A stretch of DNA of 64,000 nt from the UHGV virus genome UHGV-1372088; one strand, written 5' to 3'. This document shows, one piece after another, positions 1 to 64,000 of this stretch. The translations under genes and the position numbers were made by a program. This DNA comes from a virus. The notes under the pieces were generated by a model, which was not told the DNA's origin, searched no databases, and saw nothing but the letters and a program-made list of their open reading frames with translations. Each line of letters starts with the position of its first letter. Within the stretch, counting starts at the first letter, position 1.

Positions 1-238
1 ACCTTGCCTGGGGCTCTCTTTAAATTGAGAATGTTATGAATCAACTCCTGACCTGACGCGAAATTAATCTGACACGGTCGCTTACTGTTTTTAAAGAAGG
101 CGAGGTTGTCCATCACTTCGTCTATATATTCTTTGGTTAGTGACATGGGTAAATTCTCTTATTCGCTTTTGATGGCTCTTATACTAACAACACTGAAACG
201 GTTTTCACCAAAAGGAAAAAGGGCTCTCGCCCTTTCCT

Positions 239-520
239 TTAGTCCAAATCATCCGGTTCGTACATCGACTCGATATCGGCAATCGTCAGACTGGACGACT
301 TGATCAACTCAAGCCTTCGTTGTCTTCGCGCTCTCTCGATGCGAACACTGTTAACGGCTTTAGCCATATCCTCGGCGGTCATACACTCCAGAAGGAAGTT
401 GAGCGTCTGCGCCTTACTCATAGATAGTCCGTTCTCGGCAAGGCTCGCTCGTATTTTTTCCAGTCTGGCGTTTGCTTGCTGTGAAAGCTTTACCTGACAG
501 GCTATTGGTTTGTCCGACAT
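239..520 (-). CDS. small hypothetical protein, possibly a ribbon-helix-helix-like DNA-binding protein, co-directional with the helicase
   Basis: 93-aa ORF directly downstream of the helicase on the minus strand. Basic/acidic small protein. No recognisable catalytic motifs. Confidence 0.35.
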   Translation of the reverse strand: MSDKPIACQVKLSQQANARLEKIRASLAENGLSMSKAQTLNFLLECMTAEDMAKAVNSVRIERARRQRRLELIKSSSLTIADIESMYEPDDLD

Positions 521-2113
521 TTACTGTTCCCCCCGTAATATCGAATCAAATTTAAATTGCTGGTTTGTTGGCTGTATGCCTTCTGCAAAACCAGGCGTAG
601 ACTCCACTATCGTTTTTCTCTCCATTGAGTGCTGGAGTAGATTTTTATGAAAACCGTCTACAAAATCGGTTATGAAGCAGACATTGGCCTTTCCTTTTTT
701 TGCTCGTAACCCGCGACCGACACGCTGACGAAACTCAACTTCGGCCTTCCCGCCACCGGCAATTATCACTGCTCCGACGCTCGGCACATCGACACCAACG
801 TCGAGGATTGTCGAACCCACCAGCACATCAATCTCACCTACTGCCAGACTTTTTAGCTTCTTCTTGCGAACATCATGGCTGGACTTGCCGTTGATGAAGT
901 CGCAGCGAATGCCTTGCTCACGCATCATTTCGACAAGGATCTGCCCGTGGCGTTCAATCCTAACAAGAGTCATGCAGTTCAACCCTTGCTTTTTGTAGCT
1001 TAAAGCACTAGAAACAATCAGTTTATTACGTGCGAGATTGTATGTAACCCCAAGTTGGTACGCTTTCTGGTAGGGGTCACGAACATTAAGACGAAAATTG
1101 ATGAATTTATCAGCTTTCTCTTTGTTCAGACGGATCTCATCTGGCACGTAGGTCGAATTGTGATATTGAAAATACGGTTTTGCAAGGATGCCGCGATCAA
1201 TTAGATACTTTTCAGTCACTTTGATCTCAATACGACCAGAAACAGCCATTAGGCGCATATTTGCCTCTGTACTGTCCTTCATGAAGGGGGTCGCTGTCAG
1301 TGCAAGTCGGTAGTCAGCGTTCTTGCACAACTTTGCAATATCGTTAAAGCTGTTCCCGGACGACTCATGCGCCTCTTCAAGTATGAGAAGAGTTACATTT
1401 TCGAGGAACTCACGCATTTTCTGACGCCTAGCCATCTGTTTTTTATATTTTGCCGGCTCCAGACTCTTGGATGGCTCGGCCAGCCAGCTGGAGATGGTCT
1501 GCACCGTGGCAACGTTGATGTATCGTGACGGTTTAAATTCGCCAGCTCCGACGACACCAACCTTCTGACCTTTTAAATTCGGCTCCCCATGTGCGGCGCG
1601 GTAGTCGATTGAATCCTGAAAGGCGTCTGCCATCTGGAACATGAGAAGACTTCGAGTGGTCAGGAATAGCGTCATACGGTTGATTCGCGCCGCCGCTTTA
1701 CATGCGACCTGTGACTTTCCGCCACCGGTAGCGATTTGCGCGATCATCCCACCAGACTTAACCATACGCTCAACCGTCTCATCCTGATAGGCGTAGTGCG
1801 GATTAGGTGGGAAGTTGTTGATGATCGGTTTGGCTTTCCCAAGCGGCTCAACCATTGGCTTGCGAAGGTAGGTGCATTCGATGCCTTTGTTTTTCAGGTT
1901 GTTGGCGATGGAACGCGCGAATCCAGCCGGGAAGGAGTTGGTGCTCCATGAGAACATGGTCGACGTACCCTGCCAGCCGCCACCGCCATACGGACTGTAA
2001 GCGCCTTCTTCGACCTGATAGCTCAGCATATCCTGAATCATCTTTCTAACGTCATCCCCAGCACCGCCGACGACAGCGTTCACGGCGTCACAAACAATTC
2101 TGACCATTGTCAA
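521..2113 (-). CDS. superfamily-2 DNA/RNA helicase (DEAD/DEAH-like)
   Basis: 530-aa ORF. Walker A-like ATGGGKSQVA, DExH-like LILEEAHE, and helicase motif VI QRVGRGLR in the C-terminal domain. Confidence 0.75.
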   Translation of the reverse strand: MTMVRIVCDAVNAVVGGAGDDVRKMIQDMLSYQVEEGAYSPYGGGGWQGTSTMFSWSTNSFPAGFARSIANNLKNKGIECTYLRKPMVEPLGKAKPIINNFPPNPHYAYQDETVERMVKSGGMIAQIATGGGKSQVACKAAARINRMTLFLTTRSLLMFQMADAFQDSIDYRAAHGEPNLKGQKVGVVGAGEFKPSRYINVATVQTISSWLAEPSKSLEPAKYKKQMARRQKMREFLENVTLLILEEAHESSGNSFNDIAKLCKNADYRLALTATPFMKDSTEANMRLMAVSGRIEIKVTEKYLIDRGILAKPYFQYHNSTYVPDEIRLNKEKADKFINFRLNVRDPYQKAYQLGVTYNLARNKLIVSSALSYKKQGLNCMTLVRIERHGQILVEMMREQGIRCDFINGKSSHDVRKKKLKSLAVGEIDVLVGSTILDVGVDVPSVGAVIIAGGGKAEVEFRQRVGRGLRAKKGKANVCFITDFVDGFHKNLLQHSMERKTIVESTPGFAEGIQPTNQQFKFDSILRGEQ

Positions 2114-2187
2114 TTTCCTTTTAGGTTTCTTTGTGTTAAAGCGTATGTATAATATGTAAATGGATACTTAAAGGATTATATCAGGAT
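2114..2187. promoter_or_regulatory. divergent intergenic region between the helicase operon (minus) and the ParB-like operon (plus)
   Basis: AT-rich 74 bp containing gtatgtataatatgtaaa. Genes diverge on both sides. Confidence 0.3.
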
Positions 2188-2880
2188 ATGGACATCGAAC
2201 TTAAATTTTTGACGGTTGGCGTCGGCTTGCTCCGGCCCAATCCGTGGAACACGAACACCGTTGGCGCGGCCAATTTTGAGAAGCTGAAAACCTCTATCGA
2301 CCGTCTGGGTTTCTTTAAGCCCGTGCTGGTTCGTGAAGTAGCCGGCGGCTTTTACGAAATCCTTGGTGGCGAACATCGCTGGCGAGCAGCTGTTGAACAA
2401 GGTCGCGAAACTATTGCCATTAACTCGGTGGGCAAGATTGATGACGTTCTGGCTAAGCAAATGTCGCTCGTTGACAACGAACGCTACGGCGAAGACGACG
2501 ATCTGGCACTGCAACGCCTAATCGAAGAGCTCCAGACCTCTCTGGATTACAACTTTTCTGAAATCATCCCAATCGACGACGAGCTGCTGGCCACCGTCTC
2601 TCGCGAAAGCGCTGCCGACTTCGAAAAACTCGAAGAGCTGCTGGCGGAATCTGACGAAGAGGAACTTCCGAAAGACCCGCGCGAGAAGAAAGAGCGTCTG
2701 GGTGTAGACCACCAGACCATGCGCTTCAAGGTCAGCTACGACGTGGCGGAGTCGGTCACCACCATCATCAACCGCATCATCGCGGAGCAGGAAATCAACA
2801 CAGGCAATGAGTCAGAAGACGCAGGGGAAGCGTTGGTGTGGCTTTGCGATCACTACAAGGACGTAACCGATGAAAAATGA
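2188..2880 (+). CDS. ParB N-terminal-domain (ParB/Srx-fold) protein
   Basis: LLRPNPWNTN followed by GGEHRWRAA, which resemble the ParB N-domain signature (NPR box and GxxRxxA motif). Acidic C-terminus. Confidence 0.6.
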   Translation: MDIELKFLTVGVGLLRPNPWNTNTVGAANFEKLKTSIDRLGFFKPVLVREVAGGFYEILGGEHRWRAAVEQGRETIAINSVGKIDDVLAKQMSLVDNERYGEDDDLALQRLIEELQTSLDYNFSEIIPIDDELLATVSRESAADFEKLEELLAESDEEELPKDPREKKERLGVDHQTMRFKVSYDVAESVTTIINRIIAEQEINTGNESEDAGEALVWLCDHYKDVTDEK

Positions 2881-3541
2881 GTTCAAAATCGAGTATCTGG
2901 ACCCCAGGACACTCGTGCCTTACGAAGAAAACGCCAAAATCCACGATGAGCAGCAGATCGCGGACCTGGTTAAAGCCATTCAGAAGCGCGGGTTTGACCA
3001 GCCGATCACGGTAGATGCCAAAATGGTCATCATTACCGGCCACGGTCGTCGCGAGGCTGCAATTCAGGCCGGAATGAAGACGGTCCCGGTGATTGTCCGT
3101 CGCGATCTGTCCGAGGAAGAGACGCGAGCGAAGCGCCTTGAAGATAACCGGCTGGCCAGCACCGATTACGACTCCCTGAAGCTGCAACGTGAGCTGAAAG
3201 AGCTGATTGACGTCGAAATTGACGTATTCGGCTTCTCTGATCGTGAGCTTTCCGTGCTGGTCGAGGATATGACCCGCGATATGGACGTTGACAGCCTGGT
3301 CAGCGATCTGGCAACCGAATCTGAGCGCCAGCGCGAAGAGCACGAAGAGATTAGCTCGACGGTGGCCGCCGGCACTGCGCGTATTACCGACGTTCTGGGC
3401 TTCAAAGAGATCCCCATGAGCGAGGCAATCACTGTCGGAGACCTGATGGCCTACATGGAGGACCAGACCGGTGAGTTCGGCGTCAGCGCCTTCATTGCTT
3501 TTGCTCGCCAGATCAGCGCCGAGATGAATGCCGATGAGTAA
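2870..3541 (+). CDS. second ParB N-terminal-domain-like protein
   Basis: YLDPRTLVPYEEN... ITGHGRREAAIQAG resembles the ParB GxxRxxA region. Overlaps the previous gene by 11 nt. Confidence 0.5.
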   Translation: MKNEFKIEYLDPRTLVPYEENAKIHDEQQIADLVKAIQKRGFDQPITVDAKMVIITGHGRREAAIQAGMKTVPVIVRRDLSEEETRAKRLEDNRLASTDYDSLKLQRELKELIDVEIDVFGFSDRELSVLVEDMTRDMDVDSLVSDLATESERQREEHEEISSTVAAGTARITDVLGFKEIPMSEAITVGDLMAYMEDQTGEFGVSAFIAFARQISAEMNADE

Positions 3542-4178
3542 TTACAACATCAACGTCGCATTCAAGACGCGCGTCAACAAGACCGTTCGAACGCTGGAGA
3601 TCGCCGAGTCCTTTGGGCTCGGCCTCGACGAAAAAGAGTGGGTTCTCTACGACAACCTGGAGCTGAACATCGACCAGGGCGACGTCGTGTACGTTACCGG
3701 TCAGTCCGGCTCCGGCAAATCCGTTGTTCTGCGTGAGCTGCAAAAGCTGATGGCGGCGGAAGGCAAGTCTGTTGCATCCATCGACCAGTTTACCTTTGAG
3801 GACGACAAGAACGTCATCGACCAGATCGGGAAGACCACCAGCGATGCGCTGGGGCTGCTTTCTATGGCTGGGCTGAATGATGCCTATCTGTTCGTCAGAA
3901 AGCCGTCAGAGATGTCTGATGGCCAGAAATACCGTCTCAAAATCGCAAAGCTGATTGAGTCCGGCGCTGATGTCTGGGTGGCCGATGAATTTGGCGCGGT
4001 TCTGGATCGTGTGACGGCGCAGGTTGTGGCATCAAACCTTCAACGAGCGGCAAGGAAAGTGGGGGCAACCGTCATTGTGGCGACGACCCACGAGGATTTG
4101 GTCAATGCGCTGCGGCCGTCAGTGCAGATCACCAAGCACTTCAAGGAACGAGTGAAGGTGGACTATGAAGTTAAGTGA
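3528..4178 (+). CDS. minimal ABC-type ATPase
   Basis: Walker A GQSGSGKS, signature-like SDGQKYRLKIAKL, Walker B VWVADEFGAVLD, H-loop VATTHE. Overlaps the upstream gene. Confidence 0.6.
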   Translation: MPMSNYNINVAFKTRVNKTVRTLEIAESFGLGLDEKEWVLYDNLELNIDQGDVVYVTGQSGSGKSVVLRELQKLMAAEGKSVASIDQFTFEDDKNVIDQIGKTTSDALGLLSMAGLNDAYLFVRKPSEMSDGQKYRLKIAKLIESGADVWVADEFGAVLDRVTAQVVASNLQRAARKVGATVIVATTHEDLVNALRPSVQITKHFKERVKVDYEVK

Positions 4179-4716
4179 TTTGAAAGAGTTCCCAATTCTC
4201 GGCGCACGAGATCAGCGCGAGCTGGTGGACGAAGAGACGTGGAAGGCGTGGATGCGTTCAAAAGGGGCGTATGTGGCCAAGATTGCCCCGTACAACTCCC
4301 GCTTTGCCGTGATGTTTGGTGAAGAGAATTACGTCAACGTCTGCCGTGACCTGTTCTCGCTGGAGATGTCCCAACACATGGAGGGCGCCGGCGGTCTTGT
4401 CACGGTTCCCGGCATGGTCGATTTCGACTACATGCTGCATACCGTGTTCCTGCCGGAAAAATACGATGCGGTGGTTTACTGGCACGAGGCGCTACACCTG
4501 GCGCTGTTTGCGTGTGAAGTGTTCGGCATTAACCCGCTGGAGCAGGAAGCCGTGACCTATCTGCAAGGCCAGATTGTCAAGGATATGGTCTATGCCCGTG
4601 AGCAGTATGTCGCGGACAAGAAGCAGCCCAAGATGGAGGATGAGCCGCCACCGAAGAGTAACCGCAAGCCAAAGGTCGTTGAGACTGAAAAACTGAAGGT
4701 CTGGAGAAAGCAATAA
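4165..4716 (+). CDS. hypothetical protein with an HExxH (HEALH) motif, possible zinc metallopeptidase
   Basis: 183 aa with VYWHEALHLALFACE. Basic C-terminal tail. Confidence 0.35.
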   Translation: MKLSDLKEFPILGARDQRELVDEETWKAWMRSKGAYVAKIAPYNSRFAVMFGEENYVNVCRDLFSLEMSQHMEGAGGLVTVPGMVDFDYMLHTVFLPEKYDAVVYWHEALHLALFACEVFGINPLEQEAVTYLQGQIVKDMVYAREQYVADKKQPKMEDEPPPKSNRKPKVVETEKLKVWRKQ

Positions 4717-5609
4717 TGGACGTCACTATCACGAGGCATCTGCCTGAATCTTTCCCCAAGCACCTCGACTTTATGGAGCGGATCATCGTCACCAGAGGCA
4801 CGGTTGAGGACTGGCATTCACTGAAAGACCTTCACTACAAGACAGACGGTAAGCCGTTTGCGCCAAGTTATTACAAGGCGGAGTTGGATGGTCGGCTGAT
4901 CGGCGTGATGGTGATGGCATTTCCAAAACTGCTGCTGGCCCCGCGCCACCGCATGTTTCCCAAGCTGAAGCCGACCACCAATACGACGGTGGCTAATCAG
5001 TTCTGGGGGCGCAAGGTTAACTCCGAATTTGCGGTCGTCAGCCGTCTGGTTAACGACACGCAGTATCGCGGTCTGGGTCTGTCGTACCGGTTTATGAATC
5101 TGGCGTGTCGTATGCACAACCGCCCGATCCTCGAAATTCAGTCGTCCATGAGCAAATACAACCCATTTGCCATGAAAGCGGGTTTCCAGTTCATCAAACC
5201 AGAAAAGCCCAAGTCTTACGAAAGCGCTCTCAAAGTCTTTCAGCGCCATTTTCGCTCTGATCCTGGCGATAACGAGTCTGTGATGAAAGAACTCTTCACA
5301 ATGGCGGAGGGGCGCAGGAAACGCGCATTGCGAGACTTGGTTGCGGATTACCACAAAAATTCGAGTCTGGCGAAAGCTGGAAGGAACAGAGGCACGACTG
5401 TTCAGGACATTGCTGATTCGCTGGTGGATGAGGCGAGCATTGTGAAGCTGCTGAAAGAGATCCACACACTGAGCTTCACCAGTCCGCTGTATGGCGTGTA
5501 CCGAAACCCGGACTTTGGACGTGAGCTGCCCGACACACTGCCGCTTCTGGCATTTGATAACCAGCCGCTGGACGCGCCGCTGGACTTAACACTTTTGAAA
5601 GGACGCTGA
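4716..5609 (+). CDS. hypothetical protein, possible GNAT-fold acyltransferase
   Basis: 297 aa. EFAVVSRLVNDTQYRGLGLSYRF resembles GNAT motif A (beta-strand followed by R-x-x-G-x-G/A/S). Confidence 0.3.
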   Translation: MDVTITRHLPESFPKHLDFMERIIVTRGTVEDWHSLKDLHYKTDGKPFAPSYYKAELDGRLIGVMVMAFPKLLLAPRHRMFPKLKPTTNTTVANQFWGRKVNSEFAVVSRLVNDTQYRGLGLSYRFMNLACRMHNRPILEIQSSMSKYNPFAMKAGFQFIKPEKPKSYESALKVFQRHFRSDPGDNESVMKELFTMAEGRRKRALRDLVADYHKNSSLAKAGRNRGTTVQDIADSLVDEASIVKLLKEIHTLSFTSPLYGVYRNPDFGRELPDTLPLLAFDNQPLDAPLDLTLLKGR

Positions 5610-5611
5610 AG

Positions 5612-5878
5612 ATGACCTTAACCGACAAACAAAAAGACATTATCAGAACACTGAGCTTGGGCCACGAAAGAGACGAGTTGCTTGATCTGGATGAGTTGCT
5701 TGAGTTGCTGCCCTACACAACAACCAAACAGAGCATTCAGTTTTCGATTCGTATCCTGATTAAGAAAGGTCTGGTCGAGAAGCATGGCATCCGTCAACGC
5801 GCGACGGACGGCCGCCAGCGTCGAGTTTTGGGGTTGACGGCTATCGGCCGAGCGAAAGTGAAGTTGATGCGGATCTAA
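5612..5878 (+). CDS. small hypothetical protein, possible winged-helix DNA-binding protein
   Basis: 88-aa basic protein ending the cassette. Confidence 0.3.
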   Translation: MTLTDKQKDIIRTLSLGHERDELLDLDELLELLPYTTTKQSIQFSIRILIKKGLVEKHGIRQRATDGRQRRVLGLTAIGRAKVKLMRI

Positions 5879-5886
5879 CGTCGAAC

Positions 5887-5946
5887 ACCCCTATATGTTT
5901 TAAAGGATCTTAAAAGAAAGTTATTAAATATATACAGAGCTAGGTC
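5887..5946 (+). repeat. copy A of a ~60-bp repeated element (cccctatatgttttaa..gaaagttattaaatatatacagagctagg)
   Basis: Near-identical copies at 43174-43230 (same orientation) and 43419-43477 (inverted). Confidence 0.8.
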
Positions 5947-6008
5947 TTTTTTATCGCGAAAACAGGATGTTTTAGGCGTAAAGGAACCATAAGGCTAAGG
6001 ATGGCAAG

Positions 6009-6641
6009 ATGAGTACCGAAGTAAAGAAAAAACTCACCCCAGCTCAATGGGTTGAAGTTGAAGTTAAATGGAAATCAGGTGAATACACCCTTTCGGCTCT
6101 GGAAGAAGAGTATGGGCTCAGAACCGAGACTTTCTCTCGTTACTTCAAGAAGAAAGGCATTTCCAAAGGCTCAGACTCTGTTTCGGACATGATCCGTGAG
6201 TCTTTGAAGTCCGATTCGGAACAGCGAGCGCTGGCGCGAGCAAAGCTGGTGGAGGACCGGAGAGACAGCTTCGATAAAATCTCCAACCAGATCGCCGGTT
6301 TGACCATGAAAGAGATTCACGCGGCCAGGAGTGAAAGTCGGCCGCTTTCGGTGATCGAGGATAACCTAAAGTCACTTCAACGCGCCTCAGCGATCATCGG
6401 CAAATGTTTCGACATCTCCAGTCGCGCTTTAGGTCTGGAACGAGAAGAAATGGCAGGCGATGAAATTCCGAATCTGGTCTTCGGTGAATTGACGCCGACG
6501 CAGGTTCAAGAGCTCAGGAAGATGGACGAAGGTAATTCTCTGTCTGACGATCTTGAAGAGCTCGAAGAGCTTGAGAAATCGCTCGGCGCAATCCCGGATG
6601 AGGACGACGAGAGTGAGGACGACGAGGAAGGGGAAGAGTAA
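6009..6641 (+). CDS. terminase small subunit (putative)
   Basis: 210 aa immediately upstream of, and overlapping, TerL. N-terminal helix-turn-helix-like region and acidic C-terminus. Confidence 0.5.
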   Translation: MSTEVKKKLTPAQWVEVEVKWKSGEYTLSALEEEYGLRTETFSRYFKKKGISKGSDSVSDMIRESLKSDSEQRALARAKLVEDRRDSFDKISNQIAGLTMKEIHAARSESRPLSVIEDNLKSLQRASAIIGKCFDISSRALGLEREEMAGDEIPNLVFGELTPTQVQELRKMDEGNSLSDDLEELEELEKSLGAIPDEDDESEDDEEGEE

Positions 6642-7897
6642 TGGCCCTTCCAAGTTCGTTAAGCCTGATTCAGCTGCATTCCGGGCAGATGAAGGTATTC
6701 AAGGCGCCGCACCGCTTTAAGGTGGTGTGTGCTGGTCGTCGTTGGGGGAAGTCGATGCTTTCCATCTCGATGATCATGCGAGCGGCGGCCAAGGACCGTA
6801 AGCAGCGAGTGTGGTACATCGCGCCATCCTACCAGATGGCGAGGCAGATCTTGTGGGACGCGCTGAATGAGGCGATACCGCGCAAGTGGATTATGAAAAA
6901 GAACGACACGACGATGACCATCGTGTTGAGGAACGGTAGCGAGATCTCGCTGAAGGGGGCGGATAAGCCCGACTCCCTGCGCGGTGTTGCATTGAACTTC
7001 GTCGTTCTCGATGAGTTTCAGGATATGAAGCCGGACACCTGGTACAAGGTACTTCGTCCGACGCTGTCCTCAACTCGCGGCGGTGCGCTCATCATCGGTA
7101 CGCCGAAAGGCTTCTCTGAGTTCCACAAGCTGTGGCAGATCGGTCAGGACGAGACGATGCAAGCGCGGGGCCAGTGGAAAAGCTGGCAGTTCGTGACGGC
7201 GGACTCTCCGTTCGTACCAGAGAGCGAAGTTGAAGCCGCGAAAAACGATATGGACCCGAAATCGTTCGCGCAGGAATACCTGGCGTCGTTCGAGAATATG
7301 TCCGGTCGTGTTTATTATCCGTTTGACCGTGATATCCACGTTAAGCCGCTGGCGTTCGACAGTCGTCTTCCAGTCTGGGTAGGTCAGGACTTCAACATCG
7401 ACCCAATGTCGTCTGTGATATTGCAGCCGCAGCCGAACGGGGATTTGTGGGCGATTGATGAGATCGTGCTGTTCTCTTCGAACACGGCAGAAGTCTGCGA
7501 TGAGCTGGAAAGACGCTACTGGCGGCAGAAGTCGCAAATTACCGTCTTCCCTGACCCGGCCGGTGCATATCGCCAGCACGCTCGCGGTGAATCGGATACC
7601 GACATTTTCAAAGAGAAAGGCTTTTTGAGAATCGATCACCCGAAAAAGCACCCGCCTATCGCTGACCGTGTGAACGCCGTAAACCGTCGTCTGATGACGG
7701 CATCCGGGGAGGTACGACTGTATATTGACCCGAAATGTAAGCACCTGATTGAGTCTCTGGAGAAGGTGATTTACAAGCCTGGCAGCCGTGATATCGATAA
7801 AACAGGCAATGTGGAGCACAGCGCCGACGCCCTGGGCTATCCGGTACACCGTAGATACCCGGTGAAAAATCGTGTTATTGTTGGCGGCAGTAGATAA
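6641..7897 (+). CDS. terminase large subunit
   Basis: Walker A VVCAGRRWGKS, Walker B VVLDEFQDM, and a C-terminal nuclease-like region. Sits in the typical TerS-TerL-portal order. Confidence 0.8.
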   Translation: MALPSSLSLIQLHSGQMKVFKAPHRFKVVCAGRRWGKSMLSISMIMRAAAKDRKQRVWYIAPSYQMARQILWDALNEAIPRKWIMKKNDTTMTIVLRNGSEISLKGADKPDSLRGVALNFVVLDEFQDMKPDTWYKVLRPTLSSTRGGALIIGTPKGFSEFHKLWQIGQDETMQARGQWKSWQFVTADSPFVPESEVEAAKNDMDPKSFAQEYLASFENMSGRVYYPFDRDIHVKPLAFDSRLPVWVGQDFNIDPMSSVILQPQPNGDLWAIDEIVLFSSNTAEVCDELERRYWRQKSQITVFPDPAGAYRQHARGESDTDIFKEKGFLRIDHPKKHPPIADRVNAVNRRLMTASGEVRLYIDPKCKHLIESLEKVIYKPGSRDIDKTGNVEHSADALGYPVHRRYPVKNRVIVGGSR

Positions 7898-7929
7898 GTA
7901 AACACATACATACATAGCAAGGATGCGAA

Positions 7930-9483
7930 ATGGGATTAACAAGTAAGGATATTCAGGCACTGGTGAAGCGCCGACACCCTGAATATGAATTGAGAAAGGC
8001 ACATTGGGACTTCATCGCCGCCACCTACGTCGGTGGCCGCGAGTGGTTCAAGCACAATATCTTCCGCTACTTCAAAGAAGGTGACGAAGAGTATCGCGAG
8101 CGCGTTGAACGTGCTTACCGCTTCAACCATTCGCGCGAAGTGGTCAATCTGATCAACAAATACCTCTTCAAAGAGGGGATCACCCGAACCGAGGATGATG
8201 CGCCGGAGGCAATTAAAAACTTCTGGCTGAAGGCAACACGCCAGGGCGTCACCATTGACGAGTTTATGGCGGAGCTGGACCTGCAATCATCCATCTACGG
8301 GCGGATTTGGATTGTTGTCGACAGCACATTGTCTGGTGACGTTGAGTCCGTGGCCGACCAGAAGAAGCAGAATGGTCGGGCATACGCTTATTGGGTTTCT
8401 CCGCAGCAGTTGCTCGACTGCGCGTATGACGACGACGGGCAGCTTATCTGGGCGCTTATCTGCGAAGTGGCGCGTGATGATGCAGATCCTTTCACATCGT
8501 CCGGCAAAGAGTTCCTGCGTTATCGTCTCTGGACCCGCGAGCAGTGGTATCTTTTCCGTGAGGAAGGTAAACGCGCTGGTGGATTGCCTAAAGTCGTTCT
8601 GGACGGCAGTGGCGATCATAATCTTGGCGTCGTGCCGGTCTTCCCGCTGGATTGTTCCGGGCAGGGTGAATCGCCGTACTTCAGCCCATCGCTGATTGAC
8701 GACATTGCGTATCTGGACCGGGCGGTAGCGAACTATCTGTCCAACCTTGATGCGATCATCCAGGACCAGACCTTCTCGCAGCTGGCCATACCGGTTCAGG
8801 CGATGTTGCCAGGCGATGAGAATCACGCAAAGGTGATGGAGATGGGGACCAAGCGCGTTTTCTCCTTTGACGGTGAGAATGGGGCGCAGCCGTTCTATCT
8901 GTCGCCAGATCCGAAGCAAGCCAGCATCATCATTCAGGCCATTCAGCAGATCATCAACGAAATCTACCATTCGGTGGGCGTCGCAGGTGAGCGCACCAAG
9001 CAGGATAATGCCGCCGGCATAGACAACTCTTCTGGCGCGGCGAAGATGTACGACTTCCAGCGCGTGAACTCGTTGCTGGTGGCGAAATCTGGCCGCCTGA
9101 AGCTGGCAGAAGCCCGTATGATTGAACTGGCGGCGAAATGGATGGGTGTTGGTGACATTGACACGGAACGGCTGCTGACATACCCGGAGAGCTTCGACAT
9201 TCGCGGTCTGACGGACGAGTTTGGCGTGGCGACCAATCTCCAGCTGCTGGGCGCACCGGATTCAGCCCGTCGTTACCAGATGGAGCTGTTGCTCGATAAG
9301 GTCTTCCCGAATCTGACCAAAGAGCGAAAAGCGGAAATCGACAGCGACCTGAAGAAGTACCCGCCGCAGCCGGTTGAGCCAGCACCAGCTGGCGGAGCGA
9401 AGAAGCCCGAGCCGACTACCTCTGCCACCAAGGAAGAGAGCGACAAGAAGGCCGAAAACGATAAGGTTCGCAAGAAAGATTAA
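7930..9483 (+). CDS. portal protein (putative)
   Basis: 517 aa directly after TerL. Size and position fit. Ends in a basic/acidic tail. Confidence 0.6.
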   Translation: MGLTSKDIQALVKRRHPEYELRKAHWDFIAATYVGGREWFKHNIFRYFKEGDEEYRERVERAYRFNHSREVVNLINKYLFKEGITRTEDDAPEAIKNFWLKATRQGVTIDEFMAELDLQSSIYGRIWIVVDSTLSGDVESVADQKKQNGRAYAYWVSPQQLLDCAYDDDGQLIWALICEVARDDADPFTSSGKEFLRYRLWTREQWYLFREEGKRAGGLPKVVLDGSGDHNLGVVPVFPLDCSGQGESPYFSPSLIDDIAYLDRAVANYLSNLDAIIQDQTFSQLAIPVQAMLPGDENHAKVMEMGTKRVFSFDGENGAQPFYLSPDPKQASIIIQAIQQIINEIYHSVGVAGERTKQDNAAGIDNSSGAAKMYDFQRVNSLLVAKSGRLKLAEARMIELAAKWMGVGDIDTERLLTYPESFDIRGLTDEFGVATNLQLLGAPDSARRYQMELLLDKVFPNLTKERKAEIDSDLKKYPPQPVEPAPAGGAKKPEPTTSATKEESDKKAENDKVRKKD

Positions 9484-9487
9484 AAAC

Positions 9488-9515
9488 AGCCCGTCTTTTG
9501 ACGGGTTTTTTATTT
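9488..9515 (+). terminator. rho-independent terminator
   Basis: Hairpin cccgtc tttt gacggg followed by a T-run. Confidence 0.6.
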
Positions 9516-9674
9516 ATTTTCTTGCATTAGCCATTTTTATGTGATTCCATTACGCCATCGTATGTAAATGAATACATACTCCATCCGGTTCGAGAAACTG
9601 AACCAAGATAGCCTCAAGGATTGAGGGTTTGCCATCCGAGAAACTGGATAGCGGATAATACAAAAGGAATTGTT

Positions 9675-10550
9675 ATGCCTCTGTGGAAAATTCAACAACT
9701 GATGCACGGCTTTACCGGCTATATGGATGTAGCAGGGAAAGAGGAGCTGCCTGGCGGCGCTGGCGCCGATAAAGCGGAAGTTACCCCTGTAGAGCCTGGC
9801 CAGAAGAGCACCGATCATGCCGGTGAATTTGATAGCCTGTCTCAAGAAGAACTCATTGCTCGCCTGAAAGAAGAGCGTAAAAACTCTGCGGATCTGCTGA
9901 AGGAAAGCATGAAGCGCAAAGGTAACGAGCAGACTCTGAAAGAGAAGCTGGCTCAGTTTGGCGATGTCGATCCTGAACGTGTGAAAACGCTACTTCAGGC
10001 GGAAGCAGAGTCTGAAAAACAGCGTAAGGCTTCTGAAGAAGCTGAGCTGTTACGTCGCGGTGAGTTTGACGCGGTCAAAAAGCAAATGGTTGAAGCGCAT
10101 GACGCGGAAGTCGCAGACCTGCGAGCTCAACTCGAACTGGCCCAAAACGAAGCCAATTCACTGAAGCGCGGCCTGATTGAGAAAACCGTCGGCACCTCTT
10201 TCGGTGAATCCAATTTCTTGCGCGAAAAGGTTCTGATGACCCCGGCTAAAGCGCGAGTGATTTACGGTAGCCACTTTGAAGTTAATGAAGACGGTCAGGT
10301 TGTCGGTTATGACAAACCTGCTGGCGCGAAAGACCGCACCATCCTCGTTGACGGAAGCGGCAACCCTCTGAGCTTTGAACTGGCTATCGAGCGCGTATTA
10401 CGTGCAGATCCAGAGGCTGACGCTCTGCTGCGTAGCGAAGCGAAGCCTGGCGTTGGCTCTCAGACCAAAGCCACCACCAAAGTCACAACCGAAGCGCCTA
10501 AATCAGCACTGGATAAGCTGGCAATGGGCTTGGGTAAATTAGGTAAGTAA
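9675..10550 (+). CDS. scaffolding protein (putative)
   Basis: Acidic, predicted coiled-coil protein between portal and capsid. Start at the ATG (9675) preceded by aaggaattgtt. Confidence 0.5.
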   Translation: MPLWKIQQLMHGFTGYMDVAGKEELPGGAGADKAEVTPVEPGQKSTDHAGEFDSLSQEELIARLKEERKNSADLLKESMKRKGNEQTLKEKLAQFGDVDPERVKTLLQAEAESEKQRKASEEAELLRRGEFDAVKKQMVEAHDAEVADLRAQLELAQNEANSLKRGLIEKTVGTSFGESNFLREKVLMTPAKARVIYGSHFEVNEDGQVVGYDKPAGAKDRTILVDGSGNPLSFELAIERVLRADPEADALLRSEAKPGVGSQTKATTKVTTEAPKSALDKLAMGLGKLGK

Positions 10551-10575
10551 TCTCTAAATATAAGGATATATTGAG

Positions 10576-11448
10576 ATGCCATTATTGCGGGAAGAAGCTG
10601 AAAAGCTGAGTAATAACGAACTTGAGCAGGGCGTTATCGAAACCATTATCGATCGCGAAGACCTGTTTGCGGTTCTGCCGTTCTTCAAAGTGAACAGCAA
10701 AGCCTATCTGTACAACCGTGAAGCAACCCTGTCCGAAGCCGGTTTCATCGACGTGAACGATGTGATCGCTGAAGGCGCAGCAACCTTCACCGAGCACACC
10801 GCGAAGCTGCGTATCATGGCTGGCGATGTGGACGTTGATAAGTTCCTGGCCTCCACTATGGCGGACACCAATAGCCAGATGGCTATTCAGATTTCTTCCA
10901 AAGTTAAAGGTCTGGCCCGCGCGTTCCGTCGTAACCTGATTCTGGGTGACGAAACCAAAGATCCGAAATCCTTCAATGGTATCGGCAAGCTGATGGCTGC
11001 TGACCAGGCGATCGCCGCCAATGCGTCCATGACCTTCTCCATGTTCGATGAACTGGTGGATGCGGTTAAAGACCTGGGCGCCGACTGTCTGATGATGCGC
11101 TCCGAGCACCTTCGTGCGTACCGCGCTCTGCTGCGTACCGTGAACGTCGGCCCGTCCGAAATCATGGTGGCCAACTTCGGTCGTCCGATGCTGACCCACA
11201 ACGGCGTTCCGATCATCATCAACGACTTCATCCCGGTTGTCGACGGCGCTGCTTCCATCTACGGTCTGCACATGTCCGAAGAGAACGGCCTGTCCGGTAT
11301 CTACGGCGGTGATAACGCTGGTATCGTTGTTGAGAATATCGGCACCGTTCAGAACAAAGACGCCATCCGTACCCGTGTTAAATGGTACTGCGGTCTGGTG
11401 AACAAGCACGACAAAGCGATCGCGGCGCTGACCGGCGTTAAGATTTAA
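10576..11448 (+). CDS. major capsid protein (putative)
   Basis: 290 aa at the position after scaffold, followed by a strong terminator. Confidence 0.6.
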   Translation: MPLLREEAEKLSNNELEQGVIETIIDREDLFAVLPFFKVNSKAYLYNREATLSEAGFIDVNDVIAEGAATFTEHTAKLRIMAGDVDVDKFLASTMADTNSQMAIQISSKVKGLARAFRRNLILGDETKDPKSFNGIGKLMAADQAIAANASMTFSMFDELVDAVKDLGADCLMMRSEHLRAYRALLRTVNVGPSEIMVANFGRPMLTHNGVPIIINDFIPVVDGAASIYGLHMSEENGLSGIYGGDNAGIVVENIGTVQNKDAIRTRVKWYCGLVNKHDKAIAALTGVKI

Positions 11449-11478
11449 TTGTCTGGTATGTAAATACATACATACCTA

Positions 11479-11513
11479 AAGGGGGTGGGCTTTCGCCCGC
11501 CCTTTTTTTTTTG
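11479..11513 (+). terminator. rho-independent terminator
   Basis: ggtgggc tttc gcccgcc followed by a T10 run. Confidence 0.75.
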
Positions 11514-11532
11514 AAGAAAACGGGAGAATCAA

Positions 11533-11976
11533 GTGCCAGAGCAAAAGATGCAGATCACGTCAGAACCTTTTGACGATTACACCGGGTCGATGTTTCGTAC
11601 ATCGTTCACCAACTCCATCTCAGACAGCCCAATGTCCGAGCGAGCCCAGGGCGCACTGAAGGCTTGTTTCAAGTCTAAGCCATACGTCGATGCAGCCGCT
11701 GTAATTCACGTCCAGAGCGTAACGGTTGCCCCGAAGACGGCGACTGTGGTGGTGGGTGATACGGTTCAGTTGGCAGGCTCTATTAAGCCTGATGACGCCA
11801 CCGACCGCTCTTACCATTGGGTTACTGAAGATTCCGGCATTGCGACCGTCGATGTGTCTGGCCTGGTGACGGGTATCGCTGAAGGCAGTGTGAAGATTCG
11901 TCTGGTAGCCAATGACGGCTCTGTATTCGGCGAAGCGGCTATCACCGTAAACAATCCAGAGACAGTCCAGGTTTAA
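11533..11976 (+). CDS. Ig-like (Big_2) domain protein, probable capsid decoration protein
   Basis: VTVAPKTATVVVGDTVQLAGSIKP...VTGIAEGSVKIRLVANDGS is a typical bacterial Ig-like group 2 domain. Confidence 0.55.
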   Translation: MPEQKMQITSEPFDDYTGSMFRTSFTNSISDSPMSERAQGALKACFKSKPYVDAAAVIHVQSVTVAPKTATVVVGDTVQLAGSIKPDDATDRSYHWVTEDSGIATVDVSGLVTGIAEGSVKIRLVANDGSVFGEAAITVNNPETVQV

Positions 11977-12017
11977 CCAAAAGGGCGTCATATGGCGCCC
12001 ATATTCAGGGATAGAAA

Positions 12018-12449
12018 ATGAAAAGTGCAAAAGTGAAGTTGCTGGAATCGACCTTTAAGGGATACACCGGTCTGCTTTGTGGCGTTCAGTTCGAAGATGG
12101 TGTTTCTGTCGAAGAGCTACCGTTTGTGGATCAGCAGCGTATCTGCGCGTCGATGCGTGCGGAAACCATCGAAGGGCGCAACGTGAGCGCGTCAGGGCAG
12201 TTCTCAGAGCGTCACAACGTCTCGCTTGAAGATGTGCTTGCCAACGAGCCCAAAGCGCCCGACGTCGCTCCTATGCAGCGTGGCGTGGTAGAGCCAGAAG
12301 TACCAAAGTTCACCCGCGAAGAGCTGGAGTCGCTGGCGGACGAGCAGGGGATCTCCGGTCTGCGTGTAGTCGGTAACCGCCTGGGCGTTAAAGCGAAGGG
12401 TATCGTTGAGATGATCGACGGCATCATGAAAGCACAAGGCGGCGTCTGA
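12018..12449 (+). CDS. hypothetical head-associated protein with a C-terminal HeH/Rho-N-like motif
   Basis: EELESLADEQGISGLRVVGNRLGVKAKGIVEMIDGIMKA resembles the HeH/LEM helix-extension-helix fold. Confidence 0.3.
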   Translation: MKSAKVKLLESTFKGYTGLLCGVQFEDGVSVEELPFVDQQRICASMRAETIEGRNVSASGQFSERHNVSLEDVLANEPKAPDVAPMQRGVVEPEVPKFTREELESLADEQGISGLRVVGNRLGVKAKGIVEMIDGIMKAQGGV

Positions 12450-13279
12450 TGGCTATGTTAGGGGCGTTCGAAAGCAACCAGACGGTCAATATGACCTTCT
12501 CTGTCGATATGCTGACGGTCGATACTCTGACCTACTCAGTGTTTGATAACGCAGGAAACACCTTGTTATCTGAACAACCCGCCACGCTGGATTCTGATTA
12601 CTCGGTTCAGGTGGCGATCCCGGCGGAAGTGAATCAAATCGGGGATGCGGACCGGGCATTACGTCGCGTGAAACTGAAGGCCACCACCGGAACCACTACG
12701 GTCGAGTTCGAAAATGTTTACGTCCTGTTGAACAACTTTGAACTGGCCGTTTTTGAGCAGTCCTTTGCCACGCTCGATGACGCGGCAATGTACGCTATCG
12801 ATATGGTTAAAGGTGATGTGATCCTGAATATGAGCCGGGTCCAGCTGCGTCGTTTGCTGATTGAAGCGACCGTCAGGCTGAAGCAGATGCCTTTCTCCAT
12901 CCGCCGCATCTTTGGCGTCGATTACGACGACTACGACCGACCGATGAACATGCTGAATGTTCATAACGTCTATTGGGGTCAGGAGGGCCAGTATCGTATG
13001 GACCTGATTGACTGGAGCAAAATGTCACCAGAGCTGTATGCAGGATTGCCGGATGATTTCAAGAAGACGTTGCTGGTGGCTACAGTCAACGAGGTTGCCG
13101 AGATTGCTTCAACCACCGATTCACAGTCCGCTCGTGATGAGGGCATCGTATCCGAGTCCATTGGGGAAACGACCATTGCTTATCGTCAGGGTAAGGCAGC
13201 GAATCTTACCGTCAATCGCACAACGTGGCGGCTGCTGGTGAAGTATCTCAATAACCGAACAGTTGTTCGTCGCTCGTAA
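12449..13279 (+). CDS. hypothetical structural protein (head-tail connector region)
   Basis: 276-aa ORF between head and tail genes. Confidence 0.3.
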   Translation: MAMLGAFESNQTVNMTFSVDMLTVDTLTYSVFDNAGNTLLSEQPATLDSDYSVQVAIPAEVNQIGDADRALRRVKLKATTGTTTVEFENVYVLLNNFELAVFEQSFATLDDAAMYAIDMVKGDVILNMSRVQLRRLLIEATVRLKQMPFSIRRIFGVDYDDYDRPMNMLNVHNVYWGQEGQYRMDLIDWSKMSPELYAGLPDDFKKTLLVATVNEVAEIASTTDSQSARDEGIVSESIGETTIAYRQGKAANLTVNRTTWRLLVKYLNNRTVVRRS

Positions 13280-13304
13280 TCGCAGGGAGGCGCAGGGAGG
13301 CGCA

Positions 13305-13652
13305 ATGAACGTAGCGTGGCAGTTGGAAGGCTCTCTTTACCGAAAGAGCAAAGAGCTGGATGTGTACGGGGAGTCGCAGTTGAGGTTTGTCGGCCGCATA
13401 AAGTTGGGCATGGTTCGTTTCGCCGATTCGGTCGAGAAGTCATCCGTCCGCGCGGATAGTTCGGCCAGCCGTGGAAAGGCGGAGCAGGAAGAGTTTGATG
13501 CGGTAATGGTCACGCCGCTCGAATCGAAGGTTCAGCAGGGCGACATTATGCTGGTGGATGGCGTGAAGCTGCGCGTCGACATGATCCACAAGCGATTCGG
13601 GTTACGAGGGAGGCCGGGTCATCTCGAAGTGGGAGCGTCAATATGGGTTTAG
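13305..13652 (+). CDS. hypothetical head-tail joining protein
   Basis: ATG at 13305 sits after the tandem duplicated gcagggaggc gcagggaggc (SD-like). The ORF-track start at 13263 overlaps the previous gene. Confidence 0.3.
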   Translation: MNVAWQLEGSLYRKSKELDVYGESQLRFVGRIKLGMVRFADSVEKSSVRADSSASRGKAEQEEFDAVMVTPLESKVQQGDIMLVDGVKLRVDMIHKRFGLRGRPGHLEVGASIWV

Positions 13653-14131
13653 AGTACAACGTAGGCAAGCTGGGCCGTCTGGCCGATCGCCTGACGAACT
13701 CCCAGAAAGCCTACAAGCGAAGCCTGATTAACGACATGACCAAGCTGGCCGTAACCGCGCAGAGGCTCGCAAGAGCCCTGGCGCCATACGAAACCGGATC
13801 GCTGGAGAACAGCATTTACGCGCGGGTTAACCGAAGCGACCTTGCCAGTCTGTCAATCGAGTTGGTTGTGATGAAAGACAGAGATAGGGTGGGTTCTCTA
13901 AATGGCGGCCGCCGGTACACTGGTGATGCAAAGGTCGGCGATTACGCAGAGTACATGGAGTCTGGCCGATACAGTCTGGGGGCTCGTTCCAGGCTTAAAC
14001 AGGGTGGGAATGCGCTTAGCAGGAAGGTTGGCCGACGTTTCATGGACAGGACTGCCGAGTTTATCCGAAATGAAATGAGGCGGATCATCGCCGACAGCGC
14101 ACAGAAGGCCGGCTTCGGCCGAAGGAGATAA
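13643..14131 (+). CDS. hypothetical head-tail joining / tail completion protein
   Basis: 162-aa ORF in the head-tail joining region. Confidence 0.3.
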   Translation: MGLEYNVGKLGRLADRLTNSQKAYKRSLINDMTKLAVTAQRLARALAPYETGSLENSIYARVNRSDLASLSIELVVMKDRDRVGSLNGGRRYTGDAKVGDYAEYMESGRYSLGARSRLKQGGNALSRKVGRRFMDRTAEFIRNEMRRIIADSAQKAGFGRRR

Positions 14132-14132
14132 C

Positions 14133-14507
14133 GTGATCATAGAACAGTTCGCGACATTGCTGGAAAAGAAGGGTGTTGGCAAGGTGGGAAAGACCATCTT
14201 CGCTAATGCGATGGGGGCGGAGGTAAAGTCTGGCGTCATGGTGGTGACTACAGGCATTGAGATTGATGGGGATCTGCACGACTTCTATCAGGACAATATG
14301 ATTGTGGTAGTCCGGGACGCCAGTATCGGCGCTGCAATGAAGCGAGCTGACCTGATTATGGCCGCTTTGCCGATGTGGGATGAGGAAGAGGCCGGTGTTC
14401 GTTTTCGTTACGTCAGGCCGCTGAATTTGCCGACTTTATTCCCAAGGAACGATGCATCTCTGTTTGAGGTGGGAATTTCCGTTGAGTTTGCCGCCCATTT
14501 GTTGTAA
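14133..14507 (+). CDS. hypothetical tail completion protein
   Basis: 124-aa ORF preceding the major tail protein. Confidence 0.3.
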   Translation: MIIEQFATLLEKKGVGKVGKTIFANAMGAEVKSGVMVVTTGIEIDGDLHDFYQDNMIVVVRDASIGAAMKRADLIMAALPMWDEEEAGVRFRYVRPLNLPTLFPRNDASLFEVGISVEFAAHLL

Positions 14508-14585
14508 TGGTTTTATAAGTATGTGTATACTTACCGTGCTTTAGATTAAGCACCCACAATTAAAGGTAAAAGGAGTTTACCGACA

Positions 14586-15077
14586 ATGGCTAATACCCAT
14601 GTAAAGAATATCAAGTTAGGCGCCTGTGCTGTTTCTTTCGGCGGCACCGATCTTGGCTACACCAAAGGCGGTGTTGAGGTAGAGATTTCCACCGAGACGC
14701 TGAAAGTCACCGTCGACCAGCAGGGCCAGACCACTCTGTCCGAGCTGGTTCAGGGTCGTAACGTCAAAGTTACCGTTCCGCTGGCCGAAAGCGTTCTGGA
14801 GAACATCGTCAACCTGATGCCTGGCTCTACCATTAGCACGGATAAGAAATCCATCTCCATCACCACCGCTCAGAGCGTGAATCTGATCGACGTGGCGCAG
14901 CAGCTGGTTCTTACCCCGCAGGATGGCACCGACTTCATTCTGACCCTGCCGAAAGCGGCCACCGCCGGCAACTTCACTATGGCGTATAAGTTCGATGACG
15001 TCCGCGTGTTCTCTGTCGAGTTCAATGCGTACCCGGATGACGCTGGTGTTTTGGGTAGCCTCACCAGCCCAAAGTAA
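14586..15077 (+). CDS. major tail (tube) protein, zero-frame product
   Basis: 163 aa preceding the chaperone and tape measure genes. Strong SD aaaggag. Ends at TAA directly after the slippery heptamer C_CCA_AAG. Confidence 0.6.
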   Translation: MANTHVKNIKLGACAVSFGGTDLGYTKGGVEVEISTETLKVTVDQQGQTTLSELVQGRNVKVTVPLAESVLENIVNLMPGSTISTDKKSISITTAQSVNLIDVAQQLVLTPQDGTDFILTLPKAATAGNFTMAYKFDDVRVFSVEFNAYPDDAGVLGSLTSPK

Positions 15078-15331
15078 GTGTGACGGGTGTGACTGTGGCG
15101 CCGGCAACTGCGTCGGTCAGGGTCGGTGCAACGACCACGCTGGCCAAAACAGTTTCCCCGTCTAACGCTGACGATCAAACCGGCACCTGGACATCCAGTA
15201 ACCCTGCCATCGCAACCGTTGATACCAAGGGCGTTGTGAGAGGGGTTGCCGCCGGTAATGCAACGGTGACGTTTGTTACGAAAGATGGTGGCTTCTCTGC
15301 CAAGTCTACCGTGACTGTGACGGCATCTTAA
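15059..15331 (+). CDS. -1 frameshift extension of the major tail protein, adding a C-terminal Big_2 Ig-like domain
   Basis: The -1 frame is open from 15059 (after the TAG at 15056-58). The heptamer C_CCA_AAG at 15068-15074 sits in the zero frame just before the stop. The extension contains VTVAPATASVRVGATTTLAKTVSP...ATVTFVTKDGG (Big_2). Confidence 0.6.
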   Translation, partial: PHQPKVSVTGVTVAPATASVRVGATTTLAKTVSPSNADDQTGTWTSSNPAIATVDTKGVVRGVAAGNATVTFVTKDGGFSAKSTVTVTAS

Positions 15332-15340
15332 TCAAATCAA

Positions 15341-15362
15341 GGCCCAGAAATGGGCCTCTTTA
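15341..15362 (+). terminator. hairpin ggccca gaaa tgggcc with a weak T tract
   Basis: Stem-loop immediately after the frameshift-product stop. Confidence 0.4.
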
Positions 15363-15375
15363 ACGAGATAAAAGT

Positions 15376-15693
15376 ATGGCTAAGTTACTAAATCTGGACA
15401 CGCTGGTTCCCGCCGTTAAGCAGGTTCAAATCGGCGGAAAGCAATATCCGATTGTAGAGATGAGTGTAGGTCTGTTCGCGGAAATTAAGCGCTTCGAAGG
15501 TAGCGAAATTGAATCCATGAGCATTGCTGATCAGGTTGCTGCGTATGCGGTTCTGGTTCAGAAGCTGATTCCCTCTCTGCCGCAGAATGTGTTGGACGAT
15601 CTCTCCGTTATCAACCTTCAGCAAATTTTCACCTTCGCACTGAACGTTGCGGATGAAACGAACGAAGCCGCCGCTGGCGACGAAGTAAAGTAG
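15376..15693 (+). CDS. tail assembly chaperone (lambda gpG-like)
   Basis: 105 aa between the major tail protein and the tape measure. Confidence 0.5.
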   Translation: MAKLLNLDTLVPAVKQVQIGGKQYPIVEMSVGLFAEIKRFEGSEIESMSIADQVAAYAVLVQKLIPSLPQNVLDDLSVINLQQIFTFALNVADETNEAAAGDEVK

Positions 15694-15716
15694 AAACCCG
15701 CGATGAATCCGATGAG

Positions 15717-16043
15717 GTGGTTTTGTCCATCGACTTCGGGTTCTATTTCAGTCGTGTAGCTGCTTATTACTCCTTGCCACCGAAACAACTACTGGAAATA
15801 CCGCTTGAGACATTCTGGATGATGAGTCGAAACATCGAACGAATCCAGTCAGAGCGCGACTTGAGAGATTTTCAGGTCGCCAGGGTCGCTCAGGCCGGTG
15901 TTGAAGATGCTAAGGCGTTCATGGAGGGTTTGCAGCTAAGGATTGGAAGACCTGTCATCACTGATAGGGTGTACAACCCAGAACGAGTCAAAGCAGACCC
16001 TGACGCCAAAGCGCAATTAATGGCAGTCTTTGGAAAAGGATAG
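15717..16043 (+). CDS. tail assembly chaperone T-like ORF (in the -1 frame relative to the G-like ORF)
   Basis: Frame relationship typical of gpG/gpGT. The -1 frame is open from 15657. No canonical X_XXY_YYZ heptamer was found in 15657-15690. Confidence 0.4.
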   Translation: MVLSIDFGFYFSRVAAYYSLPPKQLLEIPLETFWMMSRNIERIQSERDLRDFQVARVAQAGVEDAKAFMEGLQLRIGRPVITDRVYNPERVKADPDAKAQLMAVFGKG

Positions 16044-16046
16044 GGA

Positions 16047-19000
16047 ATGTCCGACAATATCGTAGATTTTAAGCTGATCCTCAATGATAAGGAGTTCGAG
16101 GTATCAGCTAAAAATGCCGGGAAGTTACTCAAACAGCTGAGTGTGGATGCGGGTTTAGCGTCCAAGAAAATCTCCAACCTTGATGTTTCTGTCAACTCTC
16201 TGACGCGAAACATCAAAATCTTCACCGTAGCAGTGGGTAAAGCGGCCTCGGAACTCCAGGATTTGGGAGTCGGGGCCGAACTCGCTGGCAATGCGCTTCG
16301 TGATATTCGTACTCACATTGCCGCAATCAGTCGCAGCTTAACAGTATTCAACGACCGCGTTGGCAAAACCACAACCGCACTGAAAGGTATGGCGAGTGAG
16401 CTGCGCAAGGTTCAGTCTGAACTTTCCGACTTCAGTGATTATGCCAACCACGCAGGCAAGTCTACGCGCGACCTGACCGCGAACGTAGACGATCTCAATA
16501 AGAAAGCCTCCACCACAAATCGTCGCTTAAACAATACGACAAAGGCACTGGCCGGCTGGAAGGACTCTGGTGACAAGGCGAAGGACGCGCTGAAAGAAAT
16601 CATCAGCCAGATGGATACGCTCATTGACCGTCAGAAAGAGCTGAAGGGTTTGGGACGTGCTGATGTTGGCGGGCCAGGTCGCGGCGGTAGTGGCGGTAGT
16701 GGCGGTCGTGGCGGTAGTGGCGGCGGTCGCCACCATAGCAGTTCTTTTGGCGGCGTAAGAGGGACCATCTTTGCTTTAGGCGAAGTGGGTGATGCAGCCC
16801 GAAACGTCAGAGATATGCTGTTTGGCTGGCAAGCGCCCATCATCGAGGCAGCAGCTGAAATGCAGAAGATGCAGATGCTTCTGCAAGGTATAAACAAGGA
16901 TGCAGCCGATCCATTTGCCGCAGCGGCGAAGGATATGGACTACATCATCGCCACCGCTAAAAGTGCGCCTTTTGCGATTGGCGAGTTGACGGGCTCATTC
17001 GTCAAATTCAAGTCGGCAGGATTAGATCCGACGAATGGCTCGTGGAAGACGCTGATCGACTCCGTTGCCCGATTCGGCGGCAGTAGTGAAACGCTTGACC
17101 GCGCAGCCGTCGCTATCCAGCAGATGGCAGGTAAAGGCGTCATCTCGATGGAAGAGCTGCGTCAGCAGCTGGGTGAGGCTGTTCCTACCGCAATGAAGGC
17201 GATGGCGGACGGCATGGGCGTTACTGTAGCCGAGCTTACAAAGCAGATCTCTACCGGCACAGTGAATGCTCAGGAAGGTTTGCGTCTCATGTTCGTTGGT
17301 ATGGATGCCATGAACCGTGGCGCCGCGAAGAGCATGATGGTCACCTACATTGGCGCCCTGGCTCAGATGAAGACCGCCTTCATTCAGTTCTCTAAGACGG
17401 TTGGCGATTCCGGCTATCTCGAAGCTATGTCAAAGAGTCTCAACGAGATCACCGCGTTGATGAATAGCACAGATGGCAGGATGTTTGCCGCGTCTCTGGG
17501 CCAAAACCTGGCGACCGCGATCACGTCTCTGACGTCTATGGCCAGGTGGCTTGTCCAGAATCGAGAGCTGATTATCAATCTCGGCGCAGCTATTGCGGCG
17601 TTCGTAGGCTTCAGGTTGCTTCGCTCTGGGATCTTGGAGGTGATTAGCGTCGGCAGCCAGATGGTGTCTGTGCTCGGTAAAAGCGTAACCGGATTACAGG
17701 CTCCATTTAATCTCCTGTCAGCCTCAGTGACCAGATTTAGTCGAGCGTCAAGGCTTGGACTTGGGACTATCCCAGCTCTCCTGTTCTCGATCAGGGGTGG
17801 TCTGACGGCAGTTAAGGTGGCGTTTGCTTCTCTGTCTGCGTTCATCGTCTCCAACCCGATTGGGGCCGCATTGCTTGCGATATCGACTGCCGTAGGCGTT
17901 ATCGTTTGGGCGATGGGGAAGCTGAGAGATAAGACCGCGCAGACCGTAGAAGAGCTCAAGAAGATGCCTGAGGCGATGACGCAGATCCAGCGCACTCAGA
18001 TTCTGCTCGATGTCAAGAAGCGAAACGCGGAGATTGAGCGTGACGAGAATCTTCTTCAGTCAATCAAATCAGGCAAGCTCTCGGCGGACGCTCTGCCGGC
18101 AGACATCGCAACGGGCAGACAGCTGACTGTTAAAGATGTCGAAAACAGAGTTAAAACAAACAAGGCGATAAATGGCGACTACACTGGCCTGGTCACGAAA
18201 AGCGACGAGATAAAGGCCAAGGAGACGGCATCAGGCGTAACTAAGGCGGTGTTCGAAGACATTGAGAAGCGGCTCAATGTCGGTATGGCTAAATTCGCGG
18301 CAGGTCAGATGCGAGAGAATGAGGCCAAAAGGATCGCTTTGGACGCCGACAAATCTCTCTCCAAGGAAGAGAAGGATAAGCGCCGGGATGAGATAAACCG
18401 CTCAGAGGCAAACGCTCAAGCCGACCTCTACAAGAAGGCCGCTGACGAGATGGAAGCGCGGGTTAAAAGTGTCGCCACACAGGTTAAAAACTTGGATGAG
18501 GCGCTGAGTAAACCTGGCCTGAGTGAAGATCAGAGAAAAATCCTGACCGCTCAAAAGTACGGTTACGCGAGCAACTATGAAGAGTCGAAGCAGCAGCTCG
18601 ACGACATGCGCAACAAGGAAAAAGATACCCGAAACAGTCGCCACGGTATCCCTGACGCCAGCGGCGAATATTCCAGCGCATCCGGGGCTAAAGCCGATCA
18701 CCAGGTTTACGTAGCCAGAGTTAAGAACGACTTCAAGAACGGCGCAACGAGCATCATCGGCGAAGATGGCCAGATCGCCAAGGATGTTTTGGGTAATGAC
18801 ATCGAGGGCATTAACCAGTTCAGAGCCAACGAGACTATCATCTCCAAATACGGCTCAAACGTAACCGGGGAACAGCGTAAGAAAGCCGAGGAAGCGTTGA
18901 CGGCTGCCATTTTGCGAGACACCCAGATCCGCACAAAGGCAGCCGAAACGGCAAGCAAGAAAGAAGAAAGTGCTAACAACAAGGCGCAAAAGGCGGCCGA

Positions 19001-20672
19001 GCGTAAGCAGAGGGAACTTCAGAAAGAGGCTGATGGCTACAACAAGACGCTGAACTCTTCTGAGCAGATGATCTCCATGATGGAGACGGGCTCTAAGAGA
19101 ACCGTTTCGTTTGCCCAGAACGTCGAGAAGACGTCCGTGTCGCTTGAGAAGCTGGCTAACTCTTCCCCTACCGAGCTCATCACGCAGGAGATGATCGACA
19201 AGGCGAAAGAGTATCTGGAGACAATGAAGACGCTGTCTCCTGACTATCTGAAGCGACTGGAGAAGAAGGCCGCCAAGAAAGATTTGGACGATGTCGCGCC
19301 AAATGCAGCCGGTATCATTAGTTCCGGGCTTGATGGTTCGCAATCCAGAGACGAGCAGGTTGAGGCGTTCAGGACCAAGTATGACGAAAGTCTGAACGCG
19401 CTTGAGAGCCGTCGCAAGCAGTACATGAGTCAGTTGAAAGACGACCCAAGTATGCAGGTTTACGTTGAAGAGTCGACCAAGCGGATCAATCAGCTGATTA
19501 AATCTGGCAACGTCGCGCTCATCAAAGAAACCGGCACCGCCACGCAGAAGCTGGCGCTGGAGTATGGCGATCTGGCTACGCAGATTGAAAGCGTTTGGGC
19601 GGATACCTTCTCTGGTTTGACCGACACGCTGACCGAGTTCTTCTCGACGGGCAAGGCGAGCTTCAGTGACTTCGCCTCGTCGATTATGAAGGACATCACC
19701 AAAATGATCGTGAAGAGCCAGATCACACTGCCTCTCATGAACATGTTGGGGATGGGCTCGGGACAGACGGCCATGCAGCAGACGGGCCAAGGCAATCTGA
19801 TGTCGTCCCTTGCTAACCAGGGCGTCTCTCTGTTTTCTGGCGCAGCAACGAATGGCGGCGGCACCAACGTTGTTAATGGCGACGGTAACGTGGCCACCAA
19901 CAGCAAAACGGCCTCGCAGTCCGTTGGTAAGTTAGGCTCGACAACCGCATCGACGACGGAGGGTGTGAGCTCTCTTGGGACGGCGGTGGTCGGAGTCGGC
20001 GGTGCGTTAAGCAATGTGAGCACGGCGGTAGGTTCCCAGACCAAGGCGATCATGTCGAACATCTTCAGCATGAAGGGGCTACAGACCGCCTCCAATGCGC
20101 TGATGTTCACCTTCGCCGCAATGTCAGCCAGTTCCTCGTCCAAAACGAGCAAGTGGTTGGGCTTCGCGGGTACGGTAGCTTCTGGGGTCGCCTCGATATA
20201 TGCCGGTGGTGGATTCAGTGGCGGCGGTTCTGGTGAATCTCCTGGCGGCGGAACGGCGATTCAGAATGCCGGGGCAAACTATAAATTCGCCAAGGGCGGG
20301 ATTATGGGGCCGGATGGTGCTCTGCCGCTGCACAAGTATGCCAAGGGCGGGATTGCAACGTCGCCTCAGCTGGCGCTTTTCGGCGAGGGCTCTCATAACG
20401 AGGCATATGTCCCGCTGCCGGACGGCCGGTCCATTCCTGTCACGATGTCCGCCGAAAAGACAGCTGGTCTTGGCGCTGGTGCTGGTGTGGTGGCCCCTGT
20501 TTCCATCTCCATCAACGTTCAGGCTGACGGTGTCTCTTCTGCAAGCGGCGCTGACTCGACCCAGGGGTGGAAGGATGCAGCTGAGAAGATGAAGGCGATC
20601 GCGCTCGACACCATCCGTCAGGAGAAGCGACCTGGCGGATCGCTTAACGCAAACACTACGGGCAACCGTTAA
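16047..20672 (+). CDS. tail tape measure protein
   Basis: 1541 aa, coiled-coil rich, Gly-rich (GGS)n tract. C-terminal AKGGIMGPDG...YAKGGIATSPQLALFGEG motif. Positioned before the M/L/K/I/J homologues. Confidence 0.85.
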   Translation: MSDNIVDFKLILNDKEFEVSAKNAGKLLKQLSVDAGLASKKISNLDVSVNSLTRNIKIFTVAVGKAASELQDLGVGAELAGNALRDIRTHIAAISRSLTVFNDRVGKTTTALKGMASELRKVQSELSDFSDYANHAGKSTRDLTANVDDLNKKASTTNRRLNNTTKALAGWKDSGDKAKDALKEIISQMDTLIDRQKELKGLGRADVGGPGRGGSGGSGGRGGSGGGRHHSSSFGGVRGTIFALGEVGDAARNVRDMLFGWQAPIIEAAAEMQKMQMLLQGINKDAADPFAAAAKDMDYIIATAKSAPFAIGELTGSFVKFKSAGLDPTNGSWKTLIDSVARFGGSSETLDRAAVAIQQMAGKGVISMEELRQQLGEAVPTAMKAMADGMGVTVAELTKQISTGTVNAQEGLRLMFVGMDAMNRGAAKSMMVTYIGALAQMKTAFIQFSKTVGDSGYLEAMSKSLNEITALMNSTDGRMFAASLGQNLATAITSLTSMARWLVQNRELIINLGAAIAAFVGFRLLRSGILEVISVGSQMVSVLGKSVTGLQAPFNLLSASVTRFSRASRLGLGTIPALLFSIRGGLTAVKVAFASLSAFIVSNPIGAALLAISTAVGVIVWAMGKLRDKTAQTVEELKKMPEAMTQIQRTQILLDVKKRNAEIERDENLLQSIKSGKLSADALPADIATGRQLTVKDVENRVKTNKAINGDYTGLVTKSDEIKAKETASGVTKAVFEDIEKRLNVGMAKFAAGQMRENEAKRIALDADKSLSKEEKDKRRDEINRSEANAQADLYKKAADEMEARVKSVATQVKNLDEALSKPGLSEDQRKILTAQKYGYASNYEESKQQLDDMRNKEKDTRNSRHGIPDASGEYSSASGAKADHQVYVARVKNDFKNGATSIIGEDGQIAKDVLGNDIEGINQFRANETIISKYGSNVTGEQRKKAEEALTAAILRDTQIRTKAAETASKKEESANNKAQKAAERKQRELQKEADGYNKTLNSSEQMISMMETGSKRTVSFAQNVEKTSVSLEKLANSSPTELITQEMIDKAKEYLETMKTLSPDYLKRLEKKAAKKDLDDVAPNAAGIISSGLDGSQSRDEQVEAFRTKYDESLNALESRRKQYMSQLKDDPSMQVYVEESTKRINQLIKSGNVALIKETGTATQKLALEYGDLATQIESVWADTFSGLTDTLTEFFSTGKASFSDFASSIMKDITKMIVKSQITLPLMNMLGMGSGQTAMQQTGQGNLMSSLANQGVSLFSGAATNGGGTNVVNGDGNVATNSKTASQSVGKLGSTTASTTEGVSSLGTAVVGVGGALSNVSTAVGSQTKAIMSNIFSMKGLQTASNALMFTFAAMSASSSSKTSKWLGFAGTVASGVASIYAGGGFSGGGSGESPGGGTAIQNAGANYKFAKGGIMGPDGALPLHKYAKGGIATSPQLALFGEGSHNEAYVPLPDGRSIPVTMSAEKTAGLGAGAGVVAPVSISINVQADGVSSASGADSTQGWKDAAEKMKAIALDTIRQEKRPGGSLNANTTGNR

Positions 20673-20720
20673 CAACCAAAGTGCCGCAGAGATGCGGCAC
20701 ACAACTCAAGGATGAGGAAA

Positions 20721-21056
20721 ATGGCCAGAGAAACATTTGGGTGGAACCCTGATTCGCAATCGAAAAAGACCATAAAGCCGAACGTGACCGTACTGAAGTT
20801 CGGTGACGACTATGAGCAACGCCAGACCATTGGTCTCAACCGCGTGAAGGAAGAGTGGAGCCTGACGTTCCAAAGGCAGCGATCGGAAGTTGAGAAAATG
20901 GACGTTTTCCTGACGAAGAGAGCTGGCGTGGAATCGTTCTACTGGAAGACGCCGCGCAACCAGACAATCATTGTGGTTTGCGACACCCACGATGTTGAGT
21001 ACGACAGAGGGGCGGCGAAGTTGACCTGCACATTCAGACAGGTTTTTGAGTCTTGA
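20721..21056 (+). CDS. M: minor tail protein M (lambda gpM-like)
   Basis: FGDDYEQRQ and SFYWKTP match the lambda M motifs FGDGYSQR and SFLWTPP. ~110 aa. Confidence 0.7.
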   Translation: MARETFGWNPDSQSKKTIKPNVTVLKFGDDYEQRQTIGLNRVKEEWSLTFQRQRSEVEKMDVFLTKRAGVESFYWKTPRNQTIIVVCDTHDVEYDRGAAKLTCTFRQVFES

Positions 21057-21113
21057 TATGTATGTGCTTACATATTAACATGGATCAAATTAAGGCTTAA
21101 CTCACGGAAGATT

Positions 21114-21815
21114 ATGGGAATCAAAAAGGAAATACAAAGCCTGTCACCTTCGTCGGTGATAGAGCTTTTCATTTTGGATATGTCCGTTACCACCTCTGGC
21201 GGTAAGCGGTATTTCCACGCAGGTACGAACGAGATCCGCGACAGCATCGTCTGGCAGGGCGTGGTTTACGAGCCCTGGCCACTCAAAGCGACCGGGTTCG
21301 ATATCTCCGGGCAGGGCACTCTGCCTTCACCGAAAATGTCCATCGCGAACTTTGGCGGAAGCATTTCAGCTGAAGTCCAGGCTAACGATGATTTGGTCGG
21401 CTGTACCGTCATTCGTAAACGCACACTGGCTCGCTTCCTCGATGCGGTCAACTTCTCAAGTGGCGTCAATCCAACCGCCGATCCATCTCAGTTCTTCCCG
21501 GACGAAAGCTGGTTCGTCGAGCAAAAGACGCTGGAGACTTTCGAGGTCGTCGAGTTCGAGCTGTCCAGCGTATTCGAACTGATGGGCGTGAAGCTGCCGT
21601 ATCGCCAGATCATCAAGAACACCTGCCCGTGGAAATATCGCGGCACAGAGTGTGGTTACACGGGTCCGTACTTCGACAAAGACGATAAGCAGACCTCCAT
21701 TTCTGGATCTGACTACTGCACTAAACGTCTCGACTCCTGCCGCGCCCGTAAAAACTACTTTGCGAACGGCATTATCCACTTCGGCGGTTTTCCGGGGGCC
21801 ACTCGTGTCTCTTGA
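21114..21815 (+). CDS. L: minor tail protein L (lambda gpL-like)
   Basis: ARFLDAVNF and CPWKYRGTECGYTGP match lambda L (ARFLDAVNF, CTWTYRGDECGYSGP), including the Cys cluster. Confidence 0.8.
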   Translation: MGIKKEIQSLSPSSVIELFILDMSVTTSGGKRYFHAGTNEIRDSIVWQGVVYEPWPLKATGFDISGQGTLPSPKMSIANFGGSISAEVQANDDLVGCTVIRKRTLARFLDAVNFSSGVNPTADPSQFFPDESWFVEQKTLETFEVVEFELSSVFELMGVKLPYRQIIKNTCPWKYRGTECGYTGPYFDKDDKQTSISGSDYCTKRLDSCRARKNYFANGIIHFGGFPGATRVS

Positions 21816-22608
21816 TAGCAAGTTCATCATTGGTGAGGCGCTATCTGGCGCCTTTATGTCCTGTGCTGCCAAAAACTACCCGAATGAAGCGTGTGGCTTT
21901 GTCGTTTCTGGCGCGGGTGGGAAGTATCTCTTCGTTGAAGCCAGAAACACGTCAGAAGACCCACAGGAGCGTTTCGTTATGCACCCTGACGACGTTATGG
22001 CTGCGGAGGATAAAGGGGATGTGGTGGCTGTGTGGCACTCTCACACTGACCAACCCGCGACACCATCAGAAGCGGATCTGGCTGGCTGCGAAGCGACGCA
22101 GCTGCCCTGGGTTATTACCGCCATTCACAAAAACTACGACGACAGCATTGATGTCGATTTCGTCTTTTCAAGTCCCGTCGTTTTCCATCCCACAGGATTC
22201 GAGATGCCTTACACCGGCCGCATTTATGCGTTCGGCGTTTTCGACTGCTGGACCCTGTGTCGCGACTATCTTGGCCGCGAATTTGGAATCAGTCTGAACC
22301 TCCACGAAAAGTTTCGCATCCCCAACTGGAGCGAAGGCGATGTGGACATTCTCGGCGACAACTTCGCTGGTGAAGGTCTGGTTCGCCTGGCGAATGGTGA
22401 GGAACCTCAGAAGGGCGACATCTTCTTCATGCAGTACGGAAAGATGCCGGATCACTGCGCCGTCTACATCGGTGACGACCAAATTCTCCATCACCACAAG
22501 GACCGTCTCAGCTGCCGAGCCGTCTTTGGTGGGATGTACAAAAAGCATGTGACGCACCACCTGCGCCACCGGAATCTACTTTCAGGGAAAGAGAAATGTC
22601 TGAATTAG
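21805..22608 (+). CDS. K: tail assembly protein K (lambda gpK-like; MPN/JAMM + NlpC/P60)
   Basis: ACGFVVSG, the JAMM motif HSHTDQPATPSEAD, and a Cys/His NlpC-like part. GTG start at 21805 overlaps the end of L (the ORF-track start at 21652 is an upstream artefact). Confidence 0.7.
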   Translation: MSLDSKFIIGEALSGAFMSCAAKNYPNEACGFVVSGAGGKYLFVEARNTSEDPQERFVMHPDDVMAAEDKGDVVAVWHSHTDQPATPSEADLAGCEATQLPWVITAIHKNYDDSIDVDFVFSSPVVFHPTGFEMPYTGRIYAFGVFDCWTLCRDYLGREFGISLNLHEKFRIPNWSEGDVDILGDNFAGEGLVRLANGEEPQKGDIFFMQYGKMPDHCAVYIGDDQILHHHKDRLSCRAVFGGMYKKHVTHHLRHRNLLSGKEKCLN

Positions 22609-23183
22609 TTCACGTTCAATTGGGCGGTGCGCTGGCGACCAACTTCGGTCGCCATTGGCATTTAAACGTCCGAAACGCCAAACAAGCCTTTGATTTGATC
22701 GACGCCAATAAGCCTGGGTTTAAGGCGTGGATTCGCAAACACGCGAAGTCGATTAGCAAGTACCACATCCAGATTACAAACAAGCAGGGCCACAAGTATT
22801 CAATGGATGAAACCGAGTTTCAGATGATGGGTGAAAGCGACAACATCGCCAAAATCCGCATCACGCCAGTTCCGCATGGTAGTGGCGGGAAGGGCTTTGC
22901 GTGGTTTGAAACCGTTGTTGGGGCTGCACTTTTGGTTGCCTCGATTTTCATTCCAGCGCTGGCCCCTTTAGGCATAGCTCTCCTGATGGCCGGCGTCCAG
23001 GGGCTTCTCTCCCCACAAGCGAAGAAAGCACAGGGGCCGGCTAACAACTCTGATGCGACCTACTTTGACGGCCCACAAAACACGACGAATCAGGGCAACC
23101 CGGTTCAGCTTAATTACGGTGAAGAAATTCTCGTCGGATCTCAGACCGTGTCCTCATCAATCACCATTGAACAGACCGCATAA
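22596..23183 (+). CDS. I: tail assembly protein I (lambda gpI-like)
   Basis: 195 aa with a hydrophobic segment AALLVASIFIPALAPLGIALLMAG. Positioned between K and J. Confidence 0.6.
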   Translation: MSELVHVQLGGALATNFGRHWHLNVRNAKQAFDLIDANKPGFKAWIRKHAKSISKYHIQITNKQGHKYSMDETEFQMMGESDNIAKIRITPVPHGSGGKGFAWFETVVGAALLVASIFIPALAPLGIALLMAGVQGLLSPQAKKAQGPANNSDATYFDGPQNTTNQGNPVQLNYGEEILVGSQTVSSSITIEQTA

Positions 23184-23191
23184 GGGCGTAC

Positions 23192-26100
23192 ATGGAACAG
23201 TTCAAAAAAAGAAAACTGCCTGAAATTATCGCAGGTGCTGGCGGCAAGAAGTCGTCCGGCTCGTCAAGGACACCGGTAGAGGCGGACGACACCGTTAACT
23301 CGAATGTCAAAGTATCCATTCTGGACTTGCTGGGTGAGGGCGTTATTGGCGGTCTGAAGGACGGCGCGAAGTCGATCTTCCTTAACGACCTGCCATTGCA
23401 GAACTCTGACGACACTTACAACCACTCAGGCGTAACCTGGTGGTTCCGTGATGGCTCTCAGGACCAGAGCATCATCGAAGGCTTCGACTACACCGAAACG
23501 CCTAAAACCATCGGCTTGCAGGTCAAGAAAACGAGCGCCGTTACGATGGCGGTCGACAGTGACAGCGCTGACCGCTTCCGCGTCATTCTGAAATTCCCAT
23601 CGCTGAAATCTGTCGACAAAAAGACGGGTGACACCAGCGGTACTTCTGTCACGTACAAATTCCAGGTGAGCAGTGCCGGCGGCGCATTTGTTGACGTGGC
23701 GCCAGAGGGCGAGTCCTCCGGGACCGTTACGCTGACCGCGAAGAAGGCCGGCGTTTATTATCGAAGCTACATACTCAACCTGCCGAAGCCGGGCTCTAAG
23801 TATCAGGTTCGTGTTGTTCGTGTTACCGACGACAACAAAGACACGACCTACCTTGCCAACGATATCTATGTGGATACCGTCGGGGAGATCATCAACACCA
23901 ACATGAACTACCCGAACTCTGCGCTGGTCGGCCTTCGCGTCAACTCAGAGCAGTTCGGCTCGTCCATGCCGTCTCGTTCGTACCTGATTAGCGGTATGAA
24001 GATCCGCGTCCCGTCAAACTACGATGAAGTCACCAACGAATACCGAGGGACATGGGACGGTTCGTTCAAACTGATGTCGTCCAGTAACCCGGCATGGATT
24101 CTGTATGACCTCGTGACCAATAAGCGCTATGGTCTGGGTGAGTTCGTCAGAGAGTCAATGTTTGACCTTGGCCAGCTTTATCAGATCGGCCGGTACTGCG
24201 ATGCGCTGGTTGACGACGGCTTTGGTGGCAAAGAGAAACGATTCGCCATCAACACGCAGATCACCACGCTTCAGGACGCCTATCGCTGCGTTCAGGATAT
24301 TGCTGGTGCTTTCCGTGGGATGGTTTATTGGGCCGGCGGCATGGTTCATGTGACGCAGGATAGCCCGTCAGACCCGATCGCCATCTACTCAAACTCCAAC
24401 GTAATTGATGGTCGATTCTCCTACAAAGGCTCTGCCCGTAAGGATCGCCCTTCTGTCGCGCTTATCACCTACAACAACAAAGAAGACAATTACAAGCAGA
24501 ATATTGAGTATGTCGAAGACTTAGAAGCCATTGAGCGCTACGGGATACGCAAGACGGAGTCTGTAGCGTTTGGTTGTACTTCTCGTGGCATGGCTCATCG
24601 TGTGGGCTTGTGGACGCTTTATACAGGGCGTATGGAGTCGGACGTTATCACGTTCCAGACAGGGATGGACTCAGCATTCCTCGTTCCGGGCGACGTCATC
24701 CTGATTCACGACAAGTTCCGCGCCGGCCGTCGTAATTCTGGTCGTGTTGTCGCATCCACCGCAAACAGCATTACACTGGACTCTACGGTCGACATGACCA
24801 AGGCTGGCACCATCACCTTCATTAACGCTGAAGGCCGGATGATTAGCCGCGACATCCTTGAATCTGGCGTAGTGAGCAAAGTCACCTTTAAAGATGCAGT
24901 GAACGAGGCCGACCGCCCGGTTGCTGATGGCATCTGGGTGATTTCTCAAAGCGATCTGAAACCGCTTCAGGCTCGCGTAGTTGGTGTTACCCAGGGTGAA
25001 GACGGCGTTGGTAGCACGATCACCTGTATCCAGAATAACCCGTCCAAATATGCTGCCATTGATGACGGCGCCGTGCTCATCCCGCAAAACACGACCGTCC
25101 TTGATCCGACATTCTCGAAACCCGAGAACCTGAAGATCACTGAAGGAACATACCTGTCCTCTCCGGGCAACCTAAACGTATCGCTGACGGCGACATGGGA
25201 AGGTAAATCCGCAGAGTATTGGGTTAGCTGGCGCCGATCCGATGCCGGTAATGTGTCCAACTGGCAGACGGCCAAAGTTAACGAAGAGCAGTTCGAAGTT
25301 AAGCCGGTCGCGGAGAGCGGCAAATACGACTTCCAGGTGTACGGCGTTTCCGTCTCCGGGCGTAAGACCGAAATCCTCAGCACAACGTATCAGGTTCTGG
25401 GAACCATGACGCCTCCGGGCGCTCCATCGTCTCTGACTGCCGTTGGCGACTACCGCCAGATTATCCTTGGCTGGTCTAACCCGTCGTCCGTCGATTTGGA
25501 TCACATCCAGATTTACGCCTCGAAGACCAACGACGTCACCAAGGCGACTCTGCTGGCTAAATCCACGACCACCAACTTCACCCACAGCGGTCTGGAAGAT
25601 TCGGTAACGTGGTACTACTGGATTCGCTCGGCCAACAAACGCGGCATGACCAGTGACTGGAGCTCGAAGCTCGGTACGTCGGCAATGACGCGCGATGTAT
25701 TGTCGTTCCTGCAAAACAAGATCACCGAATCCGAGCTCGCCAAAGACCTTCTGGCTGATATCGACAGCAAGGCGGTTGCTGCTGAGGTTGATGCTTCCAT
25801 TGAAGACGCGAAGTCCGAAGCTACCGCGCAGGTTGAGGCCGCCAAGAAAGAGGCGTCCAGCGCCTTAAGCGCAGCCCAGGTCACGCTGAACAACGCCATC
25901 AATCAGGAAGCGACTGACCGCAATAATGCTGTTGCTGACGAAGCTAAGCAGCGCTCCCAGGCTATTTCGGCAGAAGCTGATGCGCGTACCAAGGCTATCT
26001 CCGATGAGGCTATCGCTCGCGCTGACGCAATTACAAAAGAGTCCGACACTCGCACGAGGGCAATGGCCGACGAAGTCACCGCCCGAAACAAGGCTGTCGC

Positions 26101-29100
26101 TGACGAAGCCGCCGCCCGGACAAAGGCTGTGTCTGACGAGGCTGTCGCTCGCGCCAAGGCTGTGTCTGATGAGGTGGCGGCCAGAACCAAAGCTGTCGCA
26201 GATGAGGCCACCGCTCGCGCCAAGGCGATATCTGACGAAGCCGCCGCACGCGCTACGGCAATTAGCGATTCGGTGGCGGTTGAGGCTACCGCTCGCGCGA
26301 AGGCTATCGCAGACTCCGCGTCGTCTCTCAGCGACAAAATTGAAAAAGAGGTCACCGATCGCGTCAAGGCTGTTTCCGATCTGGACACCAAAACCGCAAA
26401 CGCGATCTCGTCCGAATCATCAAGCCGCATCGCTGCCATTTCTGATGAGGCAAAGACTCGCGCTGACGCTATTCTTCAGGAGAAGAACAGCCGCCAGGCG
26501 GAAATTAAAAATGTGTCCGCTCAAATGCAGACCGCCAACGAGTCTCTGGCGCAGCAGATTTCACAGGTCGCAGCGGGAACAGGCGAGCAGTTCGACAGTC
26601 TCAAGATCTGGTATTTCGATGCACAGACAACTGAAGGGTGGAGCGGCAACAAGAGCGCTATTCTGTCTGCTGACGGGTGGATTCGCTCAGGCAATGGCGT
26701 GGATGCATGGCTGACATCGCCAGCAGGTCTTGCTATCGCCGGCGCATCCTATCGCTTCATGAAGATGCGTATCCGAAAAGTGGGTAATCCAGTTTGGGAA
26801 GGTGCAATTCGCTGGATCACCAAAAGCGGCGATAGCTTCAACAACACCAATTTCATCACGGTAAGCGAACCGGAGTACAACGCCCAGGGTGTTGCTACGC
26901 TGACGGCAAGCGATATCAAGTGGAATAACGATACCGTTCACCAGATTCGTCTTGATCTTTCCATCTCGACCGATGATTCAAACTACATCGAAGTCGACTG
27001 GATCGCCGTCGGCCGACCAACTCCGGGCGCCGGCATGGCCGCTCTGCAAGATGAGAAGACCGCCCGTACCAACGCTGATGCAGCAGAAGCAGCCAGCCGC
27101 TCAACTCTGGCAACACAGCTGCGTGGCTCTTATGACGGGACTGACATTACAAAGCTGAGCTCTGGCCTCATCTTCCAGGAGCAGCAAGCGCGTGTAACTG
27201 CCGATAAAGTAGAGGCGACCGCACGTCAGTCACTGGAAACCAAAGTGAATGACAGCGTATCGAGTATCAACAAGTCGCTCGATACGCTGAACACGAAAGA
27301 CCAGGCGATGGCGTCAGACATCACCGGCCTTAAATCTTCTTTAGACGACAAAGCTGATGCGTCGGCCGTTCAGACACTCAAGGCGACGGTCGAGCAGCAG
27401 GGCTCGAATATCTCTACTCAGGGACAGTCGATCACCAAGCTTCAAGGCGATCTGAATACCACCAACACCAATGTTGGGAAGAAAGCCGACCAGACGGCCA
27501 TGACCGCGTTACAGGGAACTGTGACCCAGCAGGGCAAGGATATCGCGGCAGCCAACAGCAGCATCTCCACCCTGAAGTCTTCTCTGGACACTACGAACGA
27601 TGCGGTGGCCAAGAAAGCTGATGCGACGGCGGTCAGCGATCTGTCTTCTCGCGTAAGCGCGACAGAAGGTAGCGTGTCCAGTCAGGGCGACAGCATTGTC
27701 CAGCTGAATAACTCACTGAGCAACGCTCTGGCGGACTCTGACGCTTCAGCCAAGACTCCGAACAACCTGATCGTCAACCCATCGTTTGAGCGTGGTATGG
27801 ACGGTTATATTGGCGCATCCAGTCTCAGTACGGTCGTTACTGTTCAGATACCGCATGTCGGCACAAAAGCACTGAAAATTGACCCAGGTAGCTCCGTATC
27901 TCCGGGCCAGTACATCGATTTTGTCAAAGGCCGTACTTATGAGATCGGCGTCTGGGTTAAACAGGTTTCTGGAACAACAGATAATGGGCAGGGCAACAAC
28001 AAGCTGCGAGTGGGTAATAGTGCTGGAGCGCCAGTGTTTGAGGTCCCGTTCGCAAACCTCACCATTGACTGGACGAAAGTTAGCAAACGATGGAAGGCTA
28101 CCGAGACGGGAAGTCTGCCCGTTACGCTGAGCAACTATCTGACCGCCGGCAACCGCTACTTCGATGACTTCTACGTTATCGACGTAACCGACGCCGTGAA
28201 CATCGATGCGAGCGCCTCCGCGATTTCTTCGTTGCAGAGTACCGTCACGCAACAAGGTAAAGACATTTCGTCGCAGTCCACCAGCATCGCTGGCCTGAAC
28301 AACAGCCTGAACACAACCAACGAAAACGTCGCGAAGAAGGCTGATTCCTCTGCGGTCCAGACGTTGCAAAATACTGTGACGCAGCAGGGCAAGGATATCT
28401 CTGCCGCCAATAGCGACATCACCAATCTGAAAGGCAGTCTGGATGCGACAAACGATAAAGTCGCTACCAAGGCTGACGCTTCAGCAATGAGTGATCTGGC
28501 GTCTCGCGTATCCCAGAATGAGAAAGGCATTGCCACGCAATCCGACTCTCTGACCAAATTGAGTAACAAGGTGTCCAGCATTGACGTCGGCGGTGTGAAC
28601 CTCATCACCAACGGCGATATGAGTGCGGCGCCGGTATCTCTGCTTTCCACTACGACCAGCTTTAAATCGTTCGATCGTACCGTGACTGCCGATGTCCGTG
28701 GCATGTCAGTGGTGACGCCTCGCTCAATAACGCTGTCCGTATGGTTTAAAGAGCTGTCCTCTGGGTTCGGGACGACGAAGCCGTTCACCAGTGTTGTGAT
28801 TGGTAAAAGCGCTGCCGGCGATAATTGGGGCGTTCGTTTCTATGCCAGCAACGGAAGTGTGTCGCAGAAAGGGGATATGTTCGTCTGGACCGGTACGATT
28901 AACCTGAAAGCCGGCGACACGCTGTTCAATGACCCGACGACGATCCGCTTCATTCTGGAAGATAAAACCCAGAAGACTGGCGCCATCTTCTACCGCGTTA
29001 AGTTGGAAAACGGCAACATCGCAACCGACTGGTCCGCAAGCCCGGACGAAGTGAAGTCAGGTCTGGATGCCAATGCGTCTGCACTGAATGCACTAACGAC

Positions 29101-32100
29101 GCGCGTTGCCTCAACCGAGGGTAATGTTGAATCTCAGGGCAACAGCATCACTTCTCTGAAGAACGACCTGGCGACAACCAACGCCAACGTTTCGAAGAAA
29201 GCTGACTCGTCCGCTGTAGCGACAATCCAGAGCACGGTAACGCAGCAGGGCAAGGACATTGCATCCTCCGCGTCCGACATCTCATCGCTGAAGAATAGTC
29301 TCGCCACAACGGACAGCAACGTCGCGAAGAAGGCGGACGCCTCAGCACTGCAAACTCTGCAAAACACGGTAACACAGCAGGGTAAAGATCTGACCAGCGT
29401 TGGCAATCGTGCAACGGCGCTGGAGAACAGCCTCAAAACGACGAACGACAATGTTGCGACCAAGGCCGATGCCTCCGCGCTGTCAACGCTTCAGAATACC
29501 GTATCACAGCACGGTGATTCCATTGCGTCTCAGAGCGACTCAATAACCAGTCTGAAAAACAGCGTCGGTTCTTTGGTTAACATGGGCGACAATCTGGTTC
29601 AGGACTCCAGCTTTGACAACGGCGGGCAAACGTTCAGGACTCAGCAAAATTCTGGAACATCTGGAAGTATTGTTGCGTTTGGCGCGTTTGGTGAAAACTC
29701 GGCCGGTGTGCGTATGGTTAAAGTCAACGGTACGTCGCCTGGTCTGTTCGCTAACGGCAAACTGCCAGTTCCGGTAAATGGCGCGAGAAAATACCGTTAC
29801 ATTGTTCGCGCGAAGGGTGTTTCCGGGGCAATGAATATGCTGCTGCGCCGCTGGAATTTTAACGGCAATACGGAAGGGGCGTATGAAGACAAGAACAATA
29901 CGCTGACAACCGACTGGCAAACCATCACCTGGGACACATCCTTCTCGCCGAAAGACGGCGTTGACGGTCAGTCCTTTGGCATCTACTGCCATCCGAACAA
30001 TGGCGAGATCTGGATTGATTCATTCCAGGTGTTCGACATTACCGATGCGACCAACAATGAGACGACGGCCAGCGCGTTAAGCAATCTGTCGACGACCGTT
30101 TCCAGGCAGGGTGAAACCGTCACCTCTCAGGGTACGGCGATCACCAAGTTGCAGAATGACCTCAGCTCCACCAAGACCGATCTGGCTAAGAAAGCGGATG
30201 CATCGGCGCTTCAGACACTGCAAAGCACCGTGACCGATCAGGGTAAGACGCTGACCAGCCAGGGTGATGCGATCACGGCGCTGAATAACACCGTTAATAC
30301 GGTGAAAGGTGATGTGGCAAAGAAAGCCGACTCCTCTGCGCTTCAGAATCTTCAGAGCACCGTAACACAGCAGGGTAAAGACATCTCCACCAATGCCAGC
30401 AACATCACGGCGCTGACTGGAAACCTTGCCACCACAAACGCTGCCGTCGCAACGAAAGCTGATGCTTCTGCGTTGAACAACCTCACAACGAGAGTGACCC
30501 AGAACGAGAAGAACATCTCTTCTCAAAGTGACGCCGTAACGAAGCTGTCCAACACGGTAAGCAACATCGCGGTAGGTAGCGCAAACCTGATTCCGAACTC
30601 CGGCACAATGGAGGGATGGTCTGACGTCATTAGCGACACCTATCGTGGCAACAAGGTCTTCTCGTTCACGAGAAAAGCCAACAGCTCAAGCTACGTTCAG
30701 TCGAACGAGATTGTGCTGGCCGGCCCGGTGGACTCCGACAGCTACGTCTACAGCTTCTGGGCGAAAGCCGCGAAGGATGGCACTGTCATCAACGCCTACT
30801 TCTACAACCCAAGCAACACGACCGGTTCTGAAACAAGCCAGGGTGTTAAGGGTAGCAGTTCTGATGGCTCTGCGGCGATCACACTGACCACCTCATGGGC
30901 GCGTTATTGGGTTAAGTGGACTCATTCTCCGACAACCGGAACGAAGCGCTTCATTCCGGCGCGACTGAACAATTCCTCAACTGCCGACCAGACTGTCTTC
31001 ATCAGCTCGCCGCAGCTGGAAACCGGCAACGTCGTAACCGACTGGAAAGCGGCAGACAGTGATTTCGCCTCAGCCTCCGCGCTCAGTACGCTGACCAGCC
31101 GTGTAACCTCGGATGAAGGCGTTATTTCATCTCAGGGTTCGGCAATCGCCGATCTGAAAAACAGTCTGGCGACAACAAACTCGACCGTTGCAACAAAGGC
31201 GGACGCTTCAGCGTTGAGTTCGCTTCAGAACACCGTAACCAAGCAGGGTACGGACCTGAAGTCGGCGTCTGATTCCATCACGACGCTGAAGAACAGCATC
31301 GCGGCGACTGATGCCAATGTTGCCAAGAAAGCGGACGCATCCGCTCTCCAGACGCTCCAGAGCACCGTCTCTACGCAAGGGGATAAGATTGCCAGTCAGG
31401 GTAATTCTATCACCAGCCTGGGCAACTCACTGGACACCGTGAAGGGCGATGTTGCGAAGAAGGCGGACACTACGGCTTTGAATAACCTTTCTACTCGGGT
31501 TAGCAATGCCGAAGATAAGATCAGCAGCAGCAGTGACGCCATCACTTCGCTGAACAGCTCGCTGAATCAGCAGTCTAAGCGCGGCGCAAACATCCTGCCA
31601 GACGGGACGTTCGAGAGCTATTCGAGCGGGTACAATATCACCAATGGTCGCGTCATCGTGACTGCTGACGATTCTCACGGCGGAAACAAATGCATCCGTG
31701 TGACACGTCCGAACGACTACACTAATTATACAGATAACAGTGACAACCACATCTTCAGCGGCTTCCAGGTTCGCGACAACGCGGTATTCTATGTTGAGTG
31801 CTGGGTTAAGCTGGACGCCAAGAGCACGACGATGGATGGCTCGGTGCAGATTGCGGTCGGCATGTCGTTGCAGTATCAGGATAACTCCTGGCAGTGGCCG
31901 GCACTCATTAAGTCGGCAAAAGATCTGTCCGCAGACACCTGGACGAAAGTCAGTGGCTATCTGAAGAGCAGCAAGAGCGGTATCAAACAGGCGATGGTGC
32001 GGATCTCCATACCAAACGTATCGACTGTTAAGGCGGGTAACTCCTTCCTCGTCGATGATTTTGTCATTACCGACGTGACAGACGCCTATAATGCCCAGCA

Positions 32101-35100
32101 GACGGCTGATGCCACTGCGAGCGCGGTATCAACGCTTCAGACGACTGTGTCCAGGCAGGGCGACAGCATCACCTCGCAGGGCGACAGCATCACAACCCTG
32201 AATAATGGCCTGGCCACGGCGAACAAAGCCATTGGCACCAAGGCTGATGCCTCCGCGCTGTCATCGCTGCAAAACACCGTTACCCAGCAGGGTGAAGACG
32301 TTGCTGCCAACACCAACAATATCACTGCGCTGTCAAATCAGGTTGTCAACGGCAAGCAGGACACTTGGGCTCGCCGCATCTACAAGTGCCAGCTTGCCAA
32401 CGCCGGCACCGAACCGACGTTTAGCGACATTCAGGGGCTTTCCCCGGTATTTATGGATGAAGTGGCCGACGCAGCCAGGATGGACTTCTCTGGCGCCGGA
32501 TCGTATGTAGTCGCGCATTACAAGGCGATGGTTCGTGTTGCTGCGGATACCACCATCTCTGTGTCGCCTGGCTCTCGTGTGTTTGATGACTCCGGTGCGG
32601 TGTATGTGAATGGTGTTCGTCAGGCTGCTGCGTTGTCTGGAACAGCTGTACTCAATTTCACACTGTCCGCCGGCTGGAATACTGTAGAGTTTCTGGTTAA
32701 CCAGTGGACCGGTAATGCCTATGTCAATCTGGGCTTCAAGCTGGGCGACAAGGTTGCCGAGCTGTATTCTGGTCTGGGCGTCTCTTCACTGTCTTCGGCG
32801 CTGAACTCGATCAGCTCCAACGTCAGCAAGGTGGGTGATCAGGTTTCCAGCAACAGCACGGCGATCACCTCTCTGAAGAACGGCCTGAGCGATACCAACT
32901 CTACCGTTGCGAAGAAAGCGGACGCTTCGGCTCTTCAGACGCTGCAAAACACGGTTACTCAGCAAGGTAAGGATATTGCAAGCCAAAGCGACAGTGTTAC
33001 GAATCTCAGCAACGCACTAAGTAACGTTTCTATTGGTGGCGTCAACCTGATCAAAAACTCAGGCGACATGGCCGGGTGGTCTGGTAAAACCAATGAAATC
33101 TTCCGTGGCAATGCGGTGATTAGCGCGACTACTAAAGCGGGCAGTTCCTACCGAGATCTCAAGGAGATTACTCTCGACGCTCCAGTCGACAATGCAGAGT
33201 ACGTTTACAGTTTCTTTGCAAAAGGCGGTGAGAACGGCCAGAGCATGACCGCTTACTTCTACAATCCTAACTCGACGATATCTAGTGTTAGTAGCCAGGG
33301 TGTGTCAGGCGGTGATGTCGATGGTCGTATGTCATTCACTTTGACAACTGAGTGGGTTCGTTATTGGGTTAAGTGGAAGCAGAAGCCGGGAACTGGATCT
33401 AAGAGACTAATCCTTGCTCGCATCCAAGCATCTTCGACGAAAGATCAGACCGTCTCTATCACCAGCCCTAAGCTGGAAGTTGGCAATATGCCTACAGAGT
33501 GGTCTCCGGCGCCGAGCGATATGGCATCGTCTAACGATCTGTCATCGCTGAAGACTACGGTTGACGCGAATAGCGGCGCTATTCAGTCTGTAACCTCTCG
33601 CGTCCAGAAAACTGAAGACAATATCTCCACGCAGAATACCGCGATCACTAAGCTTCAGGGTGATTTGTCGACCACCAACAATCTGTTTTCCACGAAGGCT
33701 GATTCCACCGCGCTTCAGACGCTGTCAGGTCGCGTCGATAAGACGGAGTCCAGCATCAGCACCCAGAACGATGCAATAACCAAGCTGAACAGCAGCCTTG
33801 ATACCACAAATAAAGCTGTGGCTAAAAAGGCGGAGCAGTCGTCTCTCGATACGCTGAGCGGCCGGGTATCCAGCACTGAAAATGGGATCACGGCGGCGAA
33901 CTCCAGCATCACGTCTCTGAATGCGGCTATTCGCGCAGAGAACGCGAGCAGTGGGGATTTGATTACTAACCCTACATTTGACCCTCAGTACGCTCAGATG
34001 GGCTTTACCGTCGTCACAACCGACACAGATGGTGTTCCAGCAAACTGTCCATTCAGATATGCGGCTAAACTTGCGTCCCGTGACCATCATCCGAACTTCA
34101 ACGCCATCGTTGCAACATTGGGCGATGTGTTTGAGATTTCGGTGCTGGTGGCGTGCGGCGCTGGGAATGCTGACTTTAACCTCTATCTTTGCACAGCAAA
34201 CGGCCCAACTGGTGGGATAGGTGCCCCGCTTTATAATGGCGGAAATACCAAAGCTACAAGCACCTGGACTCGCGTAACATGGAAGTTCACTGTTAGCCAG
34301 GCAATGGTTGACAAAGGCTACATTCGTCCGTTCCTGCAAATCAACCAGTCTTCACCGTTCGGTACGATCTGGTACGTCACTGACTGGCATATGCGCAACA
34401 TCACTGCGGCATCAAAGGCGCAGGATACGGCGAATGCCACCTCTAAGGCGGTCGATTCTCTGACGTCCACGGTGAACCAACAGGGCAGCGATATTTCCTC
34501 GATCGGCTCTCGTACAACGTCGCTTGAGAATGGTCTTAGCACCACAAACGCCAACGTTTCGAAGAAGGCTGATTCTTCTGCGCTTCAGACGCTACAGAAC
34601 TCGGTAACACAGCAAGGCAATGACATTTCTGGCCAAGGTTCTCGCGTAACGTCTCTGGAAAATAACCTGACGGCCGGAGCAAACCTCATTCCTAACCCAG
34701 CGATGCTTAACGGCGCTCAGGGTTGGGGTGGTTCTGAGACAACTGTTGATGGTTACGCGGCGGTCGTCAGCAGCTCAGGCTGGGGACCATCGTCGTCCTA
34801 CTTCCAAGTGACGCCAGGCGACATTATCGATTTGAGCCTGATGAGCCAGAGCGCGGGCGCAGCATCCATCTCATGGGGACTCCGCTTCGACGGCCCTGGA
34901 CTGAGCAATTTCTGTCTCTACGCCCCTGCGTTGACCTTCGCGGCTGGCGAGAAGAAGAGTGTATCTGCGGCTATTACCGTACCTGCTGGCGCAACAAAGG
35001 CGATGTTCCAGGCAAGCGCTAGGGCGACTTCCGCACGTACCGTATATAACATCATTGCTACCCGCCGTGATGCTGGAACCAAAGCCAACAGCTCTGCGAT

Positions 35101-38100
35101 TGATACGTTGAACAGCACCGTCAAAACGCAAGGTGACACGCTTAGCTCGATCGGAAGTCGTACAACTTCGCTGGAAAATGGGCTGAGTAGCGCTAACAGC
35201 GCTCTCTCACTGAAAGCGGACGCGTCGGCACTGTCATCGCTGACAAATACAGTGACCCAACAAGGCAAGGATCTGGATGCAGCAGAAGCCAATATAACTG
35301 CGGCGAACACCAGCATCACCTCCATGCAGGCGTCTCTGACTCGTCGCACTGTATTTACGGTAACGGCGAAAGGCAACGGTAACAGCGCTAATCACGGTTT
35401 CTTTGATGAGTCAGGTAAAAATCTGTTTACGCCTGGTCGCAGCTATGCGCTGATCACGTTTAAAGCGAATAGCGACGGCTCGACGGTCATTAATACCAGC
35501 AAAACCTATGACGTTTTTGGCTCTGCCAACAACGGGAAGGCGATGTCTGACGATATTGCGGCTCTGGCTAATGGCGTTTACGTTTGCGTGATGACTTATG
35601 ACGAGCCGTCGGGTCAGCGTAACTCGATTGCATCTGCCTTAGAGTTGCTCGGTGGCACAACTGAAGTTATTAACTCTCTGCCATATCGCGGCGCGTACAT
35701 TCTCCTTGGCCGTAAAGGCATGAAGGCCGGCGACGGTCTGGAGTTACGCGCACCTACAGGTGGTGACTCCAGCGCATTTATTTCCACGTCCGTTGAGTTT
35801 GTGAACGGGGTAATGATGGGGTTGGGCGCCGCCGGCGGTGTGATGATGAAGGCGGATGCGAACGCCAGTGCAATCACCACTCTGCAAAACACCGTTAAGC
35901 AGCAGGGCGACACTATCGCTTCGAGCAGTAGTGCCATCACCTCTCTGCAAAACGACATGAGGACGGTTAATGACAATGTCTCTAAAAAGGCAGATGCATC
36001 GGCGCTTCAGACTTTGCAGAACACGGTAACGCAGCAGGGTAAAGATATCTCTACCCAAAGCGCGTCGCTGACGCAGCTCAATAACAGCCTCAGCGCGACG
36101 AATGCCAGCATCGATGCGTCGGGCAAGATCCCTGGGAACCTGATCGTCAACTCGTCATTCGAGCGCGATAAAGATGGCTACACCGGCTGGAGCTCTATCG
36201 CCTCCGTCATCGCAGCGTCGGTGCCACACTCAGGAAGTAAAATCCTCAAGCTGGCTGCCGGCGGATCTGTGTTAGTCGGGCAGGACGTTACCTATCTGAA
36301 GGGTCGCACCTATAAAATCGGCGCATGGGCTAAGCAGGATTCAGGCACCGTTATTCAGGCTGCGGACAACACGAAGTTCCGTATCGCGGATAGCACAGGT
36401 TTGCTGGCTAGTAGTGTTTACGGTCCTTTCACGTCAAACTGGCAGGAGATTAGCTTCACCTGGAGGCCGGGTAAAGATGTGACAGCGGCGACACAGATCA
36501 CCGCCTACCTGTCCGCCGGTGCGATGTATTTCGACGACTTCTACGTTATCGACATCACCGACCGCGTCGATCTGGATGCCACGGTGTCTGCGGTTTCCGG
36601 TCTGACGACGAGAGTGTCCAATGCTGAAGGGAATATTTCTTCCCAATCCGACAGCATCACCACTCTGAACAACGGTCTTAGCACTCTGAACAAGACGGTC
36701 AGCACCAAGGCCGATGCCACGGCGCTGTCTTCACTTCAGAATACCGTGACGCAGCAGGGCAAGGATATTTCGTCGGCGAGCGGAAGCATCACCAGCCTTC
36801 AGAGCAGCCTGAATACGATCAAGGTTCAGAGCAACCCTTGGATTGACGGTACGTTTGAAACCTATGACAACAATCAGCAGCTGGGCGGCAGCACTGCGAT
36901 TGTAACGACGGACTTCAAGAACAGCGGCAACAAATGTCTGAAGGTTACTCGCCCAGCCAATACCAGCGGGAATTCCGACAAGACGATCGGCTCCTATTCT
37001 GCGGTGCGCCAGAGCGCGAAATATCGCGTTGAGTTTTGGGCTATGATGCCGGCAAGTGAAGCCCCGCCGTCTGGCTGGACTGTGGTCGTTGGTCTGCACT
37101 CCATCAACAAAGATGGTGGGAATGACTGGCAGGGCATTGCGTTCGACGAGGCTGGTCTTGGCGGTCGCGACCAGTGGGTTAAGTTTACTGGTGTAGTGAA
37201 AGTGAGTCCGAGCGTTACCCGTAGCCATGTATGGATTTCTACTCGTGGTCAGAGTGGCTCCAACACACCTGGATACGCGGTGTACATTGATGATTTCGTC
37301 ATTACCGATATCACTGATGCTGCGGATGCACAGGCTACGGCGGATGCGAACGCAACAGCAATCTCATCGTTGCAGACGAAGGTCAGCGATATCGATGGGA
37401 AAGTGACTGCCCAAACGTCGCAACTGTCTTCCATGCAGTCGAAGGTAGATGCGTCTTCTTCGAAAGTGGATCAGCTGTCTAAGACCATTTCGGACAGTCA
37501 GAGCACTCAGGCATCGTTGAACACCAGTCTTCAGTCTCAGATTGATGCCCAGGCTTCGGCCAACATCAAAAACCAGGCTGATCTGAACTCGGCGGCCACG
37601 AGCATTGCGACCATTAAGTCTACGCAGTCCACACAGGCTACGCAGCTTAGCGCAATTGCCAAGCAGCAAACCGATATGACGGCATCGCTGGACAATCAGT
37701 CGGCATCTATTCAGACGCTTCAGGAGTCTGTCGCGAACAACGATTCTCTGAAGAGCACCTGGATGGTGAAGATGGAGACGAACAGCGCCGGCCAGAAATA
37801 TGCAGCGGGTATCGCGCTGGGTGTGGATGGGAAGAGCCAGCAAAGCCAGTTCTTGGTTCAGGCAGATCGCTTCGCGCTGATTAATACCAGCAACGGCAAT
37901 ACGACGACACCGTTTGTGATCGATAACGGTGTGACGTACATGAATGCCGCTTACATCAAAGATGGGGCGATCACGAACGCGAAAATTGGTGGTGAGATTA
38001 GGTCTGACAACTTCGTAGACGGATCTCAGGGCTGGCGTGTCGGAAAGGATGGTTCTTCTCAGTTCCACAACGTCGTTGTCCGAGGACATGTTGAGGCCAA

Positions 38101-38704
38101 CAGTGGATCGTTCAGAGGCGCTGTTTATGCTACTGACGGTTGGTTCCAGGGCACCGTATACGCGAACCGTATTGAGGGCGACATTGGTTCCTTCGCCATC
38201 AACATCGCACAGCACCGCACGCGTAAAGTGCCGAAGGCGACATGGCAATGGTTCGAGCTGGCCAGATTCCGTCGCCAGAGCTTCGACCAGGTGATCAACA
38301 TTCGCGGCGGTCTATTGCAGACCGACAGCATCACCATCGACGGCGGCGCGAAACTCCGGGCGGGTATGTCGTATTCTTCCGGCGCAGATGGAGGCCTTAA
38401 TCCAGGATTCCTGTCACACGCCATGTTGTTGCGTGCCACTGGCGCAACTTCTGGCGGCGGCAGCATGGAGATCGGCATTGAGCTTATGTACGAAACAGGT
38501 GGGTGGGACCGCCTGCTGACGGCACAAGGGGAGATGAACGTCGACAATATGTCGTTTGTTGTTCCAGCTGGCAGTGGGGATGCAGTTCTTCGTTATGGTT
38601 GTTATCTTGACCGTAACGGGCAAATGGTATTAACCATCCTTTCACGATTCGACGCTTTTTCGGCGCGGAATAACAATGTAATTCGTGGATCGTCCACACC
38701 GTAA
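23192..38704 (+). CDS. J: giant central tail fibre / tip attachment protein J homologue (5170 aa) with inserted tandem CBM4_9-like modules
   Basis: N-terminal ~850 aa are collinear with lambda gpJ (NYPNSALVGLRVNSEQFGS, FN3 region). C-terminal ~330 aa match the gpJ C-terminal region (WMVKMETNSAGQKYAAGIALGV...FLVQADRFALI). Between them lies ~3.9 kaa of repeats. Confidence 0.85.
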   Translation: MEQFKKRKLPEIIAGAGGKKSSGSSRTPVEADDTVNSNVKVSILDLLGEGVIGGLKDGAKSIFLNDLPLQNSDDTYNHSGVTWWFRDGSQDQSIIEGFDYTETPKTIGLQVKKTSAVTMAVDSDSADRFRVILKFPSLKSVDKKTGDTSGTSVTYKFQVSSAGGAFVDVAPEGESSGTVTLTAKKAGVYYRSYILNLPKPGSKYQVRVVRVTDDNKDTTYLANDIYVDTVGEIINTNMNYPNSALVGLRVNSEQFGSSMPSRSYLISGMKIRVPSNYDEVTNEYRGTWDGSFKLMSSSNPAWILYDLVTNKRYGLGEFVRESMFDLGQLYQIGRYCDALVDDGFGGKEKRFAINTQITTLQDAYRCVQDIAGAFRGMVYWAGGMVHVTQDSPSDPIAIYSNSNVIDGRFSYKGSARKDRPSVALITYNNKEDNYKQNIEYVEDLEAIERYGIRKTESVAFGCTSRGMAHRVGLWTLYTGRMESDVITFQTGMDSAFLVPGDVILIHDKFRAGRRNSGRVVASTANSITLDSTVDMTKAGTITFINAEGRMISRDILESGVVSKVTFKDAVNEADRPVADGIWVISQSDLKPLQARVVGVTQGEDGVGSTITCIQNNPSKYAAIDDGAVLIPQNTTVLDPTFSKPENLKITEGTYLSSPGNLNVSLTATWEGKSAEYWVSWRRSDAGNVSNWQTAKVNEEQFEVKPVAESGKYDFQVYGVSVSGRKTEILSTTYQVLGTMTPPGAPSSLTAVGDYRQIILGWSNPSSVDLDHIQIYASKTNDVTKATLLAKSTTTNFTHSGLEDSVTWYYWIRSANKRGMTSDWSSKLGTSAMTRDVLSFLQNKITESELAKDLLADIDSKAVAAEVDASIEDAKSEATAQVEAAKKEASSALSAAQVTLNNAINQEATDRNNAVADEAKQRSQAISAEADARTKAISDEAIARADAITKESDTRTRAMADEVTARNKAVADEAAARTKAVSDEAVARAKAVSDEVAARTKAVADEATARAKAISDEAAARATAISDSVAVEATARAKAIADSASSLSDKIEKEVTDRVKAVSDLDTKTANAISSESSSRIAAISDEAKTRADAILQEKNSRQAEIKNVSAQMQTANESLAQQISQVAAGTGEQFDSLKIWYFDAQTTEGWSGNKSAILSADGWIRSGNGVDAWLTSPAGLAIAGASYRFMKMRIRKVGNPVWEGAIRWITKSGDSFNNTNFITVSEPEYNAQGVATLTASDIKWNNDTVHQIRLDLSISTDDSNYIEVDWIAVGRPTPGAGMAALQDEKTARTNADAAEAASRSTLATQLRGSYDGTDITKLSSGLIFQEQQARVTADKVEATARQSLETKVNDSVSSINKSLDTLNTKDQAMASDITGLKSSLDDKADASAVQTLKATVEQQGSNISTQGQSITKLQGDLNTTNTNVGKKADQTAMTALQGTVTQQGKDIAAANSSISTLKSSLDTTNDAVAKKADATAVSDLSSRVSATEGSVSSQGDSIVQLNNSLSNALADSDASAKTPNNLIVNPSFERGMDGYIGASSLSTVVTVQIPHVGTKALKIDPGSSVSPGQYIDFVKGRTYEIGVWVKQVSGTTDNGQGNNKLRVGNSAGAPVFEVPFANLTIDWTKVSKRWKATETGSLPVTLSNYLTAGNRYFDDFYVIDVTDAVNIDASASAISSLQSTVTQQGKDISSQSTSIAGLNNSLNTTNENVAKKADSSAVQTLQNTVTQQGKDISAANSDITNLKGSLDATNDKVATKADASAMSDLASRVSQNEKGIATQSDSLTKLSNKVSSIDVGGVNLITNGDMSAAPVSLLSTTTSFKSFDRTVTADVRGMSVVTPRSITLSVWFKELSSGFGTTKPFTSVVIGKSAAGDNWGVRFYASNGSVSQKGDMFVWTGTINLKAGDTLFNDPTTIRFILEDKTQKTGAIFYRVKLENGNIATDWSASPDEVKSGLDANASALNALTTRVASTEGNVESQGNSITSLKNDLATTNANVSKKADSSAVATIQSTVTQQGKDIASSASDISSLKNSLATTDSNVAKKADASALQTLQNTVTQQGKDLTSVGNRATALENSLKTTNDNVATKADASALSTLQNTVSQHGDSIASQSDSITSLKNSVGSLVNMGDNLVQDSSFDNGGQTFRTQQNSGTSGSIVAFGAFGENSAGVRMVKVNGTSPGLFANGKLPVPVNGARKYRYIVRAKGVSGAMNMLLRRWNFNGNTEGAYEDKNNTLTTDWQTITWDTSFSPKDGVDGQSFGIYCHPNNGEIWIDSFQVFDITDATNNETTASALSNLSTTVSRQGETVTSQGTAITKLQNDLSSTKTDLAKKADASALQTLQSTVTDQGKTLTSQGDAITALNNTVNTVKGDVAKKADSSALQNLQSTVTQQGKDISTNASNITALTGNLATTNAAVATKADASALNNLTTRVTQNEKNISSQSDAVTKLSNTVSNIAVGSANLIPNSGTMEGWSDVISDTYRGNKVFSFTRKANSSSYVQSNEIVLAGPVDSDSYVYSFWAKAAKDGTVINAYFYNPSNTTGSETSQGVKGSSSDGSAAITLTTSWARYWVKWTHSPTTGTKRFIPARLNNSSTADQTVFISSPQLETGNVVTDWKAADSDFASASALSTLTSRVTSDEGVISSQGSAIADLKNSLATTNSTVATKADASALSSLQNTVTKQGTDLKSASDSITTLKNSIAATDANVAKKADASALQTLQSTVSTQGDKIASQGNSITSLGNSLDTVKGDVAKKADTTALNNLSTRVSNAEDKISSSSDAITSLNSSLNQQSKRGANILPDGTFESYSSGYNITNGRVIVTADDSHGGNKCIRVTRPNDYTNYTDNSDNHIFSGFQVRDNAVFYVECWVKLDAKSTTMDGSVQIAVGMSLQYQDNSWQWPALIKSAKDLSADTWTKVSGYLKSSKSGIKQAMVRISIPNVSTVKAGNSFLVDDFVITDVTDAYNAQQTADATASAVSTLQTTVSRQGDSITSQGDSITTLNNGLATANKAIGTKADASALSSLQNTVTQQGEDVAANTNNITALSNQVVNGKQDTWARRIYKCQLANAGTEPTFSDIQGLSPVFMDEVADAARMDFSGAGSYVVAHYKAMVRVAADTTISVSPGSRVFDDSGAVYVNGVRQAAALSGTAVLNFTLSAGWNTVEFLVNQWTGNAYVNLGFKLGDKVAELYSGLGVSSLSSALNSISSNVSKVGDQVSSNSTAITSLKNGLSDTNSTVAKKADASALQTLQNTVTQQGKDIASQSDSVTNLSNALSNVSIGGVNLIKNSGDMAGWSGKTNEIFRGNAVISATTKAGSSYRDLKEITLDAPVDNAEYVYSFFAKGGENGQSMTAYFYNPNSTISSVSSQGVSGGDVDGRMSFTLTTEWVRYWVKWKQKPGTGSKRLILARIQASSTKDQTVSITSPKLEVGNMPTEWSPAPSDMASSNDLSSLKTTVDANSGAIQSVTSRVQKTEDNISTQNTAITKLQGDLSTTNNLFSTKADSTALQTLSGRVDKTESSISTQNDAITKLNSSLDTTNKAVAKKAEQSSLDTLSGRVSSTENGITAANSSITSLNAAIRAENASSGDLITNPTFDPQYAQMGFTVVTTDTDGVPANCPFRYAAKLASRDHHPNFNAIVATLGDVFEISVLVACGAGNADFNLYLCTANGPTGGIGAPLYNGGNTKATSTWTRVTWKFTVSQAMVDKGYIRPFLQINQSSPFGTIWYVTDWHMRNITAASKAQDTANATSKAVDSLTSTVNQQGSDISSIGSRTTSLENGLSTTNANVSKKADSSALQTLQNSVTQQGNDISGQGSRVTSLENNLTAGANLIPNPAMLNGAQGWGGSETTVDGYAAVVSSSGWGPSSSYFQVTPGDIIDLSLMSQSAGAASISWGLRFDGPGLSNFCLYAPALTFAAGEKKSVSAAITVPAGATKAMFQASARATSARTVYNIIATRRDAGTKANSSAIDTLNSTVKTQGDTLSSIGSRTTSLENGLSSANSALSLKADASALSSLTNTVTQQGKDLDAAEANITAANTSITSMQASLTRRTVFTVTAKGNGNSANHGFFDESGKNLFTPGRSYALITFKANSDGSTVINTSKTYDVFGSANNGKAMSDDIAALANGVYVCVMTYDEPSGQRNSIASALELLGGTTEVINSLPYRGAYILLGRKGMKAGDGLELRAPTGGDSSAFISTSVEFVNGVMMGLGAAGGVMMKADANASAITTLQNTVKQQGDTIASSSSAITSLQNDMRTVNDNVSKKADASALQTLQNTVTQQGKDISTQSASLTQLNNSLSATNASIDASGKIPGNLIVNSSFERDKDGYTGWSSIASVIAASVPHSGSKILKLAAGGSVLVGQDVTYLKGRTYKIGAWAKQDSGTVIQAADNTKFRIADSTGLLASSVYGPFTSNWQEISFTWRPGKDVTAATQITAYLSAGAMYFDDFYVIDITDRVDLDATVSAVSGLTTRVSNAEGNISSQSDSITTLNNGLSTLNKTVSTKADATALSSLQNTVTQQGKDISSASGSITSLQSSLNTIKVQSNPWIDGTFETYDNNQQLGGSTAIVTTDFKNSGNKCLKVTRPANTSGNSDKTIGSYSAVRQSAKYRVEFWAMMPASEAPPSGWTVVVGLHSINKDGGNDWQGIAFDEAGLGGRDQWVKFTGVVKVSPSVTRSHVWISTRGQSGSNTPGYAVYIDDFVITDITDAADAQATADANATAISSLQTKVSDIDGKVTAQTSQLSSMQSKVDASSSKVDQLSKTISDSQSTQASLNTSLQSQIDAQASANIKNQADLNSAATSIATIKSTQSTQATQLSAIAKQQTDMTASLDNQSASIQTLQESVANNDSLKSTWMVKMETNSAGQKYAAGIALGVDGKSQQSQFLVQADRFALINTSNGNTTTPFVIDNGVTYMNAAYIKDGAITNAKIGGEIRSDNFVDGSQGWRVGKDGSSQFHNVVVRGHVEANSGSFRGAVYATDGWFQGTVYANRIEGDIGSFAINIAQHRTRKVPKATWQWFELARFRRQSFDQVINIRGGLLQTDSITIDGGAKLRAGMSYSSGADGGLNPGFLSHAMLLRATGATSGGGSMEIGIELMYETGGWDRLLTAQGEMNVDNMSFVVPAGSGDAVLRYGCYLDRNGQMVLTILSRFDAFSARNNNVIRGSSTP

Positions 38705-38707
38705 CAT

Positions 38708-38730
38708 GGCGCCCCGGAAGGGCGCCCTTT
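38708..38730 (+). terminator. hairpin ggcgccc cggaa gggcgcc followed by ttta
   Basis: Stem-loop 4 nt after the J stop. Confidence 0.5.
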
Positions 38731-38757
38731 ATACCGAATTAACTAAAGGAAGAGATA

Positions 38758-40263
38758 ATGAGTATGTACGAAGTTGGCACCGTAGCGGGTGCCGCAAATC
38801 AGGCGAAAGTGACTGGTACGACGACGAAATGGTCCAATGCCGCGCTGGGTGTCCAGCAAGGTTCTATTCTGGTTGTTTACAGGAGCGGCAATGCAGATCT
38901 GTATGCGATCAAGTCTGTCGATAGCGACACACAGTTAACGCTGTCCAGAAATATCACTGTCGCTTTCTCTGGCGCGTCGTATGGCATTATTACGTCAGAG
39001 ACAGCCAGCACGTCAGCTTTTGCCAATCAGCTCGCCAGCGCGTTCTCCCTTTGGCGTAGCGTCGTCGAAGGATGGTCTGCTGCGCTGACGTCGACGGGCA
39101 ACATTACGATGACAGATCCCATCACAGGAGTGTCAGTTACGGTCCCTGCCATTAATGGCATGGCCAGGATTGCCGGCGGCAACAACTTAACCGGAACGCA
39201 GAGCCTCGACAGCGACGACTCCGGTTTTATCCTCGGAAAAAATGGCGACATAGGTCTTATCAAGAAAAGCGGAACCTATGGGAAGGTTATGGTGGGAAAA
39301 TCGTCTCGATTCTCAGTCGTTCGAAGCGACAAAGACCGGATATCGGCAACTGACGAACAGACTGAAATTTTTGGCGTTGAAGCTAACGGTGACGTCAAAG
39401 TCGCGAACTCACTTTATGCTAAAGGTGTTCTACAAAGTGATTATCAGGTTAAAGCGCAAAGTATCGAGCTTTCCTATACAACACCGTATATCGACTTCCA
39501 TTATGGGAATAGCACGGCAGACTATACTCACCGAATTATTGCGGATGACCCGGTCGCATTAGGGTTCGAGTGCAGTCTTCGAGTTGCCAAAAATATTCGC
39601 GCGCAGGAGGGTATCAAAGCCGATTTATATGTGCGTGCCGCCAGTCGTGCCGGCATCATAGCGCAATATGACAGTGACCCCGGCGGAAATATCGGTGATC
39701 TTCGAGTTGCCCCAATCGTATGCAGTCAATTCGCAACTGTAGGCGCTGATGGAAACGGGAACGCTGGCGCGAATTTTTGGTTTGAGGAACACATAGGTTA
39801 CAACCACCGTCTGGTAACTCAGGTCAAGGGATATGGTGCGGCGGTTCAGTATTGGCATCATCGCAGCGATGGGATGATTTGGAATAGTCAACGTGGGGAT
39901 GTGGCATGGGCTGCAACCTCTGATAAAAATCTCAAGCATGATATTAAGCCCACAGACGGTCGACAGTCTCTGGATAACATCAACGCTATGGACCTCGTTA
40001 CGTTTGTTTATAACGATGACGAAAAAGGCAGAACGAGACGTGGCGTGATAGCGCAGCAACTTCAGGAGATTGACCCATGCTATGTGAAGGTTAGTCGTGG
40101 CGAAATACTCAAAGATGAAACTGAAGACGGCACGGGGACTCCGGTTGTTGTTGAGAAGCTCGTTCTGGACACCAACCCTCTCTTGATGGATGCACTGAGT
40201 GCCATTCAGGTTTTGTCGAGAGAGATTGAATCCCTAAAAGCTGAGTTAGCCTTGCGCTCTTAG
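38758..40263 (+). CDS. tail fibre / tailspike with a C-terminal intramolecular-chaperone (peptidase S74-like) domain
   Basis: C-terminus DKNLKHDI...GVIAQQLQEIDPCYV...LLMDALSAIQVLSREIESLKAEL resembles the autoproteolytic chaperone domain of endosialidase-type fibres. Confidence 0.6.
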   Translation: MSMYEVGTVAGAANQAKVTGTTTKWSNAALGVQQGSILVVYRSGNADLYAIKSVDSDTQLTLSRNITVAFSGASYGIITSETASTSAFANQLASAFSLWRSVVEGWSAALTSTGNITMTDPITGVSVTVPAINGMARIAGGNNLTGTQSLDSDDSGFILGKNGDIGLIKKSGTYGKVMVGKSSRFSVVRSDKDRISATDEQTEIFGVEANGDVKVANSLYAKGVLQSDYQVKAQSIELSYTTPYIDFHYGNSTADYTHRIIADDPVALGFECSLRVAKNIRAQEGIKADLYVRAASRAGIIAQYDSDPGGNIGDLRVAPIVCSQFATVGADGNGNAGANFWFEEHIGYNHRLVTQVKGYGAAVQYWHHRSDGMIWNSQRGDVAWAATSDKNLKHDIKPTDGRQSLDNINAMDLVTFVYNDDEKGRTRRGVIAQQLQEIDPCYVKVSRGEILKDETEDGTGTPVVVEKLVLDTNPLLMDALSAIQVLSREIESLKAELALRS

Positions 40264-40350
40264 GTTGCGATGATATGTAAGTGTATACATACTAGCCTAG
40301 TGCGGCTATCATACAGGCTGGAATCGGTTTGACAGACATGGAGGACGAAA

Positions 40351-40665
40351 ATGTCAAACGAAATGCACGGTGTGAGCCGCACGGAAGTGGAGCGCATTGC
40401 GCAAATTGTCGCACGAGAGGTCTTGCAGGGCTTGCGCGACGAGGTTGGGGAAGAGGTCGATAAGCGTCTTAAGGCTTATCTCGGAGACATGACGTCGACG
40501 CAGCACAGCATTCAACACGCGAATCTGGACAAGCTGCTCAACCGAATGGACGCCATCTCAAGCGGATTTTTCGGTGGGGTCGTTTCGAAGGTGACGTCTT
40601 TCCTGATCACAGCATTGCTGCTGGGGCTTGCAGCATACGGCGTTAAAAGTGGAATTGGACAGTAA
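40351..40665 (+). CDS. small membrane protein, possible holin
   Basis: 104 aa with a single C-terminal TM segment. Directly upstream of the lysis genes. Confidence 0.3.
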   Translation: MSNEMHGVSRTEVERIAQIVAREVLQGLRDEVGEEVDKRLKAYLGDMTSTQHSIQHANLDKLLNRMDAISSGFFGGVVSKVTSFLITALLLGLAAYGVKSGIGQ

Positions 40666-40675
40666 GGGGAAAAGG

Positions 40676-41365
40676 ATGACTCCAAGAGGTATTCGTAACA
40701 ACAACCCAGGCAATCTGGATAACACGAACCCGTGGCAAGGTCTTGTGGCCAACAAGAACGAATCGCGGTTCGCAACATTCAAGGATGCGACATGGGGGAT
40801 TCGTGCATTGGCGGTCACGCTGATCACTTATCACGACAAGCGCAAAGCGAAAGACGGCTCTCGAATCGACACGATCCGCGAAGTTGTCGAGCGCTGGGCG
40901 CCACCGTCCGAAAACGACACCACGGCCTACGTTAAGGCGGTGTCCAAGGCGGTTGGCGTGTCGCCAGATATGGAAATCGATTTGCACCAGTACCAGATTC
41001 TGAAGCCTACCGTCGAGGCGATTATTCGTCACGAGAACGGGCAGGGTCCGCTGAAGACGGCAAATACGTGGTATTCCGACGACGTCATCGACGAAGGTTT
41101 ACGCCGTGCCGGTGTTGTGAAGCCGACCAAGGCAGTGAAGTCCATCCCTGTTACCAAGGAGACGGCCGGCGCTTCATTGACCGCCTCTCTCGGTATTGCG
41201 CAGCTGGCGCAGATTGCACCGCAGATCAACGATGCAATGAACAAGGCGCAGGACAACATTTCCAGCGGTGATTGGGTGCGCATTGGGTTTGGTGTCGCGA
41301 CGATCGTGATTGCCGGCTTCATTGCCTGGTCGCAGGTTCGCAAGTATCAGAAAGGGACAATCTGA
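40676..41365 (+). CDS. putative cell-wall hydrolase/endolysin-like protein with a C-terminal TM segment
   Basis: Position before the spanins. N-terminal GIRNNNPGNL...WQG region of unrecognised family. C-terminal hydrophobic helix WVRIGFGVATIVIAGFIAW. Confidence 0.3.
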   Translation: MTPRGIRNNNPGNLDNTNPWQGLVANKNESRFATFKDATWGIRALAVTLITYHDKRKAKDGSRIDTIREVVERWAPPSENDTTAYVKAVSKAVGVSPDMEIDLHQYQILKPTVEAIIRHENGQGPLKTANTWYSDDVIDEGLRRAGVVKPTKAVKSIPVTKETAGASLTASLGIAQLAQIAPQINDAMNKAQDNISSGDWVRIGFGVATIVIAGFIAWSQVRKYQKGTI

Positions 41366-41622
41366 TGGGTGTAGTAGTCGCTTTGATTAGTAAGTTCAAA
41401 GTGGCGCTGGCGACGGCTTCGGCCGTCGTTTTAGTGCTTTTCGGCGCTTACATGTTAGGTGGTCGCTATGCTCGGCGAGCGGTCGAAATTAAAGAGATCC
41501 GCGAAGAAGGTCTTCGCAATAAGAAAATCGTAGAGGCAAAGGTTGAAACATCAAAGCAAGTTGCAAGTCGGTCTGATGATGCCGTGCATTCTGAGCTTCA
41601 GTCTGATTGGATGCGCGATTAA
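41365..41622 (+). CDS. i-spanin (Rz-like)
   Basis: ATG overlaps the upstream TGA (TGATG). N-terminal TM segment followed by a charged coiled region. Confidence 0.6.
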   Translation: MGVVVALISKFKVALATASAVVLVLFGAYMLGGRYARRAVEIKEIREEGLRNKKIVEAKVETSKQVASRSDDAVHSELQSDWMRD

Positions 41623-41776
41623 AAAGCCGGTCACAATAGGCTTTTGTGACGTGTCGGCACCAATATACGCAAGTCGATCCGATCTCATGACGCCGGAAAC
41701 GGAGCGTCAGATCCTCGAACATAATTTACTAGGTAAGAGACTGTGTGCTTGGGGAAAAAAGAAATCCGTTGATTGA
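41576..41776 (+). CDS. o-spanin (Rz1-like lipoprotein) embedded in/overlapping the i-spanin in the +1 frame
   Basis: Signal sequence with lipobox MMPCILSFSLIGC. Start lies inside the i-spanin ORF. Confidence 0.55.
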   Translation: MMPCILSFSLIGCAIKKPVTIGFCDVSAPIYASRSDLMTPETERQILEHNLLGKRLCAWGKKKSVD

Positions 41777-41781
41777 TGGCT

Positions 41782-41815
41782 GAGCGCCCGCATTTAGAGG
41801 CGCTCGTTTTTTTTG
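41782..41815 (+). terminator. rho-independent terminator
   Basis: gagcgcc ... ggcgctc followed by T10. Confidence 0.75.
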
Positions 41816-42045
41816 TTAGTTGCAGCCTGATTAATGTCTGCACATCGTCGCAACGTAACGCATTTTGAGACGTTCTAATCGTTACTGGTACGTTTGCTTA
41901 TCGACCCTCTCTCCATGCCACCAGCACCCCAATCCCTTCGTTTAAAACGACACCCAAGCCAAGCTATTGCATTTTACAGCGAATCGAAAAGCGGCTAGTA
42001 TTCCCTAAACAAGAAAACAACATGTTTACTAACGAGGCAGTGTAT

Positions 42046-42711
42046 ATGCAAACTACCGTTATAGTTGTTGGTGGAACAAAAGGCGGACCGGGCAAATCAA
42101 CAATCGCCCAGCAAATAGCCGCCTATCTCATCCTGAAAAAGAAAAAAACCGTGTTCATTCTCGACATCGACCCCCAGATGACGACCGCTCGCTGGTGCGA
42201 AGACCGCTCTGAGAATGAAGATTTGACCATCATCCCATTCGCCGCCAAACAGCACGATATCGATCAGACTATCGCCAGCTTGCGAGGAAGATATGACTTT
42301 GTGGTTATCGATGCAGGGGGCTTTGACTCCGACATTCAGCGACATGCTCTGAGACACTCTGACGTCGTTCTTCTGCCGCTAAGACCGAAACGTCGCGATC
42401 TGCGTTCACTTGGCGATGTGGATACCGTTGTCGCGGCAGCCAGAGCGTCTAATCCAGATCTGAAAGCCTACGTCGTCATGAATCAGTGTCCGTCATTGCC
42501 GTCTCAGGCGAAGCGCATTCTGGTGGCGAAGGATGTATGTGAGACGTTTGGTCTGGAAACCACACCGGTCAATCTTTACAACCGCAACGTGTACGACGAT
42601 GCAGAGTGGGCGGGGCGTTCCATCTTTGAAGTGACTGGCTCTGAACGTGATCCGAAAGCGGAAGCGGAAATTCAAGAAGTCACCAATTTTATTCTTTCTG
42701 GAGGTAATTAA
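42046..42711 (+). CDS. parA: ParA/MinD-family partition ATPase (small type Ib-like)
   Basis: Deviant Walker A GGTKGGPGKST, A-prime box LDIDPQ, Walker B VVIDAGG. Confidence 0.75.
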   Translation: MQTTVIVVGGTKGGPGKSTIAQQIAAYLILKKKKTVFILDIDPQMTTARWCEDRSENEDLTIIPFAAKQHDIDQTIASLRGRYDFVVIDAGGFDSDIQRHALRHSDVVLLPLRPKRRDLRSLGDVDTVVAAARASNPDLKAYVVMNQCPSLPSQAKRILVAKDVCETFGLETTPVNLYNRNVYDDAEWAGRSIFEVTGSERDPKAEAEIQEVTNFILSGGN

Positions 42712-42713
42712 GC

Positions 42714-43154
42714 ATGGCGGACGATTTGAAGAAGGCTGGTGGGTTTGGTGACTTGACAAGCGGTGCTCGTCAATCGAAGCGCATCGAAGAAGCCGACAAA
42801 CCGGCTCGCGTATCAAACAAGACCCAAGGCGCTCCACTGAAAGGTAAGACGGCAATCAGAAGTCGCACCATCAGCCTGGAAGAAGAGTACGTTGAGTTCA
42901 TGGAAATTCTGGTTAAGCGCCTTCCTGACCTAAGTCTGTCACGATCAGATATCGTCCGTGTTGCACTGGTCGCTCTCAGCAAGATGAAAGCCGAGAAGCT
43001 GAAGTCTGTCATCGAACAGAACCGTTTGACCACCAGCAATGAAGTCGGTCTTCGCATTACCGAACTGGAACGAGAGTTCGACAAAGCCGAACGAGAAGAG
43101 CTGTTGAAGACTATCACGCCGGAAGAGTTGGAAAGGCTAATTGACCGCAGCTGA
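42714..43154 (+). CDS. small partition partner protein (ParG/ParB-like, putative centromere-binding)
   Basis: 146 aa immediately downstream of parA. Basic N-terminus and coiled C-terminus. Confidence 0.45.
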   Translation: MADDLKKAGGFGDLTSGARQSKRIEEADKPARVSNKTQGAPLKGKTAIRSRTISLEEEYVEFMEILVKRLPDLSLSRSDIVRVALVALSKMKAEKLKSVIEQNRLTTSNEVGLRITELEREFDKAEREELLKTITPEELERLIDRS

Positions 43155-43173
43155 TTTTGGAAAGCTGGCCTAC

Positions 43174-43477
43174 CCCTATATGTTTTAAGATCTTTTAAAA
43201 GAAAGTTATTAAATATATACAGAGCTAGGCTTTTTAACGCATTCAAAAGGCTTGAAAAGACAACACCCAGATACCTTTCAGGTACTGGCTGTTAACGTCA
43301 AAACCCAGAGTCAAAACCACGGAGTAAGGCATCTGAAAGATGCCTGGCTCCGTTCAGTTAAAGACGGTTCTGGGGTACTTGTTTTAAGTCAAAGCCCAGC
43401 CTTTTCTTCCTTCAAAAAGACCTAGCTCTGTATATCTTTTAATACTTTCTTTTAAAGTCTTTAAAAACATATAGGGG
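43174..43477. repeat. inverted pair of the 60-bp element (43174-43230 and 43419-43477) flanking a ~190-bp hairpin-rich core
   Basis: The arms are reverse complements of each other. The core contains aggcatc tgaaa gatgcct and ccagatacct ttc aggtactgg hairpins. Confidence 0.8.
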
Positions 43478-43609
43478 TATTCGACGTTCACCCCAGACCT
43501 CAAAAAGAAGCCGCCAAAGAACCTACATTTCCCACTTTTAAAAATCACGCAGCCACATTACACTTGGCACAATTGTAAGTATGTAAGTGTATACATAGGC
43601 ATCATAAAA

Positions 43610-44332
43610 ATGATAAAGCTGCACATGGCGCTGGATTTCGAAAAGTACGACATTCTGGAGACGATGGATACCGCGACAATGGACTTGTGGGTATCCCAGC
43701 ACGTCGGTCTTTCCCGATGCAAGGCTGAATCGTCGCTGTACACCAGTAAGTGGTTCGACTACCGCACCATGCACCCTCTTGTGGCCACCTGTCTTTTTAC
43801 CGAAGTGTATAAGCTCAAACACTCCCAGATTACCCGTACCCACGGAAGAGAGGATCTGGTGAAAGCCTACTTTACCACAGGTTTGAAGAGAGTTTCATAC
43901 CTTGACATGTCGAAGGCGAACATCACGTCTCTTTGGAAAGCGAGACAGGTGGCGGACAGGTACTGCGTCCCATACGACTACTTTGTCGAGACCATCCTCA
44001 GCATCGCAGCATCGAGACTATGGGATAAGCTGCCGCGACCGCAGCATATGTGGCAGGAAGATCTCATTGAGATTTTTGAAGAGAAGATGAAGACGCGCAT
44101 GAAGACCACCTTCGACGATTCCGATTTCAGCTTCCAGAACGCATCCCAGATTGTCAACCGTGAAATTCAGATGGCTTATTGCCAGTGGATCATCAACCGC
44201 GTGAAGGATATGCCGTCCAGCAAGCGTGTTTACGCTATCGCTAATGTCGCCGTCCTGAATCGCCTCGTGCCGATGTCCGTCATGCAGAAGTGCTTTCCGG
44301 CCGAGTCGGAGAGAGCTCAGGTCTTCTGTTGA
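43610..44332 (+). CDS. hypothetical protein, first gene of the replication module
   Basis: 240-aa ORF. No recognised motifs. Confidence 0.35.
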   Translation: MIKLHMALDFEKYDILETMDTATMDLWVSQHVGLSRCKAESSLYTSKWFDYRTMHPLVATCLFTEVYKLKHSQITRTHGREDLVKAYFTTGLKRVSYLDMSKANITSLWKARQVADRYCVPYDYFVETILSIAASRLWDKLPRPQHMWQEDLIEIFEEKMKTRMKTTFDDSDFSFQNASQIVNREIQMAYCQWIINRVKDMPSSKRVYAIANVAVLNRLVPMSVMQKCFPAESERAQVFC

Positions 44333-44397
44333 TGCCCTTGTGTAGTTTGAAATAATTAACCCATGAAACAAGTTGTTTAGGAAATAAGAGAAAGGAC

Positions 44398-45747
44398 ATG
44401 TCAGAAGATACCAGCGTATTGCACACCGGTAAGCCACTGTCTGAAGAGTTTAACGACGACTTTCAGAACCGCCTGGCCGCCTATTTTTGTCGCGACTTCC
44501 AGTTCACCAGCCGCGCCGGTGATTTGGTTGAGCCCGATCAGTTTTCAAGTGCAGCCAACGGCTTTCTGGTAGACCTGGTCGGTTCGTACTTCAAGATGTA
44601 CCGCAGCATTCCTTCGACGAAGGTGCTGGTCGAGCTTGTTCTTCAGGCCAACAAAAAGGGTCGCATCCGCGCCGAGCTCATGCCAGATATTAAGGCGGCG
44701 ATTGCCCGCTGCATCAAAGAGCCGCTGACGGACACGAATTACATGGTCGATAAGGTGGCCACGTTCGCTCGTTCCTGTGCTTTCGATGACGCGCTGATCA
44801 AAGCCGCCACGCTGAAGGAGAAGGGCGAGTTCGAGAAAGCGATGGTCGTCATGAACAAGGTCAACATGGTTGGCGCTTCAGGCGCAGACGATGTTTACGA
44901 TTATCTGGCCCGTGAAGAGGAACGTCTGGCCGCGCGTGACTTTGAAGCGTCGGATGATTACGTGCCAAACTCCATCCCGACCGGCGTCCGCATTCTGGAT
45001 AAGACGCTTTATCAGAAGGGCTGGGGCCGCCGTGAGATGGTTCTGATTATGGGCTTCGCTAAAGCAGGTAAGTCGACTGCGATGGGCGAGTTCGCAGTAA
45101 ACGCAATTCTGGCGGGTTATAACGCGCTCTACGTCTCTCTGGAAGTGCACACATCCATTTTGTCAGACAGGTTCGATGCGCGTCTCTCTGAGCTTCCTAT
45201 GGAGAAATTGACGGAACGACGCGATGAGGTGCATCGGAAGCTACGCGATATCGGCGCGGATGGGAAACTCGGTTCGCTATGGATTGTCGAGCGTCCGTCT
45301 GGTTCCTTCTCTCCGGCAGACCTGGACCGTCTTATCGATAGCATGGGAGCATCCGGGAAGAAGGTCGATATGGTTGTTGTCGACTATGCCGATCTGATGA
45401 GAGCGACGAACCCATCCAAAGACGACCGCGTTGATGTGAAGAACATTTACACCGATCTTCGTGCCGTGTTCGATAAACATAACGTTGCAGGTATGACTGC
45501 TTCGCAGACAAACCGTGACGGTGGAAGTGCAGAAACAGCGACCATGATGCACGCCGCAGACAACATCGAGAAGGTCCGTATCGCCGACCTGATTATCTCA
45601 ATCAACAAAACGGAAGAGGAAGCGGAGAAAGGCGAAGCGCGTTTGTTCTTTGCGGGCTCTCGTAACCAGAAAGGCGGGTTTGCTCTGCGTGTCCAGCAAG
45701 ATCTGGAGCAAATGCGATTCATTAAGAGCGTGTTAGGCGTCATCTAA
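44398..45747 (+). CDS. replicative DNA helicase (DnaB/RecA-fold family)
   Basis: Walker A GFAKAGKST. RecA-like core. Adjacent to the primase. Confidence 0.55.
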   Translation: MSEDTSVLHTGKPLSEEFNDDFQNRLAAYFCRDFQFTSRAGDLVEPDQFSSAANGFLVDLVGSYFKMYRSIPSTKVLVELVLQANKKGRIRAELMPDIKAAIARCIKEPLTDTNYMVDKVATFARSCAFDDALIKAATLKEKGEFEKAMVVMNKVNMVGASGADDVYDYLAREEERLAARDFEASDDYVPNSIPTGVRILDKTLYQKGWGRREMVLIMGFAKAGKSTAMGEFAVNAILAGYNALYVSLEVHTSILSDRFDARLSELPMEKLTERRDEVHRKLRDIGADGKLGSLWIVERPSGSFSPADLDRLIDSMGASGKKVDMVVVDYADLMRATNPSKDDRVDVKNIYTDLRAVFDKHNVAGMTASQTNRDGGSAETATMMHAADNIEKVRIADLIISINKTEEEAEKGEARLFFAGSRNQKGGFALRVQQDLEQMRFIKSVLGVI

Positions 45748-45751
45748 AAAA

Positions 45752-45785
45752 AAGGTGCGGGCTGAGGCTACGCACCTTATTTCAG
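45752..45785 (+). terminator. rho-independent terminator
   Basis: aaggtgcg ... cgcacctt hairpin followed by atttc. Confidence 0.55.
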
Positions 45786-45878
45786 TATCGAAATCAAACT
45801 TAACCGGTTTTTTGGAACCGAGAAAATACACATGAGATTAAATCTTACCAAAAGCGCCATTTCTGGCAAGAGGTAGAT

Positions 45879-46997
45879 ATGTCAGAGCTTCAGGAATTAT
45901 CGGAAGAGCTGGACTTCGAGCAGTGGCTTGACTCCGAGGGCGTAACGTATCGTCGCGGTTCTGTTTCGTCTCGCGGTCGAGAGCTGAATATCAAAGAGTG
46001 TCCGCACTGCGGCAGCGCCGGCTGGAAACTTTATTTCAACGTAACGACCGGCCTGGGTAAGTGCTTCGCGGGCGATCACCCGGAAGACGTTCAGTTTAAC
46101 AAGCTGACATTCATGAAAAGCCATTTAGGTTGCAACTGGACGCAGCTTAAACAGACGATCAAAGACGAGCTCCGTCAGCAGGGCTGGAAGCCAAAGACAA
46201 CCGAAGAAGAGACGCTGGAAAGCAAGCGGGAGCTGGTCAGCGATCTGACGTTGCCATTTCACTACATGCTTCCCATCGAGGGCCAGCTGCCAACGTATCT
46301 GGTGGGGCGAAACGTGGGCGTCGACCTGACCACGTATTTCGATTTGCGCTACTGCGTGAACGGCCAGCACGTCTATCTCGACTATGTGACGAAGAAGCCG
46401 AAGATGCAGTGTTTCGATATGCGCATCCTGATCCCCGTCTACAGTCTCGATGGTGAGATGAAGACGTTCCAGGGGCGTGACGTCACCGGCGTAGCGGAGA
46501 AGCGCTATCTCTTCCCCAACGGACTGCCGGCGTCGGGGAAATTTCTCTACAACGGCCACAATGCGATTGGCAAAAAGACGGTCGTCGTTTGTGAAGGTGT
46601 TTTCGATGTCATAGGGGCCAAGCGAGCGCTGGCGACGGAAATATCCATCAGAGAGCTTGTGGAGCCAGTGGGGACGTTCGGTATGCACTTGAGTGGAAAC
46701 GTCCGTGGTGAGGATGAAGACCAGCTGGGGGCGTTTCTGGAGCTCAAAAAGCAGGGGCTGGAAACCGTCGTCATGATGTGGGATAGCGAGAAGCAAGCGA
46801 TACACAACACGTTTGGCGCGGCCAGACGTCTTATTTCGATTGGGTTGAAAGTCAGGATCGCCTGTTTGGGCGAGGAAGGACTCGACCCAGGCTCAGCAAC
46901 TAACGAGCAAATCATCCGGGCCTTCTATCGTGCCAAGCAGTACACCAAGGCACTGGAAATGATGGCAATGTTAAAAGGAATCGAGGCGTTAAAATGA
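45879..46997 (+). CDS. DNA primase (zinc-binding + TOPRIM)
   Basis: CPHCGSAGWKLYF zinc ribbon near the N-terminus. VVVCEGVFDV TOPRIM-like acidic motif. Confidence 0.55.
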   Translation: MSELQELSEELDFEQWLDSEGVTYRRGSVSSRGRELNIKECPHCGSAGWKLYFNVTTGLGKCFAGDHPEDVQFNKLTFMKSHLGCNWTQLKQTIKDELRQQGWKPKTTEEETLESKRELVSDLTLPFHYMLPIEGQLPTYLVGRNVGVDLTTYFDLRYCVNGQHVYLDYVTKKPKMQCFDMRILIPVYSLDGEMKTFQGRDVTGVAEKRYLFPNGLPASGKFLYNGHNAIGKKTVVVCEGVFDVIGAKRALATEISIRELVEPVGTFGMHLSGNVRGEDEDQLGAFLELKKQGLETVVMMWDSEKQAIHNTFGAARRLISIGLKVRIACLGEEGLDPGSATNEQIIRAFYRAKQYTKALEMMAMLKGIEALK

Positions 46998-47809
46998 AAG
47001 AGATCAGAGCGTTTGTCGAAAGAGAGGCGAAGTTCGTATTCGCGCACTTGCTTGAAAATAAGGGGATCACCGCGAAAAGACGACAGACCATCGAAGAGCG
47101 AAGCATTGATTACGCGGTCAACTTGCTACCTCGCAAAGAAATTTTTGATGACGTGATAATGATGACGCAACCCGGATGCATCGCAGCAGTGAGCATGGCG
47201 CGGTTTGGGCCTCACTACCTTGTTGCGCTCTCCGACGACTTCCCTATGACGGCCGAGGCGTCCAAATGTTCATTCCTGATTGTGTTGATGGAAAGACGAA
47301 ACAGAGGTCAGTATTTGCCAAAATCAAATACGTCGCTGGTCTTTACTCGTGACGAGTATTCCGACACCGCCTCCATGTTTAACGAGTCGATTGATCATTT
47401 CAGACCGATCGATGAAAAATTGAGAGGCTTAACTGTAGACAGTGAGATGCCTAGCGTCATCATCGAAAGACCCAAAGATTTACTGTCTCGTATTGGGACG
47501 GAGGATAAGGGGGCGATCGCGGCGAGCATCAATCAGCACATTCACACCGCACTGGATAACGCCTTCTCTGACTTTGAGCCGGACGCAATGAATATCATCT
47601 CTTCAGCCAGTCGATTTGTTGGTGGCATGTTGGGCGAGTATGGCCGGGAGTTCGTTCGCAAGGCAACACATATAGAAACTCTTCTCGTGCAGACGCGATC
47701 CAATCTCGCTGGCCGCGTCGAAGAGCTTATTGCCTCAACCGCATTAGATGAATCAAGGCTGTCGTCCGACAAGCCACAAGGCTTTAGCCACCTCTGGGGC
47801 ATGTTCTAA
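46994..47809 (+). CDS. hypothetical protein
   Basis: 271-aa ORF overlapping the primase stop. Confidence 0.35.
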   Translation: MKEIRAFVEREAKFVFAHLLENKGITAKRRQTIEERSIDYAVNLLPRKEIFDDVIMMTQPGCIAAVSMARFGPHYLVALSDDFPMTAEASKCSFLIVLMERRNRGQYLPKSNTSLVFTRDEYSDTASMFNESIDHFRPIDEKLRGLTVDSEMPSVIIERPKDLLSRIGTEDKGAIAASINQHIHTALDNAFSDFEPDAMNIISSASRFVGGMLGEYGREFVRKATHIETLLVQTRSNLAGRVEELIASTALDESRLSSDKPQGFSHLWGMF

Positions 47810-47888
47810 CCTCAACAATTCACTGCCATGCCGTTGCACTTCGTTTATGATATATGTATAAGTAAGTGCATACATAGGTGCAACGAGC

Positions 47889-48332
47889 ATGAGCAAGATA
47901 AATATCAGCAAACTTCCTTCAATTTCCAACAACAGCTATTACCTGAAGTGCTCTGCGCCGTCTGCGAACGGCAAAGATATGGGGTGTAGCTACACGGTAT
48001 GTCAACACACTGTCATTACGTTTCAGGCCGGAAAACTTAAGGGATTTGATGGTTGTCGCAAGGCGATCGCTGAGCGCAAATGCAAAGCCGTTGGAATGAT
48101 GGTCGAGGAAATTAAGTCGGGGGTTCCGATTTACTTCGTCGATAGCGCTGAAGAAATCCGTCTCGTTGAAGAGGAACGAGCCAGGTCAAGCATCTTCGCC
48201 GCGCGGAAAAAATCGTCTCCGACGTTCGCATCTCGTATCGCCAAAACCGAATCAGTGCCGGCCGCTAAGCCAGCGGCTCCAATCGTAGATATTTACGCGG
48301 AGCTCGTCGCGGCCGAATTGTCCAGTAAATAA
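47889..48332 (+). CDS. hypothetical Cys-rich protein
   Basis: 147 aa with N-terminal C...C...C..C spacing. Confidence 0.3.
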   Translation: MSKINISKLPSISNNSYYLKCSAPSANGKDMGCSYTVCQHTVITFQAGKLKGFDGCRKAIAERKCKAVGMMVEEIKSGVPIYFVDSAEEIRLVEEERARSSIFAARKKSSPTFASRIAKTESVPAAKPAAPIVDIYAELVAAELSSK

Positions 48333-48360
48333 GCTGTTTACATAATAAGAGAGAGTACAC

Positions 48361-48852
48361 ATGAAACTGTCATATACGCCAGTTGTAGGCGAGCTATGCC
48401 AAATATCCGCGCAGTATCTTGGTGCCGGGTGGTTTGACTGCCAGGTGCTGGCGATGTCGGAGTTCGGTATTTGTGTGAATGTTACGAAGGAAGACGGGAA
48501 GAACTTCTTCTGGATTGACTCGACCGACGAGAGCGTGGCGGCCGACTTCCGTCGCAGCCTGTCTTTCCATCTCCACTGGGCCAACAAAGAGACTAACGAC
48601 CGTGTCGAGATGATATGTGTCGCCGACGACGCAACGACGCCTGAGAGCCGCACAAACAAGATTGTCGCATATATCGATCGTACTTCCGGCGTTGTGTCTT
48701 GCCTCCAGTCTAATGACTTCCTCGACAGATTCGAACGTGTGGAGGGTTTAGACGACTTCCCATCCGCTCCGCAGCCTCAAGACGGTTGCGACATTCTGGA
48801 ATCTCAAGACGACCCGATCATCACATCAGCCACACTGGAGGCCACTGCCTAA
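48361..48852 (+). CDS. hypothetical protein
   Basis: 163-aa ORF. Stop overlaps the ligase start (TAATG). Confidence 0.3.
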   Translation: MKLSYTPVVGELCQISAQYLGAGWFDCQVLAMSEFGICVNVTKEDGKNFFWIDSTDESVAADFRRSLSFHLHWANKETNDRVEMICVADDATTPESRTNKIVAYIDRTSGVVSCLQSNDFLDRFERVEGLDDFPSAPQPQDGCDILESQDDPIITSATLEATA

Positions 48853-50180
48853 TGGAAAAGCTGATCGCATTACGTGACAAACTGGACGCCATTAAAGCGA
48901 TGGGGACCAATGCCAAAAAAGTCGCCCTGGCTGAGCTGAACGAGTTTGAGCAAAGCATGGTGTCAATGATGCTCAACCCGTTCATCCGATTCGGGGTGAA
49001 GAAATACAGCGTCGCGGAGCCAGCGCTGGAGAATAAAATCCCTGATGAAGACGCTATCGATATTCTCAACTCCCTGGCCAGCCGTAAGCTCACTGGTAAC
49101 AGCGCTATTGCGATGGTGGAGCAAGCTATTTCAGACATGACAGAGGAAGGGCAAGACGTGTTCCGCCGCTTCCTGATTAAAGATCCGAAGGCCGGCATCG
49201 GCATTAGCCTGTGCAATAAAATCTTCGACAACCCGATTCCGGTGTTCGAGGTTCAGCTGGCCACGTCGTACAAAGAAAAAGGCGACAAGTATCCGTTTAA
49301 GGAAAACCCGAAAGCCAAATTCCCGATGATTGCCAGCCTCAAGCTGGACGGGATGCGCGTCATTGCCGAAGTCATCGTTGACGAGGAAGAGGTTAACTTC
49401 CTGTCCCGCACCGGCAACCCGGTAACGTCTCTCGACCATCTGAAGCCAGCAGTATTAGATTTGGCGCGTATGACGCCGCATAAGCACATCTTCTTTGATG
49501 GTGAAGCGACGGCCGGTTCGTTCAACGATTCCATCTCAGCGCTGCGTAAAAAAGGCGTATCAGCTATTGGAGCGGTGTTCCACGTCTTCGATTACTTCTT
49601 GCCTGAATGGAAAGCCATTGCCAAAACGAAGGAGTACAAAAAGACCGGCCGCGTCCTGAAAGATCGCCATATCGATTTGTGCAGCTGGACTAACTGGAAA
49701 CGTCGACCGGACAACCAATACAAAGGCGACGTGCGACTACATCCCTTCCAGCTGGTGCATAGCCATAAAGAGTTTATCGATCTGTTTATGGCGGCGCTGG
49801 ACGCCAACGAAGAGGGGTACATGGCGAAAGACCCGTTCTCCGTTTATGAATTTAAGCGCACCAAAAGCTGGTGGAAGATGAAGGATGAGATTGAGGCCGA
49901 TGGTGAAATTGTCGGGTTCAAGCCAGGTAAAGAGGATTCGGCATTCGCCCACACTCTCGGCTCGGTAACTATTCGCCTGGAGAACGGCGTGGAAGTTGAA
50001 GCATCCGGCATCAAGCATATGTACCTGGATGAGATCTGGAACAATCAGGAAAAGTATATGGGGCGTATCGTGAAGGTTAATGCCCACGAAGAGACGCCAG
50101 ACGGCAGTTTACGCCATCCGCGCCTTAAATGGCCATCCTGTCTGCGCGACACCGAAGATCGTATTGGTGACAAAGAATGA
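48852..50180 (+). CDS. ATP-dependent DNA ligase
   Basis: Adenylation motif I KLDGMR (KxDGxR). Start at ATG 48852 (ORF-track start 48786 is an upstream extension). Confidence 0.7.
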   Translation: MEKLIALRDKLDAIKAMGTNAKKVALAELNEFEQSMVSMMLNPFIRFGVKKYSVAEPALENKIPDEDAIDILNSLASRKLTGNSAIAMVEQAISDMTEEGQDVFRRFLIKDPKAGIGISLCNKIFDNPIPVFEVQLATSYKEKGDKYPFKENPKAKFPMIASLKLDGMRVIAEVIVDEEEVNFLSRTGNPVTSLDHLKPAVLDLARMTPHKHIFFDGEATAGSFNDSISALRKKGVSAIGAVFHVFDYFLPEWKAIAKTKEYKKTGRVLKDRHIDLCSWTNWKRRPDNQYKGDVRLHPFQLVHSHKEFIDLFMAALDANEEGYMAKDPFSVYEFKRTKSWWKMKDEIEADGEIVGFKPGKEDSAFAHTLGSVTIRLENGVEVEASGIKHMYLDEIWNNQEKYMGRIVKVNAHEETPDGSLRHPRLKWPSCLRDTEDRIGDKE

Positions 50181-50355
50181 TGGACGGTTTGGCTGGAGTT
50201 GGCTTGTTGGCCTTTCTTCTGGGTTTCTTTCTGGGCAGCATGATGCTCATATCGATAAAGAAAGACAACGTTGAGGCCGGGTTCATGGGGTTCAGGGGCC
50301 GGATTTATCGGATCGTGGATGTGACACATGTTGTAAAAGCCCAGAGCGGGGAGTA

Positions 50356-50568
50356 GTGATTCAGCTAACGAAGCGGGAGCTGGCCACACTGTTCGAAATT
50401 GATAAGTGTGGTTACTTCCTGGAAAACTGGCGACCAAAGACAAGGGCGCGTTTAGAGCGCGTCCGTTTGGTTGATATGAAGGAGTCGAACGGAGAGATAC
50501 GCTACAAGCTGTCCGACGTCGGCAGAGAACTGATTTTGGCTTTAATGGAATCAAAAGGGAGTGTTTGA
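50356..50568 (+). CDS. small hypothetical protein
   Basis: 70-aa ORF. Confidence 0.25.
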   Translation: MIQLTKRELATLFEIDKCGYFLENWRPKTRARLERVRLVDMKESNGEIRYKLSDVGRELILALMESKGSV

Positions 50569-50806
50569 AATGATGGATATTGTTTTGTATGCGGCGGTAG
50601 TCGTCAGCTTGTTTTACACGTCGGCCAGTCTCGTTGGGTGGCTGTTCAATCTGTTCTCTGCAAAGTGCCTGGCAGATAAGAAAACCGTTCAGAATGGTGC
50701 ATCCAAGCTTATTAGCCTGGTGATTCTGCGCTGGGGCGAGCTCAGGAAAGAGACCGCTTATGAGATCGTCACAGGCGGCTATGTCGTGACAATCAAAAAA
50801 AAATAG
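50561..50806 (+). CDS. small hypothetical membrane protein
   Basis: 81 aa with an N-terminal hydrophobic helix. Confidence 0.25.
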   Translation: MFEMMDIVLYAAVVVSLFYTSASLVGWLFNLFSAKCLADKKTVQNGASKLISLVILRWGELRKETAYEIVTGGYVVTIKKK

Positions 50807-51238
50807 CGGTTTAGATATATAAGTGTTTACATACATGCTCGTAATGTATAAGATTGTTTTGTTTTCGGAGTGATGCGATTTTTGCGGAGTTTTAGAAACT
50901 GACCACAAAGATAAATGCAAACGATGATGTAGTTCTGATGGCGGCTTAATAGCCTATAAGTCAGTGAGGTCTTCCGATTCCTCATTAACAAATTCGGCGC
51001 ACTGATCCGGTGTGATTAATAATGGATAGCGGAGACTTGCTGGTGAATAGGCGATACTGACCCACGTACCCTTAACCACGCGATAGAGTCAGACGGCGAG
51101 TCTCTGCGAACATGGGTGATGGCCTTTTAGTTTGTCGATTAGCTGTGCATAGCGTCGGCGAGCGAAGTCTGGTGACTTAAAGGTTTATTCCGATGCCTGA
51201 TGTGTGAAATGCAAATAGCATATTTGAGGCTGAGGATT

Positions 51239-51267
51239 GCGGGTTCGATTCCCGCGTCACTCTCCCA
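51239..51267 (+). other. tRNA-like T-arm plus acceptor 3-prime fragment (gcgggttcgattcccgc gtcactc t ccca)
   Basis: Canonical T-stem/loop (GTTCGATTC). No convincing full cloverleaf upstream. Confidence 0.4.
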
Positions 51268-51797
51268 CGTTTCAGCTGTTTGGGTGGTTAGGAGCATTTC
51301 CAATAACCATATCCCGGTTTCAGCCCGCAACTGACCGCCCAAACAGCTGCGTCGTGTGTGATTACTTAATGTCTCATTTCATCTTGGGTTAATTTGAAAT
51401 TGCGACGTAGCGCCTTTCTCAAAACATGAAGAGGGTTTTGAGAAAGTGCGTGCTTACGATCGGGCTTTCTTTTGCCATTGACAGTCTTCTTCAACGACTT
51501 GATATGTTGATCATAAGCCCAGCCGGGGGTGGCGTGATAACACCGGCTGATTGAGATGTTTGTCTAAGGAAGGAGACTTTGGTATTGGTCTCCGATCTCA
51601 CCTCCAGGCCATCGAATATGCCTCCGCTGTTTGGTGACAGGCTCAGTCCGTTCCCTCTTAACGATAAAAGAGGTGCAAGCAAACAAAGCAGTCTGGTTGA
51701 CTGCGGCCGAGGAAGACGTCTTATCCGGCAGAGAGTGGTTAGATTCCGCTTGTTTGCGCCAACCTAAAGGGCTTTTTCGAGAGTCCTTCAGATTGGA

Positions 51798-51871
51798 TAC
51801 CCAATGCGACAAAACGGTAAGTCGAGAGGATGCTGAGTCCGATGATGCAGGTTCGAGTCCTGCTTGGGTGA
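51798..51871 (+). tRNA. tRNA-like gene, possibly degenerate (weak anticodon stem)
   Basis: Acceptor tacccaa/ttgggtg, D-stem cgac/gtcg, T-arm gcagg ttcgagt cctgc. The anticodon stem forms only 3 bp (loop tgctgag). Confidence 0.3.
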
Positions 51872-52079
51872 CTTATCTAAGATGATGTGATTCCATACAT
51901 CACTTAGTGTCGAGGTCTAAATGGTGCGGCCATCAACCGCGTAAACAGCCATTAGATCCGAGCCACAAGCCTCGTCTGGCACTAACGTAAAGTGCAAGTG
52001 ACGTGAAATTCAGGCTGTACGGCCAGAAGAGTAGCGTCGCGAACCATAGATCAACTTCATAATTTAAAAGAGAATACAC

Positions 52080-52691
52080 ATGTCTGAAGTCAAGAAGGTC
52101 ATTACCGTAGCTGAACGCTCCACCAAAACTCTGGTTAAAATCGTTGCTGATGGCCAGAAGGTGCTTGCTGAACTGGCCTCTATGGCTGATTCAAACGTTA
52201 TTCTGGCCGAAGAGATTGAGTTTAAACAAGGTCAGCTGGCTGATATCGAAAACCAGATCGCCTCTACCGAGCGTGAAGCTAAAGCCCAGCTGCGTCTGCG
52301 TGTAATCGAAAACGAAGACAAAGTTCTGGCCGATCTGATGAAAGCGCGTGGCTATGCCGTCATCACCTTCTCTGATCTGGATTCTCTGAACTCTGAACTG
52401 GTCGCGGCCAAAACCGATAACGAGTACGCAGTATCCGAAGCGCGTGAAGCTGGTTATCAGGCAGCAGCTGCTAAATTTGGCGCAGAGAACCGTGAACTGG
52501 CATCCCAGCACAAAGTTGAACTGGCAGAGTTTAAGGCTCAGGCGGTTGCTAAAAACCAACGCATCTCTGACCTGGAAGCGCAGGTTTCCGAACTGCGTGG
52601 TCAGATCACCGCAGAGCGTGAAACTCGTCTGGAGATCGCTAAAGCTGATGCTGGTCGTGCAGGTGTGGTTGTGAACGCCGGCAAGAACTAA
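52080..52691 (+). CDS. hypothetical coiled-coil protein
   Basis: 203 aa followed by three consecutive hairpins (52700-52716, 52723-52752, 52826-52848). Confidence 0.4.
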   Translation: MSEVKKVITVAERSTKTLVKIVADGQKVLAELASMADSNVILAEEIEFKQGQLADIENQIASTEREAKAQLRLRVIENEDKVLADLMKARGYAVITFSDLDSLNSELVAAKTDNEYAVSEAREAGYQAAAAKFGAENRELASQHKVELAEFKAQAVAKNQRISDLEAQVSELRGQITAERETRLEIAKADAGRAGVVVNAGKN

Positions 52692-52825
52692 TGTCGACTT
52701 GGCCTCTTCGGAGGCCATAGCCGAAAGACTGATTGCGATTGTTCTTTCGGCTGTGACTCGACCCATAGCAACTCCATTGTATCGAGATAGACACGATAGA
52801 AACTTTTGTTCGCGCAAAAACCAAA

Positions 52826-52848
52826 GGAGCCGAAAGGCTCCTTTTTTG
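52826..52848 (+). terminator. rho-independent terminator
   Basis: ggagcc gaaa ggctcc followed by T6. Confidence 0.7.
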
Positions 52849-52862
52849 TATCAGGAGAAAGG

Positions 52863-53684
52863 ATGACCAGCAAAACTATCAACCCACCGCTGAAGTGGCC
52901 AGGCGGGAAGCGAACCGTGATGGGGTTCATCAACCAACACTTCCCAGAGGGCCGGCGACTCATCGAGCCATTCGTCGGTGGCGGTTCCGTTTTCCTGAAT
53001 GCCGGGTTTGACCGCAATCTACTGAATGACGTCAACCCGGATCTGATTAACTTTTACCGCCAGCTGGTGGCCGGTGGCGCCGGTTTCGTTGAAATGGCGA
53101 GAGAGCTGTTTTCCAAAAACAGTGAAGGCGAGTATTACGACATCCGTGAGAAATTTAGAGCGCGAGATTCTGCGCCGGATATTCAAGCAGCCTACTTCCT
53201 GTATCTCAACCGGCACTGTTTCAACGGGCTGGTCCGCTACAACCAGGCTGGTGCGTTTAATGTCGGGTATGGGAAATACAAAGCGCCCCATTTCCCAGAG
53301 GCAGAGATGCTTGCGTTGATCCAGATGGCTGGCTTGCGAGAACTGGCGTTTGTTTGTGGCGACTTCGACAGTGTCATAGAGGAAGCGGGGGATGGTGACG
53401 TTGTATTCTGCGATCCGCCATACGAACCCATGCCAGATAAAAATGGCTTCACAGCGTACTCAGGGGCGACCTTCAGCTTCGCGGACCAAGAGCGTCTGAC
53501 TCGTCTGCTGATCGCGGCCACGGAGCGTGGGGCGCGTGTGATGATAACCAATAGCGGAGCGCCAAAGATTCTGGAGCTGTACCACAACAACGGATTCACG
53601 CAGCGCCGGTTATCCGCTCGTCGCTCCATCTCATGCTCAGATTCCGGGCGTGAGACGGTAAGTGACGTGTTGGCCATTATTTGA
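52863..53684 (+). CDS. DNA adenine methyltransferase (Dam-like)
   Basis: NPPLKWPGGKR N-terminus and DPPY motif (CDPPYEP). Confidence 0.75.
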   Translation: MTSKTINPPLKWPGGKRTVMGFINQHFPEGRRLIEPFVGGGSVFLNAGFDRNLLNDVNPDLINFYRQLVAGGAGFVEMARELFSKNSEGEYYDIREKFRARDSAPDIQAAYFLYLNRHCFNGLVRYNQAGAFNVGYGKYKAPHFPEAEMLALIQMAGLRELAFVCGDFDSVIEEAGDGDVVFCDPPYEPMPDKNGFTAYSGATFSFADQERLTRLLIAATERGARVMITNSGAPKILELYHNNGFTQRRLSARRSISCSDSGRETVSDVLAII

Positions 53685-53763
53685 AACACGAATATATGTA
53701 ATGACATACATATGTGATAGCGGTATATTCCAGATGTCACTCATCAATTAAAGGGATTTTAAA

Positions 53764-54519
53764 ATGGGTTTACCACGTAAGAAGGCTCGCAAAGCAGGGA
53801 AAGGGGATCACGCATTACGCGGTCGTCGCGCTGATTACATCATTGTCGATGATCTGGCAGACGTCCAGACCCCGCGCTCCAAGCGGGACAATACACCCAT
53901 TGAAGCACGTAATGAGGCTCAGGGTCATTACCTGGCCAACATTCAAGCCAAGTCGCTAATCATCGCCACCGGCGAAGCCGGCTGCGGCAAAACGTTCCTG
54001 GCCACCGCGTATGCTGCGGACCGTCTGCTTGCGAAAGACGTCCAGCGCATTATTGTTACCCGCCCCGTACTGCAAGCTGAAGAAGATTTGGGCTTTCTTC
54101 CGGGTGATGTGGGTGAGAAGTTTGCCCCCTACTTCCGACCCGTCTATGACGTTCTCCAGAAGCGTCTGGGCGCGTCCTTCCTCGAATACTGTCTCAAGCC
54201 AGAAGTCGCCAAAGTAGAGATCGCCCCGTTCGCTTATATGCGTGGCCGGACGTTTGAGGACGCTGTGGTCATTCTGGATGAAGCGCAAAACGTTACACCG
54301 TCACAGATGAAAATGTTCCTGACCCGCATGGGCGAGAATGTCACCGTCATTGTGAACGGCGATGTGACACAGTGCGACCTTCCGTTGGAGATTGAGTCCG
54401 GTCTGGACGATGCTCTTCGCCGCTTCAAACCCAGCCGTGATGTGGGGATGGTCGAGTTCTCGTTAGAAGATTGCGTCCGCTCTGACCTCTGTAAAGTTGC
54501 ACTAGATGCCTACCAGTAA
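53764..54519 (+). CDS. PhoH-like ATPase
   Basis: GEAGCGKTFLATAYAADRL Walker A and a PhoH-like core. Confidence 0.6.
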   Translation: MGLPRKKARKAGKGDHALRGRRADYIIVDDLADVQTPRSKRDNTPIEARNEAQGHYLANIQAKSLIIATGEAGCGKTFLATAYAADRLLAKDVQRIIVTRPVLQAEEDLGFLPGDVGEKFAPYFRPVYDVLQKRLGASFLEYCLKPEVAKVEIAPFAYMRGRTFEDAVVILDEAQNVTPSQMKMFLTRMGENVTVIVNGDVTQCDLPLEIESGLDDALRRFKPSRDVGMVEFSLEDCVRSDLCKVALDAYQ

Positions 54520-55075
54520 GGAAACACAAATGTCCAGAGTGGTATTGCCGAAATATCAAAGCATTAAAGTTGTGGAGGCGGCCAAGATTGCGAGAATCCA
54601 CGGTCAGGTAATGCTGTTATCCTTCTGCAATCATGTAACACGCTCTGAATTGGGCCACGTTACCAAAGTTGAAGTAGAACAGAATTACATCGACAAACAT
54701 CAGCCGCAAGTTGGCGGATATTACGTTCGTTACGAAGATGGATATGAGTCCTACTCACCACAAGACCCATTTGAATCAGGTTATTTGCCGCTCGAAACCG
54801 CTATCCATGCCGCCAAAGTCGGTGCATCTTTTGGTATTGCGATCGAGATGCTGAAAGACGGCCATCGCGTCGCTCGCAAAGGCTGGAACGGCAAAGGTAT
54901 GTTCTTGCGCATGGTGTCAGGCAAACAGTACGACGTCGCTTGCGGCATTGCTCGTGATCTGGAGCTGGCGCCCTGGATTGGGATGAAAACAGCGGACGAT
55001 AAGTTTGTTCCCTGGCTGGCCAGCCAGAGCGATATGCTGGCTGAGGATTGGGTGATTGTGGAGGTCGCTAAATGA
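54506..55075 (+). CDS. hypothetical protein (KGWNGKG...SQSDMLAEDW motif)
   Basis: 189-aa ORF. The conserved-looking C-terminal motif was not assigned to a family. Confidence 0.3.
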   Translation: MPTSKETQMSRVVLPKYQSIKVVEAAKIARIHGQVMLLSFCNHVTRSELGHVTKVEVEQNYIDKHQPQVGGYYVRYEDGYESYSPQDPFESGYLPLETAIHAAKVGASFGIAIEMLKDGHRVARKGWNGKGMFLRMVSGKQYDVACGIARDLELAPWIGMKTADDKFVPWLASQSDMLAEDWVIVEVAK

Positions 55076-55317
55076 AAGACCAGCACACCAAAATCAAAGG
55101 CTATCGTGATCTGTCGGCTGAGGAAATCGCGCTGATGAACGAAGGCAAAGAGCTGGCCCAGAAAGTCGGCGAGTTCGTTGAGAAGCTGGAGCGTGCTGAG
55201 TTTGCCAAAACTGGCGATGAAGTACCGGACAAACGCTGGCTTGCCATCGGTAAAACCGACCTGCAAAAAGGCTTTATGTCTGTGATCCGCAGCATCGCAA
55301 AACCAACAACTTTCTGA
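55072..55317 (+). CDS. small hypothetical protein
   Basis: 81-aa ORF. Confidence 0.25.
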   Translation: MKDQHTKIKGYRDLSAEEIALMNEGKELAQKVGEFVEKLERAEFAKTGDEVPDKRWLAIGKTDLQKGFMSVIRSIAKPTTF

Positions 55318-55324
55318 GGCTGAG

Positions 55325-55543
55325 ATGACTCCAGAACAATTTGCATATTGGTTACAAGGGTTCGTCGAGCTCAATGGCCAGCAACCGACTGACGCGCAGT
55401 GGGACAGCATTAAAGAGCACCTGCAAACCGTGTTTAAAAAGGTGACGTCGTCCGTGCCGCCTACAGGTCCAGTCCCTCGTGGTGGCCTGGAGCAGCTTCG
55501 TGGCTCGGCACTTGATCAAACTCTCTTATCATTATCTTGCTAG
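55325..55543 (+). CDS. small hypothetical protein
   Basis: 72-aa ORF. Confidence 0.25.
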   Translation: MTPEQFAYWLQGFVELNGQQPTDAQWDSIKEHLQTVFKKVTSSVPPTGPVPRGGLEQLRGSALDQTLLSLSC

Positions 55544-55551
55544 GAAAACGC

Positions 55552-55800
55552 ATGAAAATTACCATCTACGGTAAAGAAGACTGTTCATACTGCAAACGTG
55601 CGGTTGAGCTCTCCAAACAGCTTATCGAACGTGGTTGCGCGGATTCGTACACCTACTTCAACATCGTCGAAGAGGGGTTCGACGCGGCGACACTCAGTAT
55701 TATTTTGGGCCGACCGGTCCGAACCGTTCCGCAGATCCTTGTCGATGGGGTCGCCATCGGCGGGTATACGGAACTGGCCACACTCGCTACAACGCTTTAA
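55552..55800 (+). CDS. glutaredoxin/NrdH-like redoxin
   Basis: KITIYGKEDCSYCKRA has the CxxC active site in a glutaredoxin-like context. Confidence 0.6.
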   Translation: MKITIYGKEDCSYCKRAVELSKQLIERGCADSYTYFNIVEEGFDAATLSIILGRPVRTVPQILVDGVAIGGYTELATLATTL

Positions 55801-55807
55801 GTCACAA

Positions 55808-55835
55808 AGGCCCGGTCTAACCGGGCCTTCTTCTC
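55808..55835 (+). terminator. hairpin aggcccgg tcta accgggcct followed by a T-rich tract
   Basis: Stem-loop after the redoxin gene. Confidence 0.5.
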
Positions 55836-55918
55836 CCCGCACCGCCTTCCTCAATTTGTAGACACGAACGCAAAAAGAGATTAAATTAGCTCTAAATTTA
55901 GAGTTAATCGGAGGTTTT

Positions 55919-56170
55919 ATGTTCACTGAAACGGTACTGGCCAAACGCACATCGTCTATTAGCGAGTTCAAGAAGAACCCGTCCGCCGCAATGAGTGAGT
56001 CGCATGGCGAGCCTGTCGCTGTCCTGAGCCACAACAAGCCGGCCTTTTACTGCGTCCCACCTGCTCTGTTTGCCCTCATGATGGACCAGATTGGCGACCA
56101 GCTCCTTCTGGATAAGGCTATGTCTCGACTGGATGATGATGAGGTGGAAGTCACCCTGGATCAGCTTTAA
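55919..56170 (+). CDS. Phd/YefM-family antitoxin
   Basis: 83 aa. The N-terminal pattern (TETVLAKRTSSISEFKKNPSA...GEPVAVLSHNKPAFYCV) is typical of Phd/YefM. Confidence 0.6.
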   Translation: MFTETVLAKRTSSISEFKKNPSAAMSESHGEPVAVLSHNKPAFYCVPPALFALMMDQIGDQLLLDKAMSRLDDDEVEVTLDQL

Positions 56171-56493
56171 TGGGCGACAATTTTACAACAAAGCTGACGT
56201 TCAAAAGGCTTGCTCTGGCCGAGTGGGAGTCGCTATCCACACCCATAAGGGATAAGTTCAAGAAGGTTTTGGCTAAGCGTCTGGAGTCACTGGATTCGCT
56301 GACGATGCCGAAAAATAGGCTCTCTCTTCAGCATAATTGCTACAAGATTAAGCTGAAGAACGACGGCTATCGTTTGGCCTATACGGTAAAAAATGACGAG
56401 TCCGGCACCGTCACCGTCGTAGTAACTGTCGTTGCGGTGGACCGCCGTGATGAAATTTACAATGAGTTGAAAAAGAGACTTAATGACGAATAG
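56170..56493 (+). CDS. RelE/ParE-family toxin
   Basis: 107 aa. YKIKLKNDGYRLAYTV...VVTVVAVDRRDEIY fits the RelE/ParE fold pattern. Translationally coupled to the antitoxin (TAATG). Confidence 0.55.
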   Translation: MGDNFTTKLTFKRLALAEWESLSTPIRDKFKKVLAKRLESLDSLTMPKNRLSLQHNCYKIKLKNDGYRLAYTVKNDESGTVTVVVTVVAVDRRDEIYNELKKRLNDE

Positions 56494-56842
56494 AGAACGG
56501 GAAAATAAACCCGCTCTGGGCATAAGGCAGAACATGACCACCGAAGAAATGCGCGACTTCCTTTTGCAAAACAACTTTATGCGCGTCAGACAGCTGGAGG
56601 ATGGAAGTTGGATCGGCACGATGAAGTTGATGTTCACCACGTCAGTTTGCATGGACATCGATGAGCTTTCCCCCTTCCGCTATCGCTGGTGCTTCGCGGA
56701 CCCGGAGGAAGCGAATCACTTCTTTGATACGGCAGTCGACTTTGACGAAGTTCCGACTCGTCGAACGTCACTGAAAGGACACCGGTATCGGGGAGAGCCT
56801 TTGCTGCGCGAAAAAGACGAATTTGGATTTGATAAATGGTAG
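56483..56842 (+). CDS. hypothetical protein
   Basis: 119-aa ORF. Confidence 0.3.
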   Translation: MTNRERENKPALGIRQNMTTEEMRDFLLQNNFMRVRQLEDGSWIGTMKLMFTTSVCMDIDELSPFRYRWCFADPEEANHFFDTAVDFDEVPTRRTSLKGHRYRGEPLLREKDEFGFDKW

Positions 56843-56878
56843 GCGCAAGCCTGCCAGAATCCACCATAACCCACCTTC

Positions 56879-56909
56879 TTGATTCCATACTTATATAGTA
56901 TGGAATCAA
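56879..56909. other. perfect 31-bp palindrome ttgattccatac ttatata gtatggaatcaa (12-7-12), candidate recombinase core site
   Basis: 12-bp inverted arms flanking a 7-bp AT spacer, 60 bp upstream of the tyrosine recombinase gene. Confidence 0.6.
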
Positions 56910-56968
56910 AGGTAAAATGAAGCTATATTTGGCATCATCCTGCCACCCATTTCCTATCAGGGAGCGTT

Positions 56969-57991
56969 ATGAGCCTCGACCTCGATCACCAAAAAGCCAT
57001 CGAAAACAGTTCAGTTGAGACAGTCGCCTATCTGGAACAGTGTCGGGCGATGTCCGGCAAGCAGCTGCTGGACGCCCCGGACGAAATGACATTTGAGATG
57101 GGCTTCCGCATTTTCACCAGGCTTTCACTTCTCGTCACCCGGCGCCGGCCGGAGATAGCGGTCCACTGTGTCCTGATTCACATCATGCCGATGTTGCAAT
57201 CAAAACAAATTGCCGCCATAAAGCGATCCGACATTAACAAAATCATAAATGGCCTGGTGCTGGACGGCAAGATTGTCCAGAGCCGACGAGTCTTTTCTGT
57301 TATGAAACAGTTCCTTAGCTGGTGCGAGTTCCAGGGCCACATCGAGACGTCGCCCCTGGCGTCCATCTCGCTAAATAAGGTTGCCGGCGGCGTTCGCATG
57401 AAGCCGAGAGAGCGGATCTTGAGCGACGAAGAGATAAACCTGTTCTGGACGATGTGGGATTTGGCCGACGTTGACGACTGCACCAAGTGGGCCGCCCGCC
57501 TCATTCTCTGTTCAGCCAGAAGACCGGATGAGGTGCTAAGGGCCAGGCGCAGTGAGTTCGATCTTGATAGAGATGTATGGAATCAGGGTACGCGCAACAA
57601 GTCCGCAAGACGACACACACTCCCCATAAGTCCAATTATGAGGGAGTGTATTGAGTCATTGTTTTTGGCCGGAGGTAACAGCGAGTGGCTGGTTCCGTCA
57701 AAAAGAAGGGAGGGCAATCCGGTATCCAAAGTGCTGATTTCTCAGGCATCACGTCGGATACAGGGATTGTCCTACAGTGGATTTAATGAACCTTTTGAGA
57801 TTCGAGACTTAAGGCGCACAGCCAGAAGTGCGTTTTCGCGCCTTAAGATCTCTCAAGAGGTAGCACGACAAATTATGAATCACTCGCCAGAAGGTCTGGA
57901 TAACGTATACAACAAGCACGACTACTTGGATGAAATGGCCGAAGCTATGTTGAAATATTCAACCTTTTTAAGAAGTTGCATTAAAGGGTAG
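56969..57991 (+). CDS. int: tyrosine recombinase / integrase
   Basis: RDLRRTARSAF (R box) and HSPEG...NVYNKHDY (H-x-x-R-like region and catalytic Y). Confidence 0.7.
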   Translation: MSLDLDHQKAIENSSVETVAYLEQCRAMSGKQLLDAPDEMTFEMGFRIFTRLSLLVTRRRPEIAVHCVLIHIMPMLQSKQIAAIKRSDINKIINGLVLDGKIVQSRRVFSVMKQFLSWCEFQGHIETSPLASISLNKVAGGVRMKPRERILSDEEINLFWTMWDLADVDDCTKWAARLILCSARRPDEVLRARRSEFDLDRDVWNQGTRNKSARRHTLPISPIMRECIESLFLAGGNSEWLVPSKRREGNPVSKVLISQASRRIQGLSYSGFNEPFEIRDLRRTARSAFSRLKISQEVARQIMNHSPEGLDNVYNKHDYLDEMAEAMLKYSTFLRSCIKG

Positions 57992-58361
57992 ACTTCAGAC
58001 GCTCTATCTCCGCCGTCAACTCTTCTTTGGATTTCTTCAGTAGTTCGTTTTCTTTACGGAGTGCGTCGAGGTCTGCCTCGAACTTCTTCACCATCTTCTC
58101 TTCACGGGTGGCGAAGTGGTTGAAAATGGCAGGCTCGCGTTCTTCCAGAACCATCATCATAAATTTGTGGCCGTTGATTCCAGTTGCATAGGCAAATGGA
58201 AGGACGCGGTCGAATGATAGATGTGTTTTCCCGGCCTTGATAATTGAGAGAGTGTTTACGTTGGGGAACCCCACTTCAGTCGCTATTTGACCTTGTGTTT
58301 TTCCAGAGTCGATTATAGCCGCATCCATGAGGGGGCGGTATTTGCCGATATCTACTGTCAT
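57981..58361 (-). CDS. HTH (XRE-family) repressor-like protein
   Basis: TQGQIATEVGFPNVNTLSIIKAGK helix-turn-helix and a C-terminal coiled coil. Convergent with int. Confidence 0.55.
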   Translation of the reverse strand: MTVDIGKYRPLMDAAIIDSGKTQGQIATEVGFPNVNTLSIIKAGKTHLSFDRVLPFAYATGINGHKFMMMVLEEREPAIFNHFATREEKMVKKFEADLDALRKENELLKKSKEELTAEIERLKSTL

Positions 58362-58699
58362 TTAATTCACCTTTTCGATGATATTTGAAGTTTGCTGCTT
58401 GTTTGTTGTTCTATGAGAATATCTTAACTAAGTAAGTACATACAATATAGCACAGATAAATATACAGATACACAGCATAAAAACAAGTTAAGGTCATCGC
58501 CTCAATAACTACTTGTTTAGGTAGGTTTTTTTAACTTGACAACCATCAAGGCCAGTAACAATCTTTTACAAAATGGCAGAATTATGTCAAAAATGTGAAT
58601 TTATTAACTTAAGAATATTCCTTTTATTGTAATTGCAGAGTATATTCACGCTTATATTTTTGATAGATGTGAGACTTACAGGGATAAGGTTTTTGAAAT
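58362..58699. promoter_or_regulatory. AT-rich switch/promoter region
   Basis: ~340 bp, very AT-rich, with ttgacaacca and multiple tacaga/tacaca repeats, between the repressor-like gene (minus) and plus-strand genes. Confidence 0.4.
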
Positions 58700-58921
58700 A
58701 TGCAAGATACAATCAATTCGCTGGAAAATTTGAAGGTTATGACCTCCCTTATCCTTTCGCGGGAGGTGGCGGCAACACTAAGTGTTGATTATCAATTCAC
58801 CCCTATCAACGAGCAATGTCAGGATCTTCTGGCCTCTGTTCTGACGTCCGGCGACAAGAAGTTCGCGGTCATGCAGCACCCCATCAACAGCACCCTGGCC
58901 ATCATCTACCGCTTCGTTTAG
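58700..58921 (+). CDS. small hypothetical protein
   Basis: 73-aa ORF. Confidence 0.25.
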   Translation: MQDTINSLENLKVMTSLILSREVAATLSVDYQFTPINEQCQDLLASVLTSGDKKFAVMQHPINSTLAIIYRFV

Positions 58922-59005
58922 TACGCCCCCTTACTTTGATCGTTGAGTGCCGCTGTAAGATGTTTATACTTAGTTTATAAGTAAACACTTACAGAGGCAT
59001 TAGAT

Positions 59006-61072
59006 ATGGCAACCGCGCAGCAAGTATCCATTTTCCGTGACGCAATTAAGAAAGTAACAACCATCCTTGCTGGTAAAGACTTGCCTGTCATTGAGCGTGG
59101 GCGAAAAGCCTATGTTCGATATCACAACGACGAGCCCGTCGAAATCTGCATCCCATCCATACCGGATGACGCAAGCGAGAAGTTCATGGAGGCGATTCGT
59201 GGATTTGTCGATCATGAAGTCGCGCACATACTTTTCACCGACAACAAGGCCATCACGGCAGCCACTGGCGGGAAGAAGATTAAGGCGTTTTTCATCCTGA
59301 ATGCGGTAGAGGACGTCTTCATTGAAAAGAAGATGTCGAAGCTGTTTGCCGGTTCCAACGCCAACCTCATCGCCACCCGTCGTCACGTCATTGAGGACGT
59401 TTTCACGCCTCGCTTACGCGATGCTCTGGCCCAGAGTGCAGATGAGGTCCAGCTGTTCCGTAACTTCTTCCTTGTGCCAGCGCTACGTTCGTGGGGCGGC
59501 CAGTTGGACTTCATCTCCTTCATGGAGGAGCACGGAAAGCATGTAGGCGAAGTCTGCGCTTTCCTTGAAGGCAAAGGTATTCGCGCTGATATTGAGAACC
59601 TGGATAAGAGTCTCGATTCGCTGGCGCTCGCCGGAAAAATCACCAAGTGGCTCAATGAGTTTTCGGATCTGAAAGAGAAAGACGAACCAGAAAAAGAGAA
59701 GTCCGAGGCGAAAGAAAAGCCTGAAGAATCGGAGGAAGAAGCCGAGGAAGATCAGCCAGACGAAGAAGTTGAAGATGCTGATGAGGGCGACGAAGAGGTT
59801 GGCGAAGACGAAGACGAAGATGAATCCGAAGCCGAAGATGCTGACGAAGACGCTGACGAAGCCGAAGACGCTGACGAAGCCGAAGAGGGTGACGAAGCCG
59901 AAGAGAGTGACGAAGCCGAAGAGAGTGACGAAGCCGAAGAGAGTGACGAAGCCGAAGACGCTGACGAAGCCGAAGAGGATGATCTGCCTTCTCTCATCGA
60001 CGCTCTTATGAAAGCTGAAAGCAGCGATGGTGATGATCTGTCTATCGAAAAGGCGCTGAATGAAATCATGGGCATTGAGGAAGTGATGTCCACTGAAGAC
60101 AAAAGCTACCGCCCTTTTGAGCGCACTAGCGACTATATGGGGCCTCTGGAAGACGCAGACGCCTTTATGCGAAAAGTATTTGGAGACCCAGAGAACAGCC
60201 GTCTGTACGTGGCTCCATATGGCGTTGAAGGCTATAAAATTGAGGACGACGAGAGATGTCTTCGTACCTTTTCTCGGATCGGCAAAAAAATGGACGCAGG
60301 TGATGATACCGCAGCGGCGATAGCCAAAGACCTGGAACGCGCCATCGCATCCAAAAACAGGACCATGTTTATCCCCGGCCAAAAGAAAGGGAAGGTTCAT
60401 GGGCCGAGTCTGTATCGCCTCAACATGAATGATGACCGCGTGTTCCGCCAGAAGGACGAGAAGCGAGCGGTTAATGCGTGTGTGCAGCTGGCGATCGATA
60501 TGTCGGGCTCAATGTCGGGCGAGCGCATCCATATGGCGGCAATGGCAGCATATACGATGGCAAAGGCGCTGGATGCCATCAAGGTTCCTTGCATCGTTAC
60601 TGGCTTCACCACTGGCACAATGCCAAGAGGGAGTTGGCATAACGAGTCCACCAGCAGACCCTTCACACGATTTGAATCGCTTTTCCTTCCTATCCTGAAA
60701 GGATGGAATCGCAAGGCAGACTCTCTGGAAACTCGTCGTAATTTGGGCCACGTTATGAAAGGCGTACCACTGCTCAACAATGTCGACGGTGAAAGCATTC
60801 GCTCTCTTTCGCGTCACTTCAATGATCGCAAAGAGGACCGCAAGATAATGATTGTGCTCAGCGACGGTGAACCACATGCAGTTGGTCGCGGATTCGCCAA
60901 CGACTTGAGGAAAGCGGTTGGCGACATTGAGCAAACTGGCATCGACCTGTATGGCGTGGGCATCCAGACCACTGCACCAAAAAGGTTCTACACAAAGTCG
61001 GTCGTTATCCACAATCTGCCAGACCTTGGCAAAGAATTAATCAGACTGATTGCGGGATCTCTGATCGAGTAA
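59006..61072 (+). CDS. VWA-domain protein with a long acidic repeat (CobT-like)
   Basis: Central region encoded by 18-bp tandem repeats (DEAEESDEAEE...). C-terminal VWA/MIDAS-like DMSGSMSG. Confidence 0.6.
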   Translation: MATAQQVSIFRDAIKKVTTILAGKDLPVIERGRKAYVRYHNDEPVEICIPSIPDDASEKFMEAIRGFVDHEVAHILFTDNKAITAATGGKKIKAFFILNAVEDVFIEKKMSKLFAGSNANLIATRRHVIEDVFTPRLRDALAQSADEVQLFRNFFLVPALRSWGGQLDFISFMEEHGKHVGEVCAFLEGKGIRADIENLDKSLDSLALAGKITKWLNEFSDLKEKDEPEKEKSEAKEKPEESEEEAEEDQPDEEVEDADEGDEEVGEDEDEDESEAEDADEDADEAEDADEAEEGDEAEESDEAEESDEAEESDEAEDADEAEEDDLPSLIDALMKAESSDGDDLSIEKALNEIMGIEEVMSTEDKSYRPFERTSDYMGPLEDADAFMRKVFGDPENSRLYVAPYGVEGYKIEDDERCLRTFSRIGKKMDAGDDTAAAIAKDLERAIASKNRTMFIPGQKKGKVHGPSLYRLNMNDDRVFRQKDEKRAVNACVQLAIDMSGSMSGERIHMAAMAAYTMAKALDAIKVPCIVTGFTTGTMPRGSWHNESTSRPFTRFESLFLPILKGWNRKADSLETRRNLGHVMKGVPLLNNVDGESIRSLSRHFNDRKEDRKIMIVLSDGEPHAVGRGFANDLRKAVGDIEQTGIDLYGVGIQTTAPKRFYTKSVVIHNLPDLGKELIRLIAGSLIE

Positions 61073-61182
61073 CGTTCTTTTTTCCAACCTAAAAATATGT
61101 ATGTACTTACTTGCTTACCTATATCGAGTAAGTACAATTCATATAACTAAACGACATTACTCAAATAACGACGGAGATACGC

Positions 61183-62412
61183 ATGGATCAGGTTAAAGAA
61201 GTTGCTGCGGAAAACGAAGGTTCTGAGTGCATTCAGTGCTCGTGGTGTGGCGAGTATAGCCACCACATAGGCCAGCATCTTCTTAAAGGTCGCTGCAACA
61301 ACATTCCTGCGGAGCTCGTTGGTCTGGAGCCAGCCGAACTGTTCAAAAAGTACAAGGCGATGCATCCAGACGCCCCAACCATGAGCCAGCTGGCGGCGGC
61401 GAAGATCCGCGAAGCATACAAGAAGGCAGATGGGAAAGTGTCGGCGAAGGATGAGGTTGTCAGCTACGCCATTGCCGAATTTAAAACAGAGCTAGTGCCA
61501 GCTCACGGGGTGTTTGGGTTAAAGCTGTCGGCACTCTCTCGCAGCAATGGCGAGCCGCTGATGGTCAACGTAAACGTCAATACGCCGTTCCCAGAACTGG
61601 TCCCGGAGATCCGCGAGGACTATGTCTTCGGTGATGTCGAGTTGCTGAAAGATGTCCTGATGATGCTGGAAACCGGTATCCCAGGCTACATCTTCGGCCA
61701 CGCTGGTACTGGCAAAAGCACAATTATTTCGCAGGTTTGCGCTCGCCTTAATCGTCCGATGATCCGCGCCCAACATACAGCGTCGACTGAAGAGTCGCAA
61801 ATCGTCGGCCAGATTCTGGCGAAAAACGGCAGCACTTACTTCGAGCCTGGTCTTCTGTCTCTGGCTATGCGCTTAGGTTGGGTTTATCTGGCGGATGAGT
61901 ACGACTTTGCCTACCCACAAATCCTCGGAATCTATCAGCCGGTTCTTGAAGGCGAGGCGCTGACGTTGAAAGAGGCCACTCCAGAGTGGAGAACCGTTAA
62001 ACCACACGCCAAGTTCGCTTTCATCGGTACTGGTAACACCAACGGATCAGGCGATGAAACCGGTCTGTATCAAGGTACGAACATTCAGAACGCCGCCAAC
62101 TTCTCACGCTTTGGCATCGTGGCTGAATCCCAATACATGAAGGCGGCGCAGGAAATCGACATGCTGGTCAATATCGGCGTCGACTTCGATTCGGCTAAGA
62201 ATCTGGTGAAGTTCGCGACGGAAGTTCGCTCCGCTTACATCTCAGGAAAGGTGTCGCAGCCAATCGGTCCGCGTGAGCTGAAGCTGGCAGCCATCGTCGG
62301 TCTGGCACGAGGCAATCTCTCTCTTGGCATCAACAAGGCATACGCCAACAAGATGCCGTCCGTCAGCGCCCAGGTCGTCCGTGAAATAGCCCAGCGCATC
62401 TTCGGTGTCTAA
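61183..62412 (+). CDS. AAA+ ATPase (MoxR/CobS-like)
   Basis: Walker A GHAGTGKST. Adjacent to the VWA partner. Confidence 0.6.
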   Translation: MDQVKEVAAENEGSECIQCSWCGEYSHHIGQHLLKGRCNNIPAELVGLEPAELFKKYKAMHPDAPTMSQLAAAKIREAYKKADGKVSAKDEVVSYAIAEFKTELVPAHGVFGLKLSALSRSNGEPLMVNVNVNTPFPELVPEIREDYVFGDVELLKDVLMMLETGIPGYIFGHAGTGKSTIISQVCARLNRPMIRAQHTASTEESQIVGQILAKNGSTYFEPGLLSLAMRLGWVYLADEYDFAYPQILGIYQPVLEGEALTLKEATPEWRTVKPHAKFAFIGTGNTNGSGDETGLYQGTNIQNAANFSRFGIVAESQYMKAAQEIDMLVNIGVDFDSAKNLVKFATEVRSAYISGKVSQPIGPRELKLAAIVGLARGNLSLGINKAYANKMPSVSAQVVREIAQRIFGV

Positions 62413-62415
62413 TCC

Positions 62416-62607
62416 ATGAATAAAGGCTGCTTCGGATCATACGTCGTGGCGTCTGAAGTGAATGAGGTTTGTCTGGCTTGCCCAGACAAGCCTCTTTGCC
62501 ACGAAAAGGTAAAAGAGACGCTGAAAGAACATTTCGGGGATGTTGAAGGCTTCCCCATCGACAACATAGGAAAGCGCAGAAAAAGCGCTAAGGCTAAAAA
62601 CACATGA
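62416..62607 (+). CDS. small Cys-rich hypothetical protein
   Basis: 63 aa with CFGSY...CLACPDKPLCH. Confidence 0.25.
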   Translation: MNKGCFGSYVVASEVNEVCLACPDKPLCHEKVKETLKEHFGDVEGFPIDNIGKRRKSAKAKNT

Positions 62608-64000
62608 AAACTTTACTCATTCGCACCGACTTTTCTTTGGGCGAATCGTCTCTTAAGGCGAACAGAGCGCCCATCGTTGCAGCGGAGAAAGGTTACACCT
62701 CGATCATTGTCGCAGATACCAACAATATCGCAGCCATTATCCCGGCCCAGCAGAATGCGCCTGAAGGATTCGATGTGATCGCCGGCGTTCGGGTGCTACT
62801 CGTTGACGACGTGGAGTATGAGCATCGCTTACGTGAAGAAGGGATCGCCAAGAAGGATGCGCCAGCGCCAGTGAGAAAGCGGATGTATAGCTTTACCATT
62901 CTCGTGAAGAACGACGCAGGGTATGGCGATGTGTGCGAGCTACTGACTATCGCCAATATGCGCGAAAACTTTTATATGGTTCCTCGACTGTCTATCGACC
63001 ATTTGGCCGCCATCTATGCTCGCGGCAATGTGATCATCATGAACAGCGATCGCGACAGTGTTTTCCACCGCGACGACTTCGTTAAAATCATTTCTGCGTT
63101 GGTCCGTTCCGGCGGCGCAGAGAACTTCTACAGCGTCGTTTACCCGATCTCCACTCCATTGTATGACCAACTCAATTCACGCGCTCTGAAGGTCGCACAA
63201 GCGCTTAAATTGAATCCTGTGGCCATGTACCCCGCTTACTACGAAAGTGAGGAAGATGCTGACCTGAAAGACGTCGCGCACCTCGTCATCAACAACATCA
63301 AACTCGATCAGGATTATCGCTTCCGCTTCCCGTATCAGCGCGACAACGGCATTCAGGATCGCAAGCATTTACTGACCCGGCTGAAAGAGTTTTCTATCCG
63401 CATGGGCGTACCGGTTCATCCTGATATGGTCACGGTCAATCAGGACAAAATGACGGAAGCATGTGCGTGGCGGTGGAAGCCAATGCCAGTCACGCTGCCA
63501 AAGCTGGCAGACAACGAGGCGAAAGCGCTGACGGAGCTGGCCATCGCCGGCTTGCGTAAGCGTTTAACGACAATCCAGTTTGGCTACAAGCCGAATACAA
63601 AAGACTTCGGCATATACACCGCTCGCCTGAAGTACGAACTGGAAACGCTTATCAAGTTGGGTTTCTGCGGTTACTTCCTGATGGTGGAGAATCTGATCAG
63701 CTGGGCGCGGAGTAACGACATTCCGACCGGCCCAGGTCGTGGTTCTGCGGCGGGTTCGTTGGTGGCGTGGGCCATTGGTATTACTAACATCGATCCGATT
63801 CGCCACGGCTTGCTGTTTGAGCGATTCATCAACCCAGAGCGTCTCGACTTACCGGACGTCGATGCCGACTTCAGTCAGGTCCATCGCCCACGAGTTCTGG
63901 AGTATCTGGAATCCCATTACGGCGAAGAGTATGTGGCCGGCATCCCCAACTTCACCTATCTGGGGATGGCGTCGGCATTGCGCGATACAGGTCGTATCTT
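62604..64000 (+). CDS. dnaE: DNA polymerase III alpha (DnaE-like), N-terminal part; reading frame interrupted by a -1 shift near 63597-63602
   Basis: Frame 0 (62604-63629) encodes a PHP-like N-terminus collinear with DnaE. Frame 2 from 63560 encodes LGFCGYFLMV...PGRGSAAGSLVAWAIGIT..DP...LLFERFINPER, the DnaE palm region. The two frames overlap over 63560-63626. Confidence 0.7.
   Translation, partial: MKTLLIRTDFSLGESSLKANRAPIVAAEKGYTSIIVADTNNIAAIIPAQQNAPEGFDVIAGVRVLLVDDVEYEHRLREEGIAKKDAPAPVRKRMYSFTILVKNDAGYGDVCELLTIANMRENFYMVPRLSIDHLAAIYARGNVIIMNSDRDSVFHRDDFVKIISALVRSGGAENFYSVVYPISTPLYDQLNSRALKVAQALKLNPVAMYPAYYESEEDADLKDVAHLVINNIKLDQDYRFRFPYQRDNGIQDRKHLLTRLKEFSIRMGVPVHPDMVTVNQDKMTEACAWRWKPMPVTLPKLADNEAKALTELAIAGLRKRLTTIQFGYKPNTKDFGIYTARLKYELETLIKLGFCGYFLMVENLISWARSNDIPTGPGRGSAAGSLVAWAIGITNIDPIRHGLLFERFINPERLDLPDVDADFSQVHRPRVLEYLESHYGEEYVAGIPNFTYLGMASALRDTGRI

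Follow-up and report, generated by a model that had tools for sequence, protein, structure and literature searches.

A 5170-residue lambda J-type tail-tip protein with thirteen globular modules in a Klebsiella phage-plasmid

In the window analysed here, a 64,000-nucleotide stretch from the virus genome UHGV-1372088, a single unbroken open reading frame runs from 23192 to 38704 on the plus strand, as do all features described below, and would encode 5170 residues over 15.5 kb without a stop. Judged by its homology to lambda gpJ, which has only 1132 residues, the product is the tail-tip (central fibre) protein. What fills the difference, and what could such a protein do for the phage that carries it?

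The J-type ends and the integrity of the gene

The N-terminal hub region (residues 1-859; 23192..25768) carries the Pfam domains FNIII-A_GpJ, Phage-tail_3 and fn3. In phmmer searches against the PDB, residues 17-859 match gpJ 3-836 (E 7e-112), and the same region matches the F2 pyocin fibre at E 1e-128. Far downstream lies the J distal central-fibre domain, Phage_Tail_Tip/DUF1983 (residues 4841-5005; 37712..38206; PF09327, E 1e-41), with residues ~4834-5002 matching gpJ 840-1001 (E 8e-14). Since both ends match the solved gpJ and F-type pyocin central fibres (PDB 8iyk, 25vf), an insertion of ~3,970 residues can be placed at a single J junction, gpJ 836/840, which would be where lambda J passes from its hub and FN3 region into the straight fibre. 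A preliminary description had proposed a lambda J-type tip protein with a huge insertion, on the grounds that the first ~850 and last ~330 residues were J-like and included the motifs KITESELAKDLL and WMVKMETNSAGQKYAAGI...RFALI. The matches at both ends support this, the motifs are present at residues ~858 and ~4842, and the interval that it gave for the insert, 25740-37700 (residues 850-4836), brackets the insertion correctly.

Ahead of the distal domain, residues 4719-4840 (37346..37711) comprise one degenerate copy of the 44-residue repeat described below (repeat HMM E 2e-5) and then an irregular coil rich in S, T and Q. From residue ~4751 to 4840 it shows homology to the coil located just before the distal domain in the central fibres of F-type pyocins (25vf, F2 pyocin fibre 982-1188, E 2e-21; also 9l9p and 23gd, by phmmer). 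The C-terminal ~165 residues (38207..38704), presumably the receptor-binding tip, are unrelated to the LamB-binding domain of lambda and exchangeable: across its final 597 nt the gene shares 84.8% identity with the 3' end of the J gene from Klebsiella phage phiKp_14, and this end diverges in CP037443.

The gene occupies the same place as in lambda, after those for the tape measure protein, M, L, K and I, amid complete-looking tail, head and packaging genes. The carrier is an SSU5-related Klebsiella phage-plasmid of ~110 kb. If the repeats had been mis-assembled, the true gene could be much shorter or interrupted, and both the high repetitiveness of the protein and the CP056499 record, which annotates a CDS of only 3890 aa, might suggest as much. 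The full frame in CP056499 is nevertheless open, and intact frames of 5171, 5171 and 5123 aa are found in three independent complete circular Klebsiella plasmids from Australia, the UK and Nigeria, which excludes an artefact as far as sequence allows. In addition, copies of the linker repeat share only 60-82% identity with one another at the DNA level, so there is no long identical stretch to collapse or expand, and many independent genomes encode relatives 3300-4800 aa long. An assembly or annotation artefact is thus extremely improbable and, within the reach of sequence data, effectively refuted. The same observations bear out the earlier view of one uninterrupted 5170-aa frame with diverged nucleotide copies of the repeat.

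Repeats and globular modules of the insertion

The insertion opens with a coil of 11-residue repeats (residues ~881-1134; 25832..26593), the A/E/K run that had been noted before, recovered here as rich in A, E, K and R by TRF, as direct-repeat family D5 and by a register listing. Its consensus is (V/I)-[AS]-D-E-A-x-A-R-x-K-A with hydrophobic positions 1, 5 and 8, and its core at 26069-26247 has a period of 33 nt. The first globular module, M0, follows, and then an irregular coil with a weak partial repeat match (residues 1290-1386; 27059..27349).

From there on, a linker repeat of 44 residues (132-nt spacing) recurs in 33 clear copies, apart from the degenerate one, at a repeat HMM E of 1e-9 to 1e-22 per copy, more than chance would give. 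The copies fall into twelve groups of two to four. Three copies each make up groups 1 (residues 1387-1517; 27350..27742; E 2e-20 to 3e-16), 2 (1673-1802; 28208..28597) and 8 (3459-3588; 33566..33955; also in an AF2 model). Groups 3 (1960-2133; 29069..29590), 4 (2293-2465; 30068..30586) and 5 (2626-2800; 31067..31591) have four. The other six have two: groups 6 (2974-3059; 32111..32368), 7 (3201-3283; 32792..33040), 9 (3753-3832; 34448..34687), 10 (3964-4049; 35081..35338), 11 (4223-4308; 35858..36115) and 12 (4466-4547; 36587..36832). The preliminary description had given a 33-residue unit in groups of three to five, and neither figure holds. Its own consensus string has 43 letters, and 33 is the nucleotide period of the 11-residue repeat.

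Strong hydrophobic residues at positions 7, 10, 14, 21, 28, 31, 35 and 42 of the 44-residue unit follow a heptad register with two extra residues, so that the unit can be read as five heptads and one nonad, 'VAKKADASA'. KAD stands at nonad positions 4-6. The OMP100 nonad IENKADKAD has KAD at just these positions, and crystallography has shown that it forms a beta-layer in a parallel trimeric coiled coil (PMC4786415). In the monomeric AF2 model, each repeat is a ~41-residue helix that breaks at the 'AD' of KAD (pLDDT 83-93), as do the predicted helices of group 7. The linkers thus resemble the stalks of trimeric autotransporter adhesins (OMP100; Hartmann et al. 2016, PMC4786415), both in the heptad coil broken by a nonad with K-A-D at 4-6 and in the modular design of stalk plus head domains. 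Those adhesins, however, are outer-membrane autotransporters and not phage proteins, the beta-layer here is predicted from sequence and a helix break in a monomer model, and the nonads are regularly spaced here, one per 44 residues.

Thirteen globular modules of 131-175 aa, twelve between linker groups in addition to M0, replace the about nine modules of ~200 aa counted previously. They are of at least four unrelated kinds and all different, the closest pairs being only 35-54% identical. Only three pass a curated Pfam cut-off: M1 and M11 (CBM_4_9) and M10 (ILEI). Ten of the thirteen form one CBM_4_9-like jelly-roll superfamily, two by the Pfam cut-off and the others by profile comparison or fold model. 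An opening motif of NL(I/V)xN type and a closing DDFxVxDxTDA had been attributed to every module; the former is present in ten and the latter only in M1, M3, M5, M11 and M12.

These five constitute class A. M1 (residues 1518-1672; 27743..28207) scores 42.8 bits against PF02018 (cut-off 25.9; E 9e-11), and M11 (4309-4465; 36116..36586), 46% identical to M1, scores 38.1 bits (E 2e-9). Below the cut-off are M12 (4548-4718; 36833..37345; CBM_4_9 22.2 bits, E 2e-4) and M3 (2134-2292; 29591..30067; E 0.018), the latter linked to M1 and M11 by blastp. M5 (2801-2973; 31592..32110) is 35% identical to M12 (E 4e-21) and matches M1 at E 3e-6. Class B consists of M7 (3284-3458; 33041..33565), M4 (2466-2625; 30587..31066), which is 54% identical to M7 (E 2e-52), and the divergent jelly roll M2 (1803-1959; 28598..29068), whose C-terminus matches M7 and M4 by blastp, which ends in KLENGNIATDWSASPDE and which is 21% identical to M7 (alignment A1). 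The AF2 model of M7 is a 10-strand sandwich (pLDDT 94-98) whose best Foldseek match is the phi812 baseplate (E 3e-7), followed by CBM4-2, the Tuc2009 tripod, BT_4411, CBM16 and CBM30 at E 3e-6 to 6e-5; this single-module model upholds the carbohydrate-binding-type beta-sandwich suggested before. Weak CBM_4_9 matches occur in 12 of 30 members of the M7 family. When family profiles of trimmed module cores were compared by hhalign, class A matched class B at 94% and M8 (3589-3752; 33956..34447), a distant relative of class A, at 99.7% (E 3e-26), while M9 (3833-3963; 34688..35080), a small jelly roll akin to M8 and class A, matched M8 at 97.0% and class A at 95.4%. Because of these profile-profile links, M8, M9 and class B join the CBM_4_9-like group.

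The earlier assignment of all modules to CBM4_9 fails for the other three. M6 (3060-3200; 32369..32791) is a PA14-fold lectin-like domain whose Asp3132-Asp3133 pair is invariant in 20 sequences otherwise 17-65% identical, and M10 (4050-4222; 35339..35857) is an ILEI/PANDER-like domain (PF15711, 45.3 bits against a cut-off of 27, E 1e-11). M0 (1150-1279; 26639..27028), which ends in DWIAVGRPTPG, has no Pfam match. Profile comparison with the PDB finds a resemblance to the carbohydrate-binding domain in the megatron protein of roseophage R4C: M0 matches residues 514-618 of 8gtc_M (E 2.2e-7), a stretch within the megatron's 'carbohydrate-binding domain 482-629' (PMC10276861).

Relatives and module turnover

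Sequence comparison indicates that this architecture is not unique and stands at the upper end of a widespread family with shuffled modules. It is shared by phiKO2 gp21, NAR688, phiKp_14, about 370 plasmids and many prophages, and the longest that we encountered are the copy in the window and one plasmid copy. Among 150 examined of 1260 matching cluster representatives, and 61 genome loci, a graded series leads from a ~1650-aa form with only J, coil, M0 and J, devoid of 44-residue repeats, up to 4800 aa, with module order shuffled and M0 always directly after the 11-residue coil.

The Klebsiella telomere-phage and siphophage group includes phiKO2, whose gp21 (3433 aa) is annotated as 'similar to lambda J protein', NAR688 (~4300 aa, 27 repeats) and phiKp_14, a 48-kb phage from sewage (3300 aa). 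All three proteins have the J N-terminus, the 11-residue coil, M0, tiers of 44-residue repeats bearing CBM-like, PA14 and ILEI modules, and the J C-terminus, and phiKp_14 also has the C-terminal tip in common at 85% nucleotide identity. They differ in having 14-27 repeats instead of 33, another order and set of modules, and genomes of 48-55 kb instead of a ~110-kb circular phage-plasmid. A one-off expansion was rejected, since these proteins share the design. None of the papers that we read on these phages contains an analysis of the domain architecture; the design, widespread as it is in phages, appears unstudied.

Modular recombination had been proposed from this sequence alone, and the relatives agree with it. 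In close relatives, M2 and M4 are absent, M6 is duplicated, M8 is lost, or M7 and M8 are inverted, and individual modules are 46% to 99% identical. Even among near-identical plasmids, patches the size of a module drop to 55-95% identity within a background of 99-100%, and module identity turns over faster than the linkers.

The range in total length, 1650 to 5170 aa across the family, is what a tunable ruler would predict. If the modules were inert beads, like Ig/FN3 decorations, that set fibre length and stiffness so that the tip reaches through capsule, no lectin function would be required; ten of the thirteen are below curated family cut-offs, and binding-site residues were identified in none of the CBM-like ones. 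We nevertheless consider such a spacer unlikely, given that four unrelated folds typical of carbohydrate binding have been recruited instead of one cheap spacer fold, that the PA14-type Asp-Asp pair is invariant, and that the faster turnover of modules fits selection on specificity and not on length alone. Alternatively, each tier could serve a different glycan, a panel for many K and O types of which one or a few tiers would act on a given host. The dissimilarity of the thirteen modules, the differing repertoires of relatives and the occurrence of the plasmid family in K. pneumoniae, K. oxytoca, K. quasipneumoniae and other Klebsiella all point in this direction, but a terminal receptor-binding tip must still reach the outer membrane. 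We give this panel a similarly small chance as a separate account; it is compatible with the explanation that we favour, and no evidence here separates the two.

A possible long fibre and its role

The explanation that we favour, and think probable, if with appreciable doubt, is a trimeric tip fibre of great length, which would bind capsule or O-antigen multivalently and evolve through the exchange of modules. As in lambda, the tip hub would be built from the first ~860 residues of three copies, and the insertion would most likely be a parallel trimeric stalk of ~23 eleven-residue repeats, M0 and then twelve tiers, in each of which two to four 44-residue units lead to a globular beta-sandwich. 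If trimeric, the fibre would display 39 lectin-like domains in 13 tiers of three, with at least four folds among them. The tiers would be some 13-25 nm apart and the stalk roughly 250-300 nm long, and its far end would carry a J distal domain of the usual kind and a receptor-binding tip that can be swapped. We infer the trimeric state, the beta-layer and the fibre length from homology, the monomer model and the sequence pattern.

Multivalent polysaccharide binding is likewise what we infer on these grounds, and possession of a CBM or PA14 fold is no proof that a module acts as a lectin. If the modules do bind, the tiers could touch capsule and/or O-antigen at many points, each contact weak and reversible. 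Together, these contacts would capture virions and steer the distal tip across the thick surface layer of Klebsiella towards a terminal receptor. A Pfam scan of the larger ORFs within the window recognised no depolymerase-like gene, which would fit this capturing and guiding role. The conserved linker sequence lets modules be gained, lost, duplicated and exchanged between phages, and such exchange would retune host range.

Two considerations weigh against a single long fibre. Micrographs of NAR688 are described as showing 'a central tail spike and multiple long tail fibers' and no single central fibre of great length (PMC12042878), so the three chains may not assemble into one stalk, or the fibre could be folded up. 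The other is that receptor binding at a tip ~250 nm away from the hub would somehow have to set off DNA ejection.

Whether the plasmid group makes virions is itself in doubt, because mitomycin C induction of a related Klebsiella phage-plasmid, p2 of Kp1604, yielded membrane vesicles only, with neither phage particles nor plaques (PMC8969562). If the phage-plasmid no longer makes virions, the gene could be a passive or repurposed relic. That is quite improbable in our view, as a stop-free 15.5-kb frame is kept in several plasmids, its neighbours look complete, and proteins of the same architecture occur in infective phages; NAR688 virions have been purified, are infective and carry long fibres at the tail end (PMC12042878).

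The long fibre that we favour would extend a known theme. Siphophage adhesion devices decorated with CBMs have been reviewed (PMC7291167), and carbohydrate-binding-type beta-sandwiches are grafted on tail-tip proteins in the Tal and Dit extensions and BppA of lactococcal phages, the phi812 baseplate and the R4C megatron, where they serve to bind polysaccharide of the cell surface. Matches of the M7 model include the phi812 baseplate protein and the Tuc2009 tripod, and M0 matches the carbohydrate-binding domain of R4C. Those systems, however, have one to a few CBMs near the baseplate, whereas the protein described here carries thirteen tiers along a predicted coiled-coil stalk hundreds of residues long, within the J polypeptide itself.

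A tail-tip gene with one large insertion

Both ends of J, the 5170-aa lambda gpJ-like tail-tip protein encoded in the window by a single open frame (23192-38704, + strand), are homologous to lambda gpJ. Residues 17-859 (20-858 in the phmmer match to 8iyk_J) align to gpJ 3-836 (E 7e-112) and residues ~4834-5002 align to gpJ 840-1001 (E 8e-14), and since these segments adjoin in gpJ, we conclude that about 3,970 residues were inserted at a single point, the passage from the hub and FN3 part to the straight fibre in lambda J. The same N-terminal region matches the F2 pyocin fibre (E 1e-128) and carries the Phage-tail_3 and FNIII-A_GpJ families (PF13550, 100.9 bits; PF24801, 97.3 bits) as well as fn3, and from aa ~4751 onward the distal stretch matches F-pyocin and other J-like fibres (E 2e-21 to 2e-24) and includes the distal central-fibre domain Phage_Tail_Tip/DUF1983 (PF09327, E 1e-41). 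The gpJ alignments fix the ends of the insertion, which the preliminary description of this DNA had bracketed correctly. By homology, three copies of J would be expected to stand at the virion tail tip as a trimer.

The last ~165 aa of J are unlike those of lambda and form its presumed receptor-binding tip (38207-38704, +). Over its final ~600 nt the gene shares 84.8% DNA identity with the J gene end of Klebsiella phage phiKp_14 (LC768476.1, 23166-23761), and in plasmid CP037443, near-identical elsewhere, the J 3' end drops to 58-82% identity. Judging by these comparisons, unrelated phage backbones seem to exchange the tip as a cassette.

The surroundings of J are those of a lambda-type tail module. 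Upstream lie, in order, a 1541-aa tape measure protein (16047-20672, +), M (PF05939), L (PF05100), a K-like JAB and NlpC/P60 protein and an I-like protein; this tape measure-M-L-K-I-J order, in which Phage_min_tail, Phage_tail_L and JAB+NlpC/P60 were all detected, recurs in the annotation of the near-identical plasmid CP110757. Terminase, portal and more structural genes are found 5' of the tail module, and primase, ligase, Dam methylase, tyrosine recombinase and CobT/AAA genes 3' of J. Directly 3' of J is a 501-aa tail-fibre protein (38758-40263, +) with a C-terminal Peptidase_S74 domain (E 6e-15), an endosialidase-type intramolecular chaperone; relatives carry a 513-aa version. Besides J, no further gene of the window was recognised as fibre-like, and a Pfam scan of the window's larger ORFs recognised no depolymerase-like gene.

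The J gene matches 370 plasmid records by megablast, 363 of them from Klebsiella and 363 typed as non-mobilizable, the best at 98% identity over the full gene span; the records that we inspected are circular and 104-113 kb long. On this sequence evidence, the element belongs to the SSU5-related Klebsiella phage-plasmids, a group named pKpn (PMC9600943).

The giant frame is not an assembly artefact. It is intact in three independent complete circular plasmids, CP110757 from Australia (5171 aa), CP056499 from the UK (5171 aa) and CP037443 from Nigeria (5123 aa), and as DNA the repeat copies inside it match one another at only 60-82%, so there are no long identical stretches for an assembler to collapse or expand; the preliminary description had likewise taken the divergence of the copies as a sign of old duplications. 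The CP056499.1 annotation holds only a 3890-aa "DUF1983 domain-containing protein" starting at position 6844 of the locus (3001-18516), and the full 5171-aa frame is open from locus position 3001, so the annotation seems to have cut the giant gene short. A 262-aa ORF (25926-26714, +) overlaps part of J in another frame, in the 11-residue-repeat region described below, and the opposite strand inside J holds many ORFs of 100-300 aa; biased and repetitive codon content most likely accounts for all of these, which we would not count as genes. Elsewhere in the window, non-structural cargo at 59006-62412 (+), 52806-53684 (+), 56969-57991 (+) and 521-2113 (-) comprises a CobT/VWA protein with an AAA_5 (MoxR/CobS-like) ATPase next after it, a Dam-type N6-adenine methyltransferase, a tyrosine recombinase and a ResIII/DEAD helicase, a set which we take to be typical of SSU5-group phage-plasmids.

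Thirteen modules resembling sugar-binding folds

The insertion begins with a coil of 11-residue repeats, followed by a first module (M0), an irregular coil, twelve tiers each made of linker and module, and a distal coil (aa 4719-4840). Each tier consists of 2-4 copies of a 44-residue repeat (132-nt spacing) and then a globular module of 131-175 aa. The preliminary description holds in outline, with a J-type fibre enlarged by beta-sandwiches of sugar-binding type and liable to exchange modules, and needs revision in its details: it had counted about nine modules of about 200 aa where we find 13 (M0-M12), its linker groups of 3-5 copies shrink to 2-4 under the repeat HMM, and its "33-residue" linker repeat is 44 residues long (its own consensus string has 43 letters).

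Only three of the 13 modules pass curated Pfam cut-offs. Two of these, M1 (42.8 bits) and M11 (38.1 bits), exceed the CBM_4_9 (PF02018) cut-off of 25.9 and belong to class A, a group that also includes M3, M5 and M12 and shares the end motif YFDDFxVxDxTDA. M12 (22.2 bits, E 2e-4) and M3 (15.9 bits, E 0.018) fall below this cut-off, and M5, M8, M9, M2, M4 and M7 likewise do not reach it; a blastp match (E 4e-21) connects M5 with M12. To compare these groups, family profiles were built from an exhaustive HMMER search, trimmed of linker residues and aligned with hhalign, which linked class A to M8 (99.7%), M8 to M9 (97.0%), class A to M9 (95.4%) and class A to class B (94.0%), the latter comprising M2, M4 and M7 with the end motif LExGNxxTxWxxAPxD. 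Taken with the fold model of M7, these profile comparisons place ten of the 13 modules in one CBM_4_9-like superfamily. A link between class A and M10 in the first hhalign comparison (83.7%) vanished after linker trimming and is attributed to linker contamination.

The structural evidence for this superfamily comes from class B. The M7 model is a 10-strand sandwich with pLDDT of 94-98, and Foldseek matched it to the phi812 baseplate protein, CBM4-2, the Tuc2009 tripod, the sugar-binding protein BT_4411, CBM16, CBM30 and CBM4 (E 3e-7 to 4e-4). Against CBM4-2, CBM4, CBM16 and CBM30 the target TM-scores were ~0.5-0.6 (E 3e-6 to 4e-4), so that a CBM4/9/16/22-type beta-jelly-roll fold is predicted for class B only, from the M7 model. 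Weak CBM_4_9 matches occur in 12 of 30 class B family members. As a query against an index of 5.8 billion proteins, M7 returned only 10 matches, mostly short fragments, and no deep alignment. Many proteins of 1100-2900 aa (P0065, P0082, P0092, P0101 and others) hold 2-6 tandem class B modules ending in LExGNxxTDWSPAPED, without the 44-aa repeats and mostly without the J N-terminus. The class B jelly roll also circulates, then, in differently built proteins, which are probably phage tail proteins.

The remaining three modules are of other kinds. M6 has a PA14 beta-sandwich fold, but neither a Pfam PA14 nor a GLEYA match, and in its family weak matches to these appear in only 2 of 20 members (E 0.012-0.016); because the PA14/GLEYA cut-offs are not reached, we class it as a PA14-fold module and not as a Pfam PA14 member. 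An Asp-Asp pair at M6 positions 73-74 (J aa 3132-3133) is invariant in all 20 sequences, which are 17-65% identical to M6. Consecutive Asp residues form the calcium and sugar site (DcisD motif) of Flo5, Epa and MpIBP, a candidate parallel for the M6 pair. M10 is the third module above a Pfam cut-off, matching the ILEI/PANDER-like family PF15711 (45.3 bits against a cut-off of 27, E 1.3e-11) over profile positions 14-89 of 90. For M0 (aa 1150-1279), a conserved module, the match is to the megatron protein of roseophage R4C (residues 514-618, E 2.2e-7), in a segment which lies inside the carbohydrate-binding domain designated by the R4C authors (PMC10276861). Given these Pfam, profile and fold matches, each of the 13 modules resembles a sugar-binding fold, with at least four unrelated kinds represented, and carbohydrate binding is what their predicted folds would suggest. 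Among the CBM-like modules, no conserved residues of a binding site were recognised.

The predicted coiled stalk and receptor signalling

The coil that opens the insertion (aa ~881-1134) is built of ~23 units of an 11-residue repeat, (V/I)-[AS]-D-E-A-x-A-R-x-K-A, with a period of 33 nt; a phmmer search of the PDB with this region gave nothing meaningful. The linkers follow a different design. A repeat HMM, used with module-by-module blastp where whole-protein self-blastp gave the identity match only, recovered 33 clear copies of the 44-aa repeat (E 1e-9 to 1e-22). Across the 33 aligned copies strong hydrophobics occupy positions 7, 10, 14, 21, 28, 31, 35 and 42, with heptad "a" positions at 7, 14, 21, 28, 35 and 42 and the next at 51 (44 = 5 x 7 + 9). 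Since the heptad register thereby carries two extra residues, each linker unit can be described as five heptads plus the nonad V-A-K-K-A-D-A-S-A.

In a parallel trimeric coiled coil, a two-residue insertion produces a beta-layer, of which the OMP100 nonad IENKADKAD is a natural example (Hartmann et al., PMC4786415). Like it, the J nonad VAKKADASA starts with an aliphatic residue and has K-A-D at positions 4-6. An AlphaFold2 monomer model of aa 3201-3546 (mean pLDDT 89.8) has one ~41-residue helix per repeat, broken exactly at the "AD" of KAD, which is consistent with, but not proof of, beta-strand nonads in a parallel trimer. On the strength of the heptad and nonad register, the helix break at KAD and the likeness to OMP100, we infer that the stalk is a trimeric alpha/beta coiled coil with one beta-layer per 44 residues. 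If so, such a coil would have a large natural representative in the "five heptads plus KAD nonad" repeat.

A helical residue adds ~0.15 nm to a coil, and by this rule the coils of J would total roughly 250-300 nm. By a general rule of the same kind, the 1541-aa tape measure protein implies an unusually long tail of ~230 nm. The tape measures of the Klebsiella elements NAR688 and phiKp_14 are much shorter (980 aa in phiKp_14), yet their J is giant, so fibre length and tail length do not scale together.

An architecture of this kind raises the mechanistic question of how a receptor signal from a tip ~250 nm away brings about the opening of the hub. Residues ~4751-4958 of J match an F-pyocin fibre (25vf_A, 982-1188; E 2.4e-21), and a preprint describes how, in the F7 pyocin fibre, the coil before the distal domain switches to a beta-prism on receptor binding (PMC12874032); a coil homologous to this switching segment is present in J. 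If such a switch were to run through the whole stalk, J would be a winch rather than a passive tether, and although we think this very improbable, its consequences can be laid out. Spreading from the distal coil through the S/T/A-rich 44-residue repeats, the switch would make the fibre several times shorter and reel the tail tip across roughly 200 nm of capsule to the outer membrane, and the lectin-like tiers would meanwhile keep the virion anchored in the polysaccharide. Such a mechanism would also account for a receptor signal reaching a hub 3,900 residues away. A crude count of the switching coil's pattern SxSxxMxxLxS gave a mixed result, with 5 occurrences against 1.6±1.2 in shuffled sequences for the distal coil, 10 against 3.5±1.8 for the linker groups and 2 against 4.7±2.2 for the 11-residue-repeat region.

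A shuffled fibre family and the Klebsiella capsule

The J of the window is a member of an existing, uncharacterised family and is not singular. An exhaustive search with aa 3060-4222 returned 1260 cluster representatives at E <= 1e-3, of which 135 remain at E <= 1e-30, and lengths of 2000-4800 aa are common among them; among the best 150 of the 1260, the J N-terminus is present in 41 and the J C-terminus in 39, with module order shuffled. A genome scan with M0 found 61 loci in Enterobacteriaceae, Stenotrophomonas, Luteimonas, many alphaproteobacteria, Psychrobacter, Acinetobacter and Burkholderia. The proteins at these loci form a graded series, from ~1650 aa with the J N-terminus, 11-residue-repeat coil, M0 and J C-terminus and without the 44-aa repeat, through forms with 5-10 repeats, to proteins of >4000 aa. 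Window J and the 5171-aa CP110757 copy are the longest among the proteins compared.

By tblastn, M0 and the coil region occur in 133 phage records, and three of these have a J of this architecture: phiKO2, whose 3433-aa gp21 is annotated "similar to lambda J protein"; NAR688, with a J of ~4300 aa and 27 repeats that takes up 23% of its 55-kb genome; and the 48-kb sewage phage phiKp_14, with a J of 3300 aa. NAR688 virions have been purified, imaged and found infective, and in their description one very long central fibre is not obvious (PMC12042878). The related plasmid p2 of Kp1604 yielded no phage particles upon induction (PMC8969562). Sequences of this design have been public since phiKO2; in the literature that we searched, with partial coverage, we found no published account of the domain architecture, and papers on the Klebsiella phages PIN1/PIN2 and on Webervirus receptor-binding proteins do not treat the giant J.

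What chiefly protects Klebsiella from phage infection is its capsule, which known phages breach with depolymerase tailspikes. J suggests a second route, in which the virion would be helped across the capsule or O-antigen by a tip fibre of great length, bearing dozens of domains that each bind sugar weakly. If this is true, the module repertoire would be a readable host-range determinant for a plasmid family present in hundreds of clinical Klebsiella genomes, some of which plasmids carry resistance genes, and phage or tailocin specificity could be engineered on the 44-residue linker with its swappable modules, used as a natural scaffold.

The exchange of modules can be followed among five related plasmids, whose J proteins range from 4244 to 5171 aa. 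Relative to window J, M2 and M4 are absent from two of the five, another has M6 duplicated and M8 missing, and in another M8 is placed before M7; module by module, identity to the window lies between 46% and 99%. The closest relatives agree with the window at 99-100%, interrupted by module-sized patches of 55-95%. These patches, together with the gain, loss and reordering of modules, support the earlier suggestion that the insertion is a hotspot of recombination. Outside the plasmid group, the assembly of the alphaproteobacterium Limoniibacter endophyticus (NZ_BMZO01000013.1) encodes a 4349-aa J with a module order near that of the 4250-aa J in K. pneumoniae ATCC 13883 scaffold1, and M0 identity is 54% in both; the Limoniibacter copy may be contamination by a Klebsiella phage or plasmid, or a very recent transfer.

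Follow-up and report, generated by a model that had tools for sequence, protein, structure and literature searches.

What is the function of the perfect palindrome that stands in front of the integrase gene of an SSU5-like phage-plasmid, and is the integrase (here, Int) the protein that uses it? The DNA analyzed here (64,000 nucleotides; hereafter, the window) is a Klebsiella SSU5-like phage-plasmid, the structural genes of which resemble those of Salmonella phage SSU5 and of Klebsiella SSU5-like phage-plasmids. Its tail region includes one open reading frame (ORF) of 5,170 aa (positions 23192-38704), the counterpart of which in the pJN2-26 record carries the annotation of putative tail fibre protein (4,045 aa). 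Around the palindrome, a stretch of 3.5 kb is 97.6 to 99.5% identical to four circular, non-mobilizable Klebsiella plasmids (104 to 114 kb). Megablast of the palindrome region against a phage collection gave no matches; relatives were obtained through a protein search and a plasmid collection. An earlier note on this DNA had proposed that the palindrome is a lox/dif-like core site of the adjacent recombinase. This proposal is supported by invariant arms around a variable 7-bp spacer at ~120 loci, by symmetric arm changes in a distant int clade, by linkage to int alone, and by a sharp recombination junction. We consider it likely that the palindrome is an Int core site of the lox/FRT type that acts in resolution and exchange; within this reading, Int binding, the cleavage positions, and the role in vivo are the parts that we infer.

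The palindrome and the adjacent integrase gene

The palindrome spans positions 56879-56909 and reads ttgattccatac-ttatata-gtatggaatcaa (in upper case, TTGATTCCATAC-TTATATA-GTATGGAATCAA). The perfect inverted repeat with a 7-bp AT spacer reported previously is thus present as described, and a repeat finder extended its arms to 13 nt (100% complementary and 5 nt apart), i.e., to a perfect 13-5-13 inverted repeat. Its conserved core has the form TGATTCCATAC-N7-GTATGGAATCA (Table 1). It is located 3' of the stop codon of a 119-aa ORF (56483-56842) and 5' of the 340-aa ORF of int, with 59 bp between its end and the int start codon (previously given as 60 bp). The genes to the left encode a Phd/ParE toxin-antitoxin pair, a glutaredoxin, PhoH, and a Dam methylase, and those to the right are int, a gene for a convergent 126-aa protein (a putative repressor according to the annotation of a relative), and genes for CobT-like, AAA_5, and DnaE proteins. 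Several RNA-like elements were also recorded to the left of the palindrome. Two sub-threshold Rfam tmRNA matches, at 50783-50949 (permuted or alpha tmRNA body) and at 51239-51255 (with a T-arm/acceptor-like 3' end, GGGTTCGATTCCCGC...CCA, at ~51225-51262), are both upstream of tRNA-Gln, and a full-length match to the Rfam family Ysr251 (Yersinia sRNA 251; 47.6 bits; E = 5e-10; gathering score, 100) lies antisense within the phoH/DUF2829 region (54321-54514, minus strand).

Table 1. Positions of the palindrome, int, and associated elements (window coordinates unless a locus is named)
Feature	Position	Strand	Remarks
Satellite half-site TGATTCCATACATC	51888-51901	+	15 bp after tRNA-Gln (51798-51872); points toward palindrome; kept in relatives
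Left-flank motif, weakly conserved	56853-56878	+	Consensus AgAtTT.aaaAAA..gccctt.aA over 42 representatives of <85% identity
Conserved core, left arm	56880-56890		TGATTCCATAC
Conserved core, spacer	56891-56897		TTATATA
Conserved core, right arm	56898-56908		GTATGGAATCA
Right-flank motif, conserved	56909-56932	+	Between core site and int; consensus TT...aAAAA...G.TATtTT; window sequence AAggtAAAAtgaaGcTATaTTT
int	56969-57991	+	340-aa tyrosine recombinase; core-binding and catalytic domains; Pfam PF00589, PF22022
Satellite half-site TGATTCCATACATC	57572-57585	-	Inside int (codons D-V-W-N-Q); points toward palindrome; exact 11-mer at 57575-57585
LexA box, examples in relatives	L001:2953-2976; L002:2953-2976; L120:4603-4622

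Perfect inverted repeats in which the arms have 12 nt or more and the spacer 10 nt or fewer occur twice in the 64-kb window, and any such repeat was obtained in 5 of 100 composition-preserving shuffles. The second one, at 51414-51446 (12-9-12; CTTTCTCAAAAC-ATGAAGAGG-GTTTTGAGAAAG), lies in a non-coding tRNA-like region and is not followed by a T-run. As single-stranded DNA, the palindrome folds with -13.9 kcal/mol (z = -7.0). The 11-mer TGATTCCATAC has four matches in the window at up to one mismatch, all of which are exact (0.63 expected; four matches were reached in none of 100 shuffles). No LexA box, promoter-like match, or terminator-like match was found at the window palindrome. Both flanks carry conserved motifs. 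The left-flank motif, which includes AGAATC at 56856-56861 in its window version, moves with the variable (cargo) side of the palindrome and is possibly an accessory or bending sequence. The right-flank motif, to which a similar A/T-run motif corresponds in the distant clade described below, is possibly an accessory sequence or a piece of the int promoter.

The int product matches the Pfam family Phage_integrase (PF00589) and, below threshold, Phage_int_M (PF22022). An alignment with lambda Int and a 36-sequence alignment of the Int family revealed that the catalytic positions R185, K211, R282, and Y314 are invariant and that H305 is nearly so; the invariance of the first four extends to P4-type outgroups. 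The His-I position is occupied by Arg279 (RDLRRT; ~57806 in the window) in every member of the Int family, which is unusual and counts against a core-site reading of the palindrome. In an AlphaFold2 model (pLDDT, 89.3), the N-terminal half is entirely helical and is joined to a catalytic domain, giving a two-domain fold like that of lambda Int. The closest structures are those of lambda Int 75-356 on core DNA, XerH-difH, Tn1549 Int, and IntI, and Cre follows at rank 40 or below. The nearest sequence outgroup (≤32% identity) consists of P4-type integrases with the arm-binding domain PF13356 (DUF4102). Neither this domain nor a beta-rich N-terminal domain was found in Int by the Pfam search or in the model, indicating that Int has no arm-binding domain. 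In its ancestry, Int is a truncated lambda/P4-type integrase. Recombinases that act without an arm-binding domain on a symmetric site are of the lox/FRT/dif kind.

Conservation of arms and spacers across the Int family

A protein search identified int orthologues (~55% identity) in nine phage-plasmid records from E. coli and Klebsiella. In three of these (Cyrano, pJN2-26, and PhiR41_1), the arms TGATTCCATAC and GTATGGAATCA are unchanged and located ~100 bp upstream of int, and the seven-base spacers are CTACTAT, TTGGTAG, and ATAGTAG. A scan for the exact arms around any spacer, with its length fixed at 7 bp, led to the identification of 113 IMG/VR contigs and 7 genome contigs (~120 loci), the latter including a 108-kb Yersinia pestis contig (pMT1) and contigs from Kluyvera, Buttiauxella, and Chimaeribacter. 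On every scan locus carrying int, the site is upstream of the gene at a distance of 45 to 113 bp. The int orthologues of this near clade are 52 to 64% identical, and the arms are identical. This invariance is in part a matter of ascertainment, as the loci were found through their arms; the protein-first searches are free of this bias and cover only ~20 loci. Relaxed scans with the inner 8 nt of the arms only, or with the outer 7 nt only, matched only loci that lack int and yielded no int-linked arm variants of the near clade; the matches represent unrelated hairpins or chance. The ~120 loci include at least 16 spacer variants, which are AT rich. Over 42 representatives, the AT-rich spacer follows a loose Y-T-n-n-W-A-R pattern, and weak A/T-tract motifs lie beside both arms. 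An AT-rich spacer is typical of strand-exchange regions.

In 101 of 118 near-clade loci, a canonical LexA box (CTGT-N8-ACAG) stands immediately in front of int, ~55 bp to the right of the palindrome, an arrangement that implies putative SOS control of int in most relatives. No such box was found in the window (56910-56968), in the window's own lineage (0 of 6 loci), or in the distant clade. We count the box against the core-site reading, as it is not an obvious form of regulation for a housekeeping resolvase.

More distant Int homologues (41 to 49% identity) were approached protein first, and the upstream DNA of 10 loci was read. All 10 have an 11-7-11 inverted repeat 19 to 144 bp upstream of int, and the spacer length is 7 bp in each, including two imperfect sites. 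In seven loci, the site is TGACTCCAGAC-N7-GTCTGGAGTCA, in which positions 4 and 9 differ from the near-clade arms and the changes are mirrored in both arms. The two imperfect sites are natural intermediates: L258 (7890-7925) combines a left arm TGACTCCAGAC with a hybrid right arm GTATGGAGTCA, one arm being near-clade-like at position 9, and L262 (7880-7915) is an imperfect palindrome (TGACTCCCGAC / GTCTGGAGTCT). In these comparisons, the site sequence co-varies with the Int lineage, which is the site specificity expected of tyrosine-recombinase core sites. The palindrome also has the parts of such a site, i.e., two inverted arms of ~11 to 13 bp and a short 7-bp spacer of variable sequence.

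Four of the 10 distant loci are SSU5-like phage-plasmids, including those of Xenorhabdus and Providencia. The other six (L255 to L259 and L261; including Pantoea, Rahnella, and Erwinia) are non-phage and consist of ordinary plasmid or chromosomal genes, such as those for TonB receptors, type VI secretion systems (T6SS), chemoreceptors, and transporters; they include megaplasmid-like contigs and a 507-kb Pantoea vagans replicon. Because int is the only gene that these six loci have in common with the window, the site belongs to Int rather than to the helix-turn-helix (HTH) protein beside int or to a phage function. An operator for the HTH protein was accordingly rejected, since six loci with int and the palindrome have no gene for this protein; the 11-mer is also absent from the HTH-proximal intergenic region of the window.

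The spacers include four exact reverse-complement pairs (CTACTAT/ATAGTAG, CTATTAA/TTAATAG, TCTATAG/CTATAGA, and TTATATA/TATATAA). Flanks are common to both sides of the flipped spacer in two cases, i.e., in the CTATAGA/TCTATAG pair and in L003 versus L050, where both flanks are identical and the spacer is exactly reverse-complemented. The otherwise near-identical loci with in-place flips are L003 versus L050, L017/L054/L117 versus L058/L083/L105, and L052/L122 versus the CTATTAA group, and the flips appear to have arisen several times independently. Flips with unchanged flanks are no product of normal conservative recombination and therefore count against the core-site reading; their simplest cause would be template switching inside the perfect hairpin. 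They show that the site functions with its spacer in either orientation to int, which would be expected when a monomeric replicon has a single site.

The cargo edge and the satellite half-sites

All pairs of dereplicated loci were compared over 300 bp on each side of the palindrome. Both flanks were at least 85% identical in 377 pairs. In 518 pairs, the int-side flank was at least 85% identical and the other flank less than 65%, and the reverse case (cargo side conserved and int side unrelated) was represented by no pair in the same comparison. The same test gave 7 such pairs at a control point 3 kb away. The flanks fall into 41 families on the left and 16 on the right. For example, L010 is 100% identical to L001, L023, and L064 over the right 400 bp, 63 to 70% identical over the left 27 bp (-27 to -1), and unrelated beyond, and L034 shares 91 to 93% of its left flank and 74 to 79% of its right flank with L066 and L113, the spacers being different. 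Many E. coli alignments to the Cyrano region end 2 nt before the left arm. Despite its divergence, the left 27 bp still contains a recognizable motif, suggesting exchange between homologous sites of different lineages rather than random insertions. By these comparisons, the palindrome is a sharp one-sided recombination junction at which, on this indirect, evolutionary evidence, DNA is exchanged. The junction could in principle be a product of short-homology recombination at the sole 29-bp island of identity rather than of Int. A 240-kb E. coli cointegrate that carries the module of int and site was examined as a palindrome-mediated fusion and rejected, as the replicons are joined via IS100 ~10 kb away. 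As a separate observation, the pMT1 contig (Y. pestis NCTC5923; 108 kb; L120) carries the F1 capsule operon caf1M-caf1A-caf1 (40-3890) within the variable DNA on the left of its palindrome (4521-4549); the encoded proteins have the Pfam domains PapD, Usher, and Antig_Caf1, and the caf1 stop codon is ~630 bp from the site.

Outside the palindrome, the exact 11-mer occurs more than 150 times in 1.1 Mb of loci, compared with an expectation of 0.5. These satellites comprise one or two plus-strand copies 1.2 to 7.3 kb to the left, a minus-strand copy in int, and a minus-strand copy ~6.2 kb to the right, in dnaE, with the common extension TGATTCCATACAYC; in the whole 110-kb pJN2-26 genome, they are found at these places only. 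All point toward the palindrome, and no copy in the opposite orientation was found among the loci scanned, although this pattern is weak on its own (1 in 16) since there are only four orthologous satellite classes. No satellites were found in the distant clade.

The classes differ in what their conservation can tell. Where the upstream sequence extends to 7.5 kb or more (16 loci), every locus has one or two plus-strand satellites. The window copy after tRNA-Gln, with its exact 11-mer core at 51888-51898, belongs to this group; the earlier note had listed it as a partial arm copy at 51885-51896, and the copy is real and conserved, its actual position being 51887-51898. A further copy claimed at 9541-9550 (gtgattccat) reads tgattccatTA, which differs from the 11-mer at two positions, a match at the level of chance. 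The copy inside int, which had not been listed, is exact in 54 of 114 loci. It is no better conserved than other stretches of int, the third codon positions vary in some clades, a protein motif, hW(N/R)QG, fixes 7 of its 11 positions, and the distant clade has no such site there; we discounted it as independent evidence, as it is largely accounted for by the motif. The dnaE copy is located in the codons for a loop of the protein that varies in sequence and that the distant clade lacks; even so, 27 of 32 unique sequences have the exact 11-mer. The left-most satellite supplies the start codon of a small membrane protein together with the codons that follow it (MIPYI). The window contains neither the dnaE copy nor the start-codon copy.

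Several roles for the satellites were rejected. They are not recombination junctions, as no discontinuity pairs were found at each satellite class. They are not relics of hybrid sites, as the spacer-side sequence (A-Y-C...) matches no palindrome spacer and there is no degenerate second arm. Nor are they lambda-style arm-type sites, since they have core-arm sequence and lie kilobases away. Thus, the previous suggestion of accessory sites holds insofar as the post-tRNA copy is a conserved satellite, but this copy, 5 kb off and with core-arm sequence, is not of the arm type. By analogy with the systems considered below, our best guess is that the satellites serve auxiliary Int binding. A more specific proposal, which we regard as tentative and rather doubtful, is that Int binds the lone 14-bp half-sites (TGATTCCATACATC) 0.7 to 7 kb on either side and acts there other than by recombining. 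Such roles may include a polar roadblock, a loop anchor, the unloading of SMC complexes as by XerD at XDS sites, or repression of lytic-replication genes (i.e., from within the 5' part of dnaE and at the start codon of the small membrane protein). RNA-level pairing between left and right satellites is also possible.

Role of the palindrome and relation to known systems

The module (Cyrano-type int plus site) is present in 252 of 5,426 complete E. coli genomes (~5%), and all 255 copies are on plasmids, with no chromosomal copy among these genomes. A single full site is present in the complete pJN2-26 genome, in which no site-specific recombinase other than int is annotated. (The same record annotates attL and attR [L127:5911-5930 and 7181-7200] flanking a RepB replication gene; these are unrelated to the palindrome and probably represent spurious predictions by an automatic prophage caller.) The records of related replicons give them as circular, and Cyrano, a related phage-plasmid, is maintained at ~5.5 copies per cell (PMC9928086). 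Of the two uses suggested earlier for the core site, multimer resolution is favored over chromosomal integration because all E. coli copies are on plasmids, pJN2-26 has one site, and the Cyrano copy number is low; the presence of one intact site per replicon and the lack of an arm-binding domain in Int are further evidence in the same direction.

In the proposed mechanism, one Int protomer would bind each 11-bp arm (TGATTCCATAC), two sites would synapse as an Int tetramer, and strands would be exchanged across the 7-bp AT-rich spacer via a Holliday junction. The main job of the reaction would most likely be to convert plasmid dimers into monomers on a low-copy circular phage-plasmid, in the manner of Cre/loxP in P1. 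Between co-resident replicons with identical spacers, this reaction would also produce cointegrates, with cargo exchange as a by-product; the fixed position of the site, at the right-hand border of a cargo region that varies greatly, would thereby be explained. A Cre-like role in cyclizing infecting DNA is possible by analogy.

It is unlikely that the palindrome is a pure operator, i.e., that Int or an Int-like repressor (cf. the recombinase-fold proteins YopR and SroF) binds the palindrome and the satellites with no recombination. The location of the site upstream of int would suit an operator, as would the Arg residue at the His-I position, the weak Foldseek matches to SroF and YopR (ranks 37 to 42), and the conserved lone half-sites up to 7 kb away at which no junctions occur. 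However, the nucleophile Tyr314 is invariant together with R185, K211, and R282 throughout the family and in the P4-type outgroups, and the one-sided junction at the palindrome is sharp and has 41 different partners on its left. In most lineages, moreover, the site and the likely int promoter with its LexA box, ~55 bp downstream, do not overlap, and the distant clade has the palindrome without satellites. Autoregulation by Int at its own core site is compatible with the core-site reading as well.

Chromosomal integration, with the palindrome as an attP core (e.g., for a tRNA or tmRNA gene), is quite improbable. None of the 255 E. coli copies is chromosomal. The seven genome-collection matches are intact palindromes by int, three of them on contigs of 108 to 113 kb (roughly plasmid sized) and four on contigs of 12 to 169 kb; split half-sites of the attL/attR type flank no element, and the module also occurs on large non-phage replicons. 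The arms are perfectly symmetric, with no nearby arm-type sites for an Int that lacks the corresponding domain. These observations outweigh, in our assessment, the descent of Int from P4-type integrases, the tRNA genes and tRNA/tmRNA-like fragments a few kilobases to the left, and the LexA-controlled int of most relatives, which resembles induction/excision control.

We regard as very improbable a function as an RNA or DNA hairpin, such as terminating transcription of the upstream operon or insulating it, serving as a processing site, or forming a node in an RNA-RNA network in which left UGAUUCCAUACAUC copies pair with GAUGUAUGGAAUCA inside the int and dnaE mRNAs. The fold is very stable, the palindrome lies between two same-strand genes, and, on the transcribed strand, the left satellites are exactly complementary to the right ones over 14 nt. 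A terminator, however, is opposed by the lack of a U-tract, the AT-rich stem, and a negative terminator scan. The stem sequence is invariant instead of freely co-varying, with a loop that varies, and the only arm changes observed follow the Int lineage; the palindrome persists where satellites are absent; and an RNA hairpin leaves the junction at the site unexplained. A protelomerase target of the telRL type was rejected, as the central 7 bp is odd and non-palindromic in most lineages, Int has 340 aa (versus ~600), and the relatives are circular.

If the palindrome is a core site, Int and the palindrome probably work like Cre/loxP of P1 or like a Xer/dif system with a single recombinase. Cre/loxP likewise pairs a single tyrosine recombinase of ~340 aa with one simple adjacent site of identical inverted arms and a short asymmetric spacer, on a low-copy phage that lives as a circular plasmid; arm-type accessory sites are unneeded, and the expected roles are dimer resolution and possibly the cyclization of infecting DNA. 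However, the Int site has arms of 11 bp (13 in the window) and a 7-bp spacer, compared with 13-8-13 in loxP, and Cre has no detectable sequence similarity to Int beyond the fold, Int being lambda/P4 derived with Arg at His-I. A LexA box before int in most relatives and oriented satellites also set the Int system apart from Cre/loxP, and the Int system is known here from sequence.

XerH/difH, XerS/difSL, and XerCD/dif-cer are dimer-resolution systems in which two ~11-bp arms surround a short center, and XerH-difH is among the best structural matches of Int. In contrast to these, Int is plasmid encoded rather than host encoded, its arms are perfectly symmetric, and its spacer is 7 bp rather than 6 bp; accessory sequences for PepA, ArgR, or ArcA are lacking beside the site, and nothing points to FtsK dependence. 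The arms of the Int site are unrelated to dif arms. Lambda/P4-type integrases are the closest relatives of Int in sequence and structure, and 7 bp is the length of their overlap region, but Int differs from them in lacking PF13356 and in having a perfect palindrome without arm-type sites and no integrated E. coli copies. TnpI/IRS (Tn4430 and Tn5401) and XerD at XDS sites (Bacillus subtilis) are precedents for the binding of extra core-type motifs away from the crossover with no recombination there. TnpI motifs are present in the terminal repeats of Tn5401. In B. subtilis, XerD-bound dif-like XDS sites unload SMC complexes around dif, as cited in one report (PMC11840125). The satellites differ from both in being single 14-bp half-sites, 0.7 to 7 kb from the core, mostly inside genes and in one clade only. 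The features of the Int system that depart from textbook examples are the satellites, the spacer flips, and the SOS control predicted for int in most relatives.

A literature search on the SSU5/pMT1/pHCM2 integrase, on multimer resolution in phage-plasmids, and on the motif returned no description of the site or of the function of the integrase, and public records annotate the gene only as an integrase. The probable recombination site of this conserved "integrase" is now defined by sequence for the SSU5-like phage-plasmids, a family with hosts including E. coli, Klebsiella, Salmonella, Citrobacter, and Y. pestis (as pMT1). The two natural arm specificities and the many natural spacers represent candidate orthogonal recombinase/site pairs. 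If the proposed action of Int at the satellites is correct, the resolution site would be the center of a 12-kb recombinase-organized domain in SSU5-like phage-plasmids of Enterobacteriaceae. As the fixed edge of a variable cargo region, the site would provide a concrete mechanism for the exchange of accessory genes among these replicons.
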